Sequence record: PP400777 | From: Escherichia phage JM10 | Strand: one strand, 5' to 3' | Length of the DNA stretch: 64,000 nt | In this document: positions 1 through 64,000 of the stretch, in pieces | Position numbering within the stretch: position 1 is the stretch's first letter | Layout of the letters: every line of letters starts with the position of its first letter | Made by a program: the position numbers and the translations under genes | The notes under the pieces: model-generated | Seen by the model: only the letters and a program-made list of their open reading frames with translations | Told to the model about the DNA's origin: nothing | Databases searched by the model: none

Positions 1-106
1 ATATATTGAGTGCCCTTGAGGTGGAGCTGTTCATCACGAGCAATGAACTTCATAATCTTGGCATTACCTTCCATAATTTCCATGTTCTTATGGAAGTTAA
101 AGGTAC
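1..106 (-). CDS. nrdB: Ribonucleotide reductase small subunit NrdB, exon 2 (5' part only; CDS continues beyond window start)
   Basis: Minus-strand frame reads (C)[34 protein letters not shown], the conserved R2 segment following FYVSFAC; an in-frame stop at about 135-137 shows it is not continuous with exon 1. Confidence 0.7.
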
Positions 107-1197
107 CGTTATGTTCGATTGAGCTCGCTAATTCTCAACCCGTTCTCTTATGAACTGCTACATATTACTATGCAGACCAGACTATATCACAATCCCAGAG
201 GGATTCTCCCCATTTCGAGTCGCTTGACCCTACGTCCGAAGACTAGTCGTTGAACCTTGCTTTGCAATTGTCGCCGTGCCATCGTTTATATGTTGATGGT
301 GATAAATCTTTCTTATCACAATATGGACAATTCAATTGAATTCTATTTGGATTTAATTTACATCTGTCATTATGTTTTAGATAAAATCCAGGACCTTTAC
401 CAATGTGACCGCAGAAATCACATGTGATTTCTTTTTGTGCAGGATGGGTTCCGTTCTTAACCATTTCTAATGTTTTTGCTGATGTTCTTTTCTTATGGTC
501 TTCTGATAAGAAATGATGTGAACCGTCATTTACCCGTTTTGATTGAGTTTCTGACTGCATTTTACCACCGCAAAATACATGAGTACCTTCTTTTATAGCT
601 GCAATATTGCGTTCTTTAACTTTTGCAATATGCTCAGCTTGTTGAAAATTATGTATACCTAATGCAACTCTATTTAAATTAGATTTACGCTGTATTTCAC
701 CGTCTAAAAGATGAAATGTACCATTTTCTATCTTAGATTTAATAGAGGCAATATTTTTAGCTCGTACTTCAGGGATATTAAAAATCTGGATTTCTCTAGA
801 TTTTGCGGCTTTAGAAGCTAATTCAGAAATTTCTTCAGGAGAATATTTCATTCTAAGCTTTATAGCATGACAAGCCTGGTAATCTTTTTGAGCTAAATGT
901 ATATCATAATGTTCCTGTATAGAAAGGCACATCAAATTATCTAAATCATTATTTTCACGGTTACCGTCTTTATGATGGATTTCGTATGTTCTTCCATCAG
1001 AATCTTTAGGTATAGGTCCGTTAGCATCTATCCAAATTTTTCTATAGTTCAATTGTGCATCCTCTTAAAAGTATAATCATATTTATATTATACTAATTAA
1101 AGGTGCAAGCAAAACCTTGGCTGCTAGTTTTCCTATAAAGGACTTTCCAGCAATTAAAGGAGTTTTCGATAAACGTTACCGTTTAAAGGCGCATTTT
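107..1197 (-). mobile_element. Group I intron in nrdB (about 1091 nt) carrying an HNH homing endonuclease ORF
   Basis: Exon 1 ORF ends FYVSFA then stop; exon 2 resumes the conserved R2 sequence 1.1 kb downstream; proposed junction (exon ends in U, intron ends in G) restores FYVSFA-C-TFNF; the nrdB intron is a known T-even feature. Confidence 0.65.
243..1052 (-). CDS. I-TevIII: Intron-encoded HNH homing endonuclease, full length (269 aa)
   Basis: HNH motif YEIHHKDGNRENNDLDNLMCLSIQEHYDIH; C-terminal CxxC zinc-finger-like region; located inside the nrdB intron. Confidence 0.7.
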   Translation of the reverse strand: MNYRKIWIDANGPIPKDSDGRTYEIHHKDGNRENNDLDNLMCLSIQEHYDIHLAQKDYQACHAIKLRMKYSPEEISELASKAAKSREIQIFNIPEVRAKNIASIKSKIENGTFHLLDGEIQRKSNLNRVALGIHNFQQAEHIAKVKERNIAAIKEGTHVFCGGKMQSETQSKRVNDGSHHFLSEDHKKRTSAKTLEMVKNGTHPAQKEITCDFCGHIGKGPGFYLKHNDRCKLNPNRIQLNCPYCDKKDLSPSTYKRWHGDNCKARFND

Positions 1198-1873
1198 ACG
1201 CAAAAGATACATAAAAACGAATAGCTTCTAAGGCATTAATAACGTGCAAACAGAGGTAAAGAGATTTCATTAAAGCACGTTTAGCTTCGGCTTCTTGTTT
1301 AATAGCTCGGTTTAAACGAAAGTCGGCATCAGGAGATTCTTTAGCTAGTTCTACAAATTCTTTAGCATTTTCCCAATGACGAGTCTTGACTAGAACATCA
1401 TCGTAATATTTACCTATTGATTCAGCTCGTTTCATGATTGCTTCGTCTAATACAATCTCATCAAATACCTTAGATGGATCTGTATAAAGATTTCGCATAA
1501 TATGAGTATATGAACGAGAGTGAATAGTTTCACTGAAAGTCCATGTAGCAACCCATGTATCTAATGAAGGGTCTGAAAGCAATGACATAAGTACCGCAGA
1601 TGGTGCTCTACCTTGGATAGAATCTAATAATGATTGATACTTAAGGTTGTTGGTAAAGATGTCCTGTTGGAACTGTGGAAGCTTATTGAACTGCGCAGAG
1701 TCCAACATCAAGTTTACCTCTTCTGGACGCCAGAAAAACGACAATTGCTTTTCAATAAGTTCTTCAAAAACTTTATGACGCTGAATATCATACCGTGCGA
1801 GGCCAAGACCAGAACCAAAGAACATCGGTTCATTCAAAACATCGACTTGTTGTGTGTTAAAAACTGTACTCAT
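1198..1873 (-). CDS. nrdB: Ribonucleotide reductase small subunit NrdB, exon 1
   Basis: 225-aa ORF with R2 di-iron motifs, ending in the conserved LEAIRFYVSFA followed by a stop inside the intron. Confidence 0.85.
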
Positions 1874-1926
1874 TATATTTTCTCACTTAGTTTAACTCAT
1901 CCATGAGTAAATTATAATCAAAAGTC

Positions 1927-4182
1927 TTAAAGCTTACAAGCAGAACAATCTTCAGCTTTTGGAGTTTCTAGTTCATAGTCGTCAGTACCAGAACCGTCGC
2001 GAGTATTATGATAGTAGAGGTTTTTACCGCCAAAGTACCAGAAGTAAAGCAAATCGTCAAGCATTACAGACATTGGCACTTTACCTTTCTCAAATACTGC
2101 AGGGTCATAGTAAGTATTAGCAGAAGCAGATTGGCACACCCATTTCAACATGATAGCAACTTGGGTCAAATAAGGTTTATTACCTTTCTTAGCAAGTTTC
2201 CACGCATAGTCGTAAAGACTCATGTTATGTTCGATATTAGGAACAACCTGTCGGAAGTTGCCTTCTTTAGATTCTTTAATACTTACTGGACCGCGTGGGG
2301 GCTCAATCCCGTTTGTAGAGTTTGATACTTGACTGCTTGACTCACAAGGCATGAGTGCAGACAACGTTGAGTTACGAATTCCATGTTCTTTGAGTTCAGC
2401 TCGAAGTTCTTCCCAGTCACAGACGTAGTTCGGGGCTGCGATTTGGTCAATCTTTTTATTGTACCAGTCGATAGGTAATTCGCCTCTAGACCATTTAGTG
2501 TCTGAATAATACTCGCAACATCCTTTTTCTTTGGCGAGTTTGATTGATGCTTTGATAAGGCCATATTGCAATCTCTCAAACAATTCATGAGTCAAATCGT
2601 TAGCGTCTTCATATGAAGCAAAGTTGCTTGCTAACCATGCAGCATAGTTCGTCACACCAACACCGAGGTTTCGACGCTTTTTAGCTTTTAAAGCTTCTGG
2701 AACCGGATAATCTTGATAGTCTAACAGGTTATCAAGTGCACGTACTTGTACTTCAGCAAGTTCATTAATTTTATCTTGGTCCTGCCAATCAAAGTTATCT
2801 AACACGAATGCAGACAACGTGCACAACCCGATTTCAGCATCAGGACTATTCACATCATTAGTTGGAATAGCGATTTCACAACATAAGTTACTCTGACGAA
2901 TTGGAGCTTTTTCACGAATAAATGGAGTGTAGTTGTTCGTGTTATCAACGAATTGCGGATAAATTCGAGCAGTACCAGAGCGTTCAGTCATGAACAATTC
3001 AAAGAGTTCTAGTGCTTTGATTCTTTTCTTTCTGATTGTTGGGTCTTTTTCAGCTTTCTCATAAAGCTCACGGAATTTATCTTGATCTTCAAAGAACGAG
3101 TAATACAGTTCGCCTGACATTTCGTGAGGGCTAAATAAAGTAATATAATCATTTTTACCAAGGCGTTCCATCATAAGGTCATTAATCTGAATTCCGTAGT
3201 CCATATGTCGAATACGGTTTTCATCCACGCCTTTGTTATTTTTCAGAACCAATAGGTTCTCTACTTCTAAGTGCCACATTGGATAATACGCTGTAGCAGC
3301 ACCACCACGAATACCGCCTTGAGAACAAGATTTTACTGCAGTTTGGAAATGTTTCCAGAATGGAATAACACCCGTATGTCGAACTTCACCCATACCGATC
3401 TTAGAACCTTCTGCACGAAGCATACCAACGTTGATGCCGATACCGGCTCGTTTAGAAATATATTCAATAATTGATGCTGAAGTTTTGTTAATAGATTTTA
3501 AGGAATCACCGGCTTCAATAACTACACAACTAGAGAACTGGCGAGTTGGAGTACGAGCACCTGCCATAATTGGGGTTGGCAATGAAACTTGATGAGTAGA
3601 AACGGCATCATAAAAACGAATAATATGTTTCAAACGGTCATGAGTTTCGTCTTGGTGTAAGGCCATGCCAATAGCCATGATAGCAAACTGTGGAGTTTCA
3701 TAAATCTTCCCAGTTGTTTTATCTTTAACTAGATATTTTTCTTTAAGCTGCATAGCACCAGCATAAGTCAGGTCAAAGTCTCGTTCATGTTTAATCTGTG
3801 AATCGAGATAAATGATTTCTTCTGCTGAATATTGAGACAACAACTCAGGATCGTATTTGCCTTCATTAACACAGTAAGAAATATGGTCGATAAAAGCAGG
3901 CGGTTCAAACTGCCCATATACATCTTTACGAAGTGCAAACATTAGCCCTTTGGCGGCGACATAATGATAATCAGGTTCTTCGACAGAAATCAAGTTAGCT
4001 GCAACTTTAATACAAATCTTCTGAATATCTTTGGTGCTCATCCCATCGACAAGATGGGTCTTAATTTCTTCGTATAATTCATATGGGTCGATTTGTGTTC
4101 CTTCACATTGCCAAGTTAAGACTTGAATAATTTTCTGTGCATCAAAATTTTGGGATACACCACTGCTCTTAGTTACTTGCAT
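1927..4182 (-). CDS. nrdA: Aerobic ribonucleotide reductase large subunit NrdA
   Basis: 751-aa ORF; class I RNR alpha motifs (ATP-cone N-terminus, NLCCEI active-site region, C-terminal CSACKL); T4 position upstream of nrdB. Confidence 0.93.
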   Translation of the reverse strand: MQVTKSSGVSQNFDAQKIIQVLTWQCEGTQIDPYELYEEIKTHLVDGMSTKDIQKICIKVAANLISVEEPDYHYVAAKGLMFALRKDVYGQFEPPAFIDHISYCVNEGKYDPELLSQYSAEEIIYLDSQIKHERDFDLTYAGAMQLKEKYLVKDKTTGKIYETPQFAIMAIGMALHQDETHDRLKHIIRFYDAVSTHQVSLPTPIMAGARTPTRQFSSCVVIEAGDSLKSINKTSASIIEYISKRAGIGINVGMLRAEGSKIGMGEVRHTGVIPFWKHFQTAVKSCSQGGIRGGAATAYYPMWHLEVENLLVLKNNKGVDENRIRHMDYGIQINDLMMERLGKNDYITLFSPHEMSGELYYSFFEDQDKFRELYEKAEKDPTIRKKRIKALELFELFMTERSGTARIYPQFVDNTNNYTPFIREKAPIRQSNLCCEIAIPTNDVNSPDAEIGLCTLSAFVLDNFDWQDQDKINELAEVQVRALDNLLDYQDYPVPEALKAKKRRNLGVGVTNYAAWLASNFASYEDANDLTHELFERLQYGLIKASIKLAKEKGCCEYYSDTKWSRGELPIDWYNKKIDQIAAPNYVCDWEELRAELKEHGIRNSTLSALMPCESSSQVSNSTNGIEPPRGPVSIKESKEGNFRQVVPNIEHNMSLYDYAWKLAKKGNKPYLTQVAIMLKWVCQSASANTYYDPAVFEKGKVPMSVMLDDLLYFWYFGGKNLYYHNTRDGSGTDDYELETPKAEDCSACKL

Positions 4183-4269
4183 ATATTCCTCAGTATAGGT
4201 TGATAGACATTACTCCAAACGGGATAGTATTTATCCCGTTAATTTATTATACACTTTTAAACTGAAGCG

Positions 4270-4524
4270 TTAATTATCCTCAGCAATAATTTCTTCATAT
4301 TCTTTAGGTGTCAAGACCGTGATATCGAAATAAACCAACGGTTCTTTTTCTATACCGAATCCACCACAGAATTCACGATATTCATAAATTCGTTCATGTG
4401 AATAACAAATGAATCGTTCACCTTTAACTGTGATTTCACTATTTGGTGAAGGGATATCCAGTTCACTTGGATTTTTCATTTCAAAAATTGTGGTGCCATA
4501 TGAATTAATAAAACGTAAAATCAT
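4270..4524 (-). CDS. Hypothetical small protein between td and nrdA
   Basis: 84-aa ORF, compact spacing with neighbours; no recognisable motif. Confidence 0.45.
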   Translation of the reverse strand: MILRFINSYGTTIFEMKNPSELDIPSPNSEITVKGERFICYSHERIYEYREFCGGFGIEKEPLVYFDITVLTPKEYEEIIAEDN

Positions 4525-4525
4525 T

Positions 4526-4837
4526 TTATACCGCCATTTTAGCTTTGATAGCTGGATGAGATTCGTAATTTTTAAGAACGAAATCAGAATGTGTCATCGT
4601 TCCAGTAACCCAGTCCATTTGGATTTTTGTAGGCCAATTCTCAAAATTACTAGGCCAATTAATTTCAAGAGAACACAACTCTTTAGGTTCACGACGAAGA
4701 ACTTCTTTGCATTGTTCTACATGATTGCTGTAGATATGTGTGTTGCCGCCTGAGAACACTAAATCACCTGGGATAAGGTTACACATCTTCGCTACAATAT
4801 GCGTCAAGGCAGCGTACGAGGCAATGTTGAACGGTAG
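4526..4837 (-). CDS. td: Thymidylate synthase, exon 2
   Basis: LPFNIASYAALTHIVAKMCNLIPGDLVFSGGNTHIY... continues TS after the exon 1 end ...VDVFLG; exon1+exon2 = 286 aa. Confidence 0.9.
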   Translation of the reverse strand, partial: LPFNIASYAALTHIVAKMCNLIPGDLVFSGGNTHIYSNHVEQCKEVLRREPKELCSLEINWPSNFENWPTKIQMDWVTGTMTHSDFVLKNYESHPAIKAKMAV

Positions 4838-5853
4838 CATTATGTTCAGATAAGGTCGTTAATCTTATCCCGGAATTATATCCAGCTGCATGTCACCATG
4901 CAGAGCAGACTATATCTCCAACTTGTTAAAGCAAGTTGTCTATCGTTTCGAGTCACTTGACCCTACTCCCTAAAGGGATAGTCGTTAGGCATTTATGTAG
5001 AACCAATTCCACTTATCAGATTTTACACGGTAAGTAACTAATCCTGATGAAATTTCAAAATGTCTAGCCGCATCGGCTGCACATTCAAAAATAATCCCAT
5101 CGCATGAAATCTTTTTGATGTTAGCTGGCTTTTTGCCTTTCATCTTTTCAGATAGTTTAGTTTTAGTTTTTTCTGAATGTTTGTGATTAAAGAACGGGTT
5201 ATTTTCACCTGAACGTTTTCGGCACTTTCCACAAGTATCGGCCGAAGATGGTATGCGAACACCGCATTTACAAAACTTGTGGTTTTCTGGATTCCATCGG
5301 CCATTTTTACTTCCGTGTTTACCATAAAGAGCTTTCCGACCGTCAGGACCAAGCTTAAGCATCTTAGCTTTAACAGTTTCAGCTCGTTTCTTAGCAATTT
5401 CTTCTTTTAATGGATGATTTGAAAGCACATCGCCAAAAGACGCATCAGCAATATTATATCCATTAATTTTAGAATTTAGCTCTTTAATCCAAAAATTTTC
5501 TCGTTCAATAATCAAATCTTTCTCATATGTAATTTCTTCCAGTACAGAGCATTCAAAAACATTACCATGTTTATTAAAAGACCTTTGAAATTTTATAGAA
5601 GAGTGAACACCGTTTTCAAGGTCTTTAAAATGTCTCTTCCATCTTTTCTCAAAATCTTTAGCACTTCCAACATACACTTTACCGTTTAAAGTGTTTTTAA
5701 TCTGATAAATTCCGCTTTTCATAAACACCTCTTTTTATATAGAAGTATTTATTAAAGGGTAGTCCTACAATTTAGCACGGGATTGTCTACTAGAGAGGTC
5801 CCCCGTTTAGATAGATTACAAGTATAAGTCACCTTATACCTAGGCCTAAATTA
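4838..5853 (-). mobile_element. Group I intron in td (1016 nt) with I-TevI ORF
   Basis: Intron begins UAAUUUAGGCCUAGGUAUAAGGUGACUUAUACUUGUAAUCUAUCUAAACGGG (T4 td intron-like 5' end), ends ...AAUG before CUACCG; length 1016 nt as in T4. Confidence 0.88.
4985..5722 (-). CDS. I-TevI: GIY-YIG homing endonuclease I-TevI (intron-encoded)
   Basis: MKSGIYQIKNTLNGKVYVGSAKDFEKRWKRH... GIY-YIG domain plus C-terminal zinc finger/NUMOD3-like DNA-binding region; listed ORF trimmed to the MKSG start. Confidence 0.92.
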   Translation of the reverse strand: MKSGIYQIKNTLNGKVYVGSAKDFEKRWKRHFKDLENGVHSSIKFQRSFNKHGNVFECSVLEEITYEKDLIIERENFWIKELNSKINGYNIADASFGDVLSNHPLKEEIAKKRAETVKAKMLKLGPDGRKALYGKHGSKNGRWNPENHKFCKCGVRIPSSADTCGKCRKRSGENNPFFNHKHSEKTKTKLSEKMKGKKPANIKKISCDGIIFECAADAARHFEISSGLVTYRVKSDKWNWFYINA

Positions 5854-7237
<1,384 letters not shown>

Positions 7238-7300
7238 TTTATTCTCCTCTTCACTTTTATTTTATAGGGCTACTATAACATAGCCCTATCTTGTTATAAA

Positions 7301-7693
7301 CTACTTTTTAAAGGTTTTTTGCAAAAGTTTGATGATTTCGTCGACGTTGGTTTCATCTACGATACAATTGATTTTTGTTACACCTAAAGCTATACCTTCG
7401 TTAGTAGATTGAGGCTTTACTAAATCTACCTCAATAAAGTATTTGAACTCGTCAGGATAAATCTCAAAATAAGTTTCAATTTCACCACCGGCAGAACATA
7501 CAGTACCATCTTCCATAGTTACACTTACTACGTTTGACGTATCGCTATCATAATCAGGTTCCATTCCGTTTACAACAAAACTAGGCCCGTGGAGTTCAAT
7601 CAATTTTAACATCTTAGCGTTATTATGTGGTGCTTCTTGAACAAAGTCATCTTTAAATAAAGGGTTAATGATATAAGATTTTCCGATTTCCAT
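7301..7693 (-). CDS. Hypothetical protein (130 aa)
   Basis: ORF with SD GAGGAAA upstream and an early-promoter-like GTTTAC about 55 nt upstream. Confidence 0.5.
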   Translation of the reverse strand: MEIGKSYIINPLFKDDFVQEAPHNNAKMLKLIELHGPSFVVNGMEPDYDSDTSNVVSVTMEDGTVCSAGGEIETYFEIYPDEFKYFIEVDLVKPQSTNEGIALGVTKINCIVDETNVDEIIKLLQKTFKK

Positions 7694-7778
7694 TTTGATT
7701 TCCTCATGTTGTTGATAGGTTTATACTAACACATCCAGGGAAGAAGTAAACAACTTTTTCGGCAATTTACAGATACTC

Positions 7779-7800
7779 AAAAGGGAGACCGAAGTCTCCC
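7779..7800 (-). terminator. Rho-independent terminator after gene 32
   Basis: Perfect hairpin GGGAGAC-UUCG-GUCUCCC (minus-strand RNA) followed by a U-run, 7 nt after the gene 32 stop. Confidence 0.8.
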
Positions 7801-7806
7801 AATTTA

Positions 7807-8706
7807 TTATAGACCAGCTAACAGGTCATCGAGGTCGCCATCGTCAGAAGACGAGGAACTCATGAAGTCATCTTCAGTTTTTGCAGAACCAAAGGCTTCC
7901 ATGTCTTTATCAAAATCGTCAAGGTCAGAAGCAACTTTATCTGCAACAGAAGCTGCGGCAGCTGCTGCACCACCAAGAGCGGCAGTACCAAGAACTTGAT
8001 TAAATTTAGTATTCAATTCTTCAAACGATTTGAACTTATCTTTAGAAGTCATTTCAGAAAGGTCAACCATTTGTTCGAACAATTCTTTCTGGAAAGATTC
8101 ATCATCAATGTTTGGAATCGCAGATTGATTCAGGAATTTAGATTCGTCGTAGTTACTGAAACCAGAAACCTGTTTAACTTTCAGCACAAAGTTAGCACCT
8201 TCCCATGGGCAAGTTACATCAACTGGAGTTTCACCCATTTCAGTATCGACTGCAATCATTGCATTGATTTTGTCCCAAATCTTTTTACCGAAACGATATT
8301 TAAATACTTTACCTTCATTATCTGGAGCTTGTGGGTCTTTAACAACCAGAATATTAGCCCAATAAGAAGTTTTACGTTTCAGTTGAGAATATTCAGTTTT
8401 GTTGGTATTGTACAGGTCATTTTTACTAATGTACTGACATACAGGACAAGAGTCATAATCGCCGTGTGTAGATGAACAGGTTTCAATATACCATTTACCA
8501 TTTTTCTTGAACCCGTGGTTAACAAGAATTGTAAACGGAAGTGCGTCATCTGTTTTTGCCGGCAGGAAACGAATTACCGCTTGACCATTACCGGATGCAT
8601 CGAGTTTCAGCTTCCATTCACCTTTATCTTCTGAAGAGAAACCTTTGTTACCATTCAGTTTAGCCATCTGAGCTGCGAGGTCTGCGGTACTTTTACGTTT
8701 AAACAT
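7807..8706 (-). CDS. 32: Single-stranded DNA-binding protein gp32
   Basis: [49 protein letters not shown]..., acidic C-terminal tail; 299 aa. Confidence 0.95.
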
Positions 8707-8800
8707 TTTATTTGCCTTTATTTAGATTATTTAATTTATTTACAGTTGGTTGCTACGACACTTATACCTCGTAGCTGGTATGATTTATTTATAAAGTAAT
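8707..8800 (-). promoter_or_regulatory. Gene 32 5' leader: hairpin/pseudoknot candidate plus A/U-rich unstructured operator
   Basis: Stem GCUACGA/UCGUAGC at about 8752-8775 followed (toward the ATG) by UAAAUAAAUUAAAUAAUCUAAAUAAAGG; matches the known architecture of the gp32 translational autoregulation site. Confidence 0.55.
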
Positions 8801-8822
8801 TTTAACACACAAGAAATAAAGC

Positions 8823-9476
8823 TTAATACTTACATGATTTGATTGTTTCTATGAACAATTTCTTAGCAGCATTTCCATCGATTTGAAGTATTTTTCGATA
8901 TGCCTTTAATTTAGTAGAATAATTTTGCCAGACTAAGTTATCGGTGAGTTCGTCGTGCTTATCTATAATATTCAAAAATGAGTCCAATAATAAGAAAGTC
9001 TCAAATGAAATTATATTGCTTTGTAGCAATTTGAATATGTAGCTCGACTGAACGTTATTATTATAATCAAATATCTCTTGAAGCGCACTAACTTCAACTT
9101 TCTTACTGAAATAGTAGATGTTACGTACGTCTTCAGCAAACGTCTCTTTAGCTTGTTTGAGACGTCCAATATATTCCCTATAGAAAACTAATGCATCAGC
9201 GTCTGATATCTCACCAATCCATGCGTCTTGGTTAGCAACTAAGTTGCTTATGAATATCAAGGTGAGTTCCTTCAATTTATATTTCTCTGCTAGTTTTTCA
9301 AAGAAATATTTATCTCGACGTTTTTGATACGCATTATCCGAAACACGCATGCACCAGTTATATTTGATTACGTCATACCGACCACCAAAGTGGTTTTTGC
9401 ACATCAAGTATAGTTTATATACTGATTTACCGTTAATATACCGTTCTCCGCCAGGAGGCATGCGTATTTTAATCAT
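8823..9476 (-). CDS. 59: Helicase loader gp59
   Basis: 217-aa ORF in T4 order between 32 and 33, same length as T4 gp59. Confidence 0.8.
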   Translation of the reverse strand: MIKIRMPPGGERYINGKSVYKLYLMCKNHFGGRYDVIKYNWCMRVSDNAYQKRRDKYFFEKLAEKYKLKELTLIFISNLVANQDAWIGEISDADALVFYREYIGRLKQAKETFAEDVRNIYYFSKKVEVSALQEIFDYNNNVQSSYIFKLLQSNIISFETFLLLDSFLNIIDKHDELTDNLVWQNYSTKLKAYRKILQIDGNAAKKLFIETIKSCKY

Positions 9477-9811
9477 AATAAGAAATCTAACGTATTAGTT
9501 TTTTCACCACGAGCAACTGATGGGCGAAGCATGTTTTCGTCAATTGCTTCGCTTGTAATTTTTTCAACAATTCCTGTAGGAATAAATTTAGCAAATTGTG
9601 TTTCTGGAATAGAATTTTCTTCCAAGAAAGCAGTTGTTGCTTCTAAATAAGACATACCAAATTGTTCAACCATGGATTCGATAATGAATCCGTTTTCTTG
9701 TCGGTCAAGCAATTTAGCGATATCATCTTTATCATGTTTTACTGCTAATTCTTGTTCAGATAAACCGGCCTCATCAACCGGTTTAATATCACTTAGTGAA
9801 AACTGTGTCAT
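9473..9811 (-). CDS. 33: Late transcription co-activator gp33
   Basis: 112-aa acidic ORF at the T4 gene 33 position. Confidence 0.8.
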   Translation of the reverse strand: MTQFSLSDIKPVDEAGLSEQELAVKHDKDDIAKLLDRQENGFIIESMVEQFGMSYLEATTAFLEENSIPETQFAKFIPTGIVEKITSEAIDENMLRPSVARGEKTNTLDFLL

Positions 9812-10058
9812 AAAGCTCGACTACCTCTTCGTTTTCAGCTTCAAATTGATCACGAGCGTCTTTATGATAAAGAACTAACAAACGATTAAACATTTTTCCA
9901 TCAACGCCAAGCTCTTCTTTAGCACGAGTACGAATGTCTTTAATCAGTTCATTATAACCAGAAATTTTAAGTTTGTTATCAGAAGCTTCCTTGACTAGTT
10001 TAGCCAGTTCTTCACCATGCACATCTTGATTAAATTCAACTGCTTCTTTCTTAGCCAT
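9789..10058 (-). CDS. dsbA: dsDNA-binding protein DsbA (late transcription enhancer)
   Basis: 89 aa from the internal ATG (listed ORF has a 6-codon extension overlapping gene 33); position between rnh and 33. Confidence 0.7.
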   Translation of the reverse strand: MAKKEAVEFNQDVHGEELAKLVKEASDNKLKISGYNELIKDIRTRAKEELGVDGKMFNRLLVLYHKDARDQFEAENEEVVELYDTVFTK

Positions 10059-10065
10059 GTTTACC

Positions 10066-10983
10066 TCAGAATTCATTAATTACACTTGTTAATTTAGAAA
10101 GACCAGATTTTACAAAGTATGAATAAATCTTGCCTTTAGGTTGTTGTTTATATGAGTTATAATACTCTATAATGGTTGAAGCAATATTATCAGGTATATA
10201 ATCAAAATCAATGAGAACCAAATTTTCTTGATACCGTTTATATTCTTCTGCACTTAATAATACTTCAGCTTGAGAACGGTCATTAGCAATTGCTTCAATA
10301 ATTGATGTTTTCATACTTGGAGTTCGTTCACCATCAACTCTGGTAAACCAGAAGTCACCACGAACTCGAACAGATGCAACGCCGTCTTTACGGTCACCTT
10401 TAAGAATTTTAGTCATGCAATCAATTTCAGCAGAACAGTTCTTAATTTTAACCCATTTTTTCTGTGGTGGCGACCACTGTTTAACGTTAGGATATTTGTG
10501 TAATTGTGTAAAGTCACCATCTGATGCAACAATACATACCTTATGACCAGCTAATGACAAATATTTAGTTAATACACCGATATGGTCATCCGCTTCATAC
10601 TTGTCAATATCCATTACAACGTATGGCATGTATTTCTTAATCTCATCAACAACTTGATGGAGTGCAGTAAAATATCCTTCCCAATCCCACTTTGAAGCTT
10701 CACGATCGGTTTTACGATTTTTCTTGTAATAGTAAGCAAAGTCACGACGCCAATAACCTGAAGTAGCATTATCCATACACAATACAAATTTTGTATAGCC
10801 TTGCTTACGGAACATCACTACGTTTTTACGAATTGAATTCAAGATTACATGGCGAACCATTGGTATCGTAATTTTATCGCCGTCTTCAAAGTTGTTTAAT
10901 GCGGCTGCCAATGCAATGTTACTAAAGTCGGCAAGTGCAATACCTTCTTTATAATCTTCATCCAACATCATTTCTAAATCCAT
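10066..10983 (-). CDS. rnh: RNase H / 5'-3' exonuclease (FEN-1 family)
   Basis: 305-aa ORF at the T4 rnh position, divergent from gene 34. Confidence 0.85.
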   Translation of the reverse strand: MDLEMMLDEDYKEGIALADFSNIALAAALNNFEDGDKITIPMVRHVILNSIRKNVVMFRKQGYTKFVLCMDNATSGYWRRDFAYYYKKNRKTDREASKWDWEGYFTALHQVVDEIKKYMPYVVMDIDKYEADDHIGVLTKYLSLAGHKVCIVASDGDFTQLHKYPNVKQWSPPQKKWVKIKNCSAEIDCMTKILKGDRKDGVASVRVRGDFWFTRVDGERTPSMKTSIIEAIANDRSQAEVLLSAEEYKRYQENLVLIDFDYIPDNIASTIIEYYNSYKQQPKGKIYSYFVKSGLSKLTSVINEF

Positions 10984-11048
10984 ATGAACCTCTTGTTCAG
11001 TTAGTCAACTTTTCTATAGTAACACACTCATTTGAAAGCGTAAACTGG

Positions 11049-11056
11049 TATAAATA
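11049..11056 (+). promoter_or_regulatory. T4-type late promoter (TATAAATA) for gene 34
   Basis: Exact TATAAATA about 30 nt upstream of the gene 34 ATG, with AAGGA Shine-Dalgarno. Confidence 0.7.
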
Positions 11057-11086
11057 AGTATTATTGAAACAATAAAGGAAAAACGA

Positions 11087-14000
11087 ATGGCCGACATCAA
11101 ACGTAAGTTCAGAGCCGAAGACGGTCTGGACGCCGGTGGCGACAAGATTGTTAACGTAGCATTAGCCGACCGTACAGTAGGTACTGATGGCGTAAACGTT
11201 GACTTCCTGGTACAAGAAAACACCGTTCAAGTATATGATTCTACGCGTGGATATAACAAAGGATTTGTTGTTCTTTATGACAACCGTTTATATCAAGCAA
11301 TAAATGATATCGTGTCTCCTTCCGGGGCATTTAACCTTTTACAATGGCGTGCAGTTCGTACTGATGCACAATGGATAACTGTCGCTTCTGGGACTTATCA
11401 ACTTTCTTCAGGTGAATCGATTTCGGTTAACACTGGTGCCGGCAATGATATGGTTTTCACGTTGCCGAATACGCCGGTTGATGGTGATACTGTTGTTTTG
11501 GCTGATATTGGTGGAAGAACCGGGACAGTTAAAGTACAGATTAACGCGTCTGTGCAGAGTATTTTAAACTTTAGAGGTGAACAAGTTCGTACAGTTTTAA
11601 TGACGCGCCCACGTTCACAACTATTGTTTGTGTTTAGTAATCGTTTGTGGCAGATGTATATTATCGATTATGGTAAAGAATCAATCACTGTTACACCTGC
11701 GACACCATATCAAGCACAAGCAAATGATTTTATCGTTCGTCGTTTTACTAGTGCAGCACCAATCAACATTACACTTCCACGTAATGCTAACAATGGTGAT
11801 ATAATCCACCTAGTTGATTTAGATAAATTAAACCCACTGTATCATACAATTGTTAAAACATTTGATGATACAACGTCTATCGGTGAAGTCGGGACTCATA
11901 TTGCCGAAGGCAGAAATGACTCTGACGCGTTTTTTGTTTTTGATGCTGCAAATAGTTTATGGCGTATACGGGAAGGCGACCAGAAATCGCGTCTTCGTAT
12001 TATCCGTGCGGATTCAAATATTCGTCCAAATGAAGAAGTTCTTATTTTTGGCACAAATAACGCTACAACCGGAACTATTAATCTTACGCTGCCTTCTGGA
12101 ATTTTGAGTGGTGACACTGTTAAAATTTCAATGAACTACATGCGTAAAGGCCAAACAGTAAAAATTAAAGCTGCCGAAGGTGATACAATTGCTTCTTCTG
12201 TTGCATTGCTTCAGTTCCCTAAACGTTCTGAATATCCACCTGATGCTCAATGGGTCTCTGTTACTGAACTAGAATTCAATGGCACTACTTCATATGTTCC
12301 TGTATTAGAATTAGCGTATATCGAAGACACCGTTGCTGGTACACGTTATTGGGTTGTTCAACAAAACGTCCCGACTGTAGAACGTGTTGATGCTGGAACT
12401 GATGCTACACGAGCTCGTTTAGGTGTTATTGCTCTTGCTACTCAAGCGCAAGCAAATGTTGATTTAGAGAATACTCCAGCTAAAGAAGTGGCTATTACTC
12501 CTGAAACGTTGGCAAATCGTACAGCAACTGAAACTCGACGCGGTATCGCTAAAATTGCTACAACAGCACAAGTTAATCAGGATTCTACTGCAACATTTGT
12601 GGATGATACTATCGTTACGCCTAAGAAATTAAATGAGCGTACAGCGACTGAAACTCGTCGCGGTTTAGCAGAAATAGCTACTCAAGCAGAGACTGATGCT
12701 GGGACTGATGATACAACTATTATCACTCCTAAGAAATTACAGGCACGTCAGGGTTCAGAAACTCTGTCTGGTATAGTTAAATATGTATCGACTGCTTCAG
12801 CTACTCCTGCTGCTACTCGTGGAACTGCAGGCACTAACGTTTATAATAAAGACACAACTACGTTAACTATTTCGCCTAAAGCTCTCGATCAGTATAAAGC
12901 GACTTCTACTCAACAGGGTGCTACTATTCTGGCTCTTGAAAGTGAAGTAATTGCTGGTCAATCCCAAGCAGGTTATTCTCACGCTGTAGTAACTCCTGAA
13001 ACACTACATAAGAAAACTTCTACTGATGGACGTATTGGTTTAATTGAAATTGCTACGCAAGAAGAAACTAATGCTGGGACTGATTATACACGTGCAGTAA
13101 CGCCTAAGACGTTAAATGATAGGAAAGCTACGGAAGGATTATCCGGCATAGCCGAACTTGCTACGCAAGTTGAATTTGATACTGGAACTGACGATACTCG
13201 TATCTCAACTCCACTGAAAATTAAAACTCATTTTGATTCTTCTGACCGTACCAGTGTTAATTCTGATTCCGGACTTATTGAAGAAGGAACCTTGTGGAAC
13301 CATTATACTCTTGATATTTCTAAAGCAAATGAAACACAACGTGGCACACTTCGCGTAGCGACCCAGGCAGAATCTAATACAGGAACTTTAGATGATGTTC
13401 TTATTACTCCTAAAAAGCTTTTAGGGACTAAGTCCACTGAAACGTCTGAAGGCGTAATTAAGGTTGCTACTCAGGCTGAAACTGTAACAGGAACTTCTGC
13501 TAATACTGCTGTATCTCCAAAAAATTTAAAATGGATTGCGCAGAGTGAACCTACCTGGGCAGCTACTACTGCGATAAGAGGTTTTGTTAAAACTTCATTC
13601 GGTTCTATTACATTTGTTGGCGACGATACTCAAGGTAGTACACAGGACCTGAATCTTTACGAGAAAAATAGTTATGCTATTTCTCCATATGAATTAAATC
13701 GCGTATTAGCAAATTATTTGCCATTGAAAGCTAAAGCTGTAGATAGTAATTTATTAGATGGACTAGATTCATCTCAGTTCATTCGTAGGGATATTGCACA
13801 GACGGTTAATGGTTCACTAACCTTAACCCAACAAACGAATCTGAGTGCCCCTCTTGTATCATCTAGTACTGCTACGTTTGGTGGTTCAGTTTCGGCAAAT
13901 AGTACATTAACTATTTCTAACTCTGGAACAGCAACTCGTCTGATTTTTGAAAAAGGACCTCAAACTGGAACTAACCCAGCGCAGACGATGACTATCAGAG

Positions 14001-14962
14001 TTTGGGGAAATCAGTTTGGCGGCGGATCAGATACATCACGTTCTACTGTATTTGAAGTTGGAGATGAAACATCTAATCACTTTTATTCTCAACGTAATAA
14101 AGCTGGGAATATAACGTTTAGCATTAACGGTACTGTGATGCCGATAAATGTTAACGCTTCAGGTTCTTTGAACGCTAACGGCGTTGCAACATTTGGTAGT
14201 TCAGTTACAGCCAATGGTGAATTCATTAGCAAGTCTGCAAATGCATTTAGAGTAATTAGTGGTGATTACGGATTCTTTATTCGTAATGATGCTGCTAATA
14301 CCTATTTTATGCTCACTGCATCAGGTGATCAGACCGGTGGTTTTAATGGATTACGCCCATTATTAATTAATAATCAATCCGGTCAGATTACAATTGGTGA
14401 AGGCTTAATCGTTGCCAAAGGTGCTACTATAAATTCAGGTGGTTTGACTGTTAACTCGAGAATTCGTTCTCATGGTACTAAAACATCTGATTTATATACC
14501 CGTGCACCAACATCTGATACTGTAGGATTCTGGTCAATAGATATTAACGATTCAGCCACTTATAACCAATTCCCTGGTTATTTTAAAATGGTTGAAAAAA
14601 CTAATGAAGTGACTGGACTTCCATACTTAGAACGTGGCGAAGAAGTTAAATCTCCTGGTACATTGACTCAGTTTGGTAATACACTTGATTCACTTTACCA
14701 AGATTGGATTACTTATCCAACAACTCCAGAAGCACGTACCACTCGCTGGACACGTACATGGCAGAAAACTAAAAATTCTTGGTCAAGTTTTGTTCAGGTA
14801 TTTGATGGAGGTAACCCTCCTCAACCATCTGATATTGGTGCTTTACCATCTGATAATGCTACAATGGGGAATCTTACTATTCGTGATTTCTTAAGGATTG
14901 GTAATGTCCGCATTATTCCAGACCCTGTGAATAAATCTGTTAAATTCGAGTGGATTGAATAA
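11087..14962 (+). CDS. 34: Long tail fibre proximal subunit gp34
   Basis: 1291-aa ORF; repeated TPxxL..R.ATE..RG.A.IATQ.E...GTDD motifs; first gene of the 34-38 late operon. Confidence 0.93.
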   Translation: MADIKRKFRAEDGLDAGGDKIVNVALADRTVGTDGVNVDFLVQENTVQVYDSTRGYNKGFVVLYDNRLYQAINDIVSPSGAFNLLQWRAVRTDAQWITVASGTYQLSSGESISVNTGAGNDMVFTLPNTPVDGDTVVLADIGGRTGTVKVQINASVQSILNFRGEQVRTVLMTRPRSQLLFVFSNRLWQMYIIDYGKESITVTPATPYQAQANDFIVRRFTSAAPINITLPRNANNGDIIHLVDLDKLNPLYHTIVKTFDDTTSIGEVGTHIAEGRNDSDAFFVFDAANSLWRIREGDQKSRLRIIRADSNIRPNEEVLIFGTNNATTGTINLTLPSGILSGDTVKISMNYMRKGQTVKIKAAEGDTIASSVALLQFPKRSEYPPDAQWVSVTELEFNGTTSYVPVLELAYIEDTVAGTRYWVVQQNVPTVERVDAGTDATRARLGVIALATQAQANVDLENTPAKEVAITPETLANRTATETRRGIAKIATTAQVNQDSTATFVDDTIVTPKKLNERTATETRRGLAEIATQAETDAGTDDTTIITPKKLQARQGSETLSGIVKYVSTASATPAATRGTAGTNVYNKDTTTLTISPKALDQYKATSTQQGATILALESEVIAGQSQAGYSHAVVTPETLHKKTSTDGRIGLIEIATQEETNAGTDYTRAVTPKTLNDRKATEGLSGIAELATQVEFDTGTDDTRISTPLKIKTHFDSSDRTSVNSDSGLIEEGTLWNHYTLDISKANETQRGTLRVATQAESNTGTLDDVLITPKKLLGTKSTETSEGVIKVATQAETVTGTSANTAVSPKNLKWIAQSEPTWAATTAIRGFVKTSFGSITFVGDDTQGSTQDLNLYEKNSYAISPYELNRVLANYLPLKAKAVDSNLLDGLDSSQFIRRDIAQTVNGSLTLTQQTNLSAPLVSSSTATFGGSVSANSTLTISNSGTATRLIFEKGPQTGTNPAQTMTIRVWGNQFGGGSDTSRSTVFEVGDETSNHFYSQRNKAGNITFSINGTVMPINVNASGSLNANGVATFGSSVTANGEFISKSANAFRVISGDYGFFIRNDAANTYFMLTASGDQTGGFNGLRPLLINNQSGQITIGEGLIVAKGATINSGGLTVNSRIRSHGTKTSDLYTRAPTSDTVGFWSIDINDSATYNQFPGYFKMVEKTNEVTGLPYLERGEEVKSPGTLTQFGNTLDSLYQDWITYPTTPEARTTRWTRTWQKTKNSWSSFVQVFDGGNPPQPSDIGALPSDNATMGNLTIRDFLRIGNVRIIPDPVNKSVKFEWIE

Positions 14963-14970
14963 GAGGTATT

Positions 14971-16098
14971 ATGGAAAAATTTATGGCTAAGTTTGGACAA
15001 GGATACGTCCAAACGCCATTTTTATCGGAAAGCAATTCAGTACGATTTAAATTAAGCATAGCGGGATCTTGCCCGCTATCAACATCTCCTGCTTATATTA
15101 AGTTCCAGGATAATCCACTTGGGTCCCAGGTTTTTTCTGTTGGATTAAACGTTCGTGTAATAAATCCTACAACAGGTGCAGTAGTTGAATCTAAGTCATA
15201 TAATTTCTCTACTGAAAACGACGCCACGTCAAGTGCATTTGTTACTTACATGGACACATATGCTTCAAATTTTATATTTGCTCTTGTTACTAACGCTAAA
15301 ACAAACTTTCCTCCTGAAGTTCTCGCATGGTTTACCAAAGCTGGGAGTTCTGCTATTCCATTAGCTCAACAAGTTTTAAATATAGTGGACATTTCTTATT
15401 CTGCATTTTATATTTCTGGTAAGAACGCTATAGCACTAGAACATATTAAGTATAGTAATAAGAAAACTTCAACCGACTATAGTACACCACTTGATGTTGT
15501 GTACGACACTATCGATGATATTGGTGCTACCGGCTTCCCTAGTCGTACGTACGAATCGACAGACACATTTTTATCTGCTGTTGGAGGTACTAATAACGAA
15601 ATTAAAAGGATGCCTACAACATCCCTTATTACACCTCTCGCTGGGTATAAATTGAAGCCTGGAGATTTCCTTTATATGAAATTCCAACTAATGGCAGATG
15701 CTGATTTGTTAGCACAAGGGACGACACGACTTTCTATTCGTTTCTTTAAATCTCCTTCTACTTCACCTATTTCATTTAAGGATATAAACTTTGATGGGGG
15801 TGCAGGTGAATGGAAGATATATGAAGACTACATAGAAATTCCTGCTGGTGCTGACGGGTTCACGATTTATTGTTATCGTACAGCTCCAGTCGGGCAAGGC
15901 GGATTAAGAAACGTTATATTCACTGAAGTGTCATGTAATGGAAGCGTTTCAAAACCTGCTGAGTTTGGTATAAATGGTATTCGTGTAAATTATGTTTCAG
16001 AATCTTTAAGTGCCCCAGACATAATGACATTACCTACTCAATCTTCAACTGATACTGGTAAGGTATTTGGACAAGAATTTAAAGAAGCATCAGAATAA
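14971..16098 (+). CDS. 35: Long tail fibre hinge connector gp35
   Basis: 375-aa ORF immediately after gene 34. Confidence 0.85.
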   Translation: MEKFMAKFGQGYVQTPFLSESNSVRFKLSIAGSCPLSTSPAYIKFQDNPLGSQVFSVGLNVRVINPTTGAVVESKSYNFSTENDATSSAFVTYMDTYASNFIFALVTNAKTNFPPEVLAWFTKAGSSAIPLAQQVLNIVDISYSAFYISGKNAIALEHIKYSNKKTSTDYSTPLDVVYDTIDDIGATGFPSRTYESTDTFLSAVGGTNNEIKRMPTTSLITPLAGYKLKPGDFLYMKFQLMADADLLAQGTTRLSIRFFKSPSTSPISFKDINFDGGAGEWKIYEDYIEIPAGADGFTIYCYRTAPVGQGGLRNVIFTEVSCNGSVSKPAEFGINGIRVNYVSESLSAPDIMTLPTQSSTDTGKVFGQEFKEASE

Positions 16099-16103
16099 AT
16101 TTA

Positions 16104-16128
16104 GGGAGACTTCGGTCTCCCATTTTTG
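16104..16128 (+). terminator. Rho-independent terminator after gene 35
   Basis: GGGAGAC-UUCG-GUCUCCC hairpin followed by AUUUUUG. Confidence 0.75.
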
Positions 16129-16136
16129 TATAAATA
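16129..16136 (+). promoter_or_regulatory. T4-type late promoter (TATAAATA) for gene 36
   Basis: Exact TATAAATA about 25 nt upstream of the gene 36 ATG, AAGGAG Shine-Dalgarno. Confidence 0.7.
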
Positions 16137-16160
16137 TGGTATACATATAAGGAGACAACT

Positions 16161-16823
16161 ATGGCCGATTTAAAAGCTGGTAGTACAACTGGCGGTGCTG
16201 TTATATGGCATCAAGGTAATTTCCCTTTAATGCCAGCAGGTGATGACGTCCTGTATAAAACGTTTAAACTCTATTCAGAATATAATAAACCACAAGCTGC
16301 TGATAACGATTTCGTTTCTAAAGCTAATGGTGGTACTTACGCTGCAACTGTTCGATTTAACGGAGGCGTACATGTTCCTACTGTAGGTAGTAGTCAACAG
16401 TGTGGTGTTTATCCAGGTAACGGTGATGCAGCTACTTTTGATATGGCAAATATTGACATCGTTTCGTGGAATGGTATTGGTTTTAAGTCATCACAAGGTT
16501 CAGCAGACCGAACTGTTGTTATTAACGCTCGTACCGGTGATATTAATACGAAAGGCGTTGTATCTGCTTCAGGACAAGTAAGAAGCGATATGACTGCTCC
16601 GGTTGCAGCAAATGATCTCACAAGAAAAGATTATGTTGATGGACGAATAAATATTGTTACGGATAACGCAAATTCCCGTGTATTGCGTAAAGGCGATACA
16701 ATGACTGGTACTTTAACAGCACCAAACTTTTTCTCACAGAATCCGGCGTCTGAGGCTAATCATGTTCCTCGTTTCGACCAGATTGTAATTAAAGATTCTG
16801 TTCAAGATTTCGGCTATTATTAA
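16161..16823 (+). CDS. 36: Long tail fibre distal connector gp36
   Basis: 220-aa ORF in the T4 position. Confidence 0.85.
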
Positions 16824-16831
16824 GAGGACTT

Positions 16832-19800
16832 ATGGCTACTTTAAAACAAATACAATTTAAAAGAAGCAAAACCGCAGGTGCACGTCCTGCTGCTTCAGTA
16901 TTAGCCGAAGGTGAATTGGCTATAAACTTAAAAGATAGAACAATTTTTACTAAAGATGATACAGGAAATATCATTGATCTAGGTATTGCTAAAGGCGGTC
17001 AAATTGATGGAAATGTAACTATTGATGGAACTTTACGCGTCAATGGACCAATAAACAACTTTGGAAATTTTTCTACAAGTGGTACTATTACGGCAAGTAA
17101 TATTGTTTCTGCTACAGTATTCAGATCAACATCCGGTTCATTTTATACAAGAGCAATAAATGATACTGCAAAGGCCCATCTTTGGTTTGAAAATACAAAT
17201 GGCTCAGAACGTGGCGTTTTATATTCAAACCCGCAGTCTGAAAATGAAGGCGTAATTACAATGCGTGTTCGTCAAGGAACCGCTGCGGAAGCTCAAAATT
17301 CAGAATTTCATTTCATTTCTACTGATGGCGGTATCTTCCAGGCACGCAAATTAACTGCTTTAACTTCTATTAGTACACCAACTATTAGTGTTAATTTAAT
17401 TAATCATGATTCTAAATCATTTGGACAATATGATTCACAATCTTTGGTTAACTATGTTTATCCTGGAACTGGTGAAACGAATGGTGTAAACTATCTTCGT
17501 AAAGTTTGCGCTACGTCCGGTGGTACAATTTATCATGAAATTGTTACTGCACAAAAAGGCCTGTCTGATGAAGTTTCTTGGTGGACTGGTAATACACCAT
17601 TATTTAAACTATATGGTATTCGTAGCGACGGCAGACTGATTATCCGCAATAGCCTGGCCATCGGTACTGTGACGGGAGGGTTTCCGTCAAGCGATTATGG
17701 CAATGTTGAGGCACTAGGAAATATATTTCTTGCTTTAGGTGATAACGGGACAGGTTTACGCTATCGAAAAACCGGGGTATTTGATTTCGTTGGTTCTGGA
17801 CTATCTGTCGCATCTATTACACCTGACAGTTTCCGTAGTACTCGTAAAGGTATATTTGGTCGTTCCGAGGACCAAGGCGCAACTTGGATAATGCCTGGGA
17901 CCAACGCCGCGTTTTTAACGGTTCAAACACAGGCTGATGAAAACACTGCTGGAGACGGTCAAACCCATATTGGATATAATTCTGGCGGGAAAATGTCCCA
18001 CTATTTCCGTGGTAAAGGCCAAACTAATATTAATACTCAAGAAGGCATGGAAGTTAACCCGGGTATTTTGAAATTGGTAACTGGCTCTAATAACGTACAG
18101 TTTTATGCTAACGGAACAGTATCTTCAATACAAAGAATTAAATTTGATAATGGATTAGTTCTTACTGGTGCTAGACCCGATGGTATTCAACTTGATGCTC
18201 CTACAACAACAGATGGCACTAAAACTATATTGTGGGCCGGCGGTACTCGTGAGGGTCAGAATAAAAGTTATGTATCTATTAAAGCATGGGGTAATTCATT
18301 TAACGCATCTGGCGATCGTAATCGTGAAACGGTTTTTGAAGTAGCTGATGGACAAGGATATTATTTCTACGCTCAACGTACTAATCCTGCGTCAGGTCAA
18401 ACAGTAGGTCCGGTTAACTTTAAATTTAACGGAACTGTCGAAACAGGCCATATCATAGGCCTTGGTAATATAAGTGCCTCCGGTACAGGTTCTTTTGGTG
18501 GCAATGTTACTATGTCTAACGGTTTGTTTGTCCAAGGTGGTTCTTCTATTACTGGACAAGTTAAAATCGGCGGAACAGCTGATGCATTAAGAATTTGGAA
18601 TGCTGAATACGGGGCTATTTTCCGTCGTTCTGAAGATAAACTTTATATTATTCCAACTCCACAAAATGCTGGTGAATCAGGTGGTATTTCTAATTTACGT
18701 CCATTTACCATGACTCTTAGTACTGGTAAAATGGAATTTAAACATGATGTTGGACTTGGTGATAACGGCTCCGGTGGAAGCATATTATTTGTAGATAACA
18801 CTAACAAAGCCACTACTAATAACGGTCGTTTATACGTTAATATGACAAGTGATGCTATAGTGCTTAATGCTCCTACACAAGAAACATCTAACTTTATCCA
18901 AGGACGCAAAGCTAACGTCACTAAATGGTATGTTGGTATTGGCGACAGTGGTGATTCTGTTCGTATGCATAGCTATGCATATTCCCACGGCTTGGTATTA
19001 AGTGCTAACTCCGTTGATATTACTAAACCGTTAAAAGTTGGTAATGCTCAATTCGGTACTGATGGTAATATCACCGGTGGTTCTGGTAACTTTGCCAACT
19101 TGAACACCACAATAAATAACCTTAAGACGGATATCGTCTCAAGTTATCCAATTGGCGCTCCGATTCCTTGGCCAACGGATACTCCTCCTGACGGTTACGC
19201 TATTATGGAAGGTCAGACTTTTGATAAGTCTGCATACCCAAAATTGGCTATGGCTTACCCATCTGGCGCTCTGCCTGATATGCGTGGTCAAACTATCAAG
19301 GGTAAACCATCTGGGCGTGCTGTATTAAGTACAGAAGCCGATGGTGTTAAGTCACATAGCCATAGTGCAAGTGCATCAAGCACAGATTTGGGTACTAAAA
19401 ACACATCAAGTTTTGATTATGGTACTAAAACCTCTTCAAGCTTTGATTATGGTACGAAGACTAGCAATACAACAGGTAACCATAACCATACAGTAAGCGG
19501 TACTACTGGTGCAGCAGGTAACCACCAGCACTCACAAACCGGTCCAAGGGGTCCTAATAATCAACCAACAGGAATATTTCCTAATGGATCTACTCTAATT
19601 AGTGGAACCCAGGTTGTTGGTTTTGGCCTAAGCAACGGTGTCGTGCCTGGTTCAAGCCAATATATTGCAAAGTCATCGACAGAAGGTAACCATACACACT
19701 CTTGGTCTGGTACTACTAGCTCTACGGGTAACCATGCTCATACTGTAGGTATTGGTGCTCACACTCACACGGTAGGTATTGGTGCTCATTCTCATACTGT

Positions 19801-19903
19801 TGCAATTGGTTCCCATGGACATACAATAACTGTAAATGCCACAGGAAATACAGAAAACACAGTTAAAAACGTTGCTTTTAACTATATCGTTCGTTTAGCA
19901 TAA
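16832..19903 (+). CDS. 37: Long tail fibre distal subunit gp37 (receptor-binding)
   Basis: 1023-aa ORF; C-terminal Gly/Ser-rich variable region with repeated HxH boxes ([40 protein letters not shown]), typical of T4-type gp37 tips. Confidence 0.93.
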
Positions 19904-19933
19904 GGAGAAGGGACTTCTGTCCCTTTTTATAAT
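19902..19933 (+). promoter_or_regulatory. Structured (split) ribosome-binding site of gene 38
   Basis: AAGGAG lies about 27 nt upstream of the ATG with hairpin AGGGAC-UUCU-GUCCCU between; folding would bring the SD to normal spacing, as described for T4 gene 38. Confidence 0.6.
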
Positions 19934-20485
19934 ATGAAACTCTATCACTATTATTTTGACACTAAAGAATTTTACAAAGAAGAAAATTATAAACCATTAA
20001 AAGGCGTAGGATTTCCGGCTCATTCGACACCAAAAAAACCTTTAGACCCTAAAGAAGGCTATGCTGTTGTATTTGATGAACGCGAACAAGAATGGGTATA
20101 TGTTGAAGACCATCGTGGAAAAACAGTATGGACTTATGATAAGCAAAAAATTGTTATTGACACTCCAGGTGCTCTTCAAAATGTTACTACAGAAGAACCC
20201 GGTGAATTTGACATTTGGACCGACGACGGGTGGAAGGAAGATGAAGCATATAAACGCGTAGTTCAACGTGATAAGAAAATTCATGAACTCTATAAATTAT
20301 TCAGTGTTTTAAGTTCTCTTATCGACGCAGAGGTTGCTAATAGAGAAGAAAAACGAAAATTTAAAGAGCTCAAAAAATTCTTTGCCCTTTTAGAAAAACA
20401 TGAACATCTTGGCGGCGAATTCCCTAAATTCCCTGACCTTGAAAATAAATCTATTATCAAAGCGATTATAAATATCTTTAAGTAA
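19934..20485 (+). CDS. 38: Tail fibre assembly chaperone gp38
   Basis: 183-aa ORF following gene 37, same length as T4 gp38. Confidence 0.8.
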   Translation: MKLYHYYFDTKEFYKEENYKPLKGVGFPAHSTPKKPLDPKEGYAVVFDEREQEWVYVEDHRGKTVWTYDKQKIVIDTPGALQNVTTEEPGEFDIWTDDGWKEDEAYKRVVQRDKKIHELYKLFSVLSSLIDAEVANREEKRKFKELKKFFALLEKHEHLGGEFPKFPDLENKSIIKAIINIFK

Positions 20486-20494
20486 GGAGGTATT

Positions 20495-21154
20495 ATGGCA
20501 ACACCAAAAGTGTCATTTTCGCCTGGTGATATTCTATTTGGGTTGCTAGATCGTATTTTCAAAGATAACGCTACTGGAAAGGTTTTAATGTCCCGAGTAG
20601 CGGTAATTATTCTTTTGTTCCTAATGGCACTAATATGGTACAAAGGAAGTATTTTGCTGGATTATTATGTAAGAGCTAAGTATGATACTTATACTGAAAT
20701 AATCCAAAAAGAACGAGCTTTACGTTTTGAATCTGCGGCTCTAGAACAACTGCAAATAGTTCATATCTCATCTGGTGCAGATTTTAGTGCTGTGTATTCT
20801 TTCAGACCTAAAAACTTAAATTATTTTGTCGACCTTATAGCTTATGAAGGCAAACTACCTAGCACAATTTCTGAAAAGTCCCTTGGCGGATTCCCAGTGG
20901 ATAAAACGGCCAATGAATATATAATTCATTTAAGTGGCCGTCATTTCTCATCTAAATCAGAATTTGCATTTTTGCCTACAAAATCTAAGACTGCCGAACT
21001 TTCTTATATGTATAGTTGTCCATACTTTAATTTGGATAACATCTATGCTGGAACTGTGACGATGTATTGGTATAAGGGGAGTAATATACTTGAGGAAGAT
21101 CGCTTAGCGGCTATATGCAACCAAGCGATCCGAATACTAGGAAGGGCTAAATAA
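20495..21154 (+). CDS. t: Holin T
   Basis: MATPKVSFSPGDILFGLLDRIFKDNATGKVLMSRVAVIILLF... single N-terminal TM segment and large periplasmic domain; 219 aa. Confidence 0.93.
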   Translation: MATPKVSFSPGDILFGLLDRIFKDNATGKVLMSRVAVIILLFLMALIWYKGSILLDYYVRAKYDTYTEIIQKERALRFESAALEQLQIVHISSGADFSAVYSFRPKNLNYFVDLIAYEGKLPSTISEKSLGGFPVDKTANEYIIHLSGRHFSSKSEFAFLPTKSKTAELSYMYSCPYFNLDNIYAGTVTMYWYKGSNILEEDRLAAICNQAIRILGRAK

Positions 21155-21427
21155 TTAGTTGTTAGAATACATCGCTAAATGACGATAAATATTTTCAAAA
21201 CCTTCATTGAATTCACTAATCAGTGTTTTCTTTTCTTCGGCAGTTAAATTTGTAATTAGTTTTCTGAACGAATTCTGATTTAGCTGCCGACCATCTTTTT
21301 TAATTCCAATCTCATTCAAGAATCCGATGAAACTTGCTCGGTCTTCAACAATATCTTCCCTAGAGAATTTAATCAAAATAGAAGCAATAGTAATAATTTC
21401 ACGTACGATTTCAATGTCTTTATTCAT
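21155..21427 (-). CDS. asiA: Anti-sigma70 factor AsiA
   Basis: MNKDIEIVREIITIASILIKFSREDIVEDRASFIGFLNEIG...; 90 aa. Confidence 0.9.
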   Translation of the reverse strand: MNKDIEIVREIITIASILIKFSREDIVEDRASFIGFLNEIGIKKDGRQLNQNSFRKLITNLTAEEKKTLISEFNEGFENIYRHLAMYSNN

Positions 21428-21473
21428 AACGTTTTATTCATTCCACTTAATTGATAGGAGTATAGTACCATTA

Positions 21474-21689
21474 TCAGTGTTGATTGTAAACGGCTTTTTC
21501 TACGCTTTTAACGTAATTGGTATAGTCTTCCTGTTCGTACGAGTGTAAGGCCAAGAACAGAGCTAATAGTTCATTATAGACTAAAGCCTCACGCTCACGT
21601 TCGGCCTCTACTACGTTCTGAAGATTATGGCTCATATTGTTCCTTATAACTATCAATGTAGTCCTGTATGTCAAAGAATGACATTTCAT
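21474..21689 (-). CDS. Hypothetical small protein
   Basis: ORF in the asiA-motA early cluster; true start may be the internal ATG at about 21635. Confidence 0.4.
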   Translation of the reverse strand: MKCHSLTYRTTLIVIRNNMSHNLQNVVEAEREREALVYNELLALFLALHSYEQEDYTNYVKSVEKAVYNQH

Positions 21690-21924
21690 ATTCTAGGACA
21701 TTAAGAGCCTGTTCTTCAGTGTAGTCAGAACCAAATACGATAGTGATTTCACCGGGTTTAGAATGACTGAAATCAACACTAAACTCAATTCGAGAACAGA
21801 CTTCATCTTCCATATCTACGATAACACTACGACACACTTCTCGGTTAACCTGATAAAGCTCTGCAAGTTCTTCACATCGAATAACAAGTTCAGTGGCAGG
21901 ATTTTCTTTGATTTTAGTAAGCAT
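21625..21924 (-). CDS. Hypothetical highly acidic protein (about 99 aa)
   Basis: Listed 128-aa ORF trimmed to the internal ATG; D/E-rich (EELAELYQ, DMEDEV, DYTEEQ, DYIDSYKEQYEP); the composition resembles DNA-mimic anti-restriction proteins (T4 Arn lies in this region) but I cannot confirm homology. Confidence 0.4.
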   Translation of the reverse strand: MLTKIKENPATELVIRCEELAELYQVNREVCRSVIVDMEDEVCSRIEFSVDFSHSKPGEITIVFGSDYTEEQALNVLEYEMSFFDIQDYIDSYKEQYEP

Positions 21925-22007
21925 AGTCTTTACCCTTATGTTTTTGTTTGCGTTTAGATTGAAGTTCTGATTTCTTCTTGTCCTTATGGACAGAAGCCTT
22001 ATTGAAA

Positions 22008-22223
22008 TCATGTTTTGCTACAAGATTGTTCATAATGATTTATAACCTCGTTTAAACATTTGTCTGTGAAAGAAAACTTTTTAGCCACAGAACATTCGAT
22101 AATGTGTTCTTTCAAATCTTTAGAGACAGTATAATCCATCTCAGTAATAAAGTGGCGAATTAAAGCTTTATTCTTATCATTAACAGAATTAAAATAATCT
22201 GCTTTAGAATCAATTATTCTCAT
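22008..22223 (-). CDS. Hypothetical small protein
   Basis: 71-aa ORF overlapping neighbours by a few nt (operon-style packing). Confidence 0.45.
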   Translation of the reverse strand: MRIIDSKADYFNSVNDKNKALIRHFITEMDYTVSKDLKEHIIECSVAKKFSFTDKCLNEVINHYEQSCSKT

Positions 22224-22491
22224 CGTATAATTTCCTTAATTGATATTGAAACGAGCTAATAATTTCTTCGTTCATTTTAATATACATGTCGCGCAAGAAA
22301 GGTTTTAACCCATCACGAATAATTGCTAACGTATCACCTTTACATAAATTAACCAAATAAGGATGGTCTAAAGCATCCCAACCAGGCTGATTAGCATACA
22401 TACCATAGTTTTCTTCCATCATATGATTAAGACGTTTGATATCTTGGATACGTGATTCAATAGCATCTTTCTGGAGTTGTTTAATATTCAT
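22210..22491 (-). CDS. Hypothetical protein (93 aa)
   Basis: ORF in the compact early gene cluster. Confidence 0.45.
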   Translation of the reverse strand: MNIKQLQKDAIESRIQDIKRLNHMMEENYGMYANQPGWDALDHPYLVNLCKGDTLAIIRDGLKPFLRDMYIKMNEEIISSFQYQLRKLYDENN

Positions 22492-22952
22492 TAGTAAAGG
22501 TCCTCAGAGTAAAGTTCTTTTTCATTACCACCACGTTCAATACGTACTTGGCCAGCGTAAGTTGCAATAATCATTGCTTCTTCACGTGTCCAATAATTAC
22601 TATATTGGTCAATAAACCCTTGGTCATCATCACAAACTTGTTGAGTAACTAATTGAGGTTTAACTACATCTAAAACTTCTGCCATATCTTTAGAATAATG
22701 ACGAACTCCAGGAATAATAAGAGTTCGTCCATCTTTTAATTTAAAACGGTTGGCTGCACAGACAATTCGTCGTTGATACTTTTGGTTTTCATCCCAATAC
22801 AAAGTCTGCCAACAGATTTCAGGAACTTCATCTAAAACATTTTGTTCTGTATATTCACCGCCGTAAGAAGCTAATTTAGCAGCCAGACTTTCCGGAGTCT
22901 CACGCGACAAAGCTTTATCTAACAGAGCTAAACGTTCTTTAAAAGTTTTCAT
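22491..22952 (-). CDS. Hypothetical protein (153 aa)
   Basis: ORF in the compact early gene cluster. Confidence 0.5.
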
Positions 22953-23278
22953 TTAAACCATCCTTTAATACGTTGCCAAATAGATTTTTGTGCTTGTTTA
23001 TTTACACCAATCGAACGAATAACCGGTTGTGACTGCTGATATTCTTTATAATCTTCTTTATAGATTTCGTAAGCGGCATCAACAAATGAACTGATCGCTG
23101 CCATGTAGTTTTTACGAAGGCCAAATGGCGCGTCATTATTTTCACGAATAACCGTATATTGGCCTGCTTTAATCTTTACAATTGTCCCTAAATAAGCCCC
23201 GTGGTACCAAATATCCCATCCTTCCTGAGTAGGTTCTGCACATTTACGAAGTTCGTTAATAATATTCAGCTTATTCAT
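22949..23278 (-). CDS. Hypothetical protein (109 aa)
   Basis: ORF with ATGA-type overlap to the downstream gene. Confidence 0.5.
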
Positions 23279-23288
23279 TATGTATTCC

Positions 23289-23921
23289 TCACAGTACGTT
23301 AGTTACAAGGGTAATGATTTCTTTGGACACATTAGGGAAGTCAATGTAAGTATATTTACCACCGATCTTAATCTTAACATCGTTTTCAAGAGAAGTAAAC
23401 AGCTTTGATTCAGTTTCTGACATGTTGTATGCAAAGATTCTAAGAGAACCATCTCGACGAATTTCGATCTGACGAATACCTAGAACTCGTTTTGCAAATC
23501 GAACTTCCAAGTTACTACGGTTTTCACCAATTTCTTTAACTTCAACTTTATCTTTAATATTTTCAAAAACAAAGTTTGCTAATTCATGCATTTCAGGAGT
23601 AACTCCACGTGCTTTTCTAGTGTTACGTTTCTGAAGAAGTTCCGGAGCATTTTCTTGGGCAAAGAGGTCTGCAGCTTTTTGGATAATATCCATTGCTTCG
23701 CCTGTTGCTACAAGTCCATCACCGGATTTTTCGACTAAACCTTTCTTAATCAATACACCAATGTTAGAGTTAACAACCGATGCATTGTATTCCGCTTCCA
23801 GAGCTTCACGGACATTGGCAGCAGTGGTGAAGTTGTTCTTAATGATATAAACCATTATTGCAGCAGTTTTTTCATTCAGAGCGTTTTCAGAAGCTTTGAT
23901 GATGTAAGTAACTTTAGACAT
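23289..23921 (-). CDS. motA: Middle transcription activator MotA
   Basis: MSKVTYIIKAS... NSNIGVLIKKGLVEKSGDGL... ; 210 aa; position upstream of asiA cluster and downstream of 52. Confidence 0.85.
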   Translation of the reverse strand: MSKVTYIIKASENALNEKTAAIMVYIIKNNFTTAANVREALEAEYNASVVNSNIGVLIKKGLVEKSGDGLVATGEAMDIIQKAADLFAQENAPELLQKRNTRKARGVTPEMHELANFVFENIKDKVEVKEIGENRSNLEVRFAKRVLGIRQIEIRRDGSLRIFAYNMSETESKLFTSLENDVKIKIGGKYTYIDFPNVSKEIITLVTNVL

Positions 23922-23989
23922 TTCATTTCTCCAATTTAGTTGTTTTGTTTTGATAGGTCTATAATATCATGTTTGAAGCACATGTAAAC
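23922..23989 (-). promoter_or_regulatory. Early promoter upstream of motA
   Basis: Minus strand GTTTAC - 17 nt - TATTAT, then GGAG Shine-Dalgarno before the ATG. Confidence 0.6.
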
Positions 23990-24002
23990 TGTTTTGTGAG
24001 AA

Positions 24003-24029
24003 AAATGCACAAAAGGGAGCTTCGGCTCC
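24003..24029 (-). terminator. Terminator-like hairpin after gene 52
   Basis: GGGAGC-CGAA-GCUCCC hairpin followed by UUUUGUGCAUUUUU on the minus-strand transcript. Confidence 0.6.
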
Positions 24030-24106
24030 CTAATCATGTTTGTCCAACCAATACAGCCAAATCACTAGTGCAGCTATTGCACCGAGAAATCCTAAGGCTA
24101 GGGCAC

Positions 24107-25432
24107 TCAAAGTGCCTCCAAGTCTTTAGTGTACTCTGTCACAACATCAGTAGACTTCCAATACTCATTTTCTTCTTTCTTAGCTTTAGCTTCTTCTGCT
24201 AGTTTACGTGCTTCATCGGAAGTGATATGGAAGATGTTAAGACCTACCAGTTTATCGACATGTTCTTTATACATTTCGATTTGTGCTAGCTCTTCAGTCA
24301 AAGCTTTACGGGTCTTGCCTTGAATCACAATTTCACCGTTGATAACTTTTTTGATGAAGTGTGCCTTAGCAAAAGCCAGTTTAAATGCTTTTTCAGATTC
24401 AAGGATTTTATTGTCAATACGTTTCTGAACGTAAGTCTTACGGACTTCAACAAAATCTTTGATTAAGTCCACTACGTTATCGTAGACCGCTAATTTACCC
24501 TTTTCATTAATCACTGCGATGTTTTGTGAACGACGTTCGATGAGACTAAAATCTTTCATGATTTTTTCATGACGTAGCTCTTCATCATCAGGAAGCGAGT
24601 ACTCTTTACGGAACTTCACCTTAAACCCAAAGCCGTGTTCACCACAATCATCTTCCCATGAGATTAGACCTTTGTCTTCCAACGGGTCGAGAACCTTACT
24701 CACATACGTTTCACGGTCGAATTTATATGGGATTTCAGTTATCTGCATTTGAGTGCGAGATGTGAACTTATACGTTCCGTGAATCTCATAACGCCCATCA
24801 ACTTCATGTACTTCACCACGGAATTCCGGGAATTCAACTTTTGGCTTAGTGACATTTTTACCTTGAAGAGCTTGTAATACAGCCTTTTTGACTGATTTAA
24901 AACTATGAGGCAGAATATTTGTTGCGTAACCGGTTGCAATACCAGAGACGCCATTCAAAAGAACTGTCGGAATAATAGGAAGATAGAATTTTGGTGGAAT
25001 GTGTTCTTTATCTTCATGAGCTGGAGCATATTCAGTATCTTTATATACGTTATAGAAATTTTTACTTACACGAGCAAAAATATAACGAGATGCTGCAGCT
25101 TTTTGAACTGTTCGAGAACCAAAGTTGCCTTGGCCATCTAACAGTGGATAGTTGTTGTTCCATGTGTTAGCCATCAATGCACCTGCATCTTGTGCAGAAG
25201 ATTCTCCATGATGATAACCTAAATCTGCAACACCGCCTGCAATTGACGCAAGTTTATGAAATTTTTCTTTATTACCACGAGCCAAATCTAACGCACGATG
25301 AACCACAAAACGTTGAACCGGCTTAAATCCATCAATCATGTTTGGGATTGCACGGTTTTCAACGGTGTACATAGCATATGCTAAGGCTTCGTTATCAATA
25401 ATACTTTTTAGATTACGAGAATTCAATTGCAT
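24107..25432 (-). CDS. 52: DNA topoisomerase II medium subunit gp52 (GyrA-like)
   Basis: 441-aa ORF; T4 gp52 size and position. Confidence 0.88.
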   Translation of the reverse strand: MQLNSRNLKSIIDNEALAYAMYTVENRAIPNMIDGFKPVQRFVVHRALDLARGNKEKFHKLASIAGGVADLGYHHGESSAQDAGALMANTWNNNYPLLDGQGNFGSRTVQKAAASRYIFARVSKNFYNVYKDTEYAPAHEDKEHIPPKFYLPIIPTVLLNGVSGIATGYATNILPHSFKSVKKAVLQALQGKNVTKPKVEFPEFRGEVHEVDGRYEIHGTYKFTSRTQMQITEIPYKFDRETYVSKVLDPLEDKGLISWEDDCGEHGFGFKVKFRKEYSLPDDEELRHEKIMKDFSLIERRSQNIAVINEKGKLAVYDNVVDLIKDFVEVRKTYVQKRIDNKILESEKAFKLAFAKAHFIKKVINGEIVIQGKTRKALTEELAQIEMYKEHVDKLVGLNIFHITSDEARKLAEEAKAKKEENEYWKSTDVVTEYTKDLEAL

Positions 25433-25436
25433 ATTT

Positions 25437-25577
25437 TCACCATATTAATGAACGAATAACCATTATAACATCTGAAATGAAAAGCACTACTTGGATTAGT
25501 CCAAACATCACACCGTAGTACAGAACCGTAAGCAACGACAAGAGCCCGAAGGCTCCTGCTAAGATTTTCTTAATCAT
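25437..25577 (-). CDS. Small hydrophobic protein (46 aa), not in ORF track
   Basis: MIKKILAGAFGLLSLLTVLYYGVMFGLIQVVLFISDVIMVIRSLIW; between ndd and 52 where T4 carries small genes such as ac and stp; start overlaps the stop of the next small ORF (TAATG). Confidence 0.45.
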   Translation of the reverse strand: MIKKILAGAFGLLSLLTVLYYGVMFGLIQVVLFISDVIMVIRSLIW

Positions 25578-25723
25578 TACTCGCCTTTTAACACATTAAG
25601 AAGAGCTAAGACCGCTAAGGTACCTTGTGATACCGCCTGTTGAAATACTGTTGTTTCGCCTGTAACTAAAGTGCTAACGAATAAAAACGACCAACACAGC
25701 AATGCAATAATCCATGCTACCAT
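25577..25723 (-). CDS. Small hydrophobic protein (48 aa), not in ORF track
   Basis: MVAWIIALLCWSFLFVSTLVTGETTVFQQAVSQGTLAVLALLNVLKGE; translationally coupled to the downstream small ORF. Confidence 0.45.
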   Translation of the reverse strand: MVAWIIALLCWSFLFVSTLVTGETTVFQQAVSQGTLAVLALLNVLKGE

Positions 25724-25775
25724 TTTAATTACCTCAAAAATAAATTAAAGGCCCAACTTAATAGGCCCGTATAAA

Positions 25776-26222
25776 TTAGTAACTCTGAAGAATGAATTTG
25801 AAGTTATCAGCCAGAAGACGGTTCATTTCAGTGAGTGTTTGATATTCTGATGTATGATTGCGAGTGAATGCCAGAGCCAATTGTCCTTTACCATAACCAG
25901 TGGTCAGTGGTTTCATGTTCTTAGCTGCAACAAAGATTACATCATATTCAATATTGTTAGTGCCCATAGTACGGGCTAGTTGCGAACGGCCTTGACGAAT
26001 GTGAGAAAGAATTGCATCCAACCCTTGTTTAGAACGTTGACGTCCTACAAAGAATCGTGCTGCTACTTGTCGCCAGTCAGATGAACCTTTAACAAAGAAG
26101 TAAAAACCTTCACGAGAACGAAACTCTTTAGAAACTTCAGAACCGTATTCGCCATTACGAACTACTGCAACAACTTCACCGCCAACTGCCAGAAGGTCTT
26201 TACGAGTTAAATATTTGGACAT
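25776..26222 (-). CDS. ndd: Nucleoid disruption protein Ndd
   Basis: ...[92 protein letters not shown]; 148 aa. Confidence 0.85.
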
Positions 26223-26298
26223 GCTAATTTCCTCAATTGATTAATGTTTTTGTAATCCATGAGAGCATTATACTCTGCTCTCAAGAGTTTGTACAATT

Positions 26299-26520
26299 TT
26301 ATTCGGCCATATCAGAACGTTCAAAAAGCTCTTCAACAGTTAAACATTCAGTGTCATCTTCAATAAAGAATCGAGTCCAACACGTTGGGGCGATACAGTT
26401 ATGAGTTTGTCCGGCGATAGAAGCTACACGAATAAGCTGCTGACCATTATTCAGAACAAATTTTTCACCAATTTCAACATCTTTAAAAAGCTTAGCCATT
26501 TTGTATTCCTCATGTTTCAA
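26299..26520 (-). CDS. Hypothetical small protein (73 aa)
   Basis: ORF between ndd and the rIIB-proximal genes. Confidence 0.45.
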   Translation of the reverse strand: MKHEEYKMAKLFKDVEIGEKFVLNNGQQLIRVASIAGQTHNCIAPTCWTRFFIEDDTECLTVEELFERSDMAE

Positions 26521-26569
26521 TAGGACTACTATATCATAGTCCTACTTAGTTGTAAACACTTTTATGAAA

Positions 26570-27046
26570 TTAAAGATGAAGATACCACCCGTTGTAGTTG
26601 CTCTTGCGGATGATTTTCTTTAGGTCTTCATGGTCTCCCACGAACTTTATAGAATAAGAGAAGACGTCAGGTGAGGTTTCTTTGACATTCAATATAATAA
26701 TACAGTCAGCGACTCGATGATTAAGGAAGGGCCCTATGTTGATTCCGTTGCCACCCGGATAATCACCACTGTATCCTGTGGTAACCGAAATCCATTTAGA
26801 ATCTATCTGGTGTGTCTTGACTTCTACACGAATTCCACAATACTTGGGATGGGCTAACACGTCCCATGCATACGTGTACGGGTCTTCTACGTCTTCAATA
26901 CCTTTGTTAACATATCCGTCTAGCCAATTTGCTACTACATACTCTGCAAAGACCGCAACCTTACAACGTCGAACAACGTCTTCTTTTATTTGACCTGGAT
27001 CTTGTTTCAACGAGTACCGAGCAGTATCAGCAATCTTCACCTTCAT
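26570..27046 (-). CDS. Hypothetical protein (about 158 aa; occupies the position of T4 denB)
   Basis: Listed 206-aa ORF overlaps the upstream gene by 128 nt; trimmed to the internal ATG (MKVKIADT...). Assignment as endonuclease IV is by position only. Confidence 0.4.
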   Translation of the reverse strand: MKVKIADTARYSLKQDPGQIKEDVVRRCKVAVFAEYVVANWLDGYVNKGIEDVEDPYTYAWDVLAHPKYCGIRVEVKTHQIDSKWISVTTGYSGDYPGGNGINIGPFLNHRVADCIIILNVKETSPDVFSYSIKFVGDHEDLKKIIRKSNYNGWYLHL

Positions 27047-27062
27047 TTCACTAGTCAAAAAC

Positions 27063-27350
27063 TCATTCGACAGGATAAATGTCGGAAGACTCTTCAGCCT
27101 CAACAGCCCCAAGTTCGTCTTTATCATAGATACCTCTGATGTGTAGTTCGCCAAAATAAATGCGGTCACCTTCTTCAAGATATTCTGCATCTACCGGCGG
27201 GATTTCAATAACAACTTCGTCACATTCTAACCAGCCATAGTGTGCATCGCCAGGATGTTTTACCAATTTAGCACAATAAACTGATTTACACTTATGATGA
27301 CCACGAAGATTAGCAATTTTGGATTCTGATACGTCAAATGGATGAATCAT
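27063..27350 (-). CDS. Hypothetical protein (95 aa)
   Basis: ORF immediately downstream of the rIIB terminator; contains HxC...C...C pattern. Confidence 0.45.
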   Translation of the reverse strand: MIHPFDVSESKIANLRGHHKCKSVYCAKLVKHPGDAHYGWLECDEVVIEIPPVDAEYLEEGDRIYFGELHIRGIYDKDELGAVEAEESSDIYPVE

Positions 27351-27360
27351 AATTACCCCT

Positions 27361-27386
27361 AAAGAAAAAAGGGGACCGAAGTCCCC
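27361..27386 (-). terminator. Rho-independent terminator after rIIB
   Basis: GGGGAC-UUCG-GUCCCC hairpin followed by UUUUUUCUUU on the minus-strand transcript. Confidence 0.75.
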
Positions 27387-27391
27387 AATTA

Positions 27392-28318
27392 TTATTCTGC
27401 AAATAATTCAGTAACGTCTGAAATTACTTCGTAACGACAAGTACGCATCTTAGCATCGCCATAGTCAACTGGGATAGATACAACATCACGTGGATGAACT
27501 TTAACCTTAACAACTTTATCTGAGCTAGAACCAAAGTGGCGAATATAAGATTTAGCACAAACGTGGAGACCGCGAGAACAGGTTTGAGTATCATCGTCGT
27601 TAACTCGAGTACGAGGCATTGAAACAACTTTACCTGGGGAGTTATCAAATGTACCACTATAGCAGTCTAAATAGTCCTTACGAACTACTTTCCACGCATA
27701 GAAATGACCATCTTCAGTGATTTCAATATCATTTGCAACCAAGAAGTCGAATAAACGTTGTACAGCTTTTTCGCTCGGGTTTTCTAACAGGTTTTCAAGG
27801 AATGGCAGATAGAATTTAAAGTCTTCACCTTTTTCCATAGAATCAATAATACGATTAACCAGGCCAGAACGAATCTCTATACCTTGATAAAATAAACTAC
27901 CACCTTCAATAACAACATTACCGTCAACAAACTTACTAATAGCTTTCTTGATGTTAATAAGTTCGACAGCTTTACTAAGGTTTCCTGCGACCAGATTAGC
28001 TTTAATTTCTTCAAAATTTGCATGACTTGATGGAGTCGCATTGTATGCTACGCGTCCTTCAATAATTGAAATAAATTTAGATGACGCGTTCCATACGATT
28101 TCAGGACGATGGCCGCCGATAATAGGTTCATCATTTTCTGGAACTTCTTCAACTTTCGAAGTCTCATCTTCGGCTTTAAAATTCTTAACAATCTTACGAA
28201 GAGTATCTGTTGAAATGTCGAAGTAATCAGCAATTTCCCGACGGGTCCATTGACCTGATTCAACCAGTCTGTAAGCTTCTAACTGTTCTTCTTGGGACAA
28301 GCATTTGATATTGTACAT
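27392..28318 (-). CDS. rIIB: rIIB protein
   Basis: MYNIKCLSQEEQLEAYRLVESGQWTRREIADYF...; 308 aa; directly downstream of rIIA. Confidence 0.9.
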   Translation of the reverse strand: MYNIKCLSQEEQLEAYRLVESGQWTRREIADYFDISTDTLRKIVKNFKAEDETSKVEEVPENDEPIIGGHRPEIVWNASSKFISIIEGRVAYNATPSSHANFEEIKANLVAGNLSKAVELINIKKAISKFVDGNVVIEGGSLFYQGIEIRSGLVNRIIDSMEKGEDFKFYLPFLENLLENPSEKAVQRLFDFLVANDIEITEDGHFYAWKVVRKDYLDCYSGTFDNSPGKVVSMPRTRVNDDDTQTCSRGLHVCAKSYIRHFGSSSDKVVKVKVHPRDVVSIPVDYGDAKMRTCRYEVISDVTELFAE

Positions 28319-28327
28319 AATGTTTCC

Positions 28328-30541
28328 TTATTTGGCCGCTTCCACGGCCTTCATGAATTTAACGATTTGAGCGACCTGTTCTTTGGAAAGAGCACCACGT
28401 CGTCCCATGTATTCTGACACAATATGATAATTGGTTTCGAATTCAATAACCATTTTATCATCATTATCGTAAGCATTATCTTTAAGCTTATCGAAAATTT
28501 TAGCACACAATTCTAACTTCTTATTCAGGTCTGTATTAGTAGCACCTGCGAATCGATTCCATCCCCAGCGATTATTTACTGTGGAGAGTTTTGCAAAATC
28601 TTTACTGATTTCTTTGTTCTTAGAGCTAAAATACTTACTAAGGAAGTTAAGCTCTTCATTACGAGTAATATGATTCAAATAAGGCTGTGCTCTACGACTT
28701 GGTGATACATACTCATCATAATCCACTTTATCAATTAGCGTAATATAGTCATTAATTGATTTTTCGAACAAGCATTCTACTTCACCAAGTTTACGAACTT
28801 TCTTAGCAATCTGTGGACGGACTACAGTGAACTCTTTAATATCTGACAAATCAGCAATACGGGTCAAGAAATTAGAGTCATAGTTCAACCAACCTTTATC
28901 TGCGTCAAGACATTCAGCATTAGAACGATTACGAACTATAGCATAACCTTGGATTTCACCAGCTTCACTCGCTGGAATAAAGAGATCTTCCGATACCCAA
29001 ACATCGTTTTCATTCTTAAAGAACCGATGAGCACTTGGGGATTTAGGACGAGGCTGGGATGAACGTTCTTTAACTTCAATCCACGGTTTAACTAATGCAA
29101 GAATTTCAGATGTCTTATAAAATTTAAGGCTATCACCAGCGAAAATAACCTTTAATCGTTCCAGAAGTTTCATTGCAACTTCATCTTCCGGGTTAATGAA
29201 TAATACGCTACTACCCCATCCGGAAGGAACCTTATCAACGAGTGTTGATGCATCGGTGGAAGTCAAAGCATCGTTCAGAGCACGCATCATTGGTACGCGG
29301 CCTTTCACATCGTCAATAACGATATCAATATGCTTACGACTAATACCTAGCAGGCTATTAATTGAAATAGTTGCAGACGAGCTTCCGCTTTCACGAATAC
29401 GACGAAGTCGTGGGTCTGAAACTATATCATATACAACGCCAAGGTTGCACCATTCAGGTCCCATTTTAAAACGTTTGTACAACTCAGAATAAGTTAGTTG
29501 TTCTTTAGAGTATTTCAGTGATTCGATATTAGAACCGGCTTTTTCCATATATTTACGAGCAGAGTAACCAAGAGAATCGATTTCACGGAATACATGACGT
29601 GGATATTTACAATCAATCCATTTCTTAGAATCTTCAGCGAACAATTTAGCATCGATTTCTGCAACGCGTTTATGGATATTTGCTACTGTACGTTTATCAA
29701 ATGACAATGCTTCACGAGACGGGGCTACATCTAGTTCACCCATAGGGAATTTAATATAAGCTGTAGTGCATCGCGTCATCATCCATGTTTGTTCTTTAAT
29801 AACACTTCCAATTGGATATACAATACCACCATAAACAGCCATGATATTACCACGTTCACCCCATGGAGCTTCCTTGGCTAAATAAACATCATCGAATTCC
29901 GGGAAGTATTTGATATCTTTAACACCACGAACTTCTGCAATATTGCCGAGAGGACGCATAACATAAGCAATTTCGGATGCGAACTTTTCAAAATCTTCTG
30001 GGTTAACAGGCACAACTACTTCTACACCCGTACGGTCATCAGGGCCCATCTTATCTACAAAGGTTGGCTTAATTTGTGGACCCGTGTCATCTTGGTAGAT
30101 TACGTAACCACGAACTTCACCGTTGTGATAAGACGTAAGGTTAAACGTATCGGTATATGCTAGTGGAGCTTTAGAGCCGAGTCCGAATCCACCAATAAAA
30201 TCGTTACTCGATGTTTTAGTTGAAGCAAAATATGAGTTATAAATTCCTGGTTCTTCATCATTACCACGAATAGTGAAATCACTCATACCAGGACCAAAGT
30301 CTCGAACTACAAAACGTGGGTCTAAACGACCTGGAGCCTGAACAATAAACTTATCAGTGCAACCATTAAGAATTTGTCCATCGATACAGTTTGTGATTAA
30401 TTCACGTACACAAGCCAATTCTTTGTTTGTATAAAGGTCATTAGACAAAATCTTATAAACTTTGCTATTGCCTTGAATAGTGAATGCTGTGCTCTTACCG
30501 CCTGAACCAATAATCGTTTCTTTAGCCGTTTCAATAATCAT
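28328..30541 (-). CDS. rIIA: rIIA protein (GHKL/HSP90-like ATPase domain)
   Basis: MIIETAKETIIGSGGKSTAFTIQGNSKVYKILSNDLYTNKELACVRELITNCIDG...; 737 aa. Confidence 0.93.
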   Translation of the reverse strand: MIIETAKETIIGSGGKSTAFTIQGNSKVYKILSNDLYTNKELACVRELITNCIDGQILNGCTDKFIVQAPGRLDPRFVVRDFGPGMSDFTIRGNDEEPGIYNSYFASTKTSSNDFIGGFGLGSKAPLAYTDTFNLTSYHNGEVRGYVIYQDDTGPQIKPTFVDKMGPDDRTGVEVVVPVNPEDFEKFASEIAYVMRPLGNIAEVRGVKDIKYFPEFDDVYLAKEAPWGERGNIMAVYGGIVYPIGSVIKEQTWMMTRCTTAYIKFPMGELDVAPSREALSFDKRTVANIHKRVAEIDAKLFAEDSKKWIDCKYPRHVFREIDSLGYSARKYMEKAGSNIESLKYSKEQLTYSELYKRFKMGPEWCNLGVVYDIVSDPRLRRIRESGSSSATISINSLLGISRKHIDIVIDDVKGRVPMMRALNDALTSTDASTLVDKVPSGWGSSVLFINPEDEVAMKLLERLKVIFAGDSLKFYKTSEILALVKPWIEVKERSSQPRPKSPSAHRFFKNENDVWVSEDLFIPASEAGEIQGYAIVRNRSNAECLDADKGWLNYDSNFLTRIADLSDIKEFTVVRPQIAKKVRKLGEVECLFEKSINDYITLIDKVDYDEYVSPSRRAQPYLNHITRNEELNFLSKYFSSKNKEISKDFAKLSTVNNRWGWNRFAGATNTDLNKKLELCAKIFDKLKDNAYDNDDKMVIEFETNYHIVSEYMGRRGALSKEQVAQIVKFMKAVEAAK

Positions 30542-30553
30542 ATTTTTCTCTCA

Positions 30554-30754
30554 TCACAAGTTACGTTTAAAAATTTCTGCTACTTCAAGAAGTTCTTCTT
30601 TAGTAGCTGTATCGGTTTGTATTTTATATCGAATTTCTTTAAAGCGTTCTTTAAAGGACTCTGCTGACTCGATATCAAAAAATCTTTGGATAAGCCGGAA
30701 TTCCCGGAGCACTGCTTTATCAAAAAGTTCCAAGTCCACGTTATATGTTCTCAT
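30554..30754 (-). CDS. Hypothetical small protein (rIIA.1 position)
   Basis: 66-aa ORF immediately upstream of rIIA. Confidence 0.5.
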   Translation of the reverse strand: MRTYNVDLELFDKAVLREFRLIQRFFDIESAESFKERFKEIRYKIQTDTATKEELLEVAEIFKRNL

Positions 30755-30846
30755 AATATTCTCTTCAGTAGATTCCTAGGGCACTATTACTAAAGACCAT
30801 ATAATCTATCATCTTATGTGTAATAGTGCCTCAGGCGATTCAGGAT

Positions 30847-31947
30847 TTACGCTGTGAAGATTTTATCCCACATCGCAACAACTGCATCTCGGTTATACTT
30901 CTTCCATACTGCTTCAGCACGTTTAACTCGAGCTTCGTATGTGTCAGTGAATTCTAATACAGCTTTTGTGTAAAGCGCAACTACTTCTTTCTTAGGAGTA
31001 GAGGAATCAATTTCTACACGCACAGTATCTGGGTCGTATTCGAATGTCGCATGAGGATAATCCTTAAAAACTAACTGGATTACAGGGACACCTTTAGAGA
31101 TGGCTTCAATAGAACTATTCTCTACCGTACCTGTGTCAGGACACGTATTAATAAGTGCTTTAGCTGTTTTAAGACGTTCCATGATTTCACTGTGTGGAGC
31201 ATCAATAATAACAGGATATTTAGCTGGTGGGGCCCATTTGCTTGGACAATAACCAATACCATTTTCGCCTAGTGCTTTAATTGCTTCGAGAGCAACATCA
31301 GTACGACGCATTTTAGTGTCATAACGTTGTGCACTAATAATCAGATCAGTCGCCGGAAGAACTTCAGGTTTCTCATTCAAACAAATAACCGGATAATCTT
31401 CGGCTTCAAACAACGGATTTGCTCGCCAATAATCATAATCAATTTTGTCAGTCAGACCTGAAGTCATATAACAATATTTGCGTTCAAATTCACGGAAGGC
31501 TTTAGTAGGAGCATAACTCTTACCACCGTTCTTATGAATTTGAATAGTCTGGTCCCAAATTTGAACAATGCCACGAGATACCGGTTCAAATGGTGTTGCC
31601 ATAAAATTCTTATGAACTTTAGAGAGACCTGCGTCTTTAATTGCCTGAACGGTTAGTTTAGTCGGTTCCATAGTAACAACAAAATCGTATTCATGGATGC
31701 CGGCTAGTTCAACAATCTTACGAGCCATAGTATAACTCATACCTAGACTGAATTTTGTCAGATGACCAACAGGATGATGATTAACCTTCCAATCACCAAA
31801 TGTGTCATTATCAAAACCGATATAATCAATATCAGCACCGATGGACACAAGATATTTCAACACATTTAAATGTACTGCTTCAAGACCACCTTGTACACGG
31901 TCAGGATTAAATGGGACTGCGCGAGATGGGATAAACATAACTTTCAT
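30847..31947 (-). CDS. GT-B fold (GT4-like) glycosyltransferase; candidate DNA hmC sugar transferase
   Basis: 366-aa ORF; C-terminal motif TGTVENSSIEAISKGVPVIQ resembles the E-x-F-G...EA-M/I-A/S-x-G-x-PVI nucleotide-sugar binding motif of retaining GT-B enzymes; sits where T4 has gene 60/mobA. Confidence 0.65.
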   Translation of the reverse strand: MKVMFIPSRAVPFNPDRVQGGLEAVHLNVLKYLVSIGADIDYIGFDNDTFGDWKVNHHPVGHLTKFSLGMSYTMARKIVELAGIHEYDFVVTMEPTKLTVQAIKDAGLSKVHKNFMATPFEPVSRGIVQIWDQTIQIHKNGGKSYAPTKAFREFERKYCYMTSGLTDKIDYDYWRANPLFEAEDYPVICLNEKPEVLPATDLIISAQRYDTKMRRTDVALEAIKALGENGIGYCPSKWAPPAKYPVIIDAPHSEIMERLKTAKALINTCPDTGTVENSSIEAISKGVPVIQLVFKDYPHATFEYDPDTVRVEIDSSTPKKEVVALYTKAVLEFTDTYEARVKRAEAVWKKYNRDAVVAMWDKIFTA

Positions 31948-31959
31948 AATTAAGCCTTA

Positions 31960-31991
31960 TTAAAATTAAAATGAAGCTCCCGAAGGAGCTT
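31960..31991 (-). terminator. Terminator-like hairpin at the end of gene 39
   Basis: AAGCUCC-UUCG-GGAGCUU hairpin overlapping the stop codon, followed by CAUUUUAAUUUUAAU. Confidence 0.55.
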
Positions 31992-33810
31992 AGGACATCC
32001 ATTCTTTACGAAGTTCTGAATCATCACCCATCAACATTTCAAAGAGTTCTTTCCAATTTTCAGGAAGTTTAACTACGTCGTACACAGGGTTCTGAATCAT
32101 TTCACGATATTCTGACTTTTCAAGGGAGCCCAATCCCTTGATGTATCGAATACTATGCTTAGGCAGTGTATCTTTAACTTCTTCATACTCAGCTACAGTA
32201 TAAAACCATTTTTGAGTTTTGCCAATTTGTGCAATAATTACAGGCGTTTTAACAAAGCGAATACGTCCTTGTTCGAACAATTCAGGCCAATTACTAAAGA
32301 AAGCAAGCAAAGCCGGATAAATACTTCCAAGACCGTCATGATCGGCATCGGTCATAATTGCAATATTACGATAGTTCGTATTCTCTGCCTTTTCACCAAG
32401 AATAAGACCTGTGATAGCACAGATATCAAAGAGCTCTTTGTTCTTCATCATATCAGCATATGACATACCCCAGCTATTCATCACCTTACCACGTAACGGG
32501 AATCCGCCGTGTAGTTCACGGTCACGAACATCAATGAGATAACCAATTGCAGAATCACCTTCTGTTAAGAACAATGTCGTATCTGCATCTTTACCACATT
32601 GGTTAGCTTTAATATGCTTATGAACCTTAGCTTTAGTTGCCTTTTTAGCTGCTTTAGTTTCTGCAGCCTTTTCTGCCGCCAATTTACGAGCTAATGCTGC
32701 TTCAATTATAGGCATTAAAACTGCTTCAGAATTCAAAATATTTTTTGCCAATTTTTTTGTATCTAATTTAATATGCGTCCGAATTTCGCCATAAGGACTT
32801 GTTAAACGCTCTTTTGTTTGGGAATCAAAACGAAGGTTCTTCATTCCACGAACGAACATTAAGAGAGTGAGACATTCCTTGATGCGCGCTTTAGTCACGT
32901 CGATTTTATATTTGCGTTTAATAGCCGGAATTAATTCTTCGCAAATGTCGTCCATCACACATTCAATGTGATGACCACCGTTTTTGGTATGGATGTTATT
33001 CACATAAGTTAAATGACGGAAGCCATCTGGTGACCGTCCAATGGCAATAGAGCATCCGTCTTGTTCTTGAATGATGGTCTCTTCATCAAATTGTTTAGCA
33101 AACTTCTTAAAGTTACCTTGAATCTTTTTGCCATTAAATTTAAATTCAATACCAGGATAAACAACCGCCAATGTTTGGAGACGGTCTATAGTAATATCTT
33201 GGTATATTTTTTCAAATTGATTCATTTCAAAATGTGAGAAATCAGGAATAAACTCGACCTTAGTACCGTTGTTTTTAGACGGCTTAGATTTCCAAGAAAT
33301 ATTATCAGCGTTATTAGAACAATTAACGGTCAATTCATTTTTACCATCTGAAGTAGTGCCAACAAAAGAGACAGAAAAAATATTTGTTAATGAAGAACCG
33401 ACACCGTTTTGTCCACCCGTAACACGTTCTTTGTCGTCACCAAAGTTGCCACCGGCTTTTGTACGTGTCCACGCCGCAACTGGTCCTGGAATTTCTTCTC
33501 CTTCAGGAGTAATAACTGTTTCTTGAGGAATACCTCGACCATTATCTTCAACAGTCACTTTATTAGAATTTAAATCAATACTAACGGAAATTTTATTAGC
33601 ATATTTGAAATTGGTTCGAATAGCTTCGTCTACTGAGTTGTCAATAATTTCATCAATTAATTTGAGAACACCTGCAACATATTTAACCTTTTTAAATTCA
33701 CCGAATAGGAAACGTTCTTGTTCTTCATTGGCAACACTTCCAATATACATGCCAGGACGCTTCAAACAATGCTCTTTATCAGATAGCATTTCAATTTTAT
33801 TATCAATCAT
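31990..33810 (-). CDS. 39: DNA topoisomerase II large subunit, uninterrupted gp39+gp60 fusion (GyrB-like)
   Basis: Start taken at ATG (MIDNKIEMLSDKEHCLKRPGMYIGS; the listed ORF begins 5 codons earlier at a TTG); about 606 aa, i.e. includes the segment that T4 encodes separately as gene 60. Confidence 0.88.
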   Translation of the reverse strand: MIDNKIEMLSDKEHCLKRPGMYIGSVANEEQERFLFGEFKKVKYVAGVLKLIDEIIDNSVDEAIRTNFKYANKISVSIDLNSNKVTVEDNGRGIPQETVITPEGEEIPGPVAAWTRTKAGGNFGDDKERVTGGQNGVGSSLTNIFSVSFVGTTSDGKNELTVNCSNNADNISWKSKPSKNNGTKVEFIPDFSHFEMNQFEKIYQDITIDRLQTLAVVYPGIEFKFNGKKIQGNFKKFAKQFDEETIIQEQDGCSIAIGRSPDGFRHLTYVNNIHTKNGGHHIECVMDDICEELIPAIKRKYKIDVTKARIKECLTLLMFVRGMKNLRFDSQTKERLTSPYGEIRTHIKLDTKKLAKNILNSEAVLMPIIEAALARKLAAEKAAETKAAKKATKAKVHKHIKANQCGKDADTTLFLTEGDSAIGYLIDVRDRELHGGFPLRGKVMNSWGMSYADMMKNKELFDICAITGLILGEKAENTNYRNIAIMTDADHDGLGSIYPALLAFFSNWPELFEQGRIRFVKTPVIIAQIGKTQKWFYTVAEYEEVKDTLPKHSIRYIKGLGSLEKSEYREMIQNPVYDVVKLPENWKELFEMLMGDDSELRKEWMS

Positions 33811-34486
33811 TAGATTTTCTCTCAAATTGCATGACTATATTTTTGTATGAACCTTCCGGAAATCCACGTTTAATGCTTTCTTTAGCAAATTTCCCAACCT
33901 TTGGTTTATCCAATTCTAACCATAATTTATATAAAGCAGATTCATATTCCCATACAGGACTTTTACGATTTTTAAGCCCACACTTTATAAGTGCTTCCTT
34001 TGTATGTTTCTTATTATAAAATGGATTGTTTTTGCCACTCATTGCTTTAGAATGTTCCGGGCGCTTAATTCCATACATCGGATTAAGATCGCCTTTCTTG
34101 ATAACGGATTGTAGTTCAATAGTTTCTTCAGAGTGATTGTGTCCATAAAATGGATTTAACTCTTTTGAAACATCCATACCAAAGCACCCATCGACTGTGG
34201 CATAAGACATGTTGAAAAATTTTTCAGATTTAACCACATTATGCAATTTCTGGTAATACAACTCACAAAACGTCGCTTCTTCCCGTGTATCAAATTCGCC
34301 AATAATACATGAATCAAATAAATGAGGATTATCTTTTATCTCTTTATCATAAATTTGTTTATATTTTTTCGACTTTACCGTACCATGATAGTGATTGTTT
34401 GTATGTTTATCAAGATAAGTAGACCCTATATAAAACGGTGGCAACTTATCGCCTGTGTATATTGTTAAGTATGTTATGTATTTCAT
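33803..34486 (-). CDS. GIY-YIG family homing endonuclease-like protein with NUMOD3 repeats (seg-like)
   Basis: N-terminal YITYLTIYTGDKLPPFYIGS (GIY-YIG-like) and repeated NPFYGHNHSEET / NPMYGIKRPEHSKAMSGKNNPFYNKKHTKEA NUMOD3-type motifs. Confidence 0.65.
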   Translation of the reverse strand: MKYITYLTIYTGDKLPPFYIGSTYLDKHTNNHYHGTVKSKKYKQIYDKEIKDNPHLFDSCIIGEFDTREEATFCELYYQKLHNVVKSEKFFNMSYATVDGCFGMDVSKELNPFYGHNHSEETIELQSVIKKGDLNPMYGIKRPEHSKAMSGKNNPFYNKKHTKEALIKCGLKNRKSPVWEYESALYKLWLELDKPKVGKFAKESIKRGFPEGSYKNIVMQFERKSND

Positions 34487-34513
34487 AAAGGTATTCTATC
34501 ATCCGAAATCTAA

Positions 34514-34535
34514 AGCAAAAAGGGCCGAAGCCCTT
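34514..34535 (-). terminator. Terminator-like hairpin
   Basis: AAGGGC-UUCG-GCCCUU followed by UUUUGCUUU on the minus-strand transcript, overlapping the stop of the 141-aa ORF. Confidence 0.6.
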
Positions 34536-34959
34536 ATTTAAATTTAATTTTCTGAAGTGCATCAATTGCAGCCAAACGTCCTTGTTCACTTTTAACTGTA
34601 ATGACCACATCGCCTGATACGATCACCGAACCATCAACAAATTCTATAGAGCCTTTTTTGAAATCGACAGCTGTATCTGGTTCCTGAACTTCTTCAAAGA
34701 ATTTAAATTCTGCACCATAAAGCAGAATATCACCTTGCATACTATGAATAGTTCGGCCATAATCGCCTACGGCTTCTACAGCAATAACCGAAACACCGTA
34801 ACCAATCATCTCTTCCACAATAAAATCTTTGGACAATAAAGTAGTATGCAGATTAGTATTAAGACGTTTACCAGTCGTATTAAGAATTCTCAAGAAATTA
34901 TCTTCCTGTCCTTTGATAATACGATATTTCTTACCAACTTCAAAACCTTTAAAAGCCAT
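34534..34959 (-). CDS. Hypothetical protein (141 aa)
   Basis: ORF upstream of the seg-like gene; position and size are compatible with T4 goF but I cannot confirm. Confidence 0.5.
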   Translation of the reverse strand: MAFKGFEVGKKYRIIKGQEDNFLRILNTTGKRLNTNLHTTLLSKDFIVEEMIGYGVSVIAVEAVGDYGRTIHSMQGDILLYGAEFKFFEEVQEPDTAVDFKKGSIEFVDGSVIVSGDVVITVKSEQGRLAAIDALQKIKFK

Positions 34960-34961
34960 AA

Positions 34962-35141
34962 TTAACCCTTCTTAAGTAAGTCGTAAAAACCACCATTCAC
35001 ATGTTTAGGAGCAGAAACCCGACGAGTAGACAGATGATGACATTCAGGGCAAACATCGTTTTCTCGTTCAGAAATTCTTTTAATTTTTTCATATTCATGA
35101 CCACAATCTTCAGATTGACATTTATAGTCGTATAACGGCAT
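34962..35141 (-). CDS. Small zinc-ribbon protein (59 aa), not in ORF track
   Basis: [59 protein letters not shown]: C-x4-C ... C-x2-C zinc ribbon (FmdB-like); start overlaps upstream stop (TAATG). Confidence 0.55.
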   Translation of the reverse strand: MPLYDYKCQSEDCGHEYEKIKRISERENDVCPECHHLSTRRVSAPKHVNGGFYDLLKKG

Positions 35142-35554
35142 TATTGTTCCTTAAAATGTGCTTTCAACATTTGATACAAAGACCATGCCTGGTCGTTATT
35201 TTCGATAGTAATTGTCATCACCGGAAATTCAGACAATTCGTCAAGTTCACCAGAATCTTGCTCTTCGGACGCTTGATACGGATTTCCCACTTCGTCAAAG
35301 AACTCTGCTTCATTCGTGGAGAGCCAGATAAAGTTTTCATCAAGAATATCACCGCCTGTTGCGTATCCAACCGTGCCAGTAGATGTCACAATTTTAGTAG
35401 GACGACCAAGATGGTCAACATCTAATACTTTAAATGGTTCCATGCCAAGACGTCGTGCATAAATCCCATTATCAGTGTGGCCTTTAATAAACTCTTCTTG
35501 GGCACGTTTATCTTTAAATTGGTACCATGAGTTAACGCGGAATTTATTAGCCAT
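35141..35554 (-). CDS. Hypothetical acidic protein
   Basis: Listed 143-aa ORF trimmed to the ATG overlapping the upstream stop. Confidence 0.45.
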
Positions 35555-35781
35555 TAGTAAGTTTCCTTCCAATAAGTTGTACCGTTTTCAGTGATTTCAC
35601 GGAAGATACCATAGATAGGCATTTCATCACCGAGTTTTTCGTAAACGTAAACCACTTCAGTGTAGCATAAAAATTCAGTCCAGTTTTTCTGTACAACAAC
35701 TAAATCAGGATTAAACAGAACATCTTCAAACTCATCGATGTTTGAATCAGTAGTTACGTTTTTAATGATTTGACGTTTCAT
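35554..35781 (-). CDS. Hypothetical small protein (about 75 aa)
   Basis: Listed ORF N-terminus runs through the promoter/hairpin; trimmed to the ATG preceded by AAGAGGAG. Confidence 0.45.
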
Positions 35782-35838
35782 AATATTCTCCTCTTGTTTT
35801 GATATGTCTATAGTATCATAGACCATAGTTGTTGTACA

Positions 35839-36363
35839 TCATTTTAGCAAAATAAAATCAACTTGTTCCGCCAATGAACGTCTGAACATTAATTGACAAC
35901 TTCCGAGGATGAAATCAGGTGCTTCATAGACCGCGATGTAGTATCCTTTAGCTTTCAAGAGTTCAACATCCACCTGGTCATCAAACCATGCATAAACCGC
36001 GTCAACACTTTCAAATCCAAAATAGAACCCTTTAGCCCAATCTTCACTCAATTCAAATGTGTGCTCAATTCTATAGTATCTTAAGATATTTTGTTCAAGG
36101 AGTTTGTCTTCATTTACTGTAGGACGATTAGGGACATTATAGTTGTCGCCGTGATGGTAGAAGTTACCTGAGAGTATTCCATGCTTATCAAGGAACTCCC
36201 ATGTTTCTTCAGAGTTGTCGGTGCCCGACCAACCGTATGGCGAACGAGGTTCTTTATTCCAAGAGGTTTCCCAAATTCTGACGGCTTTACCATCTTCGAT
36301 AGCAATTCCTGGTAATGATTCACGTTGAGTACAAAAACTACGTTCTACGCGGTAAACTAACAT
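35839..36363 (-). CDS. Hypothetical protein (174 aa)
   Basis: ORF with GGAGAA Shine-Dalgarno and early promoter cassette upstream. Confidence 0.5.
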   Translation of the reverse strand: MLVYRVERSFCTQRESLPGIAIEDGKAVRIWETSWNKEPRSPYGWSGTDNSEETWEFLDKHGILSGNFYHHGDNYNVPNRPTVNEDKLLEQNILRYYRIEHTFELSEDWAKGFYFGFESVDAVYAWFDDQVDVELLKAKGYYIAVYEAPDFILGSCQLMFRRSLAEQVDFILLK

Positions 36364-36418
36364 ATTATTCTCCTCTGGTTGATATAGTTATATTACCAAA
36401 ACCAGAGGAGAAGTAAAC
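36364..36418 (-). promoter_or_regulatory. Early promoter with anti-Shine-Dalgarno inverted repeat
   Basis: Minus strand GTTTAC-UUCUCCUCUGGUUUUGG-TAATAT..AACCAGAGGAG..ATG: the 11-nt arm CUCCUCUGGUU in the spacer is complementary to AACCAGAGGAG containing the SD. Confidence 0.6.
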
Positions 36419-36422
36419 AACT

Positions 36423-36842
36423 TTATGCGAAAGCAGCTGGGCTATATTTTTTAATTTGGAATTCAGGAACTACCATGAACTGTCCAGCGAAAACGATGTT
36501 ATAAAGCTTAACACCATCTTCTACCCAACGGTCGCTAATAAATCCAGCGATTTGCTTAGTTTTCCACGGTGTTCCATCAGTTGCCGCAGCAATAGTGAAT
36601 TCATGGTCTTTTTCAACAGAAACTGATCTGCATAGTCCCCATTTGAACGCTTTTTCTTCTGGTTCAATGAACTGGCTTGAGACGTAGCCAATATTACCAT
36701 TAGCATCACGAACTTTAACTTGGTTATGACCAAAAACCGGATCACTCACAGAAAGAACTTCAACCAACTTACCGGCAACTTTAGAGCGAGAAGCAACAGA
36801 TACATATACGTAATCACCTGTAGAGAGATTTACAATATTCAT
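36423..36842 (-). CDS. Paralog family member 1 (139 aa), unknown function
   Basis: Shares C-terminal motif ...SDRWVEDGVKLYNIVFAGQFMVVPE with the next two genes. Confidence 0.55.
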   Translation of the reverse strand: MNIVNLSTGDYVYVSVASRSKVAGKLVEVLSVSDPVFGHNQVKVRDANGNIGYVSSQFIEPEEKAFKWGLCRSVSVEKDHEFTIAAATDGTPWKTKQIAGFISDRWVEDGVKLYNIVFAGQFMVVPEFQIKKYSPAAFA

Positions 36843-36851
36843 AATAATTCC

Positions 36852-37307
36852 TTAAGCTTTACGAGGAGACACATAGCGAGTGATTTCAGATTCTTTAACA
36901 ACTCGGAAGTCACCTAAGAATACGATATTGTATAACTTTTCACCATCTTCAACCCATTGGTCACTAATGAAGCCACACATAGTATCAGTTTTGCTTGGAT
37001 AGCCGTATTCATCGATGAAGTCAAATTCTTTATCAGTCTGGAATTCAACACCTTTACACAAGGCCCATTTGAACTGTACATTAGGCTCAGTAGAAGCAAA
37101 AGCACCACTCACACGAGTTTCCAGGAATTTAGGACTTACGTAAGCGTACTGAGTATCCTGATGTCCAAAACTAGGAATGATTCGAACTTTAACTTCTTTA
37201 ATACGTCCCATGCCATTAGTACGAAGTCCTACTACTTCAACCAGCTTTCCTGCAGCTTTAGAACGAGACGCTGTCGATACACGTTTAATTTCACCAATAT
37301 TAATCAT
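36852..37307 (-). CDS. Paralog family member 2 (about 151 aa), unknown function
   Basis: ...FISDQWVEDGEKLYNIVFLGDFRVVKE; listed N-terminal 21 codons overlap the promoter repeat and were trimmed. Confidence 0.55.
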   Translation of the reverse strand: MINIGEIKRVSTASRSKAAGKLVEVVGLRTNGMGRIKEVKVRIIPSFGHQDTQYAYVSPKFLETRVSGAFASTEPNVQFKWALCKGVEFQTDKEFDFIDEYGYPSKTDTMCGFISDQWVEDGEKLYNIVFLGDFRVVKESEITRYVSPRKA

Positions 37308-37337
37308 ATTTTTTCTCTCTTTGTTTAAGTTGAATTC

Positions 37338-37368
37338 ATTATACTCCATCCATCCTTGGATGTAAAAC
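37338..37368 (-). promoter_or_regulatory. Conserved 30-nt early promoter repeat (copy 1)
   Basis: Plus ATTATACTCCATCCATCCTTGGATGTAAAAC = minus GTTTTACATCCAAGGATGGATGGAGTATAAT (-35 / -10). Confidence 0.6.
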
Positions 37369-37369
37369 A

Positions 37370-37864
37370 TTAATTAAGAATATTAACTACTGCACTACGT
37401 GGAACAACACTAAAATCACCAGCATGAACAACGTTAATAAGTTCAACACCATCTTCAATCCACTGATCAGTTACCCATCCACTCACTGGACCTGCGAACG
37501 GACGTCGAATTGAAACAGCTTTACACAACAAATCAGTAGGCTCAATAGGCTTAATCAGAGTACCGTACATACAAGCGATATCCATATCAATACAGATGTC
37601 TTTAACGGGTTCTACTTCTTCAATAAACAGTTCAAAGTCGGTGCTTGGAAGGGCGGTAGTAGAAATTGTACCGTATGAATTTTTAATTTCTAAGAATAAC
37701 CAAGGGCCTTCCGTTTGTTTGATGAAGTTAACAATAGTGAAACTATTACCTTGAGTGGCACCTAAAATTTCACAAAACTTTTCATAAGCTCGCACTGAAG
37801 CACCGTACCAGTTGATTTGTTTTTCGTCTTTCAGGATGTAAGTAGCCGTAGTATTGATATTCAT
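37370..37864 (-). CDS. Paralog family member 3 (about 164 aa), unknown function
   Basis: ...VTDQWIEDGVELINVVHAGDFSVVPRSAV; listed N-terminus starts at a TTG within the promoter; trimmed to ATG (MNINTTATY). Confidence 0.55.
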   Translation of the reverse strand: MNINTTATYILKDEKQINWYGASVRAYEKFCEILGATQGNSFTIVNFIKQTEGPWLFLEIKNSYGTISTTALPSTDFELFIEEVEPVKDICIDMDIACMYGTLIKPIEPTDLLCKAVSIRRPFAGPVSGWVTDQWIEDGVELINVVHAGDFSVVPRSAVVNILN

Positions 37865-37894
37865 AATGTTTTCCTGTTTGGTTAAGATAGAAAG

Positions 37895-37924
37895 ATTATA
37901 CTCCAACCATCCTTGGATGTAAAC
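37895..37924 (-). promoter_or_regulatory. Conserved 30-nt early promoter repeat (copy 2)
   Basis: Plus ATTATACTCCAACCATCCTTGGATGTAAAC = minus GTTTACATCCAAGGATGGTTGGAGTATAAT; abuts the dexA stop. Confidence 0.6.
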
Positions 37925-37929
37925 TGGTT

Positions 37930-38607
37930 TTATCGCTGTTTTACACTTAACGGGTCAGGATTCTCAGGGACATCTTCAAGGCCAAGCGCATAACGCTGAG
38001 CATATTTTAACATCAAAATATCTTTAGCACAATCATGAATACTATCATGGGCAACGAATCCTTTTAGCGTACCCATCGGTAATGGACACATACTTAATCC
38101 TCGTGTCAACGAGTAAGCTTCGATTGCCGTACGAATATCGCGTTGAGCCCAGAATTTAACCGGTTCTAATTTATCAGTATCAATCTCTGGTTCAAGAACA
38201 CCTTCATCACGATAGAGGTCACGAATCAAATCGACCAATATTGGGAAGTCAAAGCTCATACCACGGCACCACATCTGTGATTTCCATTGGTCAACTTTAT
38301 TAGCTCGGCAATAGTCTAAAAAGATTTTAATGCCTTCAAGCGTAGTGACATCATCTTCAGACGGAGCCAGGTTTTTACGCGCTTCAGCCGATTGTTCTTT
38401 CCACCATTTCATAGTGGATTTAGCGAAAACTCGCTTCCCTTTCTGAGAAGCTAAATTAAATTTAATTCGCTTACCTCGTTGAACAAGTTCTTCAAATGAT
38501 TCAACAACTTCAGGGTCGGAATTATATGCAATAACCGCAAGGTCAATAACAGCCGCTTTTGATGTATTGCCGAATGTTTCAAAATCTATAATAACATCAG
38601 TGCTCAT
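37930..38607 (-). CDS. dexA: Exonuclease A (DEDD 3'-5' exonuclease)
   Basis: MSTDVIIDFETFGNTSKAAVIDLAVIAY... DEDDh-type motifs; 225 aa; adjacent to dda. Confidence 0.8.
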   Translation of the reverse strand: MSTDVIIDFETFGNTSKAAVIDLAVIAYNSDPEVVESFEELVQRGKRIKFNLASQKGKRVFAKSTMKWWKEQSAEARKNLAPSEDDVTTLEGIKIFLDYCRANKVDQWKSQMWCRGMSFDFPILVDLIRDLYRDEGVLEPEIDTDKLEPVKFWAQRDIRTAIEAYSLTRGLSMCPLPMGTLKGFVAHDSIHDCAKDILMLKYAQRYALGLEDVPENPDPLSVKQR

Positions 38608-38616
38608 AATTTTCTC

Positions 38617-39930
38617 TCAAATAAAATGGACGTCAAACCGACCACGAGTTGTGCCGACATACAATAACTGTTTAGCTAATTCTGAATCGGCATAATGGAT
38701 ACACGGCGTATAAACAAAGGCCGTGTCAACAGACATACCCTGGGCCTTATGGAAGGTTGATACTGGTAGTGCCTTCACCTTAGTGAACATACGTTTAGCA
38801 TCCCAGAATTCGCTCCATGGAGCTTTACCACCTTTATTCCAGAATTTGTATGTTTCTGCGGTCTTAGCCAAAAACAAATTGAATTTATAAAGCTCTTCTT
38901 CAGAAGAAATAACCTTTATATCTTCGCGGATGTATTCTTCATCATCCCCGTATGTTTCTACTGTAAGATTCCAGTATCGTATCATATATTCGCCTGAAAC
39001 ACCGCGTGCTTTAACGAATGTAGACGTTTCTACAGCGTCTCGAATACGAACGAATTGCCCGTTATTGAAAAGCATTTCGGTCATATTTTTACCATCTAGC
39101 TTATATGTCTTAGTAAATGGCTCTTGTAGAACAATGACCTCGTCTTTAATAAATGGTTTTTCTGTTTCAAGAAGTTTTCGGCGAATAATTGAATTTAACT
39201 TGTCCACCGACTTATTTGTGAATGCCATCATTCGATTTTCGAAAAGGTCTTCAGGAGTTTTAACGATGTTAAAATAGTTCATCATATACGATTTAAGGTC
39301 TGTATATCCGTGAACACCGTGTCCATCAACTACTTTATCGTAAATCCATTTGCCATTACGAATATCAGTCGCAACATCAATAATTGGTGCATTGCTACGT
39401 TTAACTTCTGTAAGGTCGCATTGCACAAAGTCTTTGTGAGTGAAGAAAGGACTTAGATACGCAGTTGATTCGCCTGGGTCTACCGGACGAATCTGGCATC
39501 GGTCGCCGATTCCAATTACTGTACACCATTTAGGGATACTAGCTAACATTATTTTAAACAGAGAACGGTCGCACATTGACGCTTCATCAAATAACAGTAC
39601 ACGACACAAGGCTAAGTCGGGAACCTTTTTCTGTTCAAACAATACGTTTTCTTCGTATGTAGTTGGGTTGATTTTAAGAATGCTATGAATAGTCGATGCT
39701 TCTTGACCCGCAAGTTTGCTTAGAACCTTTTTAGCAGCATGTGTAGGGGCTGCTAAAATAATACCTGATTCTCCGGCAGAAATAAGAGCTTCAACGATGA
39801 ATCTAGTAAGGGTTGTTTTACCTGTACCAGCGGGCCCATTAATAGTTACGTGATGTTTCTTTTCTTTAATAGCGTTCATAACAACGTTGAAGGCGTTTTT
39901 CTGGCCTTCAGTCAAATCATCAAATGTCAT
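38617..39930 (-). CDS. dda: Dda DNA helicase (SF1B)
   Basis: Walker A INGPAGTGKTT, helicase motifs; 437 aa. Confidence 0.9.
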   Translation of the reverse strand: MTFDDLTEGQKNAFNVVMNAIKEKKHHVTINGPAGTGKTTLTRFIVEALISAGESGIILAAPTHAAKKVLSKLAGQEASTIHSILKINPTTYEENVLFEQKKVPDLALCRVLLFDEASMCDRSLFKIMLASIPKWCTVIGIGDRCQIRPVDPGESTAYLSPFFTHKDFVQCDLTEVKRSNAPIIDVATDIRNGKWIYDKVVDGHGVHGYTDLKSYMMNYFNIVKTPEDLFENRMMAFTNKSVDKLNSIIRRKLLETEKPFIKDEVIVLQEPFTKTYKLDGKNMTEMLFNNGQFVRIRDAVETSTFVKARGVSGEYMIRYWNLTVETYGDDEEYIREDIKVISSEEELYKFNLFLAKTAETYKFWNKGGKAPWSEFWDAKRMFTKVKALPVSTFHKAQGMSVDTAFVYTPCIHYADSELAKQLLYVGTTRGRFDVHFI

Positions 39931-40238
39931 CGTAAAGTCCCTGCAATTGGAATACTAACAATACGGCCTGTGTCCAGAATTCGTTGATACAATCTTTGCG
40001 TCTCCGCATCTAGTTTAATGTGTTTCATTTCAAGCTTATTAAACCAGAACTTACGCGGAGTTTCGACCATTCTTAGAACTCCCATTTTTAAATCTGTTTT
40101 ATACTGCGTTTTCAAAGTATCGAAAACTTTATCTGCAATATCCTTTCTAAAAAATACTGCAGGACGATGCTCATCAAGTGGAACCGGGACAGTAAATCCT
40201 TCCATATCTCGATAAACTATTGCATATACATAAACCAT
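39927..40238 (-). CDS. Hypothetical protein (103 aa, dda.1 position)
   Basis: ORF overlapping the dda start by 4 nt. Confidence 0.5.
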   Translation of the reverse strand: MVYVYAIVYRDMEGFTVPVPLDEHRPAVFFRKDIADKVFDTLKTQYKTDLKMGVLRMVETPRKFWFNKLEMKHIKLDAETQRLYQRILDTGRIVSIPIAGTLR

Positions 40239-40240
40239 AA

Positions 40241-40987
40241 TTAACCTTTAATCAGTTGGAATAATGATGCGCTAAGTGGTAAGCCACGTTTCAATTTTAA
40301 TTTACCAATGAAACCAATCTTTTCAAAACGTTGCAGACCTTGGATAACTTTATCATATGTATCGAAAAGCGATTCAGCGTCAGTTAATTTAGTTTTAGTT
40401 TTCCAGTCAGAGCCTTTAAGAAGAACGTTGAGTTTAGTAAGTTCATGGCCTTCTGCTTGATGTGAGCCATTAATGCGTGCTTTCAAAGCAACAATTCTAA
40501 GTTTAGATTCGTTAGATAAAGGTTGATTTTTCATCATGTTCGCCATATGCTTAACACGATTTTCACGTTTTGCTCGGATTTTTAAAATAGTACCATAAAC
40601 ATTTTTAATTTGGGCCCATTTCTTCTCGTCGAGATTAAGTTTCTCTACTTTACGGGCAGAAGGATTAGCGATACGTCTTGCAATGGCATCACGTTTCACA
40701 ATAAGTTCTTCTAATGTTAAATCAGAACGAGCCGTGTTATATTTTTTCTTAACTGGGATAACATTACCTTTAATGTAGCCTATATCGTTATTAAAACGTT
40801 CTAAGGATAATTTCTCACCTTCAACAGAGTTATTGAAAGATTCGCCTGAGTAAGCGCAGACCTTTTGATCAAGAATGTTTTTAAGGTAATTAAAGTCTAA
40901 GTTAAAATCCTTAGAGCGTCTCTTCGCAGAAGCTCTGGTGTGGTCAAGACGACGATTGATTTTGTTAATTTTATTATTTGATAACAT
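40241..40987 (-). CDS. Hypothetical basic protein (248 aa; T4 srd position)
   Basis: K/R-rich ORF; assignment as Srd is positional only. Confidence 0.45.
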   Translation of the reverse strand: MLSNNKINKINRRLDHTRASAKRRSKDFNLDFNYLKNILDQKVCAYSGESFNNSVEGEKLSLERFNNDIGYIKGNVIPVKKKYNTARSDLTLEELIVKRDAIARRIANPSARKVEKLNLDEKKWAQIKNVYGTILKIRAKRENRVKHMANMMKNQPLSNESKLRIVALKARINGSHQAEGHELTKLNVLLKGSDWKTKTKLTDAESLFDTYDKVIQGLQRFEKIGFIGKLKLKRGLPLSASLFQLIKG

Positions 40988-41139
40988 AATATTTTCCTCT
41001 GTCTTACGGACGTTAGGTCATTTAGCTGATAAGCTTATAGTATCATGCCCTCAGGTAGTGTACACTCTTTTTTCATAAAATGCTTTAATTTTTTATGTGT
41101 TATAATGGTTCTGAGTTCCATCCGGTTATTCCAATTCAG

Positions 41140-41748
41140 TCAGTAACTGACAATAGACAGATTCCAGATTGTATAACGTCCATCTTGAATAATAGAATCT
41201 ACACGCAGTGTAGTCCCTATAGGGAGCATAAATTCACATTCGTCGGATATAAGTCTAGCATTAGACCGTCTTGTAGCTTCAGGGAAAGCTCCATTGAACT
41301 CACAAGATGGCGCAGCCAGAATCATGTTAAGCATATGTTCACGGAAGTTGAAAGCAAATGGTGCATCTTTGATGCAGAACATATTAAATGTTCCGTAAAA
41401 ATTATACGAAGCAAAGTTACGTGCTACACCGAACACTGGACTGAAGCTCATTACTCTGTCAAATTTAATAATACTACCAATGCCTTTATCATCAAGTGTG
41501 GCCATAGTTTTCTTAGAGATTCCACGATACATTGTCTCAGGAACAGAAGACGTCCAATTTCTACGAACGATTGAACTTAACTCCTGTTGAATACAGTCTG
41601 GCTTGTTTTCCATACACTGCCACAGTACACTTTGTTCAATGTCGCTGAATTGACTATCAATTTCGTACTGCAATACATCTTGATATTCGGGGTTTTGAGC
41701 ACGACGAACCATTTCTTCAATTTCACACTCGTTATACGGCATAAACAT
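41140..41748 (-). CDS. modA: ADP-ribosyltransferase, ModA-like
   Basis: R-S-E ART signature candidates: MYRGIS, FSP, SDECEF; 202 aa; tandem with a second ART. Confidence 0.65.
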   Translation of the reverse strand: MFMPYNECEIEEMVRRAQNPEYQDVLQYEIDSQFSDIEQSVLWQCMENKPDCIQQELSSIVRRNWTSSVPETMYRGISKKTMATLDDKGIGSIIKFDRVMSFSPVFGVARNFASYNFYGTFNMFCIKDAPFAFNFREHMLNMILAAPSCEFNGAFPEATRRSNARLISDECEFMLPIGTTLRVDSIIQDGRYTIWNLSIVSY

Positions 41749-41805
41749 TTAGGTTTCTCCTGTGGTTGATAAAGGTATAGTATCATCATCGGAAGAGTTT
41801 GTACA

Positions 41806-42387
41806 CTAAAAATTCAACATTTTCAAATGAATGATTTTGTATAATCGAGATAAAGGGTCATATTCTAAGTCTTCAATTTCCACAATCTCAAATCTAGAGA
41901 TACCTGAGACCATGTACTCTTGTTCAGATTCAATCATATCTAGGACGTCAACACGCGTTTCTTCCATAACATGCTTAGGGTTCTTTCCGGCGAGTACAAT
42001 GTTAATCATGTTTTGGTAGTAATCAAAAATGAATGGAGCATTCCTGAGACTAAGAATAGTGTACGTCTGATATTCCCATCTCCCAGAGAATTGACGAGCT
42101 GTACTGAAATCAGTTGTGAACGATGTTACTCGTCCAGGAGACCAATGGCATCCAACAGAAAGAAGGGAAAGACGTTCTACTTCTTCTGGAGTTACACCAC
42201 GGTAGAGTTCTACTGGTACTGTAGAAGTCATATGCTTACGAACAAGATGGTCTAATCCATAGTGGAAATCCGGGTCTTCCTTAGAATCGGTGCAAGCCCA
42301 GAGAATGTTTTGTTCTTGGCGGGTGAATTTGCTATCAATCAGATTTGTTAGGTATTCACGTTCTTGAAGTTCAGATTGACATGTCAT
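41806..42387 (-). CDS. modB: ADP-ribosyltransferase, ModB-like
   Basis: LYRGV, TSFTTD, ESEQEY motifs; paralogous to the adjacent ART; 193 aa. Confidence 0.6.
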   Translation of the reverse strand: MTCQSELQEREYLTNLIDSKFTRQEQNILWACTDSKEDPDFHYGLDHLVRKHMTSTVPVELYRGVTPEEVERLSLLSVGCHWSPGRVTSFTTDFSTARQFSGRWEYQTYTILSLRNAPFIFDYYQNMINIVLAGKNPKHVMEETRVDVLDMIESEQEYMVSGISRFEIVEIEDLEYDPLSRLYKIIHLKMLNF

Positions 42388-42443
42388 GATAGACCTCCAT
42401 TTAAAGATAAGCCTATCATAACACGAGAGGAGGGAATGTAAAC
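42388..42443 (-). promoter_or_regulatory. Early promoter with anti-SD element
   Basis: Minus GTTTAC-AUUCCCUCCUCUCGUGU-TATGAT ... AUGGAGGUCUAUC-ATG; CCCUCC in the spacer is complementary to the GGAGG Shine-Dalgarno. Confidence 0.55.
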
Positions 42444-42603
42444 TACTTTTTAAGCTTTCCTACTAAAGGTCCATCAGGGCCAGGTTGTTCTAACATGAAT
42501 AAGGACGCTTTAAAAAGCAATGTCAACCCTTTCACCATTCGATACCATGTCTCAAAGTCTTTTTCCTTGATTTCTAGTAAGAATTTCTCTTTCAATTTCT
42601 CTT

Positions 42604-42792
42604 TCATTTCCATGGACTCCATGGTGGAGGGTCGTCATAATAAGATGCAAGGTCTTTCAGGGCTTCAACAGGTAAACTAAAGCCGTGACGTTGTATAATA
42701 CTATCTAGTTCATCAACAAGTTCACTACGATGCACTTTAGGAGCCTCAACTTCAGGCTCGCCAAACATACTCATAAGGTCCATATTATTCAC
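42604..42792 (-). CDS. Hypothetical small acidic protein (62 aa)
   Basis: ORF overlapping the upstream gene by 8 nt. Confidence 0.45.
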   Translation of the reverse strand: MNNMDLMSMFGEPEVEAPKVHRSELVDELDSIIQRHGFSLPVEALKDLASYYDDPPPWSPWK

Positions 42793-43249
42793 CTAAATAA
42801 AAACTAGGCTGCTCGGAGAATGTTTCTAGCGCTACACCTTTTGTCTTAAAAAATTTCCAAATAGCTCGTTGCAAATGGATTAAATCTGCTAATGATGTAA
42901 TAAAGTATTTTTTGGCAAAATACTTATGGTCTCGCTTTTCAAACAAGTCTAAACGCTTTTCAGGATTCACATAAACGGCATTTTCCGTAGATTCATAACC
43001 TAAGTCCTTTATGCCTTCTTCAAGACTAAACGGAGAATTTTTAGAACGAGTAATAGCTCCAACTCGCTCTACACGAATTTTGTAACCTTTAGGAATCTGC
43101 AATTTGCAGAATTCTTCTACGATATATTGCGGATTATTTAGACTTTTGTTAATGAGAATAGCTATTTCTAGTGGAGTCTTATCTTCTACTGGTATATGTT
43201 TAAATGACTTGGCTTCAAGCAAATACATTTTAAATAACATAGCATCCAT
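42785..43249 (-). CDS. Hypothetical protein (154 aa)
   Basis: ORF in early cluster. Confidence 0.5.
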   Translation of the reverse strand: MDAMLFKMYLLEAKSFKHIPVEDKTPLEIAILINKSLNNPQYIVEEFCKLQIPKGYKIRVERVGAITRSKNSPFSLEEGIKDLGYESTENAVYVNPEKRLDLFEKRDHKYFAKKYFITSLADLIHLQRAIWKFFKTKGVALETFSEQPSFYLGE

Positions 43250-43424
43250 TATAATTTCCTCGATGGTTCACCCATATAAAGTTTTACAATACGTTCGCCT
43301 TCATCTTCGACGAGCTTCTCTTCATGTTTCTGGAGTTCTTTGACCATTTTCTCTTCAAAAACATCTAACCAATCTTCTGGTTCGACTCCATCATTCCAAC
43401 TTTTAAACCATTTTACTATTCTGT

Positions 43425-43748
43425 TCATTCACAGCTCCCTGAGCTTGAACCACAATCAGAATAACTTGACCCAGAATCACCAGGCCAAGACGATACGTAT
43501 GAATGATTATAACTTGAAGAGCTTGAAGCATTAACCTGTTTTGTTTTTGGACGAATAACTTCTTCCATCATGCCGTCACCAATGTATTCCCAACTTTTTT
43601 CGTGTGTATCAGGAATAGGCATCATACCTTCGCCTGGTTTAACAGCAAACAACTTCTTCAGCATCGTAAGCATTAATTGTTCCTCGAACAAAACGAACAC
43701 CACCGTCATCCCAACGGATTTCGGCATTAAATTTGACGTCTTCACCAT
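43425..43748 (-). CDS. Hypothetical protein with Ser-rich C-terminal tail
   Basis: C-terminus ASSSSSYNHSYVSSWPGDSGSSYSDCGSSSGSCE; N-terminus overlaps the next ORF in another frame, true start uncertain. Confidence 0.4.
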   Translation of the reverse strand: MVKTSNLMPKSVGMTVVFVLFEEQLMLTMLKKLFAVKPGEGMMPIPDTHEKSWEYIGDGMMEEVIRPKTKQVNASSSSSYNHSYVSSWPGDSGSSYSDCGSSSGSCE

Positions 43749-43935
43749 CCATCATGAATGAGTGTACGACTACATCATCATAATATCCAAGACCGTATTT
43801 CAACGAAACTTCTTGAGCAATCAAAGCACCTAATGTGTTATTAGGTTTAATCCAACGATTTAACATATTGTTCTCCTCTTGAGTAAGTAAAAATATCTTA
43901 ACACAGTTTTTAGTTGTTGTAAACTGTAGAAACAA
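43639..43935 (-). CDS. Hypothetical protein (75-98 aa)
   Basis: ORF upstream of and overlapping 43425..43748; start ambiguous. Confidence 0.4.
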   Translation of the reverse strand: MFLQFTTTKNCVKIFLLTQEENNMLNRWIKPNNTLGALIAQEVSLKYGLGYYDDVVVHSFMMDGEDVKFNAEIRWDDGGVRFVRGTINAYDAEEVVCC

Positions 43936-43963
43936 AAAAAAAAAGGAATCCTTCGGGATTCCT
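43933..43963 (-). terminator. Rho-independent terminator after soc
   Basis: AGGAAUCC-CGAA-GGAUUCCU hairpin followed by an 11-nt U-run on the minus-strand transcript. Confidence 0.8.
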
Positions 43964-43971
43964 TAAATTAT

Positions 43972-44208
43972 TTAACCACTTACTGGTGTAGGGGTAAACA
44001 TTGCAGCGTTCTTAGTTTTCCAGTCAGCTGCATCAGAAACTACAGTAGAATATGCAGCCTTTTCAGAAGGAAAGGTCTGATAATGAGAATCTGCAATCCG
44101 ATGTTCGTTTGAATAAATTTCAAACGGTACAGAAACTTCCATACCTTTAACTTCTTTGCCTTCACCAGCCGGATGTGTAAAGGTTTTGATATTAACGTAA
44201 CCACCCAT
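43972..44208 (-). CDS. soc: Small outer capsid protein Soc
   Basis: ...YVNIKTF...HYQTFPSEKAAYSTV...; 78 aa. Confidence 0.85.
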   Translation of the reverse strand: MGGYVNIKTFTHPAGEGKEVKGMEVSVPFEIYSNEHRIADSHYQTFPSEKAAYSTVVSDAADWKTKNAAMFTPTPVSG

Positions 44209-44253
44209 AATTAACTCCTTTGTTGTTTAATTACAGGTGTATTTATAACTTAA

Positions 44254-44775
44254 TCAGTAACCATTATCCTGGCGTTCAAAGTTGTGTTGGTTTTTCAAGT
44301 AGTAAAGTTTAAAGATTTCTTCAGCGGAAAGACCCAGACCTTGGAACATATTCAGAACAAAGTGGAGGATATCAATCATTTCGAATTTAATTTCAAGCTG
44401 GTCTTCAGGAGACAGTTCATCGATACGACGATTTCGATATTCAGCATGTTGTGCTTTCCATGGCTTCCATACACTGCTGGCGGCTTTTTCACCATTGCTC
44501 ATACCACCAAGTGAAGTCAGCAGTTCACGGAATTCATCATCAATATAATCTTTCTGATTACGCAGCCAATCAACAACATCGCCAGCAGTGGCCAATTCAT
44601 CAGGATGTTTGTTATGTTCAGGCTTGTCATTTGCCAGACGAACCTGTAAAGATTTCTGCATATCAAGCATTACCTGCAGTGGGTCTTTATCTTCGTGAAT
44701 CAGAGCATTAAAATAAGCTTCTTCTGCTTTATCAACACCAGAAATAAGTTGGGAACATTCGTTAAAGTGTGCCAT
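44254..44775 (-). CDS. 56: dCTPase-dUTPase gp56 (MazG-like NTP pyrophosphohydrolase)
   Basis: MAHFNEC... start (listed ORF has 5 extra codons); ...EIKFEMIDILHFVLNMFQGLG...LYYLKNQHNFERQDNGY. Confidence 0.85.
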   Translation of the reverse strand: MAHFNECSQLISGVDKAEEAYFNALIHEDKDPLQVMLDMQKSLQVRLANDKPEHNKHPDELATAGDVVDWLRNQKDYIDDEFRELLTSLGGMSNGEKAASSVWKPWKAQHAEYRNRRIDELSPEDQLEIKFEMIDILHFVLNMFQGLGLSAEEIFKLYYLKNQHNFERQDNGY

Positions 44776-44864
44776 TATTTTTCCTTTCAATTCAGTATAA
44801 GAGAGTTAATTCTAACATTAATTTTATAAAGCGTAATAAATAATAAGGTAACTAAGGAGATATT

Positions 44865-45062
44865 ATGTTTAAACTTCCATCGTTAATCAACGCTATTAAA
44901 GGCAATAAAAAGAAAACTGCTATCGCTGCAATAGTTGTAGGTGGCATTATTTCATGGAACTTCGGGATTGCACCATTGTTAGTTGCCCATGGTGTTATGG
45001 TTCCTTCTGTTCCATTGGATACTGTAGTTGACCTAGCTTTTGCTGTTATAGGGCTGGTCTAA
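44865..45062 (+). CDS. Small membrane protein (65 aa), plus strand
   Basis: Strong AAGGAG SD 7 nt upstream of the ATG; two hydrophobic segments; only plus-strand gene in an otherwise minus-strand early region; convergent 4-nt overlap with gene 61. Confidence 0.5.
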   Translation: MFKLPSLINAIKGNKKKTAIAAIVVGGIISWNFGIAPLLVAHGVMVPSVPLDTVVDLAFAVIGLV

Positions 45063-46081
45063 ATTTTAGAATACTGAGATAATCTCATTTTAGCATGCAA
45101 CCCACTTGAAATATTCTGTTTCATATATTCTAAAATTTCTTGTGGTGTTGCATTTTCTTTCATTACCATATCATTCACATCCTTTGATCTCCATGGAGCT
45201 CGATCCCAGAACATGACACGTTCGCCCGCATCAACTAATCGCTTCATGCGAGCTATAGTATCTGGATGCCTAGGTTCATTATCCATTACCCATACCCGAC
45301 GTTCTTTAAATGGTACCACATCTAAATCTATTGAGCCGCCTGTAATAGCGATTGCATTGGGTATGAATAAACTATCAATAGGGCCTTCCATTACCCAGAC
45401 GTCCCCTTCCTTAACACGTTCAACACCATAAATTTTTGTTGCAGACTCAAACGCTTTAATAGTGATATATTTCTGAGGAGCATCTTTACGAAGTGCACGT
45501 CCTTGGAATGACTCGGCCTTCCCATCTTTATTAAAAATAGGAATCACTAAACGTGGTTCAGGAATCTCTTTCTTATATGTGCCAGGTTGAATCTTGTTGA
45601 CCAATTTAGGCCATTCTAATGTGAACCATAATCTGTTCCATGATTCTTTAGGAATACACCGAGACTTAACATATTTCACAATAGGATGCTCTTCAGGCAA
45701 CTTGTCTAGACGAGAACAAGACGGCAAAGAATTTATAGTCTTTTTCTCCGGTTCTGGTTTATGTTCAGGAACCTTTTCAATTTTTGGTTCCATTCTAGCT
45801 TTTTCTTTACGAACTTCCATTAGATATTCGCGATAAAGCTCTTCATCATACTCCTTTAAGTATCCGGAAATTGTATTGTGGTATTGACAGTTATAGCAAT
45901 GTACATTACCAGGAGTACCGCCATAATACCATCCGCGAGCTTTCATTGCATCTGTCTGGGAGTCGCCACAAACTGGACATCGAAATGTTAATTTAAATGT
46001 GCTTGAATTATTGATTTGTCTAAAACGAGGTAGGTGAGAAAACGCACGATAAGCAAATTCATTATCTATCCATTCAGCCAT
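45059..46081 (-). CDS. 61: DNA primase gp61
   Basis: MAEWIDNEFAYRAFSHLPRFRQINNSSTFKLTFRCPVCGDS... zinc ribbon plus TOPRIM; 340 aa. Confidence 0.93.
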   Translation of the reverse strand: MAEWIDNEFAYRAFSHLPRFRQINNSSTFKLTFRCPVCGDSQTDAMKARGWYYGGTPGNVHCYNCQYHNTISGYLKEYDEELYREYLMEVRKEKARMEPKIEKVPEHKPEPEKKTINSLPSCSRLDKLPEEHPIVKYVKSRCIPKESWNRLWFTLEWPKLVNKIQPGTYKKEIPEPRLVIPIFNKDGKAESFQGRALRKDAPQKYITIKAFESATKIYGVERVKEGDVWVMEGPIDSLFIPNAIAITGGSIDLDVVPFKERRVWVMDNEPRHPDTIARMKRLVDAGERVMFWDRAPWRSKDVNDMVMKENATPQEILEYMKQNISSGLHAKMRLSQYSKI

Positions 46082-46120
46082 AGTATTCTCCAGAGGCCTT
46101 AAATTAATAAGGCCATCTTA

Positions 46121-46615
46121 TCACAACTTATTAATATTTACTTTAATTCGCTTTCTTTTCTTGGAATGAATTTGTTCGGGGCCTTTATTTACGACTGCAC
46201 CTGTAGTTGTTCCTGATGCAATAGCTTGAGGGCTGCCACCTGAATCGCCAGCAACCATATCCTCAAATAAAGGGAGCTCTTTAAATATTTCTTTCTGTTG
46301 TTCTTCCGTAATGTTATAGCGTGAAGCTACAGCACTCCAGGCAGACATCATTGAGGCCATTCCATTAAGACCTGGAACAGTGCTCATCATTCGCTTCATT
46401 GAACGAACTGAAGCATGAAAAGGTGTATACGCCGCTTTCTCTTCGGGAGTGGAAGGGCGTTTAAGAACACTTCCACGTTCATCGATGATTTTGGCTTCAT
46501 ATGCTTTCCATTCGGTAAAAGGTTTTTGCATTAGTCGAATAAACTTATATGCGTAAACAGAATCTATTGCAGTGTTAATAATACCCATAGGTACCTCCTG
46601 AGTATATTTAATCAA
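46121..46615 (-). CDS. Hypothetical protein (164 aa)
   Basis: ORF in the 61-41 intergenic cluster. Confidence 0.5.
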   Translation of the reverse strand: MIKYTQEVPMGIINTAIDSVYAYKFIRLMQKPFTEWKAYEAKIIDERGSVLKRPSTPEEKAAYTPFHASVRSMKRMMSTVPGLNGMASMMSAWSAVASRYNITEEQQKEIFKELPLFEDMVAGDSGGSPQAIASGTTTGAVVNKGPEQIHSKKRKRIKVNINKL

Positions 46616-46805
46616 TTACAAAGATTGCTTTGTCGCCATTTATATCTGTGACTTCATATGTAGTGCCTTCATACTGTGGAATATTCCAAATTACACCATC
46701 ATTAGCTTTTACGCTAATATGGTATTGGTGTTTTGAAACAACTTCATAATCTTCAAAACTTGTAAAAACACTAATTTTAGAACCAGTGCAAATTGCAGTA
46801 GTCAT
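46608..46805 (-). CDS. Hypothetical small protein (65 aa)
   Basis: ORF with 8-nt overlap to the downstream gene. Confidence 0.45.
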   Translation of the reverse strand: MTTAICTGSKISVFTSFEDYEVVSKHQYHISVKANDGVIWNIPQYEGTTYEVTDINGDKAIFVID

Positions 46806-46806
46806 T

Positions 46807-47466
46807 TTAACCTCGATTCATAAATGCATTAAATATTTGGTCATCAACAGAAATTTCTAATTCGACTTCAATTGCTTCAGCCTTTTCTTCAAGTGGTAAT
46901 TCGTATCCACACACTACAATTTTTTCATCGATATCAAAATATACAGAAGCAATACGATTAATGTTATTTTCAGTTAAGTCTAAATCAACATCAACATCTT
47001 TTTGACCTACACTTAAAGGATAACTAATACGGGTTATTTTATTATCTTTAACAAAGAGACCACCAACATACTCTGTACTACGTTTGAAGTTTACACGTTT
47101 CCGAAATGAAAGATATGAGGCATCTTTACCATGAGCCCTGCTCATAGGACATAATGAATAGCTAGAATAAGAGATGTCAAATCCTACACCTTCAATATGA
47201 GCCAACGCGCCATGATTAAACCAATTATAATCATATGCCAAATCCATTATATTGTAATATGTGAAAGGCACAGGATTAACATCATATGTTGTACCTTTAA
47301 AATCTGCCCAGGCAACGATTTCGTTATCTTTAACAATTACAAAAATTACACCAATATGGTATCCGTTATTATTTTCATTCGGCGTTATATTATAACATTG
47401 CGCATTAGGAAATTTACCATATTTAAATGGCGCATTTTTGTGCATATAATAAATCATATTATTCAC
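46807..47466 (-). CDS. Hypothetical protein (219 aa)
   Basis: ORF in the 61-41 cluster. Confidence 0.5.
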   Translation of the reverse strand: MNNMIYYMHKNAPFKYGKFPNAQCYNITPNENNNGYHIGVIFVIVKDNEIVAWADFKGTTYDVNPVPFTYYNIMDLAYDYNWFNHGALAHIEGVGFDISYSSYSLCPMSRAHGKDASYLSFRKRVNFKRSTEYVGGLFVKDNKITRISYPLSVGQKDVDVDLDLTENNINRIASVYFDIDEKIVVCGYELPLEEKAEAIEVELEISVDDQIFNAFMNRG

Positions 47467-47752
47467 CTGTGATTTCGGTTACGATATCTTTGTTATCGAA
47501 ATTAGGGTCACAATACAAAACATAGTTGTACTGCATGATACCGCCAGACTTAAGTTGTTCAACAACTTTATTAACCATATTAGGACGGTCTCGTTTAGTG
47601 ATGTTCATGATATCAGAGAAGATTTGTTGTTCAACATCTTCTTGATTTGCAGTCATTGACCACTCACAGAGGTCTTTATCATAACCTGCCGTAACTGGAG
47701 CCGGTGCACATGATACTGCAAGTAAGATTGCTGCCAATGATAACTTTTTCAT
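47459..47752 (-). CDS. sp: Spackle periplasmic protein (superinfection exclusion, lysozyme inhibitor)
   Basis: Signal peptide MKKLSLAAILLAVSCAPAPVTA then GYDKDLCEWSMTANQEDVEQQ...QLKSGGIMQYNYVLYCD; 97 aa. Confidence 0.8.
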   Translation of the reverse strand: MKKLSLAAILLAVSCAPAPVTAGYDKDLCEWSMTANQEDVEQQIFSDIMNITKRDRPNMVNKVVEQLKSGGIMQYNYVLYCDPNFDNKDIVTEITGE

Positions 47753-47811
47753 TTTAACTCCTTAGTTGATTTGATAGGACTACTATACTATAGTCCATCT
47801 ATAATGTAAAC
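47753..47811 (-). promoter_or_regulatory. Early promoter upstream of sp
   Basis: Minus GTTTAC - 18 nt - TATAGT, inverted repeat GGACUA/UAGUCC flanking the -10, AAGGAG SD. Confidence 0.55.
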
Positions 47812-47815
47812 AAGT

Positions 47816-48064
47816 TTATTCTTTTTCGCGAATAATAATTACTTGTTGAGGCTGCTGAGCAGATTTCTTTTCGGCAACGATAGACCAAATTAAAGTTCCA
47901 ATCCAACCAATCATCGTCCAGTTAAAGAGTAAAGATACAAAGAAGATTGCTGTTGTGCTTTTTGTGCCACGAATAAGTGCGATTACCCAAGGCAACATGT
48001 AAATGATGATTGAACCAATACCTGCGATTAAAACTGCTACTGAACTAGCTACGAATAATTCCAT
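47816..48064 (-). CDS. Small inner-membrane protein (82 aa), possible superinfection-immunity-type protein
   Basis: Two hydrophobic helices (LIAGIGSIIIYMLPWVIALI; IFFVSLLFNWTMIGWIGTLIWSIV); adjacent to sp. Confidence 0.5.
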   Translation of the reverse strand: MELFVASSVAVLIAGIGSIIIYMLPWVIALIRGTKSTTAIFFVSLLFNWTMIGWIGTLIWSIVAEKKSAQQPQQVIIIREKE

Positions 48065-48125
48065 GTTAATTTCCTCTTGATTTGTTATGTTTATAGTATC
48101 TTATTTTAACTTTGGTGTAAACCAA

Positions 48126-48494
48126 TTAATTAAATTTGTTTAAACGTTCAATACACTGGACGTAGTTATTCGCGATTTGTTTCTGGGTAGGCTCTTTACC
48201 AGTTGTTTCAACATAGCGAATGAATGCGATTTCAGTAGCCTGTAAGCAATGTTCTTTAACGCGTTGTTCTTTTGACAATGCTACAGTATCAGAGTCACGA
48301 TAACGTTGAGCATGGGCATCAGCTTGAATCATTCGATTACCTACAGTAACCGGGTCTTCCACTTCAACTTTAGGTTGTTCATATTGTTTAACATTCGGAT
48401 TGTAAATCAGTTGGCCAACGTTATTAGGAATAAAGCCATGGGCACCACATCCGGTTAATCCGAACACCATTGCTAAAGCGATTAATTTTTTCAT
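48126..48494 (-). CDS. Putative lipoprotein (122 aa)
   Basis: Signal peptide with lipobox MKKLIALAMVFGLTGC. Confidence 0.55.
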   Translation of the reverse strand: MKKLIALAMVFGLTGCGAHGFIPNNVGQLIYNPNVKQYEQPKVEVEDPVTVGNRMIQADAHAQRYRDSDTVALSKEQRVKEHCLQATEIAFIRYVETTGKEPTQKQIANNYVQCIERLNKFN

Positions 48495-48554
48495 TTCAAT
48501 TTCCTCTGTAGTTGATAGAAAGATAGTAACACAGTATGTGGTGCTTGTAAACAG

Positions 48555-48767
48555 CTATTTTAAACTTTTGCGAAATTTGCGTTTTTCTTGACGAATCTGT
48601 CGTTTAGTAGGACGTACAGCAAATTTAACGAAGTCTACTTTGCCGTGTGGAAACTTTTCAGATGCTTCACAGTCCATCATTAGTTCCCATCCTTCCAGAA
48701 TAAGAGCTTTCCATTGTGTAGTTGATGCAAATTCATATGTTGATGGTTTAAACACAGTTGAATACAT
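48555..48767 (-). CDS. Hypothetical basic small protein
   Basis: Listed ORF trimmed to the ATG just after the dmd stop; K/R-rich C-terminus. Confidence 0.4.
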   Translation of the reverse strand: MYSTVFKPSTYEFASTTQWKALILEGWELMMDCEASEKFPHGKVDFVKFAVRPTKRQIRQEKRKFRKSLK

Positions 48768-48768
48768 A

Positions 48769-48960
48769 TTATCCTCTGAAATCAGCTTCAAAAACTTTCT
48801 CGTCATTAATAAATGCTTTAACTAATGTTTTGTTCACTTCAGCAAGTTGTACCGTAACCCACTCGATTTCTTCGCGATCACCTGATAACATCATATCTTT
48901 AGTGAACATCTCACCGCTTTTAAACCAACCGATAAAAGTAACTTTAGTTAATTTGCTCAT
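48769..48960 (-). CDS. dmd: Dmd antitoxin (inhibitor of host RnlA/LsoA RNase toxins)
   Basis: MSKLTKVTFIGWFKSGEMFTKDMMLSGDREEIEWVTVQLAEVNKTLVKAFINDEKVFEADFRG; 63 aa. Confidence 0.75.
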   Translation of the reverse strand: MSKLTKVTFIGWFKSGEMFTKDMMLSGDREEIEWVTVQLAEVNKTLVKAFINDEKVFEADFRG

Positions 48961-49274
48961 ATTTCCTCACAGAATGCCCATTCAGCATGATAAACTGTAG
49001 CACCTTTAGTATCATTCATTTGAACTACATCTACCGGAGAAATTACTCGATAGAGACGTGGTTCACCTCCATAAGAGCGTGCTGCTCGTCCTGCATAAAT
49101 CTTTGCTAAACCGATATCTTCAGTAAAGAATACACGATCCAAGTTTTTCTTACGTCCAGTTTCAGACAGAACTCCTGTTTCTTCAGGAGGACAAAGCATG
49201 TTTTCGATGTTAGCTGAACTACTTGAGCCGTGATAAAAAATCTTAAATTCTGCTTTACAATCGATGGTTTTCAT
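48957..49274 (-). CDS. Hypothetical protein (105 aa)
   Basis: ORF with ATGA overlap to dmd; preceded by a promoter/hairpin cassette. Confidence 0.5.
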   Translation of the reverse strand: MKTIDCKAEFKIFYHGSSSSANIENMLCPPEETGVLSETGRKKNLDRVFFTEDIGLAKIYAGRAARSYGGEPRLYRVISPVDVVQMNDTKGATVYHAEWAFCEEI

Positions 49275-49329
49275 TTTGTTCTCCAGTAGTTGATAGGTCT
49301 ATAATAACACAACTACTGGAGAAGTAAAC
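49275..49329 (-). promoter_or_regulatory. Early promoter with 12-bp anti-SD inverted repeat
   Basis: Minus GTTTAC-UUCUCCAGUAGUUGUGU-TATTAT-AGACCUAUCAACUACUGGAGAACAAA-ATG; arm CUCCAGUAGUUG in the spacer pairs with CAACUACUGGAG carrying the SD. Confidence 0.65.
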
Positions 49330-49704
49330 TTAAAAACGTAATTTAGATATATCTGCGTTGATTTCGTTTTGGTTTGCGTCGTATGCAATTAAACGAACCG
49401 CTTTAGATGGGTCATTCAATGCATAGAAATGATGGAACATTGCTCGAACGATATCACCATTTACGAGTTCTACCTGGATAGGAGAACCTTTTTCGAGTTG
49501 GAAATGTTCATAAGCTTTGATGGTTCGTAGATAATCAAGTTTTTGATTTCCGGCTCCAACAATTTGTACGATACGTTTGCCAATGTTTTCCATACGAGAT
49601 ACAATAGTTTTAGGAGCAAGAATAACGTAGGTTGCCAGCGGAGAAACTACTTCAACAGTTGTGTTTTCGGTGATTGCAGTAAAAATTGCTTGAGACATAT
49701 TCAT
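49330..49704 (-). CDS. Hypothetical protein (124 aa)
   Basis: ORF downstream of gene 41 with its own promoter cassette. Confidence 0.5.
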   Translation of the reverse strand: MNMSQAIFTAITENTTVEVVSPLATYVILAPKTIVSRMENIGKRIVQIVGAGNQKLDYLRTIKAYEHFQLEKGSPIQVELVNGDIVRAMFHHFYALNDPSKAVRLIAYDANQNEINADISKLRF

Positions 49705-49763
49705 AATGTTTTCCTCTTGGTTGGTGTAAGTACATCATATCATGCCTAGAGGAAGATGTAAAC
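49705..49763 (-). promoter_or_regulatory. Early promoter with anti-SD element
   Basis: Minus GTTTAC-AUCUUCCUCUAGGCAUGA-TATGAT ... CCAAGAGGAAAACAUU-ATG; UUCCUCU complementary to the SD AGAGGAA. Confidence 0.6.
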
Positions 49764-49787
49764 CCCGAAAGGAGACCGAAGTCTCCT
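49764..49787 (-). terminator. Terminator-like hairpin after gene 41
   Basis: GGAGAC-UUCG-GUCUCC hairpin 6 nt after the gene 41 stop; U-run is weak on the minus strand (UUUCGGGG) and strong on the plus strand (UUUUUAUU). Confidence 0.55.
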
Positions 49788-49792
49788 TTTTA

Positions 49793-51235
49793 TTAAAATT
49801 TTAGCTCATTGGCTAAGCTATCTAGGTCAGCCCGTGTTGCTTTGGCTTTACCTACGCGTTCCGTACGATTCACCTCTGCCTGACGCATCTGAGCACCTGC
49901 GTTTTCATTTACTGTGTTAGGTGTGTTCATGCCTTCTTGCTCAATCTCAATCCATTTCTGGTTGCCTTTACGTACACCCATCAGGAATTTATTCCACTTA
50001 TTCTTATCACCGTATCGTGATTTGATTTGTTTGATAAGTTGTTGTTCAGCTTGTGCAAGTTCTTCGGTTTCAATTACAGCCAACATGAAATCTGCCGTTG
50101 CTGGTAAACCTGCTGATTCTGCGATATCACTCATGTTCATGTCTGAAGCATCCCATGCTGCACGTCCTACTTGAGCTGCGGTCCATAGAACTGTTTCAGA
50201 TTCTACTGCTAATGCACGAAGTTCTTCTGCGATAGCTTTAACTAAGGTGTAGCTATTTTCAGTGTAAACTCTGATACGACAAGACCCACAAATACCTAAG
50301 TAATCAACCATGATTACAGATGGCACAAAGTTCTTCTTAAGTTTTAACTCATTAAGCAATGCACGAAATGTATTAGCGTTAGCTCCACCAGTAGGATACT
50401 GTTTAACTACTAAACGTCCTAATGTGGATTTTGAACGCCATTTTTCCATCTTGGCTTTATATTCAGCATAAGATACGTTACCATCATCGATATCATCGAG
50501 TGATACGTCAAGCATGTTTGCATCTATACGCTTAGCACAAACTTCTTCAGCCATTTCCATGGAAATATAAAGAACATTATGACCTGTTTGAAGATAATCT
50601 GCAGCAAGTGAACAAAGGCCTAAAGATTTACCAACGTTAACACCGGCCATTAAAACATTTAGTGTACCTGTTTCAGCACCACCTTTAGTGATTTTATTCA
50701 AAATGTTTAATTTGAACGGGACCTTACGTGCTTTATTTAGATAAGAAAGCCAGCGTGCTTCATAGTCTTCCATCCAGTCATGTCCAACATAACTATCGAA
50801 CGAAATTGAAAGTGCTTGACGCATAATATCAGGAATAGCTCCTACGTCAGGCATTTTCTTGTTACGTTGTTCTGGAGGTAGTTCAGCATTAGACTGAATC
50901 TCAATGATTTTGGACGTAGCATTATACATCGCTTTTTGCTGGACATATTTCTCAGTTTCTTTAACCAACCATTCGTGGTCTTCAGGAGTATCAGCCAATT
51001 TTTCAATTAGGTCTGAAGTTCCTTTATATTCGGCTTCAGTTAAAGAACTGTTATCTAAAGCCACCTTTAACGCATTGATAGATGGCATTGCATTATATTC
51101 GTTAACGTGGCTCTTTATAATTTTAAAGACATTTTTTGCCGGTCCACGCTCAAAGTAATCAGAATCCATATAAGGCCAGACCTTAGAAAAATAAGCCTGA
51201 TCATATACGAGATGAGACAAAATAATTTCTACCAC
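49793..51235 (-). CDS. 41: Replicative DNA helicase gp41 (DnaB-like)
   Basis: 480-aa ORF; RecA-fold hexameric helicase motifs (GVNVGKS Walker A); T4 position between 61 cluster and uvsX. Confidence 0.92.
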   Translation of the reverse strand: MVEIILSHLVYDQAYFSKVWPYMDSDYFERGPAKNVFKIIKSHVNEYNAMPSINALKVALDNSSLTEAEYKGTSDLIEKLADTPEDHEWLVKETEKYVQQKAMYNATSKIIEIQSNAELPPEQRNKKMPDVGAIPDIMRQALSISFDSYVGHDWMEDYEARWLSYLNKARKVPFKLNILNKITKGGAETGTLNVLMAGVNVGKSLGLCSLAADYLQTGHNVLYISMEMAEEVCAKRIDANMLDVSLDDIDDGNVSYAEYKAKMEKWRSKSTLGRLVVKQYPTGGANANTFRALLNELKLKKNFVPSVIMVDYLGICGSCRIRVYTENSYTLVKAIAEELRALAVESETVLWTAAQVGRAAWDASDMNMSDIAESAGLPATADFMLAVIETEELAQAEQQLIKQIKSRYGDKNKWNKFLMGVRKGNQKWIEIEQEGMNTPNTVNENAGAQMRQAEVNRTERVGKAKATRADLDSLANELKF

Positions 51236-51244
51236 GATAACTCC

Positions 51245-51607
51245 TTAAAAGAATTTAAATTTTTTCTTGGTTCGTTCATTAAAAGCTTGTTGTACTTGCA
51301 TTGTAACACATTTTTCAACATGTGGTGCAAGTTCTGCTTTTCTGTCCTGGTCAAGAACTGCAAAGTCCATTACGATTTTACCATCAACCCAGTCTAGTTT
51401 TGTAATATAGACTATATGATGAGAACCGTCTTCAAGTGTAATCAGAATCTCTTGAATGACATTTTCCATTGCTGAACGGATAATTTTAAGAGATTCATTA
51501 AACACTCGTTCTTTGCGAATGTCTTCCCCTTCCGAAGAAGGGGATTCATCAACGATTTCTAGATTTAAATCATCGAGATTATTCATCGAAATCTTCCATT
51601 TCGTCAA
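51245..51607 (-). CDS. 40: Head vertex assembly protein gp40 (positional)
   Basis: 120-aa ORF between uvsX and 41; start may be the ATG at 51586 because the listed start overlaps the uvsX end by 29 nt. Confidence 0.55.
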   Translation of the reverse strand: MTKWKISMNNLDDLNLEIVDESPSSEGEDIRKERVFNESLKIIRSAMENVIQEILITLEDGSHHIVYITKLDWVDGKIVMDFAVLDQDRKAELAPHVEKCVTMQVQQAFNERTKKKFKFF

Positions 51608-52751
51608 GGTCGTTTTCTATATCTGCTGCAGACGGAGCATCAGAAGTTTTAACCGGAACTTTAGTTGTTGCTTTGCAATTAATAAGGTCGTTAACAGCGT
51701 CATCAACTTCTTTAATAGAAGAGATAGCACCTAGTTTATATTTAGTTTCAATTGCATCTCGGAAAGGCTTATGTTTAAACAACGGCCCCCAGAATTCTAC
51801 ACAATCAGTAGCTTTAGCACGCCATGATTTTTCTTCACGAATCATTTCACCTGTTTCTTCGTCAAGGAATTCACGAGCATACCACCCGGCTTTAGGCTTA
51901 ACTACAAAACCAATTTCAGTTGCCATTTCTAACAAGCCACTGAATGGGTCAATACCGCCATCAAAATTAACCGTGATCGGGAAAGTAGATTTTTCTTTAA
52001 CAGTACGAGATTTTTCAGCTTTCAACGTGAAGTCATAACCGGTCAATTCTGTACCTTCTTTAACCTGACGTTTAGAGATAAAAAATACCGTGTTGGCAGA
52101 ATAAAGAATACCTGTACCACCGCCCATAATCTCTTTAGGATACAATCCGCCGATTTCCATTGCGGTATGGTTAATTGCAACACACGGAATATCTTTAATA
52201 GTCAGATACGGGGTCACAATACGGAAAAGAGATTTAAGTGCCTTAGCACGAGACATATCACCTACAACTTTCTCGTTCAACGCATCTTCGGTTTCTTTCT
52301 TAGATGCAGTATTACCGATTGAATCGATAAAGATAATAACTTTATCACCACGTTCAATCGCGTCAAGCTGATTAGTCATATCGACTTTAAGTTGTTCGAC
52401 AGATTGAATCGGAGTATGAACTACACGGTCTAAATCAACACCCATTGAACGAAAATAAGATTCTGAAGCACCGAATTCTGAGTCATAAAACAAACAGATT
52501 GCATCTTTATATTTCTTCATATACGCTGCAACCATAGTTAGTCCAAACAATGTTTTAAAATGTTTAGAAGGTGCAGCAAAAATAGTCAAGCCTGATTGCA
52601 ATCCTGCATTCAGAGCACCGCCTAGTGCAATATTCAACATCGGAATACGAGTAGGGACTTCATCACGATTATTAAACAGCTTAGACTTAGTCAAGTCTGC
52701 AGTCATTTTAGAAGTAGAAGCTTTAATCAGACGAGATTTTAAATCAGACAT
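51579..52751 (-). CDS. uvsX: Recombinase UvsX (RecA homolog)
   Basis: 390-aa ORF; RecA-like ATPase core; acidic C-terminus. Confidence 0.92.
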   Translation of the reverse strand: MSDLKSRLIKASTSKMTADLTKSKLFNNRDEVPTRIPMLNIALGGALNAGLQSGLTIFAAPSKHFKTLFGLTMVAAYMKKYKDAICLFYDSEFGASESYFRSMGVDLDRVVHTPIQSVEQLKVDMTNQLDAIERGDKVIIFIDSIGNTASKKETEDALNEKVVGDMSRAKALKSLFRIVTPYLTIKDIPCVAINHTAMEIGGLYPKEIMGGGTGILYSANTVFFISKRQVKEGTELTGYDFTLKAEKSRTVKEKSTFPITVNFDGGIDPFSGLLEMATEIGFVVKPKAGWYAREFLDEETGEMIREEKSWRAKATDCVEFWGPLFKHKPFRDAIETKYKLGAISSIKEVDDAVNDLINCKATTKVPVKTSDAPSAADIENDLDEMEDFDE

Positions 52752-52850
52752 TGTATTTTTTCCATAGGCATCATTATATTTTACTCATGTTTAAAAGATA
52801 AGACGATTATATACTAAGGGTTATACAGCATTTAAAACTTTAAATGGCTC

Positions 52851-53399
52851 TTAACGAGCCCATTTGATGATTTCTGTAATCAAATCATTACGTTCGCTTG
52901 CATTAAATCCTATAACTTTGTTAGCACCATCATGATTAAGTAATTGATACGTTTGGATTTTGTTATGAATTGCAAACTCTTCAAAATGTGAAATGACTGT
53001 ATTAAAACCGAATGAAGACAAAGTAATAAGATCGTCTTCAAAACTTTCAGTCATTTCGTTACGTGTTAAAATAATTGTGAACACATCATGGTTTTGGCAA
53101 AGACGAACATAATCCTGTTCATAAACGTCAAGAACCGAGTCCGCATCTTGTCGAATACGTCCATAAACCCAGTTACTAATATATCCACGGTCTAATAGAT
53201 AAATCTTAGTAGGGTCTAAATAATTCAACATCGTTTCGAAACAGCCAACTTCATTTCGAGACTTAACATCGAAACGTCCATCAACTGTTCGTTTAGGGAA
53301 ATCAATCTTTACATATCTTTCACTAATTTCCATTATGTCATTAATGAAAGTTGTTTTACCAGCATTATCCGGGCCATCTACTAAAATAATTTTAGCCAT
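52851..53399 (-). CDS. P-loop nucleotide kinase (thymidylate-kinase-like)
   Basis: Walker A VDGPDNAGKTT near the N-terminus and a DRGYISNWVYG segment resembling the DRY..S..AYQ motif of dTMP kinases; 182 aa; occupies the T4 beta-glucosyltransferase locus. Confidence 0.55.
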   Translation of the reverse strand: MAKIILVDGPDNAGKTTFINDIMEISERYVKIDFPKRTVDGRFDVKSRNEVGCFETMLNYLDPTKIYLLDRGYISNWVYGRIRQDADSVLDVYEQDYVRLCQNHDVFTIILTRNEMTESFEDDLITLSSFGFNTVISHFEEFAIHNKIQTYQLLNHDGANKVIGFNASERNDLITEIIKWAR

Positions 53400-53400
53400 T

Positions 53401-54300
53401 TTATTCCTCGATTACGACATCTTCGTATTTAGGTATATTATACGGTGAAGAAATTAAAGCGTTAAAGTAGATGAACTCACCAAGACCTGGATGGAATACT
53501 TCTTCAGGATTTTCGAAATATTGAATCTTCGGACGTCCTTTAAGAATTTGATAGTACTCAGTTTTAGTTGGTTTAAAAATTCGAATCAACGCTTCTTCAG
53601 GATACTTATTTCTGTCGAAGCTATTATTTGGATCGGTTATATAAAGCGGTTGGCCTAATTGAATTGCACATTCAACCACTTGTTCAAAACGATAGCACGG
53701 GTCACTAATTCGAAATGGATGAAAAATACCATCTAGATGAATAGGAGCCAAATCACCTACAAGACGCTGCATGATGGAAGGACGTATAACTTTCTGCGTT
53801 ACGATAATCTTATTACCATCTGCACCTGCGTTAACCAGCACTTCTTTTTGACGTTCATTCAACACAGTAGTTTGAAGTGAACGATTAACCGACAACATAT
53901 CAGTTTTTAAGAATTCGTCAATATAAAAACGTGGTTTATTAGGGTCTGCAGTGATATTGAAATTGAATTCCACATCAAAAGCGCCGTCATATCCGGTGAT
54001 ATCTGTGATTAGAAAATCACAATCATAATAAGCAATTAATGAATCAACCACAAATTCATTTTCAGACCAGAAATATTTACGAGTGTTATACGCGTTATCT
54101 TTATACCATAATGGAACAAACTTAAATTCTGGGAAAAGACGTTCGCATTCTTTAATATCGGATGCATTACGTGGATATGTAATCACATCGCCTGGATTAG
54201 CACGGTGCAAATGAAGTTGGAAGTTGCCATCCTTAAGGATAGCATACTGTCCAGTTTCATAAGACCGCATACTCAAAATAGGTACGCGGAAAATAGCCAT
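53401..54300 (-). CDS. Hypothetical protein (299 aa) at the beta-glucosyltransferase locus; possible DNA-modification enzyme
   Basis: No recognisable catalytic motif by eye; ATGA-overlapped with gene 42; not similar to what I recall of T4 Bgt. Confidence 0.45.
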   Translation of the reverse strand: MAIFRVPILSMRSYETGQYAILKDGNFQLHLHRANPGDVITYPRNASDIKECERLFPEFKFVPLWYKDNAYNTRKYFWSENEFVVDSLIAYYDCDFLITDITGYDGAFDVEFNFNITADPNKPRFYIDEFLKTDMLSVNRSLQTTVLNERQKEVLVNAGADGNKIIVTQKVIRPSIMQRLVGDLAPIHLDGIFHPFRISDPCYRFEQVVECAIQLGQPLYITDPNNSFDRNKYPEEALIRIFKPTKTEYYQILKGRPKIQYFENPEEVFHPGLGEFIYFNALISSPYNIPKYEDVVIEE

Positions 54301-55016
54301 TAGTCAAGGAATCCTTTAACATAATCAAAATCACGTTCAAACACATGGGCACTTACCATGGTATGAGTATAATCACCAACTTCTACACCACATTCGTTAG
54401 CGATATAATGAAGTAATTTTCCTTGGAGATAAAAATCCAACTGCATAACAACAGCACAGTTCTGAGAACGCATATGACAGTGGGTATAAAGCTTACCATC
54501 ACGAATATAATAAGTCACTGAGTCAGTACATGGATATTCAAGCGTTTCGTCTGAATCAAGCAAAGCCTGATCAGAACTTTCTAGAATTTGGAACACAACT
54601 CTTCGAGAGTTAGGCTTCTCTTTAAGTTCTTTTAGAAGAGTTGGTAATTGGGCCGCAATGCGAGGACCATAGAAAGTGTTGAAGTTCGCCGGCAAAACAT
54701 CTGATTTTGGTTTAGAAATAAATTTAGCGACATTAGGATATGCCTTAAACGCTTCTTCTGCGTTGGTACCACCAGAAATCATAAACTTCCAGAAGTCTTC
54801 GGCATATTCATAAGAGATGCGGTTAATACGTGGGTCGGTCATTTTGAATGATGATGGAGTGTCAACAACTACTGTCATAGACCCAATTTCATTACAACGT
54901 CCAATACGAGAATCAGTTACGAATTCCGGGTTTTCTAAAATTTCACGATTGACTGCTTTAAATGCGGTTTGAAAATCTGCGGCTTTGATATATTTCATTG
55001 TGTTATGTTTTCCCAT
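54300..55016 (-). CDS. 42: dCMP hydroxymethylase gp42 (thymidylate-synthase fold)
   Basis: TS-family active-site pattern ...YPCTDSVTYYIRDGKLYTHCHMRSQNCAVVMQLDF (Cys nucleophile and RS.N segment); position between uvsX and 43 as in T4. Confidence 0.7.
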   Translation of the reverse strand: MGKHNTMKYIKAADFQTAFKAVNREILENPEFVTDSRIGRCNEIGSMTVVVDTPSSFKMTDPRINRISYEYAEDFWKFMISGGTNAEEAFKAYPNVAKFISKPKSDVLPANFNTFYGPRIAAQLPTLLKELKEKPNSRRVVFQILESSDQALLDSDETLEYPCTDSVTYYIRDGKLYTHCHMRSQNCAVVMQLDFYLQGKLLHYIANECGVEVGDYTHTMVSAHVFERDFDYVKGFLD

Positions 55017-55058
55017 GTTTACCTCAATACAATTTATTATATACTCAATTCGTAAAGC

Positions 55059-55298
55059 TTATTTGAATTTCTTGACAATGTTGATATAACGTAAAGCTTC
55101 AGCATCGATACTTCCAAGAACACTATGAAGAAATGCATCAGCGTAGTATTCCAATTGAACAGGTTCTTTAATCACTTTAGCCGCTTTAGTTTCAAACAGG
55201 CCCATCAGGGCCTGTTTAAGAATTTGTTCATTAGTGTTCAGTTTCATAGTCAAAATCTCTTCATTAAGTTGGTGGTTAAAAGTTTTTCTAGAAATCAT
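55059..55298 (-). CDS. Hypothetical small protein (79 aa)
   Basis: ORF with ATGA overlap to the Cys-rich gene upstream. Confidence 0.45.
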   Translation of the reverse strand: MISRKTFNHQLNEEILTMKLNTNEQILKQALMGLFETKAAKVIKEPVQLEYYADAFLHSVLGSIDAEALRYINIVKKFK

Positions 55299-56455
55299 TC
55301 CGGGTACCTCAAAGCGTCATCAGAGTTAGTTATATCAATAATAGATATAGAGTTTTCTGCTAACCCGTTTTTAGATAATTGACGTTTATAATATCTTTCA
55401 CAATATGTACACGTCGTCCCGCAGATTTCATTAGCACAATCGAAATCTGGATGTCTGAACCACCTTTTTTCTAAAAAGCCATCTAACAAAGAGGTTTCAA
55501 TATTTACTGTATGTGAAAACTCAGTTTCGTTTTCAAGAGTGAAAATAGTCTCTAAAGGCTTCCACAGTTCTAACAAATTACCTTCAAACTTTTCAGAAGC
55601 GTATGCTTCAAGAACTTTCAAAATGTAGTCTGTACTACCTGTACGTCCTGAAACTTTGAATTGAGTGATACCAATATCATTATAAAGTTTCAAATCTTGA
55701 GGACGAACAAAACGAGTTCTCAACCAGTTAAATGGGTCTGTATCACGAGCTTTAATACAGTGCTGCATAGGATATCCGTTTAAGGATTTAGCATCATCAG
55801 CTGTAACATCAGTACTATGGAAAATATAGCAAGAGTCACGATAGCTACAATGTGTTGTATACCCTTTACCAGCATTAGAACAGAACTCATTTACAAGAAC
55901 TTCAAATATTATATTGTTCTTATTGCAAAACTCTGCTGCACGCTTCAGGAAAGAAACTGAACGGTTCTTATGAATTCCACAGCAGACCTTTTTGATATTA
56001 TATTGGTCATGCAAGTATTTGATTTGAGTTACAGCATCGACATGTAGAATTGTTGAAACTTCAATCTCAATGTCTTTATTGACTTCACGAACAATTTCCA
56101 TAACAACAGGGTTAGCGATAGTAATACGCCATACGCCTATTGACCAAAGATACTGAACATAATCCTGAATAGCTTTCTTCTTCCACTCAACTAGTTCTCT
56201 TTTTGAACCAGGATTTATCGTGTTGAGTGTATAGTTAAAGCAAATACCTAATTCGTTACAACGTTTAACGTAATCTTCTAACATCTTTTTGTCAACGTCA
56301 GGAAGCCTAAAATCAGGTCTGGCTGCTACAAAAGCCATTTCTCTTGTAGAGCCGTATACTTCGTTTATCAAGCTATTAGGATAAGTTTTATTGAGCTCTA
56401 CGATTTTATCAAGAAGAGCTAAATCAAAATTCGTTCCGATTTTAAAAGTATTCAT
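55295..56455 (-). CDS. Cys-rich protein of unknown function (386 aa), part of the sugar-nucleotide module
   Basis: 13 Cys including clusters VCCGIH, EFCSNAGKGYTTHCSYRDSC and a C-terminal CANEICGTTCTYC (C-x4-C-x3-C-x2-C); a metal or Fe-S site is possible. Confidence 0.5.
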   Translation of the reverse strand: MNTFKIGTNFDLALLDKIVELNKTYPNSLINEVYGSTREMAFVAARPDFRLPDVDKKMLEDYVKRCNELGICFNYTLNTINPGSKRELVEWKKKAIQDYVQYLWSIGVWRITIANPVVMEIVREVNKDIEIEVSTILHVDAVTQIKYLHDQYNIKKVCCGIHKNRSVSFLKRAAEFCNKNNIIFEVLVNEFCSNAGKGYTTHCSYRDSCYIFHSTDVTADDAKSLNGYPMQHCIKARDTDPFNWLRTRFVRPQDLKLYNDIGITQFKVSGRTGSTDYILKVLEAYASEKFEGNLLELWKPLETIFTLENETEFSHTVNIETSLLDGFLEKRWFRHPDFDCANEICGTTCTYCERYYKRQLSKNGLAENSISIIDITNSDDALRYPE

Positions 56456-56511
56456 TTTTTTGCATCTCGCGTTAATTGATGCGATGGTTTTTGCAGGTCT
56501 TACTTAAATTA

Positions 56512-56898
56512 TTATAGATTAGGTTTATATGATTTAAATGTTTCGAATTCGCCTTTATTCATAAGAGCTTTGAATTCGTCAGGACGCATAGCTTTGTCGT
56601 CGATAATCCAATCATATACTGGTTTATGTGTTAGCAAATTATGGTACTTCAAGCCAATGTTTGCCAAGTTCTGAATCAGACTTGGGAGAATGTCAATTGC
56701 TATACGTCCAGGACCTACTGACTTCATACCGCGAGCAGTGTAAAGCGTTATTGTATGCCCTGCATCATACAGAGCATTAATGGCAGACACCATTTCGACG
56801 TCTGGTTTGAAGTTCACGTAATCACGATTGTTATTCCACTCTGTTATACAATCATCGACATCAAAACAAAGATTAAGCATGTTTTCTACACGGTGCAT
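56512..56898 (-). CDS. HAD-superfamily phosphatase (small, about 128 aa)
   Basis: Motif I-like FDVDDCIT near the N-terminus, motif II TLYTARG, motif IV-like IIDDKAMRPDE; start taken at the ATG overlapping the upstream stop (TAATG) with GGGAA SD. Confidence 0.6.
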   Translation of the reverse strand: MHRVENMLNLCFDVDDCITEWNNNRDYVNFKPDVEMVSAINALYDAGHTITLYTARGMKSVGPGRIAIDILPSLIQNLANIGLKYHNLLTHKPVYDWIIDDKAMRPDEFKALMNKGEFETFKSYKPNL

Positions 56899-58583
56899 TA
56901 GATTCGTTCCCATTGATGAGTGATATCGCCACCGATTGGACGATAGGAAACACCAGTTTCTTTATCAGTTAGTACCCATTTACCAGGATTTTTTGTAATC
57001 AGAGTAGCCGTTACAGGTTCTGCTACGTCATAACTAATAGAGCCGTCCTGAAGTACACGGCCCATGTTACGTAATTGCTTAGTCAGAAGTTCCATACCTT
57101 TATAATATGCGGCTACCGCTTTAAGTGGATTATTCTTGAAATAACCACCTAATGCAATCCAGATAATTGCCACTGCCAAATGATGATACTCGTTAAACGA
57201 ACTCATCTTTCCATATTTGTAAACTAATGGATTGATGTTAATAGTCACATTACAAGTTGTTTCATCAATAGTAAACTGTCCCCAGGTCGGATTAGCATTG
57301 AATTCATCATAACCTGAAACAGCATAAAGCACTTTAGCTTCATCATACAATTTTGGCCCGTAAATCTTGGTTTCGCCAAAATATCCACGAGGGTCGATAA
57401 ACTTGACTTCGCCGTTATCAGTAATCATAGTATTACTGAAGTTCGGGTCACCGTGAATAACAGAGTACTGCCCCTGAGAACGGTTATGATAACGAATAAG
57501 GTGTTCTAAAGCTTGTTTCAGCATTGGCTTCAGACGTCCAATCTTAGTGTAGTTCACATGTGTGATTTTACCAAATGAATCAATCAATGGTTGAATGCTT
57601 TCACAACGATCAATAACTTTCGTATAGAATTCTTTAGTGAAATCACGACGAACAGTTTCAGGACTTACAAAATAAGTGTCTGTGCTGAATTTCAGTGCAT
57701 CTAAAATTGCATCAACAATTTGTGGACGAGCAAGACTTGATTTGGATTTAATATATTCAAATGCCGGCTTACCTTTAATGCGTTCCATTTCAAAGTTATT
57801 TTCATTAACAGAAACTAACTGAGGAACTGAATCTGATTTCACTTTAAGATACCATGAAATCTCATCTTTCTGAAGAGCTCGACCTTGTTCAGTTAATGCG
57901 AATTTAGTTACAGTTTCTTCACCAATTTCAACTGCATTAAAACTACGATTAAGTTCACGAACTTCATGAGCTTTTTCAAGTTTAGGCATATCACCTAAAT
58001 CAATTATATTCATAAGCTCTGATTTATTGAATGCGCCGCTGTAAAGGAATTCTACAAAATCACGTCCTTTGCAGTATTCATGAATTTCCTCATCGGTAGA
58101 ACCCATATAGAATTCCCAGTCTTTGAACTGATAAATTCCTACAACATTACCACCTGTTGAACCTACGTTAGTGATATTTTCACCGTCGAAATTATAGCGA
58201 CATTCGTCACCCTTAACATAGATTGCGTTGACATTCCAAGACCATGAACCAAAATCAGGAATAATATCGCACCAGTTAACAATTACGTTATGGCCATCTA
58301 AATCTTTGTGTAATTTAGCAAGAGCATAAGCAGATCCGTATGCTTCATCAACTGTACGAATAGTCACATTGAACCCTTCTTGCTCACAATAAGCTCGAAC
58401 AGTTTCAGCAAATTTTGAATGAACTACTACAATAATTTCATCTGCGCCAAGGTCAGAATAAATTGTATACAAATTGCTCAGAATAGTGTCTTGTTTATAG
58501 TTAACAAGCACCTTAGGAATATGATGCGTTATTGGATACAAACGAGTTGCCAGTCCAGCACCAAGAATAACAGCTTTTTTCAT
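56898..58583 (-). CDS. Bifunctional sugar-1-phosphate nucleotidyltransferase (RmlA/GalU-like) / APH-fold sugar 1-kinase
   Basis: N-terminus MKKAVILGAGLATRLYPITHHIPKVLV matches the G-x-G-T-R-L signature of sugar-1-P nucleotidyltransferases; C-terminal VIHGDPNFSNTMITDNGEVKFIDPRGYFGE matches the HGD...N / D-x-E motifs of aminoglycoside/choline/anomeric-sugar kinases; 561 aa. Confidence 0.7.
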   Translation of the reverse strand: MKKAVILGAGLATRLYPITHHIPKVLVNYKQDTILSNLYTIYSDLGADEIIVVVHSKFAETVRAYCEQEGFNVTIRTVDEAYGSAYALAKLHKDLDGHNVIVNWCDIIPDFGSWSWNVNAIYVKGDECRYNFDGENITNVGSTGGNVVGIYQFKDWEFYMGSTDEEIHEYCKGRDFVEFLYSGAFNKSELMNIIDLGDMPKLEKAHEVRELNRSFNAVEIGEETVTKFALTEQGRALQKDEISWYLKVKSDSVPQLVSVNENNFEMERIKGKPAFEYIKSKSSLARPQIVDAILDALKFSTDTYFVSPETVRRDFTKEFYTKVIDRCESIQPLIDSFGKITHVNYTKIGRLKPMLKQALEHLIRYHNRSQGQYSVIHGDPNFSNTMITDNGEVKFIDPRGYFGETKIYGPKLYDEAKVLYAVSGYDEFNANPTWGQFTIDETTCNVTININPLVYKYGKMSSFNEYHHLAVAIIWIALGGYFKNNPLKAVAAYYKGMELLTKQLRNMGRVLQDGSISYDVAEPVTATLITKNPGKWVLTDKETGVSYRPIGGDITHQWERI

Positions 58584-58624
58584 GTTGTGGTCCTCATTGG
58601 TAAGTAGGAGTATTGTACACTATT

Positions 58625-58768
58625 CTAGTTAAAGCATTCATACTTCGCTTGTAGTCCAATCATAATCCATCCGATTATAAGAGTCGGAACCATTACTGGA
58701 GCCGTTAAGCTCCAGTAGATAGTCATGACAAGCATCAATAGTAAAAGTCCTATTGTTATTGCTTTCAT
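58625..58768 (-). CDS. Small membrane protein (47 aa), not in ORF track
   Basis: MKAITIGLLLLMLVMTIYWSLTAPVMVPTLIIGWIMIGLQAKYECFN; start overlaps the SIS gene stop (ATGA). Confidence 0.45.
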   Translation of the reverse strand: MKAITIGLLLLMLVMTIYWSLTAPVMVPTLIIGWIMIGLQAKYECFN

Positions 58769-59400
58769 TGCTCGCCTCGTAACATGGCACCTAGTGCACC
58801 GCCTGGATGGAACTTAAGGAAGTCATTAGAGGTAAATCCACGTTCAGACGAAAGGTTGATAGCAAACGTATCGATAAGCGCTAACAACAATGTAGTGGAC
58901 ATAGTCGGAGCCAGAGAATTCTCATCAACCTCTACTGCGATGCCTGTACAGAACGTATAATCAAAAAGAGCTTCGTATTCTTGTGGAATGTCAGGGTTAC
59001 AATGTAACAGAATCTGTTTAACCTGAGGACGAATCATACGAAGATGTTTAGCAACACCTATCATTTCTTCAGTCTTACCAGAACGACTGATGTGAACTAA
59101 TACATCATTAGGTGCAATAAATCCTGCGTCACCATGAGAATAATGCCCGGTGTTCAAATACATGCTAGGAATACCGAGTGAAGCAAAAGTCTCGGAAGCT
59201 TTAGTTGCGATATTAGCATTCTTACCAACACCTGTAATAATTACTCGGCTTTCATAATTACTAAGTCCCGGGCGTCGAAGAGTTTCTAGAATAGCATTAT
59301 AACGAGCAGGGTTTTGACTAATTACTTTGGCCATAGCGGCCAAAGAAGAAGCTTGTTTTATGATTGCGTCAATAGCGATAGTAATAGGAGTAGTTTTCAT
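58765..59400 (-). CDS. Arabinose-5-phosphate isomerase-like SIS-domain protein (KdsD/KpsF N-terminal domain, no CBS pair)
   Basis: SRVIITGVGKNANIATKASETFASLGIPSMYLNTGHYSHGDAGFIAPNDVLVHISRSGKTEEM and ...LAPTMSTT...FHPGGALG align motif-by-motif with the KdsD SIS domain as I recall it (GKVVVMGMGKSGHIG..ATFASTGTPSFF..HGDLGM..DVVIAISNSGESSE ... APTSSTT ... SHPGGALG); 211 aa. Confidence 0.75.
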   Translation of the reverse strand: MKTTPITIAIDAIIKQASSLAAMAKVISQNPARYNAILETLRRPGLSNYESRVIITGVGKNANIATKASETFASLGIPSMYLNTGHYSHGDAGFIAPNDVLVHISRSGKTEEMIGVAKHLRMIRPQVKQILLHCNPDIPQEYEALFDYTFCTGIAVEVDENSLAPTMSTTLLLALIDTFAINLSSERGFTSNDFLKFHPGGALGAMLRGEQ

Positions 59401-59440
59401 ATTTCTCTCATTTAATTAGTTTACCGTCCATGACATTATA

Positions 59441-62152
59441 TCAAAAATCGAACATATCGAACAGAGATGCTTTCTTCTCGTAATCGAGTTTCGCTGCTGA
59501 TGTGAATCCTTCAAGTGGTTTAATAAATGTCTTCTCAAGGAGAACAGTGTAGTCCATCCAATGAAGTACGTCGTCTTTAATTAAATCTGTGATTTCAGTG
59601 CCAGAAGGCCATGCGATACATTTATCACCGAATGGGTTTCCTTCACGTAAAGGCAGAACATATACTTTTTCACCTTCTACAACTTGCGGTGCATCGATAT
59701 TACCTTTGATAGCCCGGTTATACGTCAGAATTCCACGAATATGGAACGGGCATTTGGGACCAGGGAATCCACCGACATCATATTTAGCAATGTTATTCGC
59801 AGAAGATACCGACGCGATGCTAATATAATTCAATTGACGGAATTCTTTTTCAAACTCTTTAAAATATTCTTGTAATGATTCTTCACCTTCTTGAAGCATA
59901 CGACGAATACATTCTTTAAGAGCTTTCTGTACTGCTTTAGGGGTCGAAGATTTCTGAGTCTCTAGACCCATGATTTTGAGTTTAGGCTCAGCGTAACGAG
60001 TGCCTTCCATATCCCACACGTTTAATGCATAACGTTTCTTACCAGTCCAGAATCCACCAATACCTTTAGAACCGAGCGGAGGACCAGCGATAGCTTCTCG
60101 GTCCATGAACATTAAGTGTTGTTTATTGTTCATGTATTCACACATTTCACGGAAACCTCTATCAATAGCAGGTTCCATACGTTCACGAGCGAACTTATCT
60201 AAGAAGTCTACCCAATGGTTGGTATCACGGAATTTAGATTCACCAACCTTATCGATAATTTTATCAGCAGATACGTAAATAGAGTCTGTATCACCATAAA
60301 GAACGAAAGCTTCACCTTCTGTACCACAAACTTCATTCAGATATTCATTAACTTTACGTTCAATCCACTGTAAAGCCATTTGCCCGAATGTTGTGATTGC
60401 AGTAGCATTACGCAAATCATAATAACGGAACCAAACGTTTCCAAGTGCACCATAAAGCGAGTTGATGAGCAATTTACGGTTAATCTGTGCAGTCATACCT
60501 GCAACTTCAGTACGTTGAGCTCTAAACAACATTTCATTAAGAGATTTAGCAGACAACTTTTTAATCTTTTCTTTAATCTCAACGCTGAAGTCGAAACGAT
60601 AATCAACATCTAACGGTTCGTCAACAGAAAGATTAGGATTATGCAATGCCTCTTTAATTATTTCACCATTACGTTGAGCTGCAAGCATGTAACCTTTATG
60701 TTCTTTACGTTGATTAAAGACCTTAGTGATTTCAGTTGGAACTACACCATCACGGTCTTTATAATACATCATGCCGTTAGGAGAACAACTGTACACATCT
60801 GAAGGACGTTCAGCGATTGCGTTAATATAATCATGCAGTGGAGCTACTTTAAACGTTCCTGCTATTGTTTCCGGGCTAATATTCACTTGGCGAATAATAC
60901 TTGGATACAGAGATGTAAGGTCGAAACTCATTACATATTTGTATCGATTTGGAATAGGTTCCTTAACAAAAGCGCCAGGATAAGGTTGAACTGGGTGAGA
61001 ACGACCTTGTGGAATCACCTTGTTCTGTTCTTTAAGGCTATTAAAAATAATAGCATCCCATGTTTTAATTGGGCTAAACACAGATTGAATCTGTATCTTA
61101 GCATAATAACCCATGTCCAAACTCAAGTTGATGAACTGACGCTTAGCATCAATTTGCAATACACGATACACGTCGATAATGTTATAAGAAATATATCGTT
61201 GGTGATTGCTTTCACGAAGCTTAGAAATAGGGCCGTCATATTTCAGTTTACCAACGTTCAATTCAAATTCTGAAATGTAATCCAGAGAATACGACGGTTG
61301 ATTGGTAAAAGAGAATTTTTTGTAAAGGTCAATGTAATCAAGAACAGAGATACCGAACAATGTAATGATTTCACGAGAACCATACATGTTTTCGATAACT
61401 TTAACACGAGTTTTACGATGTGGTGATAAACGTTTCGCAGTAGATTCGCCAAAAATATTCTTGATTCGGTTATACACATATGGAATATCAAATGACTCAA
61501 CGTTCCATCCAGTCAAAATGACAGGAGTTTTCTGTTGCCAGAAGTTGAGATATTCCATCAACAATTCTTTTTCGTTATCGAACGGCATATAAATGATTTT
61601 ATCAATAATTTCGGATGGAACTTCATCACCGCCTTGTTCTTGAAGCTTAGCCGCAATTTCGATAGACCATTCTTCTACATTACCATACGGAGAATTCAAT
61701 AGATCAAATACGTAGAACCTGTCGTCAATTGAGTCATAATGGGTGATAGCATCAATCGGATGTTTTGCTTGTGACGGCTCAGGGAACCCATCCGGAGATG
61801 TTACTTCGATGTCGAAGTTAGCCACACGAATTTTTGTATGGTCGTATTTGATTTCATAGTTATAAGTGTCAGACAAATACGCCAATTTGAAATCGTCCAT
61901 GCCAAGTGCTTCAAGTCCGATATCTTCCATGCGTTTAATCCATTGGGAGGCATCACGCATATTAGCGAACAACTTACGAGTACACGGCTTACCGTAGATA
62001 TCGAAATATTTCGTAGCCTGACTTTCTGGACAATGAGCAAACAGTGATGGTTTATATTCTACTTCACGAGTACGTTCACGGCCATTAGAATCGATGTAAC
62101 GTTCAAAAATTGAATCACCAATCTGTTCAACCGTTAAGTAAAATTCTTTCAT
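59441..62152 (-). CDS. 43: DNA polymerase gp43 (family B)
   Basis: 903 aa; exo motifs FDIEV and YNIIDV, pol motifs SLYPSII and YGDTDS; N-terminal sequence matches what I recall of the RB69 polymerase. Confidence 0.97.
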   Translation of the reverse strand: MKEFYLTVEQIGDSIFERYIDSNGRERTREVEYKPSLFAHCPESQATKYFDIYGKPCTRKLFANMRDASQWIKRMEDIGLEALGMDDFKLAYLSDTYNYEIKYDHTKIRVANFDIEVTSPDGFPEPSQAKHPIDAITHYDSIDDRFYVFDLLNSPYGNVEEWSIEIAAKLQEQGGDEVPSEIIDKIIYMPFDNEKELLMEYLNFWQQKTPVILTGWNVESFDIPYVYNRIKNIFGESTAKRLSPHRKTRVKVIENMYGSREIITLFGISVLDYIDLYKKFSFTNQPSYSLDYISEFELNVGKLKYDGPISKLRESNHQRYISYNIIDVYRVLQIDAKRQFINLSLDMGYYAKIQIQSVFSPIKTWDAIIFNSLKEQNKVIPQGRSHPVQPYPGAFVKEPIPNRYKYVMSFDLTSLYPSIIRQVNISPETIAGTFKVAPLHDYINAIAERPSDVYSCSPNGMMYYKDRDGVVPTEITKVFNQRKEHKGYMLAAQRNGEIIKEALHNPNLSVDEPLDVDYRFDFSVEIKEKIKKLSAKSLNEMLFRAQRTEVAGMTAQINRKLLINSLYGALGNVWFRYYDLRNATAITTFGQMALQWIERKVNEYLNEVCGTEGEAFVLYGDTDSIYVSADKIIDKVGESKFRDTNHWVDFLDKFARERMEPAIDRGFREMCEYMNNKQHLMFMDREAIAGPPLGSKGIGGFWTGKKRYALNVWDMEGTRYAEPKLKIMGLETQKSSTPKAVQKALKECIRRMLQEGEESLQEYFKEFEKEFRQLNYISIASVSSANNIAKYDVGGFPGPKCPFHIRGILTYNRAIKGNIDAPQVVEGEKVYVLPLREGNPFGDKCIAWPSGTEITDLIKDDVLHWMDYTVLLEKTFIKPLEGFTSAAKLDYEKKASLFDMFDF

Positions 62153-62211
62153 TTAATTTCCTTTAGACGAGTTATTGTCTTTTGTTTGTTGATGAACTTA
62201 TTATACTCCAA

Positions 62212-62229
62212 ATGGGACCGAAGTCCCAT
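62212..62229 (-). terminator. Hairpin between regA and gene 43 (attenuator/terminator-like)
   Basis: AUGGGAC-UUCG-GUCCCAU followed by UUGGAGUAUAAU on the minus-strand transcript; short U-run only. Confidence 0.45.
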
Positions 62230-62233
62230 TGCT

Positions 62234-62611
62234 TTAATTACCAATTGTATATTTTGCTTTCAAAGTCCAGTCATCTTTCTGTTTAAAAGAGATAACACGG
62301 AAGTTATTAGTAAGGCCAAACAGATCTTCACGAGCAGAGTCTTCAATAACAATCAATCCCCAGTCTTCAAGCAACTGGGCAATCGAATCACGTCGCTTAT
62401 AGTCTTCACCGTCAATATCAACCTGACGTCCATCCATACGCAACATTTCTTTAAAGTGGACGATGTAGTATTTACCTTGCTTTTGGAGGATATGACAGGA
62501 CTGATAAAGAACTTTATCCTTGTTATTAGCGATGCCCATACGGGTCAAAGTCTCTTTGACTTTCAGAAAATCTTCGGGGTTCTTCAATTTAATTTCAATC
62601 ATTTTTACCAT
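62234..62611 (-). CDS. regA: Translational repressor RegA
   Basis: 125-aa ORF between gene 62 and gene 43 as in T4; [56 protein letters not shown]... Confidence 0.85.
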
Positions 62612-63168
62612 TCCAATGCTAATTTTTTAAATTGTTTTTGTTCTTTCACATTTTTTGTAACTTCTTTGAGAAACTCATCAGTGACCATGGCCTTCAGTTC
62701 TTTAAGGACTATTGACAACTTGTTATTTTTTTCAAGGAGCCGCTTATACTCAGTAGCATCATTCATGTTGATTGTGTAATGTTTCATCAACAGTTTGATA
62801 ACTAGTAACTCTGAAGTGTCTTCGACTAGTTTAGCCCATTTAGAGAATCGACGACCACGAGGAATTGCCGCCATCATATAGTTGAAGTGTGCTTCATCAC
62901 TTAATTCGGAACCGACTAAGTTCATCATGTAAACAGCTGGCATACATTCTGGGAACTGGGATAATGAGTTCTCAACCATAAATTTTGAGTAGTCGACCTG
63001 AGCAATTGACATAGATTTCTTTTCATTAATAGCATTAATGATTTTAAAGAATTCATTCTCAGGTTTTTCTTTAAACATGTCAGCACATTTTTGAATCGCA
63101 TCAGCGTCATTAGACTTCCATGCAATTTGGTGCTCGTTAAGCTGGACGTCATCATCGAATAAGTTCAT
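62605..63168 (-). CDS. 62: Clamp loader small subunit gp62
   Basis: 187-aa ORF downstream of gene 44 with overlap to regA. Confidence 0.8.
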
Positions 63169-63169
63169 A

Positions 63170-64000
63170 TTATTTCCAAGTCAGTTCGCAGGTCAGTTGA
63201 AGAAGCATATACATAACATGTAATTCAATATTACTTGCTAGTCCATGAAACTTATTGTTTTCGCCTGCAATTTCATAAAGCGAAATAATACTTTTACCAG
63301 GTGCAACTTGGTCATAACATTCTGAAACTAATTTATCGATGAACCATGAATAATCTGCGGCATATTTTGGAGCTAATGCACGAAGCTGTTTGATATCTTT
63401 GTTCTTCATTGCTTCGATAACATCAGAGACTGTGCCACGGTCATTAGTTACGATAGACAAAATACCCGCATCAAGAACACCTTTAGACGAGTACTGGTCT
63501 AATTGACCAATTGTACGACGAAAGTCCGGGAAGTTCTTTTTAACCAGAGCTGCAACAACTTTCATATCAGCGATTTCGATATTTTCGTTCTTACAGATTT
63601 CAACCATGCGATGAATCATTTTCTTCATCATTGAGATTTTATCTTCTTCGGTTGGACGTCCGAATTCGATAACTCGACAACGACTGCGTAACGGTTCGAT
63701 AATTCCATCGATGTTGTTGGCAGTAATAATAATAGAACAGTTACTAGAGAATTCTTCCATGAATGTACGAAGGTGCCGTTGTGATTCAGCAAGGCCACTA
63801 CGGTCAAATTCATCGATAACGATAACTTTCGGCTTGCCTTCCATTGAGACTGAACGAGCGAATGCAGTTAACGGACCACGCACAAAATCAATCTTACAAT
63901 CAGAACCGTTGACGAACATCATTTCGGCATTGATATCATTACATAATGCTTTTGCTACGGTTGTTTTACCTGTACCAGGAGAAGGAGAGTGCAAAATAAT
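63170..64000 (-). CDS. 44: Clamp loader ATPase gp44 (AAA+), 3' part; N-terminus lies beyond the window end
   Basis: Walker [13 protein letters not shown] motif (EPLRSRC); ORF still open at position 64000. Confidence 0.88.

Follow-up and report, generated by a model that had tools for sequence, protein, structure and literature searches.

The window analysed here, a stretch of 64,000 nucleotides from Escherichia phage JM10 (sequence record PP400777), begins within nrdB, the gene for the small subunit of class Ia ribonucleotide reductase. The gene lies on the minus strand in two exons (1873..1198 and 106..1) parted by 1091 nt (1197..107), and only 106 nt of exon 2 are present because the start of the window cuts nrdB. 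With a slash for the junction, the minus strand reads ...TCT TTT GCG T/AAAATGCGCC at the 5′ junction (1198/1197) and ...ACATAACG/GT ACC TTT AAC at the 3′ junction (107/106). The unspliced exon 1 frame (1873..1196) encodes the 225 N-terminal residues and ends ...EAIRFYVSFA, followed by a stop. Excision of 1197..107 joins exon 1 to exon 2 in a single open frame, and the protein read from this frame is colinear with NrdB of JS09 and NHEP10, two phages whose gene has no intron. The intron interrupts a cysteine codon past its first base (T/GT), that of Cys226, directly after FYVSFA. A preliminary description of this DNA had nrdB cut within the segment FYVSFA/C by about 1091 nt; the coordinates and the length turned out to be exact, and the frame is restored. 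In annotation, nrdB should be treated here as a single spliced CDS and not as two fragments, and many related GenBank records are wrong in this respect. The features of the locus are listed in Table 1.

Table 1. Features of the split nrdB gene of phage JM10 and of its intron, in window coordinates; a prime marks the 3′ strand of a helix.
Feature	Position	Strand	Remarks
nrdB exon 1	1198..1873	-	residues 1-225 and first base of Cys226; based on ORF, spliced translation and mosaic identity
Group I (IA2) intron, predicted self-splicing, 1091 nt	107..1197	-	first base A1197, terminal omega-G at 107
P1	1189..1201	-	exon GCGU (1201..1198) with internal guide GCGC (1192..1189); invariant in 7 sequences
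P2 hairpin, GUAA loop	1170..1185	-	three compensatory pairs
P3 5′ strand; P4	1162..1157; 1152..1147 with 1127..1122	-	within 1109..1162
P5 hairpin	1142..1131	-	one compensatory pair
P6 5′ strand; P6a 5′ strand	1121..1119; 1115..1109	-	within 1109..1162
L6a hairpin pairing the ORF Shine-Dalgarno	1056..1107	-	fold -14.9 kcal/mol, z=-4.2
T4 late-promoter consensus TATAAATA	1087..1080	-	in loop of L6a hairpin
Shine-Dalgarno AAGAGGA	1066..1060	-	paired inside L6a hairpin
I-TevIII ORF, 269 aa and TAG stop, TTG start	243..1052	-	in loop L6a
491 nt of ORF absent from T4 intron (intron nt 210-700)	498..988	-	bounded by GAAGAAC/GAAGACC repeats
P6a′; P6′; then J6/7	265..259; 256..254	-	catalytic core 3′ half, 180..265
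P7; P7.1; P7.2	248..244 with 184..180; 243..234; 230..217	-	P7.2: one compensatory pair
P3′; P8; J8/7	211..206; 204..192	-	within 180..265
P9; P9.1; P9.2	175..158; 155..142; 140..117	-	within 117..175; compensatory pairs: one in P9, two in P9.2
nrdB exon 2, first 106 nt	1..106	-	begins GT ACC TTT AAC

The insert had been called a group I intron, with secondary structure modelling from P1 to P9 suggested as a check. Seven distinct cores (the window, T4, PD112, S16, DCP80, SG1 and HY03) were aligned, and a P1-P9.2 fold of 72 pairs in 14 helices was obtained, with standard pairing in 503 of the 503 cells. Eight pairs are compensatory across this alignment (three in P2, two in P9.2 and one each in P5, P7.2 and P9). 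None of 500 shuffles matched the pairing and compensatory values of the model, and sliding the 3′ partners by one to three columns left 34-44% of positions paired and no compensatory pairs. An unconstrained minimum free energy fold of the ORF-deleted core regained all helices except the pseudoknotted P7, while the core helices P3-P8, including the P3/P7 pseudoknot, can all be written on the window sequence. At the 5′ splice site, U(-1) forms a wobble pair with G6 in P1 (U1198 with G1192), and the last intron base, G107, stands just before GUACC. Extra P7.1 and P7.2 hairpins between P7 and P3′ are the hallmark of subgroup IA2. Both are present here, as GUC-UUCG-GAC (P7.1) and GGGUC-AAGC-GACUC (P7.2, where DCP80 has C-G in place of U-A, a compensatory change), and the intron is therefore assigned to IA2. 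For P6a we adopted the register G83-C89 with GCAAAGC, in which every one of the 7 sequences can pair. Two other registers were rejected: that of the Rfam alignment contains a G.G mismatch, and the pairing of GCUUGC with GCAAAGC is broken by a variant in T4, DCP80 and HY03.

No Rfam match was found over the whole window at the gathering threshold. In a permissive search, the 3′ half of the intron aligned to RF00028 with 33.9 bits (E=1.4e-6; gathering score 50), and the T4 nrdB intron, used as a positive control, gave 35.7 bits with the same partial alignment. Higher scores were reached by the ORF-less or shortened introns of PD112 (304 nt, 68.6 bits), DCP80 (309 nt, 74.1 bits) and SG1 (420 nt, 57.9 bits), of which that of PD112 differs from the ORF-deleted core of the window by a single 2-nt indel. 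The window copy, like that of T4, thus most probably stays below threshold because the ORF interrupts L6a and not because of a defect. The scores of the ORF-less copies, together with the P1-P9.2 model, back the assignment to group I. Other sub-threshold Rfam matches in 1..1400 (rseX, mir-1, snoRNAs; E 0.45-9.4) were dismissed as chance. The T4 nrdB intron is self-splicing according to the literature (PMC2790892), and near-identity to its core suggests that the window intron would also splice itself in a guanosine-dependent manner.

Group I introns of many unrelated phages bear a recognisable resemblance to the 3′ part of the core. As a separate observation, the last 89 nt of the intron (P9-P9.2) are 86.5% identical to a stretch of the marine schitovirus Pseudoalteromonas phage pYD6-A that falls inside a joined "ATPase" CDS holding an internal ORF. 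This stretch probably forms the 3′ terminus of a further group I intron; a search of it against Rfam at E<=0.001 gave no match.

The ORF within L6a begins with the TTG at 1052..1050, 7 nt past the Shine-Dalgarno AAGAGGA. This is the sole start codon that fits both a length of 269 residues and the numbering used by Robbins et al. The last nine codons of the ORF (…NCKARFND and the stop) overlap P6a′, P6′, J6/7 and the 5′ strand of P7. The protein matches Pfam HNH_3 over residues 4-48 (E=6e-13) and PHROG 12324 ("intron-like DNA endonuclease") over residues 1-269 of 269. It is identical to RB3 I-TevIII at 268 of 269 positions, gap-free, and to the proteins of phages e11/2 and FL31 at 269 of 269. 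Mutagenesis of the RB3 enzyme showed that H26, H27, N39 and H48 are needed for cleavage and that C211, C214, C242 and C245 are needed for DNA binding by the zinc fingers (PMC1865063). We found all eight residues kept in the window protein, whose two fingers read C211-X2-C-X12-H-X3-C231 and C242-X2-C-X13-H-X3-C263. The intact HNH ORF of 269 residues announced in the preliminary description is accordingly a full-length I-TevIII with its HNH residues and both zinc fingers kept. The ORF and its counterpart in Salmonella phage S16 differ by 61 synonymous and 41 non-synonymous changes, which gives a dN/dS of 0.12; against HY03 the dN/dS is 0.075.

A further Pfam match within the protein, to the anti-sigma-28 factor FlgM (residues 74-114, at 830..952; 26.2 bits vs a cutoff of 25), was set aside as spurious and probably compositional, the matching stretch being a helical Lys/Ser-rich linker between the HNH and DNA-binding domains. 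Searching PDB sequences with the ORF gave a chance match only (E=0.29), hence no solved relative by sequence.

The signals in front of the ORF are of a kind described for three T4 intron endonucleases, in which the ribosome-binding site is sequestered on read-through early and middle transcripts and becomes accessible on late transcripts initiated within the hairpin (PMC2988022). If JM10 follows T4, its ORF would be silent on early nrdB transcripts, with its ribosome-binding site buried by the hairpin, and would be translated from late transcripts starting at the TATAAATA promoter inside it.

Taken together, we put at about 95% the probability that the element is a full-length RB3-type T-even nrdB group I intron of subgroup IA2 carrying the I-TevIII gene. 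Such an element is already known, real but ordinary, and identical protein sequences are public; in T-even phages the intron and its enzyme belong to textbook knowledge, as do their regulation and mobility. The window intron is 99.9% identical to that of phage PTE-Eco05. Matches to the intron were found in 128 phage records, 84 of which reach at least 80% coverage of the full-length form. Among the other matches sampled, most show the T4-type deletion, a few have lost more, and two, in Pseudoalteromonas records, are unrelated matches of 8%. The full-length form was found in phages of Tequatrovirus, Mosigvirus, Dhakavirus and Gelderlandvirus and in Klebsiella phages. Contiguous, intronless matches to the joined nrdB exons came from 656 records, and the distribution is patchy, with intronless alleles in close relatives.

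The exons on either side of the intron form a mosaic. Over 24 kb, the window shares about 96% identity with phages such as JM17 and G2469, and across nrdB the Mosigvirus FL31 matches it best; by these similarities, the host phage is Mosigvirus-like. RB3 and FL31 were used as references for the exon comparison; the exon 1 of T4 carries an indel in the variable region. Against RB3, a Tequatrovirus, nrdB of the window differs at a single position between -178 and +31 relative to the insertion site, whereas its first ~500 nt carry 6-12 mismatches per 46 nt (~20% divergence). The opposite trend is seen against the intronless nrdB genes of the Mosigviruses JS09 and NHEP10: the 5′ part has 0-9 mismatches per 46 nt, and next to the site the values are 16, 10, 5-6 and 3-5. 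The last ~178 nt of exon 1 (1198..1375) are thus RB3/T4-like and the remainder Mosigvirus-like. In exon 2, positions 76..106 (to +31) are RB3/T4-like and the pattern past +31 is mixed, the downstream boundary being hidden by the window edge. An RB3-like flank next to a Mosigvirus-like 5′ nrdB is therefore read as the co-conversion footprint of homing, and it suggests that the intron was acquired by homing from a T4/RB3-like donor. It may serve as a natural example of the transfer of an intron with its flanks between phage genera.

As regards the target itself, the T4-type intronless homing site is CGTTTTTATGTATCTTTTGCGT/GTACCTTTAAC. The intronless sites of NHEP10 and JS09 differ from the T4/RB3 type at -14, -8 and -2, and that of NHEP10 also at +5 and +8. 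These changes are all synonymous, and one of them lies at the I-TevIII cleavage position.

The single residue that separates the window protein from that of RB3 is residue 23 (codon at 984..986), which is Tyr here and Asp in both RB3 records. Tyr23 was found in all the non-RB3 copies examined (FL31, S16, HY03, e11/2, fPS-2, Bp7, U5, Pu-Krd-SF5 and G2540-3). From this sampling, Tyr23 is the consensus and Asp23 a change specific to the RB3 lineage. The catalytic H26/H27 follow three positions after this residue. In vitro, the enzyme of RB3 proved weak and labile, and homing reached only 4.3% per recipient (PMC1865063). For enzymology, it should be borne in mind that I-TevIII with the consensus Tyr23 differs from the RB3 enzyme of all published biochemistry.

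We weighed several other readings of the locus. One could suppose that there is no intron and that a free-standing HNH gene splits nrdB into two separately translated fragments, which is how several related records are annotated, with two nrdB CDS and no intron. This has a negligible probability, since a complete group I core with covariation occupies the insert, the core is almost identical to that of the T4 nrdB intron, reported to be self-splicing (PMC2790892), and exon 2 has no start codon or ribosome-binding site of its own at the junction, while splicing restores the frame exactly. A reading in which the intron does splice while its intact endonuclease is inactive or immobile here, inherited vertically and heading to degeneration, deserves somewhat more attention but is still very unlikely. 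Degenerate forms are common (T4-type at 598 nt, SG1 at 420 nt, PD112 and DCP80 at ~305 nt, and the frameshift of U5), and the activity of the RB3 enzyme is low; the degenerate ORFs of so many relatives mean that an intact ORF is by itself no proof of current mobility. However, every catalytic and zinc-binding residue is retained, dN/dS is 0.08-0.12, the intron is full length in 84 of the 128 intron-bearing records, and the I-TevIII cleavage site lies at the centre of the exon mosaic. The preliminary description had spoken of an "apparently functional", mobile intron, and the dN/dS values and the co-conversion tract in the flanking exons lend this indirect support.

The route of arrival can be questioned separately. 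Instead of I-TevIII, a free-standing endonuclease such as the HNH enzyme MobE might have brought the intron in, or might spread it, by trans homing, and we rate this a shade less probable still than an inactive endonuclease. It has a precedent in crosses of T4 with T2, in which MobE mobilises the defunct T4 intron; the MobE nick site is at nt 122-126 of nrdB (PMC2790892). In the window, however, the gap between nrdA (1927..4182) and nrdB is only ~54 nt (1874..1926), and neither mobE nor the nrdB.1 of T4, both present in RB3 and T4, was found between the two genes. Codon 42 of nrdB is AAG in the window, and AAG at this codon has been reported for all phages without mobE (PMC2790892). The donor-like tract ends ~178 nt upstream of the insertion site and therefore falls short of the MobE nick site, the 5′ 500 nt of nrdB being of the recipient type. 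From the absence of mobE and the shortness of the tract, we infer that homing driven by I-TevIII is to be favoured over trans homing by MobE. A more specific proposal would be that homing between genera occurred recently, from a Tequatrovirus-type donor into a Mosigvirus-type nrdB and through I-TevIII and not MobE, and that Asp23 might explain the low and labile activity of the RB3 enzyme. It is speculative, and we consider it rather unlikely as it stands.

Under the reading that we prefer, an RB3-type intron with I-TevIII, both splicing and cleavage in JM10 may be predicted from near-identity to characterised relatives. To judge from its identity with the introns of T4 and RB3, the intron in the nrdB pre-mRNA would fold into the P1-P9.2 ribozyme, and guanosine would attack after U(-1), itself paired with G6 in P1. 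The 3′ splice site would then be set by the terminal G (window position 107), and ligation of the exons would restore the NrdB frame across Cys226. With the ORF housed in the peripheral loop L6a, the core should be left undisturbed despite the overlap of nine codons. Repair of a recipient gene off the intron-bearing copy would copy in the intron together with flanking exon DNA.

Among known systems, the T4 nrdB intron (598 nt) occupies the same site and has a near-identical core, with a few substitutions, compensatory in P9. It lacks nt 210-700, which span the HNH domain and the central part of the ORF, and what is left is a remnant of 97 residues, immobile on its own. The truncation of the T4 endonuclease gene had been pointed out beforehand, and this was borne out by the loss of 491 nt and by the annotation of the remnant as a defective endonuclease.

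The introns of PD112 (vB_vPM_PD112) and DCP80 (~305 nt) share the site and the core and keep the late promoter and the hairpin over the ribosome-binding site, but the entire ORF has been lost exactly between two ACAATTG repeats, between which the window copy has its ORF. In the window, this 7-nt direct repeat brackets the I-TevIII ORF at 1050..1056 and 265..271, and its first copy includes the TTG start codon. As PD112 is a Tequatrovirus and DCP80 a Gaprivervirus, and as both deletions run exactly between the repeats with promoter and hairpin kept, they look like recurrent microhomology deletions and not like ancestral ORF-free introns. Short repeats also bound the deletions of T4 and SG1. In phage U5 the I-TevIII frame is broken after 65 codons in an intron of nearly full length, and in Klebsiella phage EI the annotated I-TevIII ORF begins later; both are further stages of endonuclease decay.

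The T4 td intron with I-TevI is alike in its IA2-type design, in its residence in a gene of nucleotide metabolism and in an ORF looped out from the core, but it sits in another host gene and encodes a GIY-YIG endonuclease, whereas the nrdB intron of the window encodes an HNH enzyme. A td intron is also found within the window, at about 4841..5853. The split thymidylate synthase gene, td (4529..6402, minus strand), has an exon 1 at 6402..5854 corresponding to positions 1-175 of Pfam Thymidylat_synt and an exon 2 at ~4840..4529 corresponding to positions 176-266, and an ORF of 247 residues between them (5728..4988) carries a GIY-YIG domain together with the zinc-finger and DNA-binding domains of I-TevI. 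We identify the insert as the td group I intron, whose ORF codes for an I-TevI-like homing endonuclease. An Rfam search at the td intron gave no match, presumably owing to the ORF.

Finally, the nearest characterised system is the nrdB intron of RB3 (X59078, KM606994). It was described together with I-TevIII by Eddy & Gold 1991, as cited in PMC2988022, and the biochemistry of its enzyme was reported by Robbins et al. 2007 (PMC1865063). The insertion site and the length of 1091 nt are the same, and the two introns are 99.7% identical, well above anything that chance would give, with three nucleotide differences, every one within the ORF. The HNH residues, the zinc fingers, the promoter and the hairpin over the ribosome-binding site are common to both copies. 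RB3 has Asp23, a Tequatrovirus host and mobE upstream of nrdB, whereas the window has Tyr23, a Mosigvirus-like host and no mobE. To the RB3 element, the JM10 intron adds only three points: another host lineage, an nrdB with no mobE beside it, and Tyr23 where RB3 has Asp23.

Follow-up and report, generated by a model that had tools for sequence, protein, structure and literature searches.

What does an intron with the site and length of the T4 td intron signify in a phage whose polymerase resembles that of RB69, given that RB69 itself is intron-less at td? Such a locus could record a recent mosaic of T4 and RB69 DNA, or it could carry an established intron able to act as a donor in homing. We addressed this question for Escherichia phage JM10 (record PP400777) in a window of 64,000 nucleotides, by which we mean the whole stretch of DNA analysed. 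The results leave us highly confident that the locus holds a well-known mobile element, the td group I intron of subgroup IA2 and its GIY-YIG endonuclease I-TevI, in the TuIa-type variant and in a Mosigvirus td gene. This intron is predicted to self-splice and home as its T4 counterpart does, and belongs to an older, separate lineage that was not recently received from T4.

In a base-by-base profile, the 64-kb window was 94.0% identical to RB69 over 89.3% of its length and 75.8% identical to T4 over 64.2%. The sequence-only reading from which this analysis started had described the replication and modification genes as RB69-like, and they are: the polymerase gene (gp43; 59441..62152) encodes 903 aa, as in RB69, and is 98–99% identical to it, and the hydroxymethylcytosine-arabinosylation gene block (~52.8–59.4 kb) is 94–99.8% identical to that of RB69, with the T4 counterpart absent. 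Mosigvirus hydroxymethylcytosine is arabinosylated, not glucosylated as in T4 (PMC8594841). The best matches to the whole window in the phage collection were Mosigvirus genomes with 96–98% identity, none of them identical to it. To judge by these matches, JM10 is an RB69-like phage of the genus Mosigvirus. The statement that RB69 lacks these introns was also correct, since both td (861 nt) and nrdB are uninterrupted in the RB69 RefSeq genome (NC_004928). A 2010 review lists RB69 without any homing endonuclease gene (PMC2993671); the JM10 window has at least three. RB69, the reference of the genus, is atypical in this lack, and the generalisation that RB69-like phages lack introns is unsafe.

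Alignment with the intron-less td of RB69 and with T4 td showed that the JM10 gene is interrupted at 4838..5853 of the minus strand (the strand of all td-locus features given below) by a 1016-nt group I intron of the TuIa/Mosigvirus type, located at the T4 insertion site. The interval initially proposed for the td intron with I-TevI was exact to the base. The intron separates exon 1 (5854..6402, 549 nt) from exon 2 (4526..4837, 312 nt). When the exons were aligned separately, exon 1 was 95.8% identical to RB69 and 79.4% to T4, and exon 2 was 98.4% and 68.6% identical, respectively; the combined values are 96.8% and 75.5%. Exon 1 ends with ...TTCTTAGGT and exon 2 begins with CTACCG, while the intron extends from TAATTTAGGCC... 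to ...CATAATG. The joined exons form an 861-nt reading frame of 286 aa that is collinear with RB69 and T4 Td, and the product has the same length as RB69 Td, with two amino-acid differences. It is identical to the uninterrupted Td of the intron-less Mosigviruses PaulHMueller, mar005p1, and MM02, which confirms the splice junctions independently.

The gene neighbourhood on the minus strand consists of nrdA (1927-4182), nrdA.2 (4270-4524), the td pieces with the intron ORF, frd (6399-6986), and gene 32. Between nrdA.2 and frd lie, in order, a 104-aa C-terminal td fragment, a 245-aa ORF, and a 183-aa N-terminal td fragment. The RB69 locus (NC_004928) has the same neighbours (nrdA.2, td, frd) and represents the intron-less allele with the presumed homing site; its junction reads GGC|CTG, whereas that of JM10 reads GGT|CTA. 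Automatic annotation presents the JM10 locus as two 'thymidylate synthase' genes and a 'homing endonuclease'; the td pieces should be joined.

The ribozyme sequence is divided between the two ends of the intron. The 5′ part (5760..5853), assigned from the fold of the ORF-deleted core, contains the guide sequence (intron 9-15), P2, and the 5′ strands of P3, P4, P5, and P6. The 3′ part (4838..5004), assigned from T4 identity and the fold, contains P6′, P7, P7.1, P7.2, P3′, P8, P7′, P9, P9.1, P9.2, and the terminal G. The minimum free energy fold of the 275-nt ORF-deleted core recovered P1, P2, P3, P4, P5, P6, P7.1, P7.2, P8, P9, P9.1, and P9.2 (z = −3.0). The strands of P7, which is pseudoknotted with P3, are complementary (GACUA/UAGUC) and invariant among the td introns compared, and at every variable helix position across 10 td introns the pairing is kept. 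In P1, exon CUUAGGU pairs with intron GCCUAGG (9-15), forming a U-1·G9 wobble at the splice site; the intron 3′ end reads ...AAUG. By its site, P1, and core helices, the element is a T-even group I intron of subgroup IA2, and it is predicted to self-splice. A search of the whole 64-kb window against Rfam at the gathering threshold gave no match. In E-value mode, Intron_gpI (RF00028) scored 36.2 bits (gathering score 50; E = 3.7e-7) with only the 3′ half properly aligned; the score falls short because a 738-nt ORF separates the two ribozyme halves.

The RNA parts of the intron are better conserved relative to T4 than the I-TevI ORF is: identity is 93% in the 5′ non-ORF segment (intron 1-131), 87.5% in the ORF (132-869), and 98.6% (146/148) in the 3′ ribozyme part (870-1016). 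Helices P3, P4, P7, P7.1, and P7.2 are identical in both phages, as is the late promoter/operator segment. The guide sequence differs (GCCUAGG in JM10, GCCUGAG in T4), and so does exon position −4, which is A in JM10 and G in T4. Together, these differences give the JM10 P1 one extra Watson-Crick pair. In full, JM10 has −4 A:U12, U-5:A13, and U-6·G14 at positions where T4 has G·U, U·G, and U:A. We considered and rejected the reading of these differences as double compensatory changes; with the strands in register, there are three changes, each on one side of its pair and each keeping the pairing, and they do not represent covariation. The only true covariation among the td introns compared was seen in Klebsiella phage HMGUkp2 (PV683292), where P8 changes from CAACUUG/CAAGUUG to CAACUUC/GAAGUUG, a double compensatory replacement of G:C by C:G. 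The HMGUkp2 td intron is also the most divergent of those examined (93% identity to the JM10 window, with exons ~72% identical).

The 245-aa ORF (4985..5722) is looped out of P6, with its 3′ end overlapping the ribozyme core, and was identified as the I-TevI homing endonuclease gene by Pfam, PDB, and T4 comparison. It starts at the ATG at 5722; the program-made ORF list extends the start to a GTG at 5728. The protein contains GIY-YIG (residues 3-90; PF01541, E = 8e-16), I-TevI_ZnF (149-179; PF22635, E = 1.8e-17), NUMOD3 (171-191; PF07460), and I-TevI_DNA-bd (192-242; PF20987, E = 3.3e-31) domains. Residues 1-97 align with the crystallised T4 fragment in PDB 1mk0/1ln0, and residues 130-245 with that in 1i3j. 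Y6, Y17, R27, H40, E75, and N90, which we take to be the catalytic residues of I-TevI, can all be read from the sequence, and the four cysteines of the zinc finger are present in HKFCKCGVRIPSSADTCGKC. Both the domain order and the catalytic residues are the same as in T4 I-TevI, to which the JM10 protein is 88.2% identical (216/245). Of the 29 substitutions, 19 fall in residues 93-191, the linker, zinc finger, and minor-groove helix being the parts most affected. A dN/dS of 0.126 relative to T4 indicates purifying selection. By these measures, the I-TevI ORF is intact and selectively constrained. The exact protein is present in NCBI as XAO14073.1 from Escherichia phage JM10, the entry returned by a protein-cluster search; a search for contigs that encode it gave no match.

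The control region upstream of the ORF also resembles that of T4. In T4, intron positions 95-117 hold the late promoter together with the operator for I-TevI (PMC2988022); the corresponding JM10 segment (5737..5759) is identical and would serve as the I-TevI late promoter and putative autorepression operator. A hairpin at intron 108-127 (5727..5746; ACUUCU...AGAGGU) is predicted from the T4 comparison to sequester the I-TevI ribosome-binding site. Its stem is identical to that of T4, with two changes in the loop (intron 118, 119), and TuIa variants of this hairpin have been noted before (PMC2988022, Figure 5 legend). Autorepression through an operator overlapping the late promoter, together with the ribosome-binding-site hairpin, is known for T4 I-TevI (PMC2988022).

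We found the same intron in many other phages. Its identity to the td introns of VEc20, BEU50, AV110, and NRG-P0074 is 99.8%, to that of TuIa 99.7%, and to that of T4 90.2%; 21 records contain the intron at ≥99% identity. A query composed of 100 nt of exon 1 and 100 nt of intron detected the Mosigvirus-type exon 1/intron junction at ≥96.5% identity in 21 records, 19 of which are complete or near-complete genomes. Junction carriers include AV110, NRG-P0074, G2469, a20, and AV109; most match the rest of the window at the Mosigvirus level, and a20, JM17, and LF82-4 are classified as Mosigvirus. Carrier records annotate a homing endonuclease between two thymidylate synthase fragments. The td junction is carried by ~19 of roughly 140–155 Mosigvirus genomes (~13%, about one in eight). 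Of 18 Mosigvirus td-frd loci sampled at even spacing, 4 had the intron and 14 lacked it, which is compatible with that share. The intron is therefore not unusual for an RB69-like phage: the observation that the sequence-only reading had named as refuting it, RB69-like genomes sharing both intron and site, is supplied by these ~19 genomes.

The comparison with individual carriers is equally close. In TuIa (AY262157) and in Mosigvirus genomes such as a20, AV110, NRG-P0074, G2469, and AV109/114/115/116/118, the intron is inserted at the same site, is 1016 nt long, and is 99.5–99.8% identical at the nucleotide level; the flanking exons are of the Mosigvirus type, as in JM10, and I-TevI differs by 0–2 residues. 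Relative to these introns, that of JM10 has two or three private single-base differences, e.g. at intron positions 324 and 528. By these comparisons, the td intron is polymorphic in Mosigvirus, where it forms a TuIa-type lineage separate from that of T4. The td intron with I-TevI is among the best-studied mobile introns. The TuIa variant has been in GenBank since its entry from a 2004 study, the T-even intron survey by Sandegren and Sjoberg (J Biol Chem; cited in PMC2993671), to which AY262157 belongs and whose title speaks of 'recent transfer of old introns'. Both the intron and its TuIa-type variant were already known and are annotated in many Mosigvirus genomes, and the JM10 intron is real but ordinary.

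In two of the 14 intron-less loci in the sample, td and frd are set apart by a small, unrelated ORF. In SF (MH359124, 1332-1679) and also in NHEP36, an extra 115-aa hypothetical ORF, found in neither the JM10 window nor RB69, separates the uninterrupted td from frd. The 362-nt extra td-frd length in these two phages was considered as an ORF-less intron remnant and rejected, being accounted for by the 115-aa ORF. A search of IMG/VR viral contigs for exact intron-plus and intron-minus Mosigvirus td junctions returned 0 matches for each and is uninformative on environmental frequency.

If the JM10 element works as the T4 intron does (PMC2988022), its RNA would fold into the P1–P9.2 ribozyme and self-splice from the td pre-mRNA, giving the normal 286-aa enzyme. 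I-TevI would be made late in infection from its own late promoter and autorepressed via the overlapping operator, with its translation gated by the hairpin over the ribosome-binding site, again as in T4 (PMC2988022). During a mixed infection with an intron-less relative, e.g. RB69, the T4 model would have I-TevI attach to the uninterrupted td in the region of the insertion site and cleave at CAACG, 23–25 nt upstream of that site. The intron-bearing copy would serve as template for repairing the break, and the intron would be copied in together with short stretches of flanking exon. Through such events, an older separate intron lineage would now be moving within Mosigvirus and occasionally into Tequatrovirus. 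The putative cleavage site can be read directly from the sequence: CAACG at 5876..5880 (exon −27 to −23) conforms to the 5′-CNNNG-3′ motif required by I-TevI (PMC2988022). The intron-less td genes of RB69 and SF keep CAACG at the same distance (−27..−23). The RB69-type target differs from that of T4 at positions −21..−19, −1, +3, +9, +12, and +15.

A trace of such movement is found in the Tequatrovirus VEc20 (Escherichia phage, MN022785), which has a td intron 99.8% identical to that of JM10 next to an exon 1 that is 95.6% identical to T4. Its first ~47 nt of exon 2 (+1..+47) have 0/47 differences to the JM10 window and 10 to Tequatrovirus JE01; from +48 to +130, VEc20 is identical to JE01 and has 20 differences to the JM10 window. 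The tract is informative on the exon-2 side, and the exon-1 side is uninformative. We read it as a co-conversion signature, which indicates homing from a Mosigvirus-type donor into a Tequatrovirus. The suggestion that JM10 is an intron-bearing relative and a possible homing donor is supported by its intact, constrained endonuclease and by the Mosigvirus-type exon-2 tract of VEc20. The CAACG motif kept by RB69 and SF is a further indirect line of support for JM10 as a plausible donor.

The td locus of Salmonella phage Lv5cm (MZ150757), classified as Tequatrovirus, is chimeric. Exon 1 (93.8% identical to the JM10 window) and the intron from position 1 to ~500 are of the Mosigvirus type, and the remaining intron and exon 2 are of the Tequatrovirus type, which places a recombination junction inside the I-TevI gene. 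The Mosigviruses JM17 and LF82-4 have patchwork td intron variants that are 95.5–96% identical to the JM10 window. The VEc20 and Lv5cm cases extend the 2004 theme of recent transfer of old introns. The 2010 review regarded the T-even genome types as isolated from one another genetically and saw 'no convincing evidence' that introns had moved between them (PMC2993671); the sequences of these two phages appear to update that statement modestly.

The same data allowed us to weigh other accounts of the locus. One is that the element is decaying: the intron still splices, I-TevI is inactive or heading for loss, and the phage is no homing donor. Elements of this kind normally pass through a stage in which the endonuclease is lost, as the truncated I-TevIII of T4 illustrates; the presence of the intron in only ~13% of Mosigvirus genomes and the clustering of 19 of the 29 I-TevI substitutions in residues 93-191 could be taken in the same sense. 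Decay is nevertheless very unlikely for a full-length ORF that retains all catalytic and zinc-binding residues at a dN/dS of 0.126, behind a conserved promoter/operator and hairpin stem. Moreover, identity of ≥99.7% among many independent isolates and the VEc20 co-conversion tract indicate recent mobility.

Another account is that the intron arrived recently by homing, from T4 itself or from one of its close relatives, which would make td a fresh T4/RB69 mosaic. The sequence-only reading had described the intron and I-TevI as near-identical in layout to T4, and so they are in gene, length, insertion site, and ORF position and size, including an ORF looped from P6 with its 3′ end inside the core. 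This likeness, the lack of the intron in RB69, and the T4-like tracts elsewhere in the window (nrdB intron, ~97%; gene 34/35, 89–94%) would all suit such a transfer. At the level of sequence, however, the likeness does not hold, as identity to T4 is only 90% for the intron and, at the amino-acid level, 88% for I-TevI. In a rough comparison with T4, dS was 0.52 for I-TevI and 1.25 for td exon 1; the lower value for I-TevI suggests that the intron lineages split after the phage genera, but not recently. No T4-type exon tract was seen beside the td intron; on either side, RB69-type sequence continues to the junction. Just two bases, −4 A and +3 A, are specific to the junctions; they are not T4-type markers and recur in other intron-bearing Mosigvirus-type alleles. 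Finally, a variant that is 99.7–99.8% identical occurs in many Mosigvirus genomes and TuIa. Taken together, these observations make a recent T4 origin highly improbable, and the proposal of a mosaic genome does not apply at td. Although T-even lysates are sometimes mixed and several window segments are absent from RB69, a chimeric contig assembled from a T4-like and RB69-like lysate has a negligible probability, given that the same exon-intron junctions occur in ~19 independently sequenced genomes, that the intron sequence is not that of T4, and that the reading frame and splice junctions are exact, with a spliced protein equal to known Td proteins.

Within the preferred reading of an older, separate td intron lineage, a further step is conceivable. 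The TuIa/Mosigvirus-type intron could be a functionally diverged lineage whose I-TevI has adapted to the RB69-type td target, and which provides a portable patch of homology for DNA exchange between Mosigvirus and Tequatrovirus. We put this forward tentatively and consider it more doubtful than probable. If it were true, VEc20 and Lv5cm would be natural products of Mosigvirus-Tequatrovirus traffic. Gene flow between these two T-even genera has left a natural record at td, which could be mined systematically from the ~260 td introns sequenced so far.

The proposal of a mosaic genome did prove apt for other parts of the window: to judge by their identity profiles, the nrdB intron, a free-standing endonuclease gene, and the tail-fibre module are real mosaic segments. 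The nrdB gene (minus strand) contains a group I intron of ~1.09 kb, with exon 1 at 1873-1200, the intron at ~1199-107, and exon 2 at 106-1, where it is cut by the window edge. The intron ORF (243-1052) codes for an HNH endonuclease at its full length of 269 aa (PHROG 'intron-like DNA endonuclease', E = 2e-193); I-TevIII of T4 is a truncated copy of this protein. The 503 nt at the 3′ end, exon 2 among them, are 96.8% identical to T4, and exon 2 is only 88.7% identical to the intron-less nrdB of RB69; the flanking exon looks co-converted from a T-even-type donor.

The free-standing homing endonuclease gene (33803-34486, minus strand) is located upstream of gene 39 and encodes 227 aa with NUMOD3 motifs (PHROG HNH/homing endonuclease). 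RB69 does not have this gene, and only ~9 of ~160 Mosigvirus records do (HX01, AV109/114/115/116/118, G2285, CEV1). In the adjacent 5′ part of gene 39 (32500-33800), identity to RB69 falls to 71–84%, as would be expected from endonuclease-driven co-conversion.

The tail-fibre module (11000-21000, plus strand; genes 34-38) is mosaic as well. Positions 14001-15000 are 89–94% identical to T4 and 65–69% identical to RB69, and the region at 17000-20500, which includes gene 37 and a 183-aa gene 38 of T4 chaperone size, has almost no match to RB69 and 70–88% identity to T4. From this pattern, receptor binding is predicted to be arranged as in T4, on a backbone that is RB69-like. Lastly, the arn/motA-upstream region at 22501-23000 is 80% identical to RB69 and 85% identical to T4, between flanks that are 97–98% identical to RB69, and may be another small exchanged patch.

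Follow-up and report, generated by a model that had tools for sequence, protein, structure and literature searches.

Orthologues of the T4 genes ac and 52.1 between ndd and gene 52 of Escherichia phage JM10, with putative control signals of gene 52 inside 52.1

In bacteriophage T4, the interval between ndd and gene 52 is annotated in the order ndd-stp-ac-52.1-52. Deletion of T4 ac leads to acriflavine resistance, as does the G38R change in Ac, and expression of ac alone sensitizes Escherichia coli to acriflavine and ampicillin (bioRxiv 10.1101/2025.06.30.662393). The mechanism proposed in that preprint, which contains no direct measurements of binding or efflux, is insertion of Ac into the inner membrane and a block of AcrAB-TolC (bioRxiv 10.1101/2025.06.30.662393), and this efflux model was taken up in a later paper (PMC13250531). 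A GT7-like deletion of T4, which removes ac together with codons 1-31 of 52.1, is viable (PMC9712115); ac and 52.1 are both dispensable in T4, which grows in the laboratory without 52.1. For middle promoters such as P52, the consensus is a TAnnnT -10 element preceded, at a distance of 12 ± 1 bp, by a MotA box with a TGCTT core (PMC2988021). The start of T4 P52 is 165227 according to Table 1 of the Hinton review, in which the entry reads "65227" and stands between those for 153011 and 166702 (PMC2988021).

Here, the corresponding interval was analyzed in a 64,000-nt stretch of Escherichia phage JM10 (record PP400777), hereafter the window, which comes from a Mosigvirus (an RB69/JS09/mar005P1-like T-even phage). 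The explanation that we favor, and regard as very probable, is that the two small genes of this interval are the Mosigvirus orthologues of ac and 52.1, that they form a coupled early unit, and that the DNA of 52.1 doubles as the control region of gene 52.

Identity of the two small genes

According to the ORF listing, exactly two minus-strand ATG ORFs are present between ndd and gene 52. The initial annotation had placed here two small hydrophobic ORFs of 46 and 48 aa with a one-base TAATG overlap, and this description was confirmed to the base: on the minus strand (...GGC GAG TAA TG ATT...), the A at 25577 is common to the stop codon of one frame and the start codon of the other. The gene order in the window is ndd-ac-52.1-52, with the following features.

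25776..26222, minus strand: ndd (nucleoid disruption protein), the upstream neighbor (PF06591, E=4.3e-89; phrog_1102)
25749..25768, minus strand: terminator-like hairpin with a T-rich tail in the ndd-ac gap (scan match, GGGCCTATTAAGTTGGGCCT then TTAATTTATT)
25731..25735, minus strand: Shine-Dalgarno sequence GAGGT of ac, 7 nt 5' of the ATG (read from the sequence)
25577..25723, minus strand: ac, 48 codons, encoding the 48-aa Ac protein MVAWIIALLCWSFLFVSTLVTGETTVFQQAVSQGTLAVLALLNVLKGE (phrog_2501; annotation of relatives; match to T4 Ac)
25437..25577, minus strand: 52.1, 46 codons, encoding a 46-aa DUF7396 predicted membrane peptide MIKKILAGAFGLLSLLTVLYYGVMFGLIQVVLFISDVIMVIRSLIW (PF24129; phrog_3595)
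24107..25432, minus strand: gene 52, topoisomerase II medium subunit, the downstream neighbor (PF00521, E=4.7e-78; phrog_551)
23289..23921: motA (PF09114 and PF09158; phrog_1345)

By sequence and position, the 48-aa ORF is the orthologue of T4 Ac (UniProt P18924; phrog_2501). It matched phrog_2501 over its full length (E=8.7e-22), and BLASTP against T4 Ac gave 37% identity over 35 aa (E=2e-7), with a TH57 protein bridging the two (54% identity); conversely, tblastn of T4 Ac on the window returned 25711..25622 (E=0.001). The two proteins are similar in size (48 aa here and 51 aa in T4), both follow ndd and overlap the start of 52.1, and they share the predicted helix-break-helix architecture and a W...T...V(F)xQAxxQG motif, which includes the glycine whose G38R change inactivates T4 Ac. 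In the alignments from Klebsiella phages to T4, W11, T18, V26, Q29, A30, Q33, and G34 were invariant, and the window G34 aligns with T4 G38. There are also differences: the overlap with 52.1 is 8 nt in T4 and 1 nt in the window, the C-terminal ND of T4 Ac is missing from the window protein, and no stp precedes the window ac.

Ac is strongly hydrophobic (GRAVY 1.26). Its AlphaFold2 model consists of helices 2-21 and 25-47 with a break at T-G-E (pLDDT 76.6), the polar motif TGETTVFQQAVSQG joining the two predicted hydrophobic helices, and this matches the ESMFold model of T4 Ac, which is also two-helix (bioRxiv 10.1101/2025.06.30.662393). When 1.84 billion cluster representatives were searched exhaustively with phmmer, just two Ac clusters were returned, both of T-even phage peptides, and a word-indexed search returned four near-identical proteins; neither search produced bacterial or distant relatives of Ac. 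The solved structures (PDB-wide phmmer, E<=10), NCBIfam, and the PADLOC defense models gave no meaningful matches, and no AcrZ chain was returned for Ac in the PDB-wide phmmer search at E<=10. E. coli AcrZ, a 49-aa peptide that binds AcrB, is a functional analogy only: like Ac, it is a small hydrophobic inner-membrane peptide, and Ac has been proposed to act on AcrAB-TolC. The differences are that AcrZ, with a single transmembrane helix, enhances export, and that Ac, with two predicted helices, is a proposed inhibitor and shows no sequence similarity to AcrZ.

The 46-aa ORF is, on similar grounds, the orthologue of T4 gp52.1. Its product matched PF24129 (DUF7396) at 79.7 bits, against a cut-off of 27, over residues 1-46 of 46, and it also matched phrog_3595. 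The window protein is 71.7% identical to T4 gp52.1, and tblastn of the T4 protein on the window returned 25577..25440 (E=6e-17). Both are 46 aa long with invariant YYG, VLFISD, SL, and W, and both genes lie directly upstream of gene 52 and contain P52. In contrast, residues 7-18, in the N-terminal third, are unrelated in sequence, yet this region is hydrophobic and hairpin-encoding in both phages. The protein is strongly hydrophobic (GRAVY 1.76), and its AlphaFold2 model is one uninterrupted 44-residue helix (residues 2-45, pLDDT 96.8), although a monomer model leaves room for a bend into a hairpin within a membrane. Thus, the single transmembrane-like segment first ascribed to each ORF is only an approximate description. 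Matches to 52.1 were found in 896 phage records, all of phages of Enterobacterales; our literature search for DUF7396 found no paper on its function.

The initial annotation had compared the site with that of T4 ac and stp. This was right for the 48-aa ORF and wrong for stp. T4 Stp, the 26-aa PrrC activator, resembles the present ORFs as a small early peptide of the T4 ndd-52 interval, and stp lies between ndd and ac in T4, which is what would recommend the second ORF as an stp-like peptide acting on host restriction or anticodon-nuclease systems. However, tblastn with two Stp sequences found no stp anywhere in the 64-kb window (the best hit, E=0.29, lay elsewhere), and Stp is unrelated to either ORF. 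The 46-aa ORF is 72% identical to gp52.1, and it differs from Stp in both size and hydropathy (a hydrophobic 46-aa protein compared with a hydrophilic 26-aa one). The Stp-like candidate was rejected, and we give this explanation practically no weight.

The two genes are also not new. The 48-aa ORF is annotated as "acridine resistance protein (Ac)" in JK42, SA79RD, APCEc01, mar005P1, and others, and the 46-aa ORF as "hypothetical protein" in JK42, SA79RD, APCEc01, and others; PHROG families exist for both, as does Pfam DUF7396 for 52.1. In several GenBank records, among them those of RB18 (MH553563), T2 (MH751506), and phiE142 (KU255730), the sole feature under the 52.1 match is labeled 'acridine resistance protein'. 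A 401-nt query covering the pair matched 153 phage records, nearly all Mosigvirus, and 148 of the 153 were at least 95% identical. At the nucleotide level, the region is 98-99% identical to Mosigvirus genomes that carry the Ac annotation for the 48-aa ORF.

Two further observations concern the neighborhood. The denB-ndd.1 interval of the window (26499..26570) is about 70 nt long, and in JK42 and SA79RD it holds three extra small ORFs of 87, 28, and 36 aa (positions 219-802 of locus L001), an indel polymorphism among near-identical Mosigviruses. Downstream of gene 52, an unannotated 26-codon hydrophobic ORF (LSALALGFLGAIAALVIWLYWLDKHD, 24030..24110, minus strand) begins with a TTG that overlaps the gene 52 stop codon by 4 nt. 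It has GGAGG 4 nt 5' and a strong terminator hairpin 3', is conserved in JK42 and SA79RD, and sits where T4 has motA.1; with it, three coupled small membrane ORFs would flank gene 52.

Conservation, coupling, and the ac slot

The ndd-52 interval was collected from 37 loci, which include seven named genera. 52.1 was present in 37/37 loci at a length of 45-46 codons, with its stop codon 4-6 nt before the gene 52 ATG, and it lies directly before gene 52 in Tequatrovirus, Mosigvirus, Jiaodavirus, Dhakavirus, Gaprivervirus, Kanagawavirus, and other lineages. For 52.1, pN was 0.05-0.31 and pS 0.35-0.77, with dN/dS about 0.07-0.3; between genera, synonymous sites were saturated (pS 0.6-0.98). The sole indel across the seven genera was one whole codon. 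In codons 14-30, which are outside all of the DNA signals described below, the numbers of invariant nucleotides at the three codon positions were 5/10/0 of 17, and the invariant LYYG of gp52.1 is encoded by varied codons (CTG TAC TAC GGT, CTA TAT TAC GGA, and ATG TAC TAT GGA).

ac evolves faster than 52.1, with an uncorrected pN/pS of about 0.5-0.7, and its invariant nucleotides by codon position were 16/21/5 of 46. Both frames are open at the same place in phages with saturated synonymous sites, and variation is concentrated at third positions. For 52.1, these patterns reflect selection on the protein, and ac, too, shows the coding pattern. The frames had been expected to fail in related phages if the genes were spurious, and both are kept.

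The start of 52.1 is overlapped by the stop codon of the upstream ORF, by 1, 4, or 8 nt, in every locus, in line with the coupling first proposed for the two ORFs. The window 52.1 is preceded only by a weak AAGG/GAG, and T4, IME08, RZ, and MY742 are among the lineages without a 52.1 Shine-Dalgarno sequence. Because the overlap is kept in every locus and the Shine-Dalgarno sequence is missing in several lineages, termination-reinitiation coupling into 52.1 is, as read from these sequences, a conserved feature.

The distribution of Ac is patchier than that of 52.1. Across lineages, the ac slot is filled by two-helix hydrophobic proteins of 43-57 aa, which fall into at least four families without relation to one another. 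Three slot types are not Ac (a 53-55-aa GVWxP type, a 43-44-aa type, and a 57-aa type), and replacement occurs within single genera, for example within Gaprivervirus, where TH57 differs from RZ and CJ20. Among loci L004-L037, examples of slot ORFs are as follows.

L006, 1047-1208: slot ORF
L007, 1040-1204: slot ORF
L005, 1076-1207: slot ORF
L004, 1031-1204: slot ORF

A common origin of the slot peptides, Ac, and gp52.1 was rejected at the sequence level, with hhalign probabilities all below 2%.

Signals for gene 52 inside 52.1

The 141 bp of 52.1 would double as regulatory DNA for gene 52, carrying a stem-loop, the middle promoter P52, and a Shine-Dalgarno sequence.

25538..25559, minus strand: stem-loop GCAGGAGCC-UUCG-GGCUCUUGU, 52.1 codons 7-14 (minimum free energy -16.3 kcal/mol)
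25462..25489, minus strand: predicted MotA-dependent middle promoter P52, 52.1 codons 30-39
25486..25482, minus strand: TGCTT of the P52 MotA box, the core of the 10-bp box 25489..25480
25467..25462, minus strand: P52 -10 element TATAAT, separated by a 12-nt spacer from the 10-bp MotA box
25437..25441, minus strand: gene 52 Shine-Dalgarno sequence GGTGA, in the last Trp codon and stop codon of 52.1 (TGG TGA aaat ATG)

The sequence TGCTTTTCATTTCAGATGTTATAAT at 25486..25462 is an exact match to TGCTT-N14-TATAAT. The strict pattern TGCTT-N12-15-TATAAT occurred at five sites in the window, compared with 0.43 expected, and the four further sites are probably other MotA-dependent promoters.

1087-1111, minus strand: TGCTT/TATAAT match
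13302-13327, minus strand: TGCTT/TATAAT match
41081-41106, plus strand: TGCTT/TATAAT match
43506-43530, minus strand: TGCTT/TATAAT match

The predicted promoter closely resembles T4 P52, which works by MotA/AsiA sigma appropriation: the TGCTT box, the 12-bp spacer, the TAnnnT -10 element, and the homologous codons are all shared, and motA is present in the window. They differ in the -10 element, which is TATTAT in T4 and TATAAT here. The T4 start is mapped, and the homologous TATTAT (codons 37-39) predicts a +1 of 165227, equal to the mapped position; the start in the window would lie at about 25455. The oriA/soc region presumably lies elsewhere on the T4 map. Identification of the P52 region with T4 oriA was rejected because the legend of Figure 1 of the review places soc near oriA.

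Codons 31-39 of 52.1 (GTG CTT TTC ATT TCA GAT GTT ATA ATG) are nearly nucleotide-invariant across genera, with third positions frozen at 5/9, compared with 0/17 in codons 14-30. The invariant VLFISDVIM core of DUF7396 is thus in large part the footprint of the predicted promoter. Because the core coincides with P52, its conservation would be at the DNA level as well as at the protein level. At the end of the gene, the arrangement of TGG-stop, 4-6 nt, and the gene 52 ATG was found in every lineage examined.

The stem-loop begins 18 nt after the 52.1 start codon. Per-lineage shuffles and synonymous-codon randomization were used rather than column-wise covariation because the register of the stem shifts by a few nucleotides between lineages. 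Against dinucleotide shuffles, the window stem-loop had z=-3.1, and z ranged from -3 to -4.3 across the window, T4, JD18, and L035. When codons were randomized synonymously, support was strong in T4 (p<0.001), RZ (p=0.001), and the window (p=0.002, approximately), intermediate in L035 (p=0.024) and L031 (p=0.029), and weak or not significant in JD18 (p=0.07), MY742 (p=0.08), and K65 (p=0.25). T4, JD18, L035, and Kanagawavirus-type lineages have hairpins of other sequence, encoding other residues, at about the same position, and the region keeps hydrophobic residues though its sequence changes completely. Homologous stem-loop sites are as follows.

L003, 1818-1834: stem-loop
L004, 1222-1241: stem-loop
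L035, 720-740: stem-loop

A T-rich tract lies 3' of the hairpin. The window tail TTGTCGTTGCTT narrowly fails the T-run rule of the terminator scan, the site passes the scan in JD18 and L035, and it is annotated as a terminator in SA79RD. No Rfam family matched the hairpin region at E<=1. On this sequence evidence, the stem-loop is probably a partial early terminator or attenuator ahead of P52, which is how delayed-early/middle genes are usually arranged in T4. At codon 14, the window encodes Ser (TCG, 25536..25538, minus strand), and all other Mosigvirus copies seen encode Leu (TTG). The Ser14 codon lies at the 3' edge of the hairpin, where it shortens the possible stem and interrupts the T-rich tail.

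Expression of the pair and weighing of explanations

Leftward early transcription would pass through ndd and on into gene 52, with ac and 52.1 at the end of this unit. The scans found no sigma-70-like or MotA-type promoter for ac in the 52-nt ndd-ac gap, and the promoter scan found an early-type promoter upstream of ndd.

26295..26267: early-type promoter upstream of ndd

Since the gap holds no promoter match, ac and 52.1 are expected to be transcribed by read-through of the weak hairpin after ndd, a site that carries a rho-independent terminator in the annotation of SA79RD. The classification of the T4 ac and 52.1 RNAs as early agrees with such read-through (PMC9697503, supplementary file 4). 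ac would be translated from its own GAGGT site, and most translation of 52.1 would come from ribosomes that finish at the ac stop codon and start again on the overlapping ATG (TAATG). With its stop codon 4 nt before the gene 52 ATG, translation of 52.1 may in turn feed ribosomes to gene 52 on early transcripts. gp52.1 itself would be a small peptide of the inner membrane, produced in step with the protein encoded upstream.

The density of signals in 52.1 raises the question of whether its protein matters. If the 46-codon frame were only a gene 52 regulatory spacer that happens to stay open, with no functional protein, then it would be natural that conservation is highest in codons 31-39, the promoter, with 5/9 third positions frozen, that codons 7-14 carry a structure-constrained hairpin, and that TGG-stop forms the gene 52 Shine-Dalgarno sequence. 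Mass spectrometry rarely detects small hydrophobic peptides. In the T4 data, the last column of supplementary file 4 reads 'none' for ac and 52.1, which we take to mean not detected in the proteome (PMC9697503), and the absence of a record of the 52.1 peptide there, together with the dispensability of the gene in T4 (PMC9712115), would also fit a spacer. However, a spacer does not account for the 5/10/0 pattern of codons 14-30 outside the signals, for an LYYG that is invariant as amino acids while its codons vary, or for a length held at 45-46 codons, with only a whole-codon indel, over seven genera with saturated synonymous sites. Nor would it keep the ATG always overlapping the upstream stop codon or the hairpin region hydrophobic despite complete sequence change. 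We consider a spacer without a functional protein very improbable.

A milder version, in which 52.1 is mainly a leader ORF whose translation matters, bringing ribosomes to gene 52 and melting the hairpin, with the peptide secondary, deserves more attention, although we still find it unlikely. In all lineages the stop codon lies 4-6 nt before the gene 52 ATG with the gene 52 Shine-Dalgarno sequence inside the ORF; the 18-nt distance from start codon to hairpin and the frequent lack of a 52.1 Shine-Dalgarno sequence, which leaves the gene dependent on the upstream ORF, point the same way. Yet a pure leader needs neither the invariant YYG, S43, L44, and W46 nor a fixed length. In addition, P52 transcripts start downstream of most of 52.1, so middle-mode expression of gene 52 does not use the leader. 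The account of 52.1 as a protein gene that also carries the control region is retained.

An elaboration of this account is that the ac/52.1/52 junction is a translation-sensing attenuator, in which ribosomes moving on from the slot gene into 52.1 would keep the hairpin from forming; only without this traffic would it fold and halt early transcription ahead of gene 52. The slot peptides would be coupled to the conserved 52.1, possibly their common membrane partner. We offer this as a long shot.

For Ac, the T4 data are the guide. Ac would be a two-helix inner-membrane peptide that raises the acridine content of infected cells. Although the window Ac is only 37% identical to T4 Ac, the same activity is expected, since it keeps the T4-equivalent glycine and the surrounding motif. 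By homology with T4 and T2 Ac, it probably raises intracellular acridine, the wild type conferring sensitivity rather than resistance, which makes the product name "acridine resistance protein" a misnomer. As to how it does so, a block of host AcrAB-TolC efflux, argued from T4, seems to us the likeliest mechanism, at about even odds. It is also conceivable, though doubtful, that Ac makes the envelope more permeable to acridines, by raising influx or by damaging the membrane in a general way. The very small size of Ac, its two predicted hydrophobic helices, and its lack of similarity to solved proteins, AcrZ chains included, speak for this. Acriflavine is a canonical AcrAB-TolC substrate, which we count against a permeability effect. 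As the introduction of the efflux preprint describes, mutants in T2 pr and T4 ac were classically interpreted in terms of increased dye uptake (Silver); the preprint itself gives no direct pump data (bioRxiv 10.1101/2025.06.30.662393). However, ac expression also sensitized cells to ampicillin, which its authors read as loss of efflux (bioRxiv 10.1101/2025.06.30.662393), and the later paper adopts the efflux model (PMC13250531).

The initial suggestion of membrane-acting host-interaction peptides therefore survives in part: the 48-aa ORF is ac, and the pair is not a new host-interaction module. ac, 52.1, P52, and the terminator prediction are already in public annotation or the literature. What would be new, speculatively, is to read the hairpin as an attenuator and the replacement of Ac by unrelated slot peptides as a cassette-like exchange. 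In practical terms, ac and 52.1 are both catalogued for T-even phages and tend to be lost to short-ORF filters, and the overlap of the DUF7396 core with P52 matters when function is predicted for the family. If the AcrAB-TolC block is true, Mosigvirus Ac and the unrelated slot peptides would be a natural panel of phage peptides targeting envelope machines.

Follow-up and report, generated by a model that had tools for sequence, protein, structure and literature searches.

Phage T4 encodes free-standing GIY-YIG homing endonucleases that spread by 'intronless homing', such as SegG, whose gene lies upstream of gene 32, and SegF, whose gene lies upstream of gene 56 (PMC2988022, Table 1). Promoters embedded in the endonuclease ORF are described for T4 segG, segA, and segE (PMC2988022). 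I-TevI, in contrast, is intron-encoded, carries a zinc finger and has R27 in its active site (PDB 1ln0/1mk0 for the catalytic domain, 1i3j for the DNA-binding domain), and its translation involves a late transcript and a sequestered ribosome-binding site (PMC3014915). The topoisomerase II large subunit gene is itself associated with a homing endonuclease, MobA, an HNH nickase whose insertion point is at nt 1399-1419 of the ORF (bioRxiv 10.1101/2022.08.31.505936), where it splits gene 39/60 and brings in a bypass cassette (bioRxiv 10.1101/2022.08.31.505936; PMC2988022). In the literature that we searched, no publication describes an endonuclease upstream of gene 39, and we found no member of the family described here that has been tested biochemically or genetically.

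We analyzed a 64,000-nucleotide window of Escherichia phage JM10 (sequence record PP400777), in which a seg-like gene occupies the interval between goF and gene 39. A first-pass annotation had placed a free-standing GIY-YIG/NUMOD3 gene directly upstream of topoisomerase gene 39 and overlapping its start; we recovered the ORF at exactly those coordinates (Table 1), and the core of that reading holds on the predicted fold, the conserved residues, and a match to PF07460. The gene is intergenic and lies outside any intron or intein, and a search of positions 33300-35000 against Rfam returned zero matches at E ≤ 1, arguing against an intron or known RNA around it. The protein is identical to those of phages AV109, AV114, AV115, and AV116 and 99.6% identical to that of HX01. 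Because it has 173 homologs at E ≤ 1e-3 and because dN/dS is 0.08-0.35 across nine orthologs, the sequence data confirm a genuine rather than a chance ORF, and they point to purifying selection over the whole protein. Taken together with the evidence below, this is probably a free-standing Seg-type homing endonuclease gene that now stands in place of the gene 39 5' untranslated leader.

Table 1. Features of the seg/gene 39 region, with positions in the window.
Feature	Position	Strand	Details
seg-like ORF	33803..34486	minus	227 aa, ATG start, TGA stop
Divergent GIY-YIG-type catalytic domain (predicted)	34196..34486	minus	aa 1-97
Elements of the catalytic domain (predicted)			beta1 3-10, beta2 18-24, alpha 25-30, alpha 40-52, beta3 57-65, alpha 68-81
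Key residues of the catalytic domain			Y6, Y19-I20-G21, K27, Y33, S39, E75, N92
Three NUMOD3 repeats	33977..34174	minus	aa ~105-170, PF07460
Putative C-terminal DNA-binding domain	33809..33958	minus	aa 177-226, three-helix, HTH-like
Intrinsic terminator hairpin after goF	34520..34535	minus	AAGGGCTTCGGCCCTT followed by a T run
Resident gene 39 middle promoter	34493..34519	minus	MotA box TTTGCTTTA (34511-34519), 12-nt spacer, -10 TAGAAT (34493-34498)
seg start codon	34484..34486	minus	ATG; its A lies at 34486, the +1 predicted for the resident promoter; no upstream Shine-Dalgarno
Embedded gene 39 middle promoter (candidate)	33913..33938	minus	inside the seg ORF; TGCTTTA, 13 nt, TAGAAT
Gene 39 Shine-Dalgarno	33819..33823	minus	GAGAG, within the C-terminal seg codons F-E-R
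seg stop/gene 39 start overlap	33803..33810	minus	8 nt, ATGATTGA
Gene 39, topoisomerase II large subunit	31990..33810	minus	unsplit, 606 aa from ATG
seg-linked foreign tract	32706..33810	minus	first 1105 nt of gene 39

The product of the next gene downstream of seg on the same strand matches PHROG 543 (E 1.9e-285) and the Pfam families GyrB, HATPase, and Toprim, and is the topoisomerase II large subunit. The gene is not split, and thus the counterparts of T4 genes 39 and 60 are fused in this phage. An ORF lister had started gene 39 at a TTG at 33825, which we rejected since no homolog uses it; the conserved N-terminus MIDNKIEML instead begins at the ATG of position 33810, which gives the overlap with the seg stop listed in Table 1. 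All orthologs show such an overlap, of 8-14 nt, and all have a counterpart of the gene 39 Shine-Dalgarno (GAGAG, AGAGG, or GAGGA). Like SegG and SegF, then, seg is a free-standing gene that directly precedes an essential or replication gene, its presumed target, overlaps its neighbor by a few nucleotides and appears to use the transcription unit of its host gene. The parallel would extend to co-conversion of flanking sequence, which leads to marker exclusion, and in the case of SegG to the position of the downstream gene's promoter, since gene 32 promoters lie within segG.

The N-terminal domain of Seg is predicted to form a compact alpha/beta fold of the order beta-beta-alpha-alpha-beta-alpha, in which the three strands make an antiparallel sheet with the helices alongside. 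This model matches I-TevI, UvrC, Eco29kI, and T4 EndoII, with the first three as the best matches. By sequence the signals are weak. A domain search found NUMOD3, as the first-pass annotation had proposed, with PF07460 scoring 45.2 bits against a cut-off of 20.4 over three stretches, but not GIY-YIG at the Pfam threshold: PF01541 scored 10.4 bits (E 0.84), under its cut-off of 22.6, in a match that covers residues 3-83 and profile positions 2-73 of 78. Weak PF01541 matches were seen in 30 of 58 relatives (best E 1.5e-4), and among the 120 homologs listed there was no precomputed PF01541 hit. TIGR01453 gave 24 bits (E 2.9e-5), again under its own cut-off of 56. A phmmer search of Seg against the PDB returned no match, and both the family profile against the PDB and hhalign against I-TevI matched only the NUMOD3 region, the former at E 8e-4 within the DNA-binding domain of I-TevI (1i3j). 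Thus the domain assignment rests on the predicted fold and on the conserved residues.

These residues are conserved, and their presence on the alignment bears out the catalytic reading proposed earlier. Among 121 family members, Y19 and E75 are found in every sequence, I20, G21, and N92 in 120 each, and Y6 in 117 of 117. The first motif reads I-T-Y in Seg, and the spacing between the two motifs is 12 residues, not 10-11. E75 and N92 could be compared with the metal-binding E75 and the conserved N90 of I-TevI, and in a forced HMM alignment the family E75 indeed falls on I-TevI E75. The caveat concerns position 27 in the helix 25-30, which is lysine in Seg and lysine, arginine, asparagine, or another residue in 84, 20, 12, and 5 of the 121 relatives, respectively; judged from spacing and helix position only, Lys27 would be the counterpart of the canonical catalytic arginine (R27 in I-TevI). 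The fold model and the conserved residues together support a divergent GIY-YIG nuclease domain, with a predicted nuclease activity. The modular plan of Seg, in which this domain is followed by three NUMOD3 repeats and a C-terminal HTH-like domain, is the same as that of I-TevI and the T4 Seg proteins.

At the level of sequence, however, Seg is distinct from these relatives. Using tblastn, we found no T4 Seg with similarity to the catalytic domain, the only T4 match being the C-terminus of MobD. From SegG and SegF it also differs in the lysine at the catalytic arginine position, in its P39/gene 39 locus, and in a start codon at the predicted +1 with no Shine-Dalgarno, and its cleavage and homing are predictions. 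The window contains an ortholog of I-TevI (4985..5728), to which BLASTP aligned Seg only through NUMOD3; this was the one weak match in a search of the window for further copies of seg, and no further copy was found. In contrast to I-TevI, Seg comes from a free-standing gene with no RNA hairpin at its start, and the protein has K27, lacks a zinc finger, and contains three NUMOD3 repeats. With MobA it shares an association with the topoisomerase II large subunit gene, and the suggestion that seg represents a different endonuclease from MobA at the same hotspot proved right about the enzyme (GIY-YIG-type versus HNH) and about the gene, but not about the site: seg sits at the 5' edge of the ORF (nt 0) rather than within it, about 1.4 kb from the MobA site, and leaves the ORF intact, with the linked tract ending at nt 1105.

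Presence of seg is sporadic among related phages. In Mosigvirus it is carried by about eight HX01-like phages and is lacking from about 150 other records, and in Jiaodavirus it is found in 11 of about 140 records. The insert is present in nine records, while hundreds of relatives align in two pieces with clean edges, the left edge lying at most 3 nt from the predicted +1. About 33 full-length orthologs (64-78% amino acid identity) all abut gene 39, and they come from at least eight lineages with the same locus: Mosigvirus, Dhakavirus, Karamvirus, Jiaodavirus, Tegunavirus, Bragavirus, Gualtarvirus, and phage Biddle. The seg+ Mosigviruses may be one clade, and the data within this genus would thus show one acquisition, not repeated homing. 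Family members occur as several copies per contig, and at further loci, one of them upstream of gene 47, the N-terminal domain is joined to different C-termini.

Presence of seg is accompanied by a foreign 5' end of gene 39. The tract begins exactly at the insert and is 70.3% identical to the seg-less Mosigvirus NRG-P0074, whereas the flanks are 97.8% (upstream) and 98.4% (downstream) identical. All phages with full-length matches of at least 98% to the tract allele are seg+, and every other record is at 80% or less. Dhakavirus was rejected as a direct source, since the tract is only 73-83% identical to that of Bp7. A second, independent case was found in Jiaodavirus, where Nispero (seg+) and JIPh_Kp122 (seg-less) diverge over about 610 bp and are about 99% identical elsewhere. 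Within Mosigvirus, Karamvirus, and Jiaodavirus alike, the seg+ phages have a class B gene 39 5' end (MI[DQE]NKI[EQ]MLSDKEH...KRPGMYIGSV) and the seg-less phages a class A 5' end (MIKNEIKILSD...KRSGMYIGSSA), and we infer that the class B allele might be resistant to cleavage. The linkage is not universal, because the seg-less Dhakavirus FB has the same gene 39 allele as the seg+ Bp7, a state that fits either loss of seg or an ancestral immune allele and proves neither. The first codons of gene 39 in phage Biddle, which is seg+, are class-A-like, so the target cannot consist solely of the first 20 bp.

The insert lies immediately downstream of the resident gene 39 promoter, which conforms to the MotA-box middle promoter consensus and its 12 ± 1 spacing (PMC2988021). 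The same promoter is found ahead of gene 39 in seg-less NRG-P0074 and in T4, and the goF terminator hairpin is likewise kept in seg-less phages and in other genera. We rejected the idea that in Mosigvirus the promoter is part of a mobile cassette, given that seg-less Mosigviruses and T4 share the promoter architecture before gene 39. Bp7 appears to have a different promoter of its own. Only 6 nt separate the -10 element from the seg ATG, and the mapped T4 P39 start, at 5349 (PMC2988021, Table 1), is the seventh nucleotide after TATAAT. Because the ATG falls on the predicted +1 and there is no Shine-Dalgarno, the seg mRNA is probably leaderless. The same arrangement of -10, 6-7 nt, and ATG with no Shine-Dalgarno is seen in six of nine lineages. 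We looked for a hairpin that could sequester the seg start or bring a distant Shine-Dalgarno closer and saw none: around the start codon the sole structure to fold is the terminator hairpin (z -1.2), and the seg/39 junction shows no fold (z 0.0). Late promoters (TATAAATA) were not found within 9 kb of seg, and a generic sigma-70 scan showed no enrichment (6 found versus 7.8 expected).

A second middle promoter for gene 39 might be embedded in the seg coding sequence. Its predicted +1, near 33906, would give gene 39 a 96-nt leader. The motif is found at the same codons in eight of nine orthologs, with one mismatch in IME281, and this stretch has the highest third-position conservation of the gene (0.79 versus a mean of 0.52, sd 0.087). 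All nine orthologs have the codons Ala184 GCT, Leu185 TTA, and Glu191 GAA, consistent with synonymous constraint on the promoter motif.

Several other explanations of the locus can be weighed against a homing endonuclease. Seg could be a domesticated or catalytically dead relic that binds DNA near P39, perhaps as a regulator in the way that I-TevI represses its own promoter, and that neither cuts nor homes. The replacement of the canonical arginine by lysine, or by asparagine in some relatives, the sub-threshold Pfam match, the position of seg directly on the gene 39 promoter and the possible single clade of seg+ Mosigviruses would all agree with this. We nevertheless consider it unlikely, because Y6, Y19, G21, E75, and N92 show little or no variation, the whole protein appears to be under purifying selection, the linked tracts arose independently in two genera with unlike lengths (1.1 kb and 0.6 kb), and the gene recurs sporadically at a single locus. 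Slightly less probable still is an ordinary accessory gene, inherited vertically with many losses, next to a gene 39 that diverged by general mosaic recombination with no nuclease involved. T4-like genomes are generally mosaic, FB retains the Bp7-type gene 39 with no seg, and gene 39 diverges at its 3' end as well, where the cause is a different one; however, the tract borders directly on the insert and shows strict linkage to seg, the pairing of seg with class B recurs in three genera that have class A seg-less members, a nuclease fold joined to sequence-tolerant DNA-binding modules is typical of homing endonucleases, and the family reaches several members per contig and other loci.

The identity as an HNH endonuclease, which is how RefSeq labels the orthologs of HX01, Bp7, TG1, and PM2 and how PHROG 10820 is labeled, has almost no probability left. 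No HNH Pfam family matched at E ≤ 0.1, which together with the best structural matches of the predicted fold refutes it, and the GenBank submitters of TG1 and Nispero label the ortholog GIY-YIG. The mislabeling of the family in RefSeq and PHROGs is thus systematic.

As a homing endonuclease, Seg would in a mixed infection cut seg-less genomes between the gene 39 transcription start and about the first 600 bp of gene 39, the sensitive genomes being those with a class A 5' end. Repair of the double-strand break off the seg+ genome would then bring in seg together with the uncut class B 5' end. Since the seg ATG lies at the predicted +1 of a MotA-dependent promoter and has no Shine-Dalgarno, small amounts of Seg would be made during the middle period from leaderless mRNA of this resident promoter, and expression of gene 39 would be maintained by the embedded second promoter and by the Shine-Dalgarno in the last seg codons. 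The locus is probably a clean natural example of intronless homing, if a fairly ordinary one of its kind, in which the endonuclease gene, the imported immune topoisomerase allele and the regulatory repairs are all legible in the sequence. Pairs of seg+ and seg-less phages, with HX01 or AV1xx on one side and RB69, JS09, or NRG-P0074 on the other, are suited to direct crosses.

Upstream of gene 47 in genomes of the Tequatrovirus type (about 100 GenBank phages), a paralog has an N-terminal domain 52-66% identical to that of Seg and is likewise preceded by a hairpin, a MotA-box promoter, and 6 nt, with an ATG that has no Shine-Dalgarno; it overlaps the downstream essential gene by 14 nt. It differs in its unrelated C-terminal DNA-binding part, its locus, and its lack of an embedded second promoter. 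We tentatively suggest, with more doubt than conviction, that the Seg clade and the gene 47 paralog evolved a start codon exactly at the +1 of a middle or early promoter of the host and are expressed only via leaderless mRNA, that the Seg clade also supplies the host gene with a substitute promoter and Shine-Dalgarno, and that the nuclease is a GIY-YIG subfamily with lysine for the catalytic arginine. If true, a well-studied enzyme class would gain a new means of regulation and a variant active site. The T4 seg and mob genes are down-regulated by hairpin-sequestered ribosome-binding sites, internal terminators, and RNase E processing, and leaderless expression, if it holds, would be a mode not described among them.

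In related phages, gene 39 is flanked by several different endonuclease genes; members of at least three or four endonuclease families have visited it, and their sites differ. The seg copy of AV118 is frameshifted, as would fit decay of a homing endonuclease gene, but the frameshift falls within an A6 run and could reflect a sequencing error.

Sequence comparisons support well the reading of seg as a real free-standing Seg-like homing endonuclease gene, so far uncharacterised. The first-pass annotation had described an endonuclease-like gene just upstream of the topoisomerase gene and overlapping it, and both points hold. The gene directly 3' of seg on the same strand encodes the topoisomerase II large subunit (PHROG 543, E 1.9e-285), with GyrB, HATPase and Toprim domains. 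It is unsplit, and thus the T4 genes 39 and 60 are fused in the window, a Mosigvirus with ~98-99% identity to phages AV109, AV114, AV115, AV116, G2285 and HX01. An ORF lister placed the gene 39 start at TTG 33825; we rejected this because every homolog begins MI[DKQ]N, which points to ATG 33810 and hence to an overlap of 8 nt.

Coordinates of features at the gene 39 locus and related sites (window unless a retrieved record stretch, L, is named)
Feature	Coordinates	Strand	Details
goF terminator hairpin	34535..34520	minus	upstream of seg
Middle promoter before seg	34519..34493	minus	TTTGCTTTA, 12 nt, TAGAAT
seg ORF	33803..34486	minus	ATG start, 227 aa
Embedded middle promoter	33938..33913	minus	TGCTTTA-13 nt-TAGAAT, inside seg
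Overlap, seg stop/gene 39 start	33803..33810	minus	8 nt, ATGATTGA
Divergent tract	33810..32706	minus	first 1105 nt of gene 39, 70.3% identity to NRG-P0074
Gene 39 stop to alpha-glucosyltransferase gene	31948..31989		42 nt
HNH+NUMOD3 gene, NRG-P0074	L099 232-1029
HNH+NUMOD3 gene, AV118	L011 4589-4939
seg copy, AV118	L011 ~2200-2773
Locus with shortened topoisomerase ORF, PM2	L009 2868-5072		ORF of 515 aa
Locus with 'endonuclease VII' gene, VR26	L097 172-401		gene of 253 aa
ORF at seg position, JIPh_Kp122	L093 1823-2191		122 aa
Gene 47 paralog	L026 2460-3118; also L031		205 aa
td, apparently split	4526..6402	minus	exon-like ORFs 5851..6402, 4526..4840
I-TevI ortholog	4985..5728	minus	MKSGIYQIKNTLNGKVYVGS...WNWFYINA

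The proposed GIY-YIG/NUMOD3 architecture was borne out in part. Pfam detects three NUMOD3 repeats (45 bits) and no other family at E<=0.1, and the 'HNH endonuclease' label of RefSeq and PHROG is wrong for this family. The GIY-YIG model PF01541 aligns to residues 3-83 with 10.4 bits, below its cut-off of 22.6, and gives similarly weak matches in 30 of 58 relatives (best E 1.5e-4), while the group I intron endonuclease model TIGR01453 scores 24 bits (E 2.9e-5), under its cut-off. Only the NUMOD3 segment matched in hhalign of the family against I-TevI (its sequence checked against 1mk0, 1ln0 and 1i3j) and in BLASTP against the window's own I-TevI ortholog, and PDB searches matched at most that segment. 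The conserved residues, however, do speak for GIY-YIG. Across 121 family sequences, there is little or no variation at Y6, Y10, G12, P16, Y19, I20, G21, S22, Y33, G35, S39, E49, F57, A71, E75 and N92, and in a forced HMM alignment E75 falls on I-TevI E75. Alignment of the catalytic residues, whose absence would have refuted the first-pass annotation, retains Y6, Y19, G21, E75 and N92, and the expected catalytic Arg position is Lys27 in the window (Lys in 84, Arg in 20 and Asn in 12 of the family). We conclude that the N-terminal domain is a divergent form of GIY-YIG in which one defining residue appears to be conservatively substituted. The family has 173 homologs, a single viral contig can have as many as four copies, and seg dN/dS is 0.08-0.35.

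Some GenBank submitters already call the family 'GIY-YIG homing endonuclease', and the RefSeq HNH label is mistaken. Orthologs with the GIY-YIG fold carry that label in NC_018855, NC_019500, NC_028820, NC_055727, NC_055740 and PHROG 10820; in GenBank, many records have 'hypothetical protein' and only a few 'GIY-YIG homing endonuclease'. Beyond the textbook picture stand only the Lys-for-Arg active site and a leaderless start, both predicted.

The phage collection contains ~33 full-length orthologs with 64-78% amino acid identity, and all of them abut gene 39, with overlaps of 8-14 nt; they occur in Mosig-, Dhaka-, Karam-, Jiaoda-, Teguna-, Braga- and Gualtarvirus and in Klebsiella phage Biddle. 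When the window locus was searched against databases, nine records covered the whole 2.6-kb query, and hundreds of related phages matched in two pieces, skipping ~0.7 kb. The seg-less Mosigvirus NRG-P0074 is 97.8% identical to the window across 2 kb upstream. At the left edge of the insert it matches the window exactly as far as the -10 hexamer, and divergence sets in no more than 3 nt from the seg ATG; past the 1105-nt tract, identity is back to 98.4%. Megablast with this tract gave full-length matches of at least 98% in seg+ phages only and at most 80% elsewhere. The tract comes from none of the sampled genera, its best match being Bp7 (73-83%). An independent instance of this pattern is seen in Jiaodavirus, where seg+ Nispero and seg-less JIPh_Kp122 differ by a ~610-bp divergent tract at the gene 39 start with ~99% identity on either side.

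Gene 39 5' ends fall into two classes, which segregate with seg absence and presence within three genera. Class A (MIKNEIKILSD..KRSGMYIGSSA) is found in seg-less T4, RB14, NRG-P0074, JIPh_Kp122 and PG7, and class B (MI[DQE]NKI[EQ]MLSDKEH..KRPGMYIGSV) in seg+ phages, Biddle's first codons excepted. By analogy with SegF, SegG and SegE (PMC2988022), the Seg enzyme would cleave class A genomes in a co-infected cell, and repair from the seg+ genome would copy in seg plus adjoining class B sequence. The predicted target would lie between the gene 39 transcription start and ~nt 610 of gene 39, the latter bound being set by the shortest linked tract, and seg is probably mobile or recently was. Two exceptions limit this model: Dhakavirus FB lacks seg yet has the Bp7 class B allele, and seg+ Biddle has class-A-like first codons with a GTG start. 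In AV118, the seg copy lacks 1 nt of an A6 run at ~codon 40, has D26N and is annotated only as a 135-aa remnant; the missing nucleotide reflects either a decaying endonuclease gene or a sequencing error in the homopolymer. Seg-less Jiaodaviruses have an unrelated ORF at Nispero's seg position, without a match in a Pfam search of the JIPh_Kp122 copy, and so the site upstream of gene 39 holds alternative cargo.

The suggestion that seg targets the same hotspot as mobA stands for the gene but not for the site: MobA inserts into the topoisomerase ORF at nt 1399-1419, whereas seg is at the opposite, 5' end of gene 39 and its linked tract stops at nt 1105. In related phages, endonuclease genes do crowd around gene 39. 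In NRG-P0074 and AV118, an HNH+NUMOD3 homing-endonuclease gene separates gene 39 from the alpha-glucosyltransferase gene; in the window, only 42 nt lie between the gene 39 stop and that gene. Over its final ~170 nt (31990..32160), gene 39 of the window shares 82.5% identity with NRG-P0074, compared with 98.4% immediately upstream. Proteus phage PM2 has a seg ortholog upstream of a shortened topoisomerase ORF, which another 'homing endonuclease' gene follows and overlaps, an arrangement that resembles a mobA-like split. In VR26 (Gaprivervirus), gene 39 has a class-B-like 5' end (MIENKIELLSDKDHCLKRPGMYIGSV), and the gene immediately before it, annotated 'endonuclease VII', may be another endonuclease at the site of seg.

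The promoter before seg agrees with the T4 middle-promoter consensus, in which 12+/-1 bp separate the MotA box from a -10 element spanning -12 to -7 (PMC2988021), and seg-less Mosigviruses and T4 have this promoter element in front of gene 39. The mapped T4 P39 start, coordinate 5349 (PMC2988021), lies seven bases past TATAAT; counting the same distance from TAGAAT in the window lands on the A of the seg ATG, upstream of which we saw no Shine-Dalgarno sequence. The same spacing of 6-7 nt from -10 hexamer to ATG without a Shine-Dalgarno occurs in six of nine lineage representatives with differing promoters (MotA-type in the window, KMB20, Biddle and TG1, extended -10 in Bp7, -35/-10 in Nispero); IME281, PSTRCR_121 and PM2 instead have an ordinary leader bearing GGAG or AAGGAGG. 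Of 52 wider family members, only the gene 47 paralog repeats the arrangement of those six, and in the whole window 2 of 15 middle-promoter-like sites have an ATG at that distance. We infer that seg mRNA may be leaderless and weakly translated; if transcription began 1-2 nt further downstream, seg would go untranslated from this promoter. T4-type middle-promoter motifs (TGCTTNA, 11-13 nt, TANNNT) occur in the window about four times as often as expected (15 against 3.8; 0 of 100 shuffles reach 15) and lie mostly on the minus strand (e.g. 6455-6478, 10159-10183, 13302-13327 and 43506-43530, all minus); the second with an ATG 5-7 nt after the -10 is at 57296-57331 (minus).

Gene 39 itself appears to be provided for in two ways, by a Shine-Dalgarno encoded in the last seg codons (F-E-R) in all orthologs and by a second middle promoter that lies within seg, 96 nt upstream of the gene 39 start codon. 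This motif lies at the same codons in 8/9 orthologs, its stretch has the highest synonymous-site conservation in seg (0.79 against a mean of 0.52, s.d. 0.087), and three of the eight fully fixed codons fall within it. Promoters for the downstream host gene are likewise embedded in segG, segA, segE, mobB and mobC (PMC2988022).

Many Tequatrovirus-like genomes have a paralog upstream of gene 47 that shares the N-terminal domain of Seg and has an unrelated C-terminus. It is preceded by a hairpin and then TTTGCTTTA-11 nt-TAAAAT-6 nt-ATG, with a spacer (TTCGGATGATA) nearly identical to that of the window's seg promoter, and overlaps gene 47 by 14 nt.

Elsewhere in the window, the thymidylate synthase gene td appears split, with an I-TevI ortholog between its exon-like ORFs. 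Rfam found no intron model over this region at the gathering threshold; the arrangement would be that of a group I intron with a canonical GIY-YIG endonuclease.
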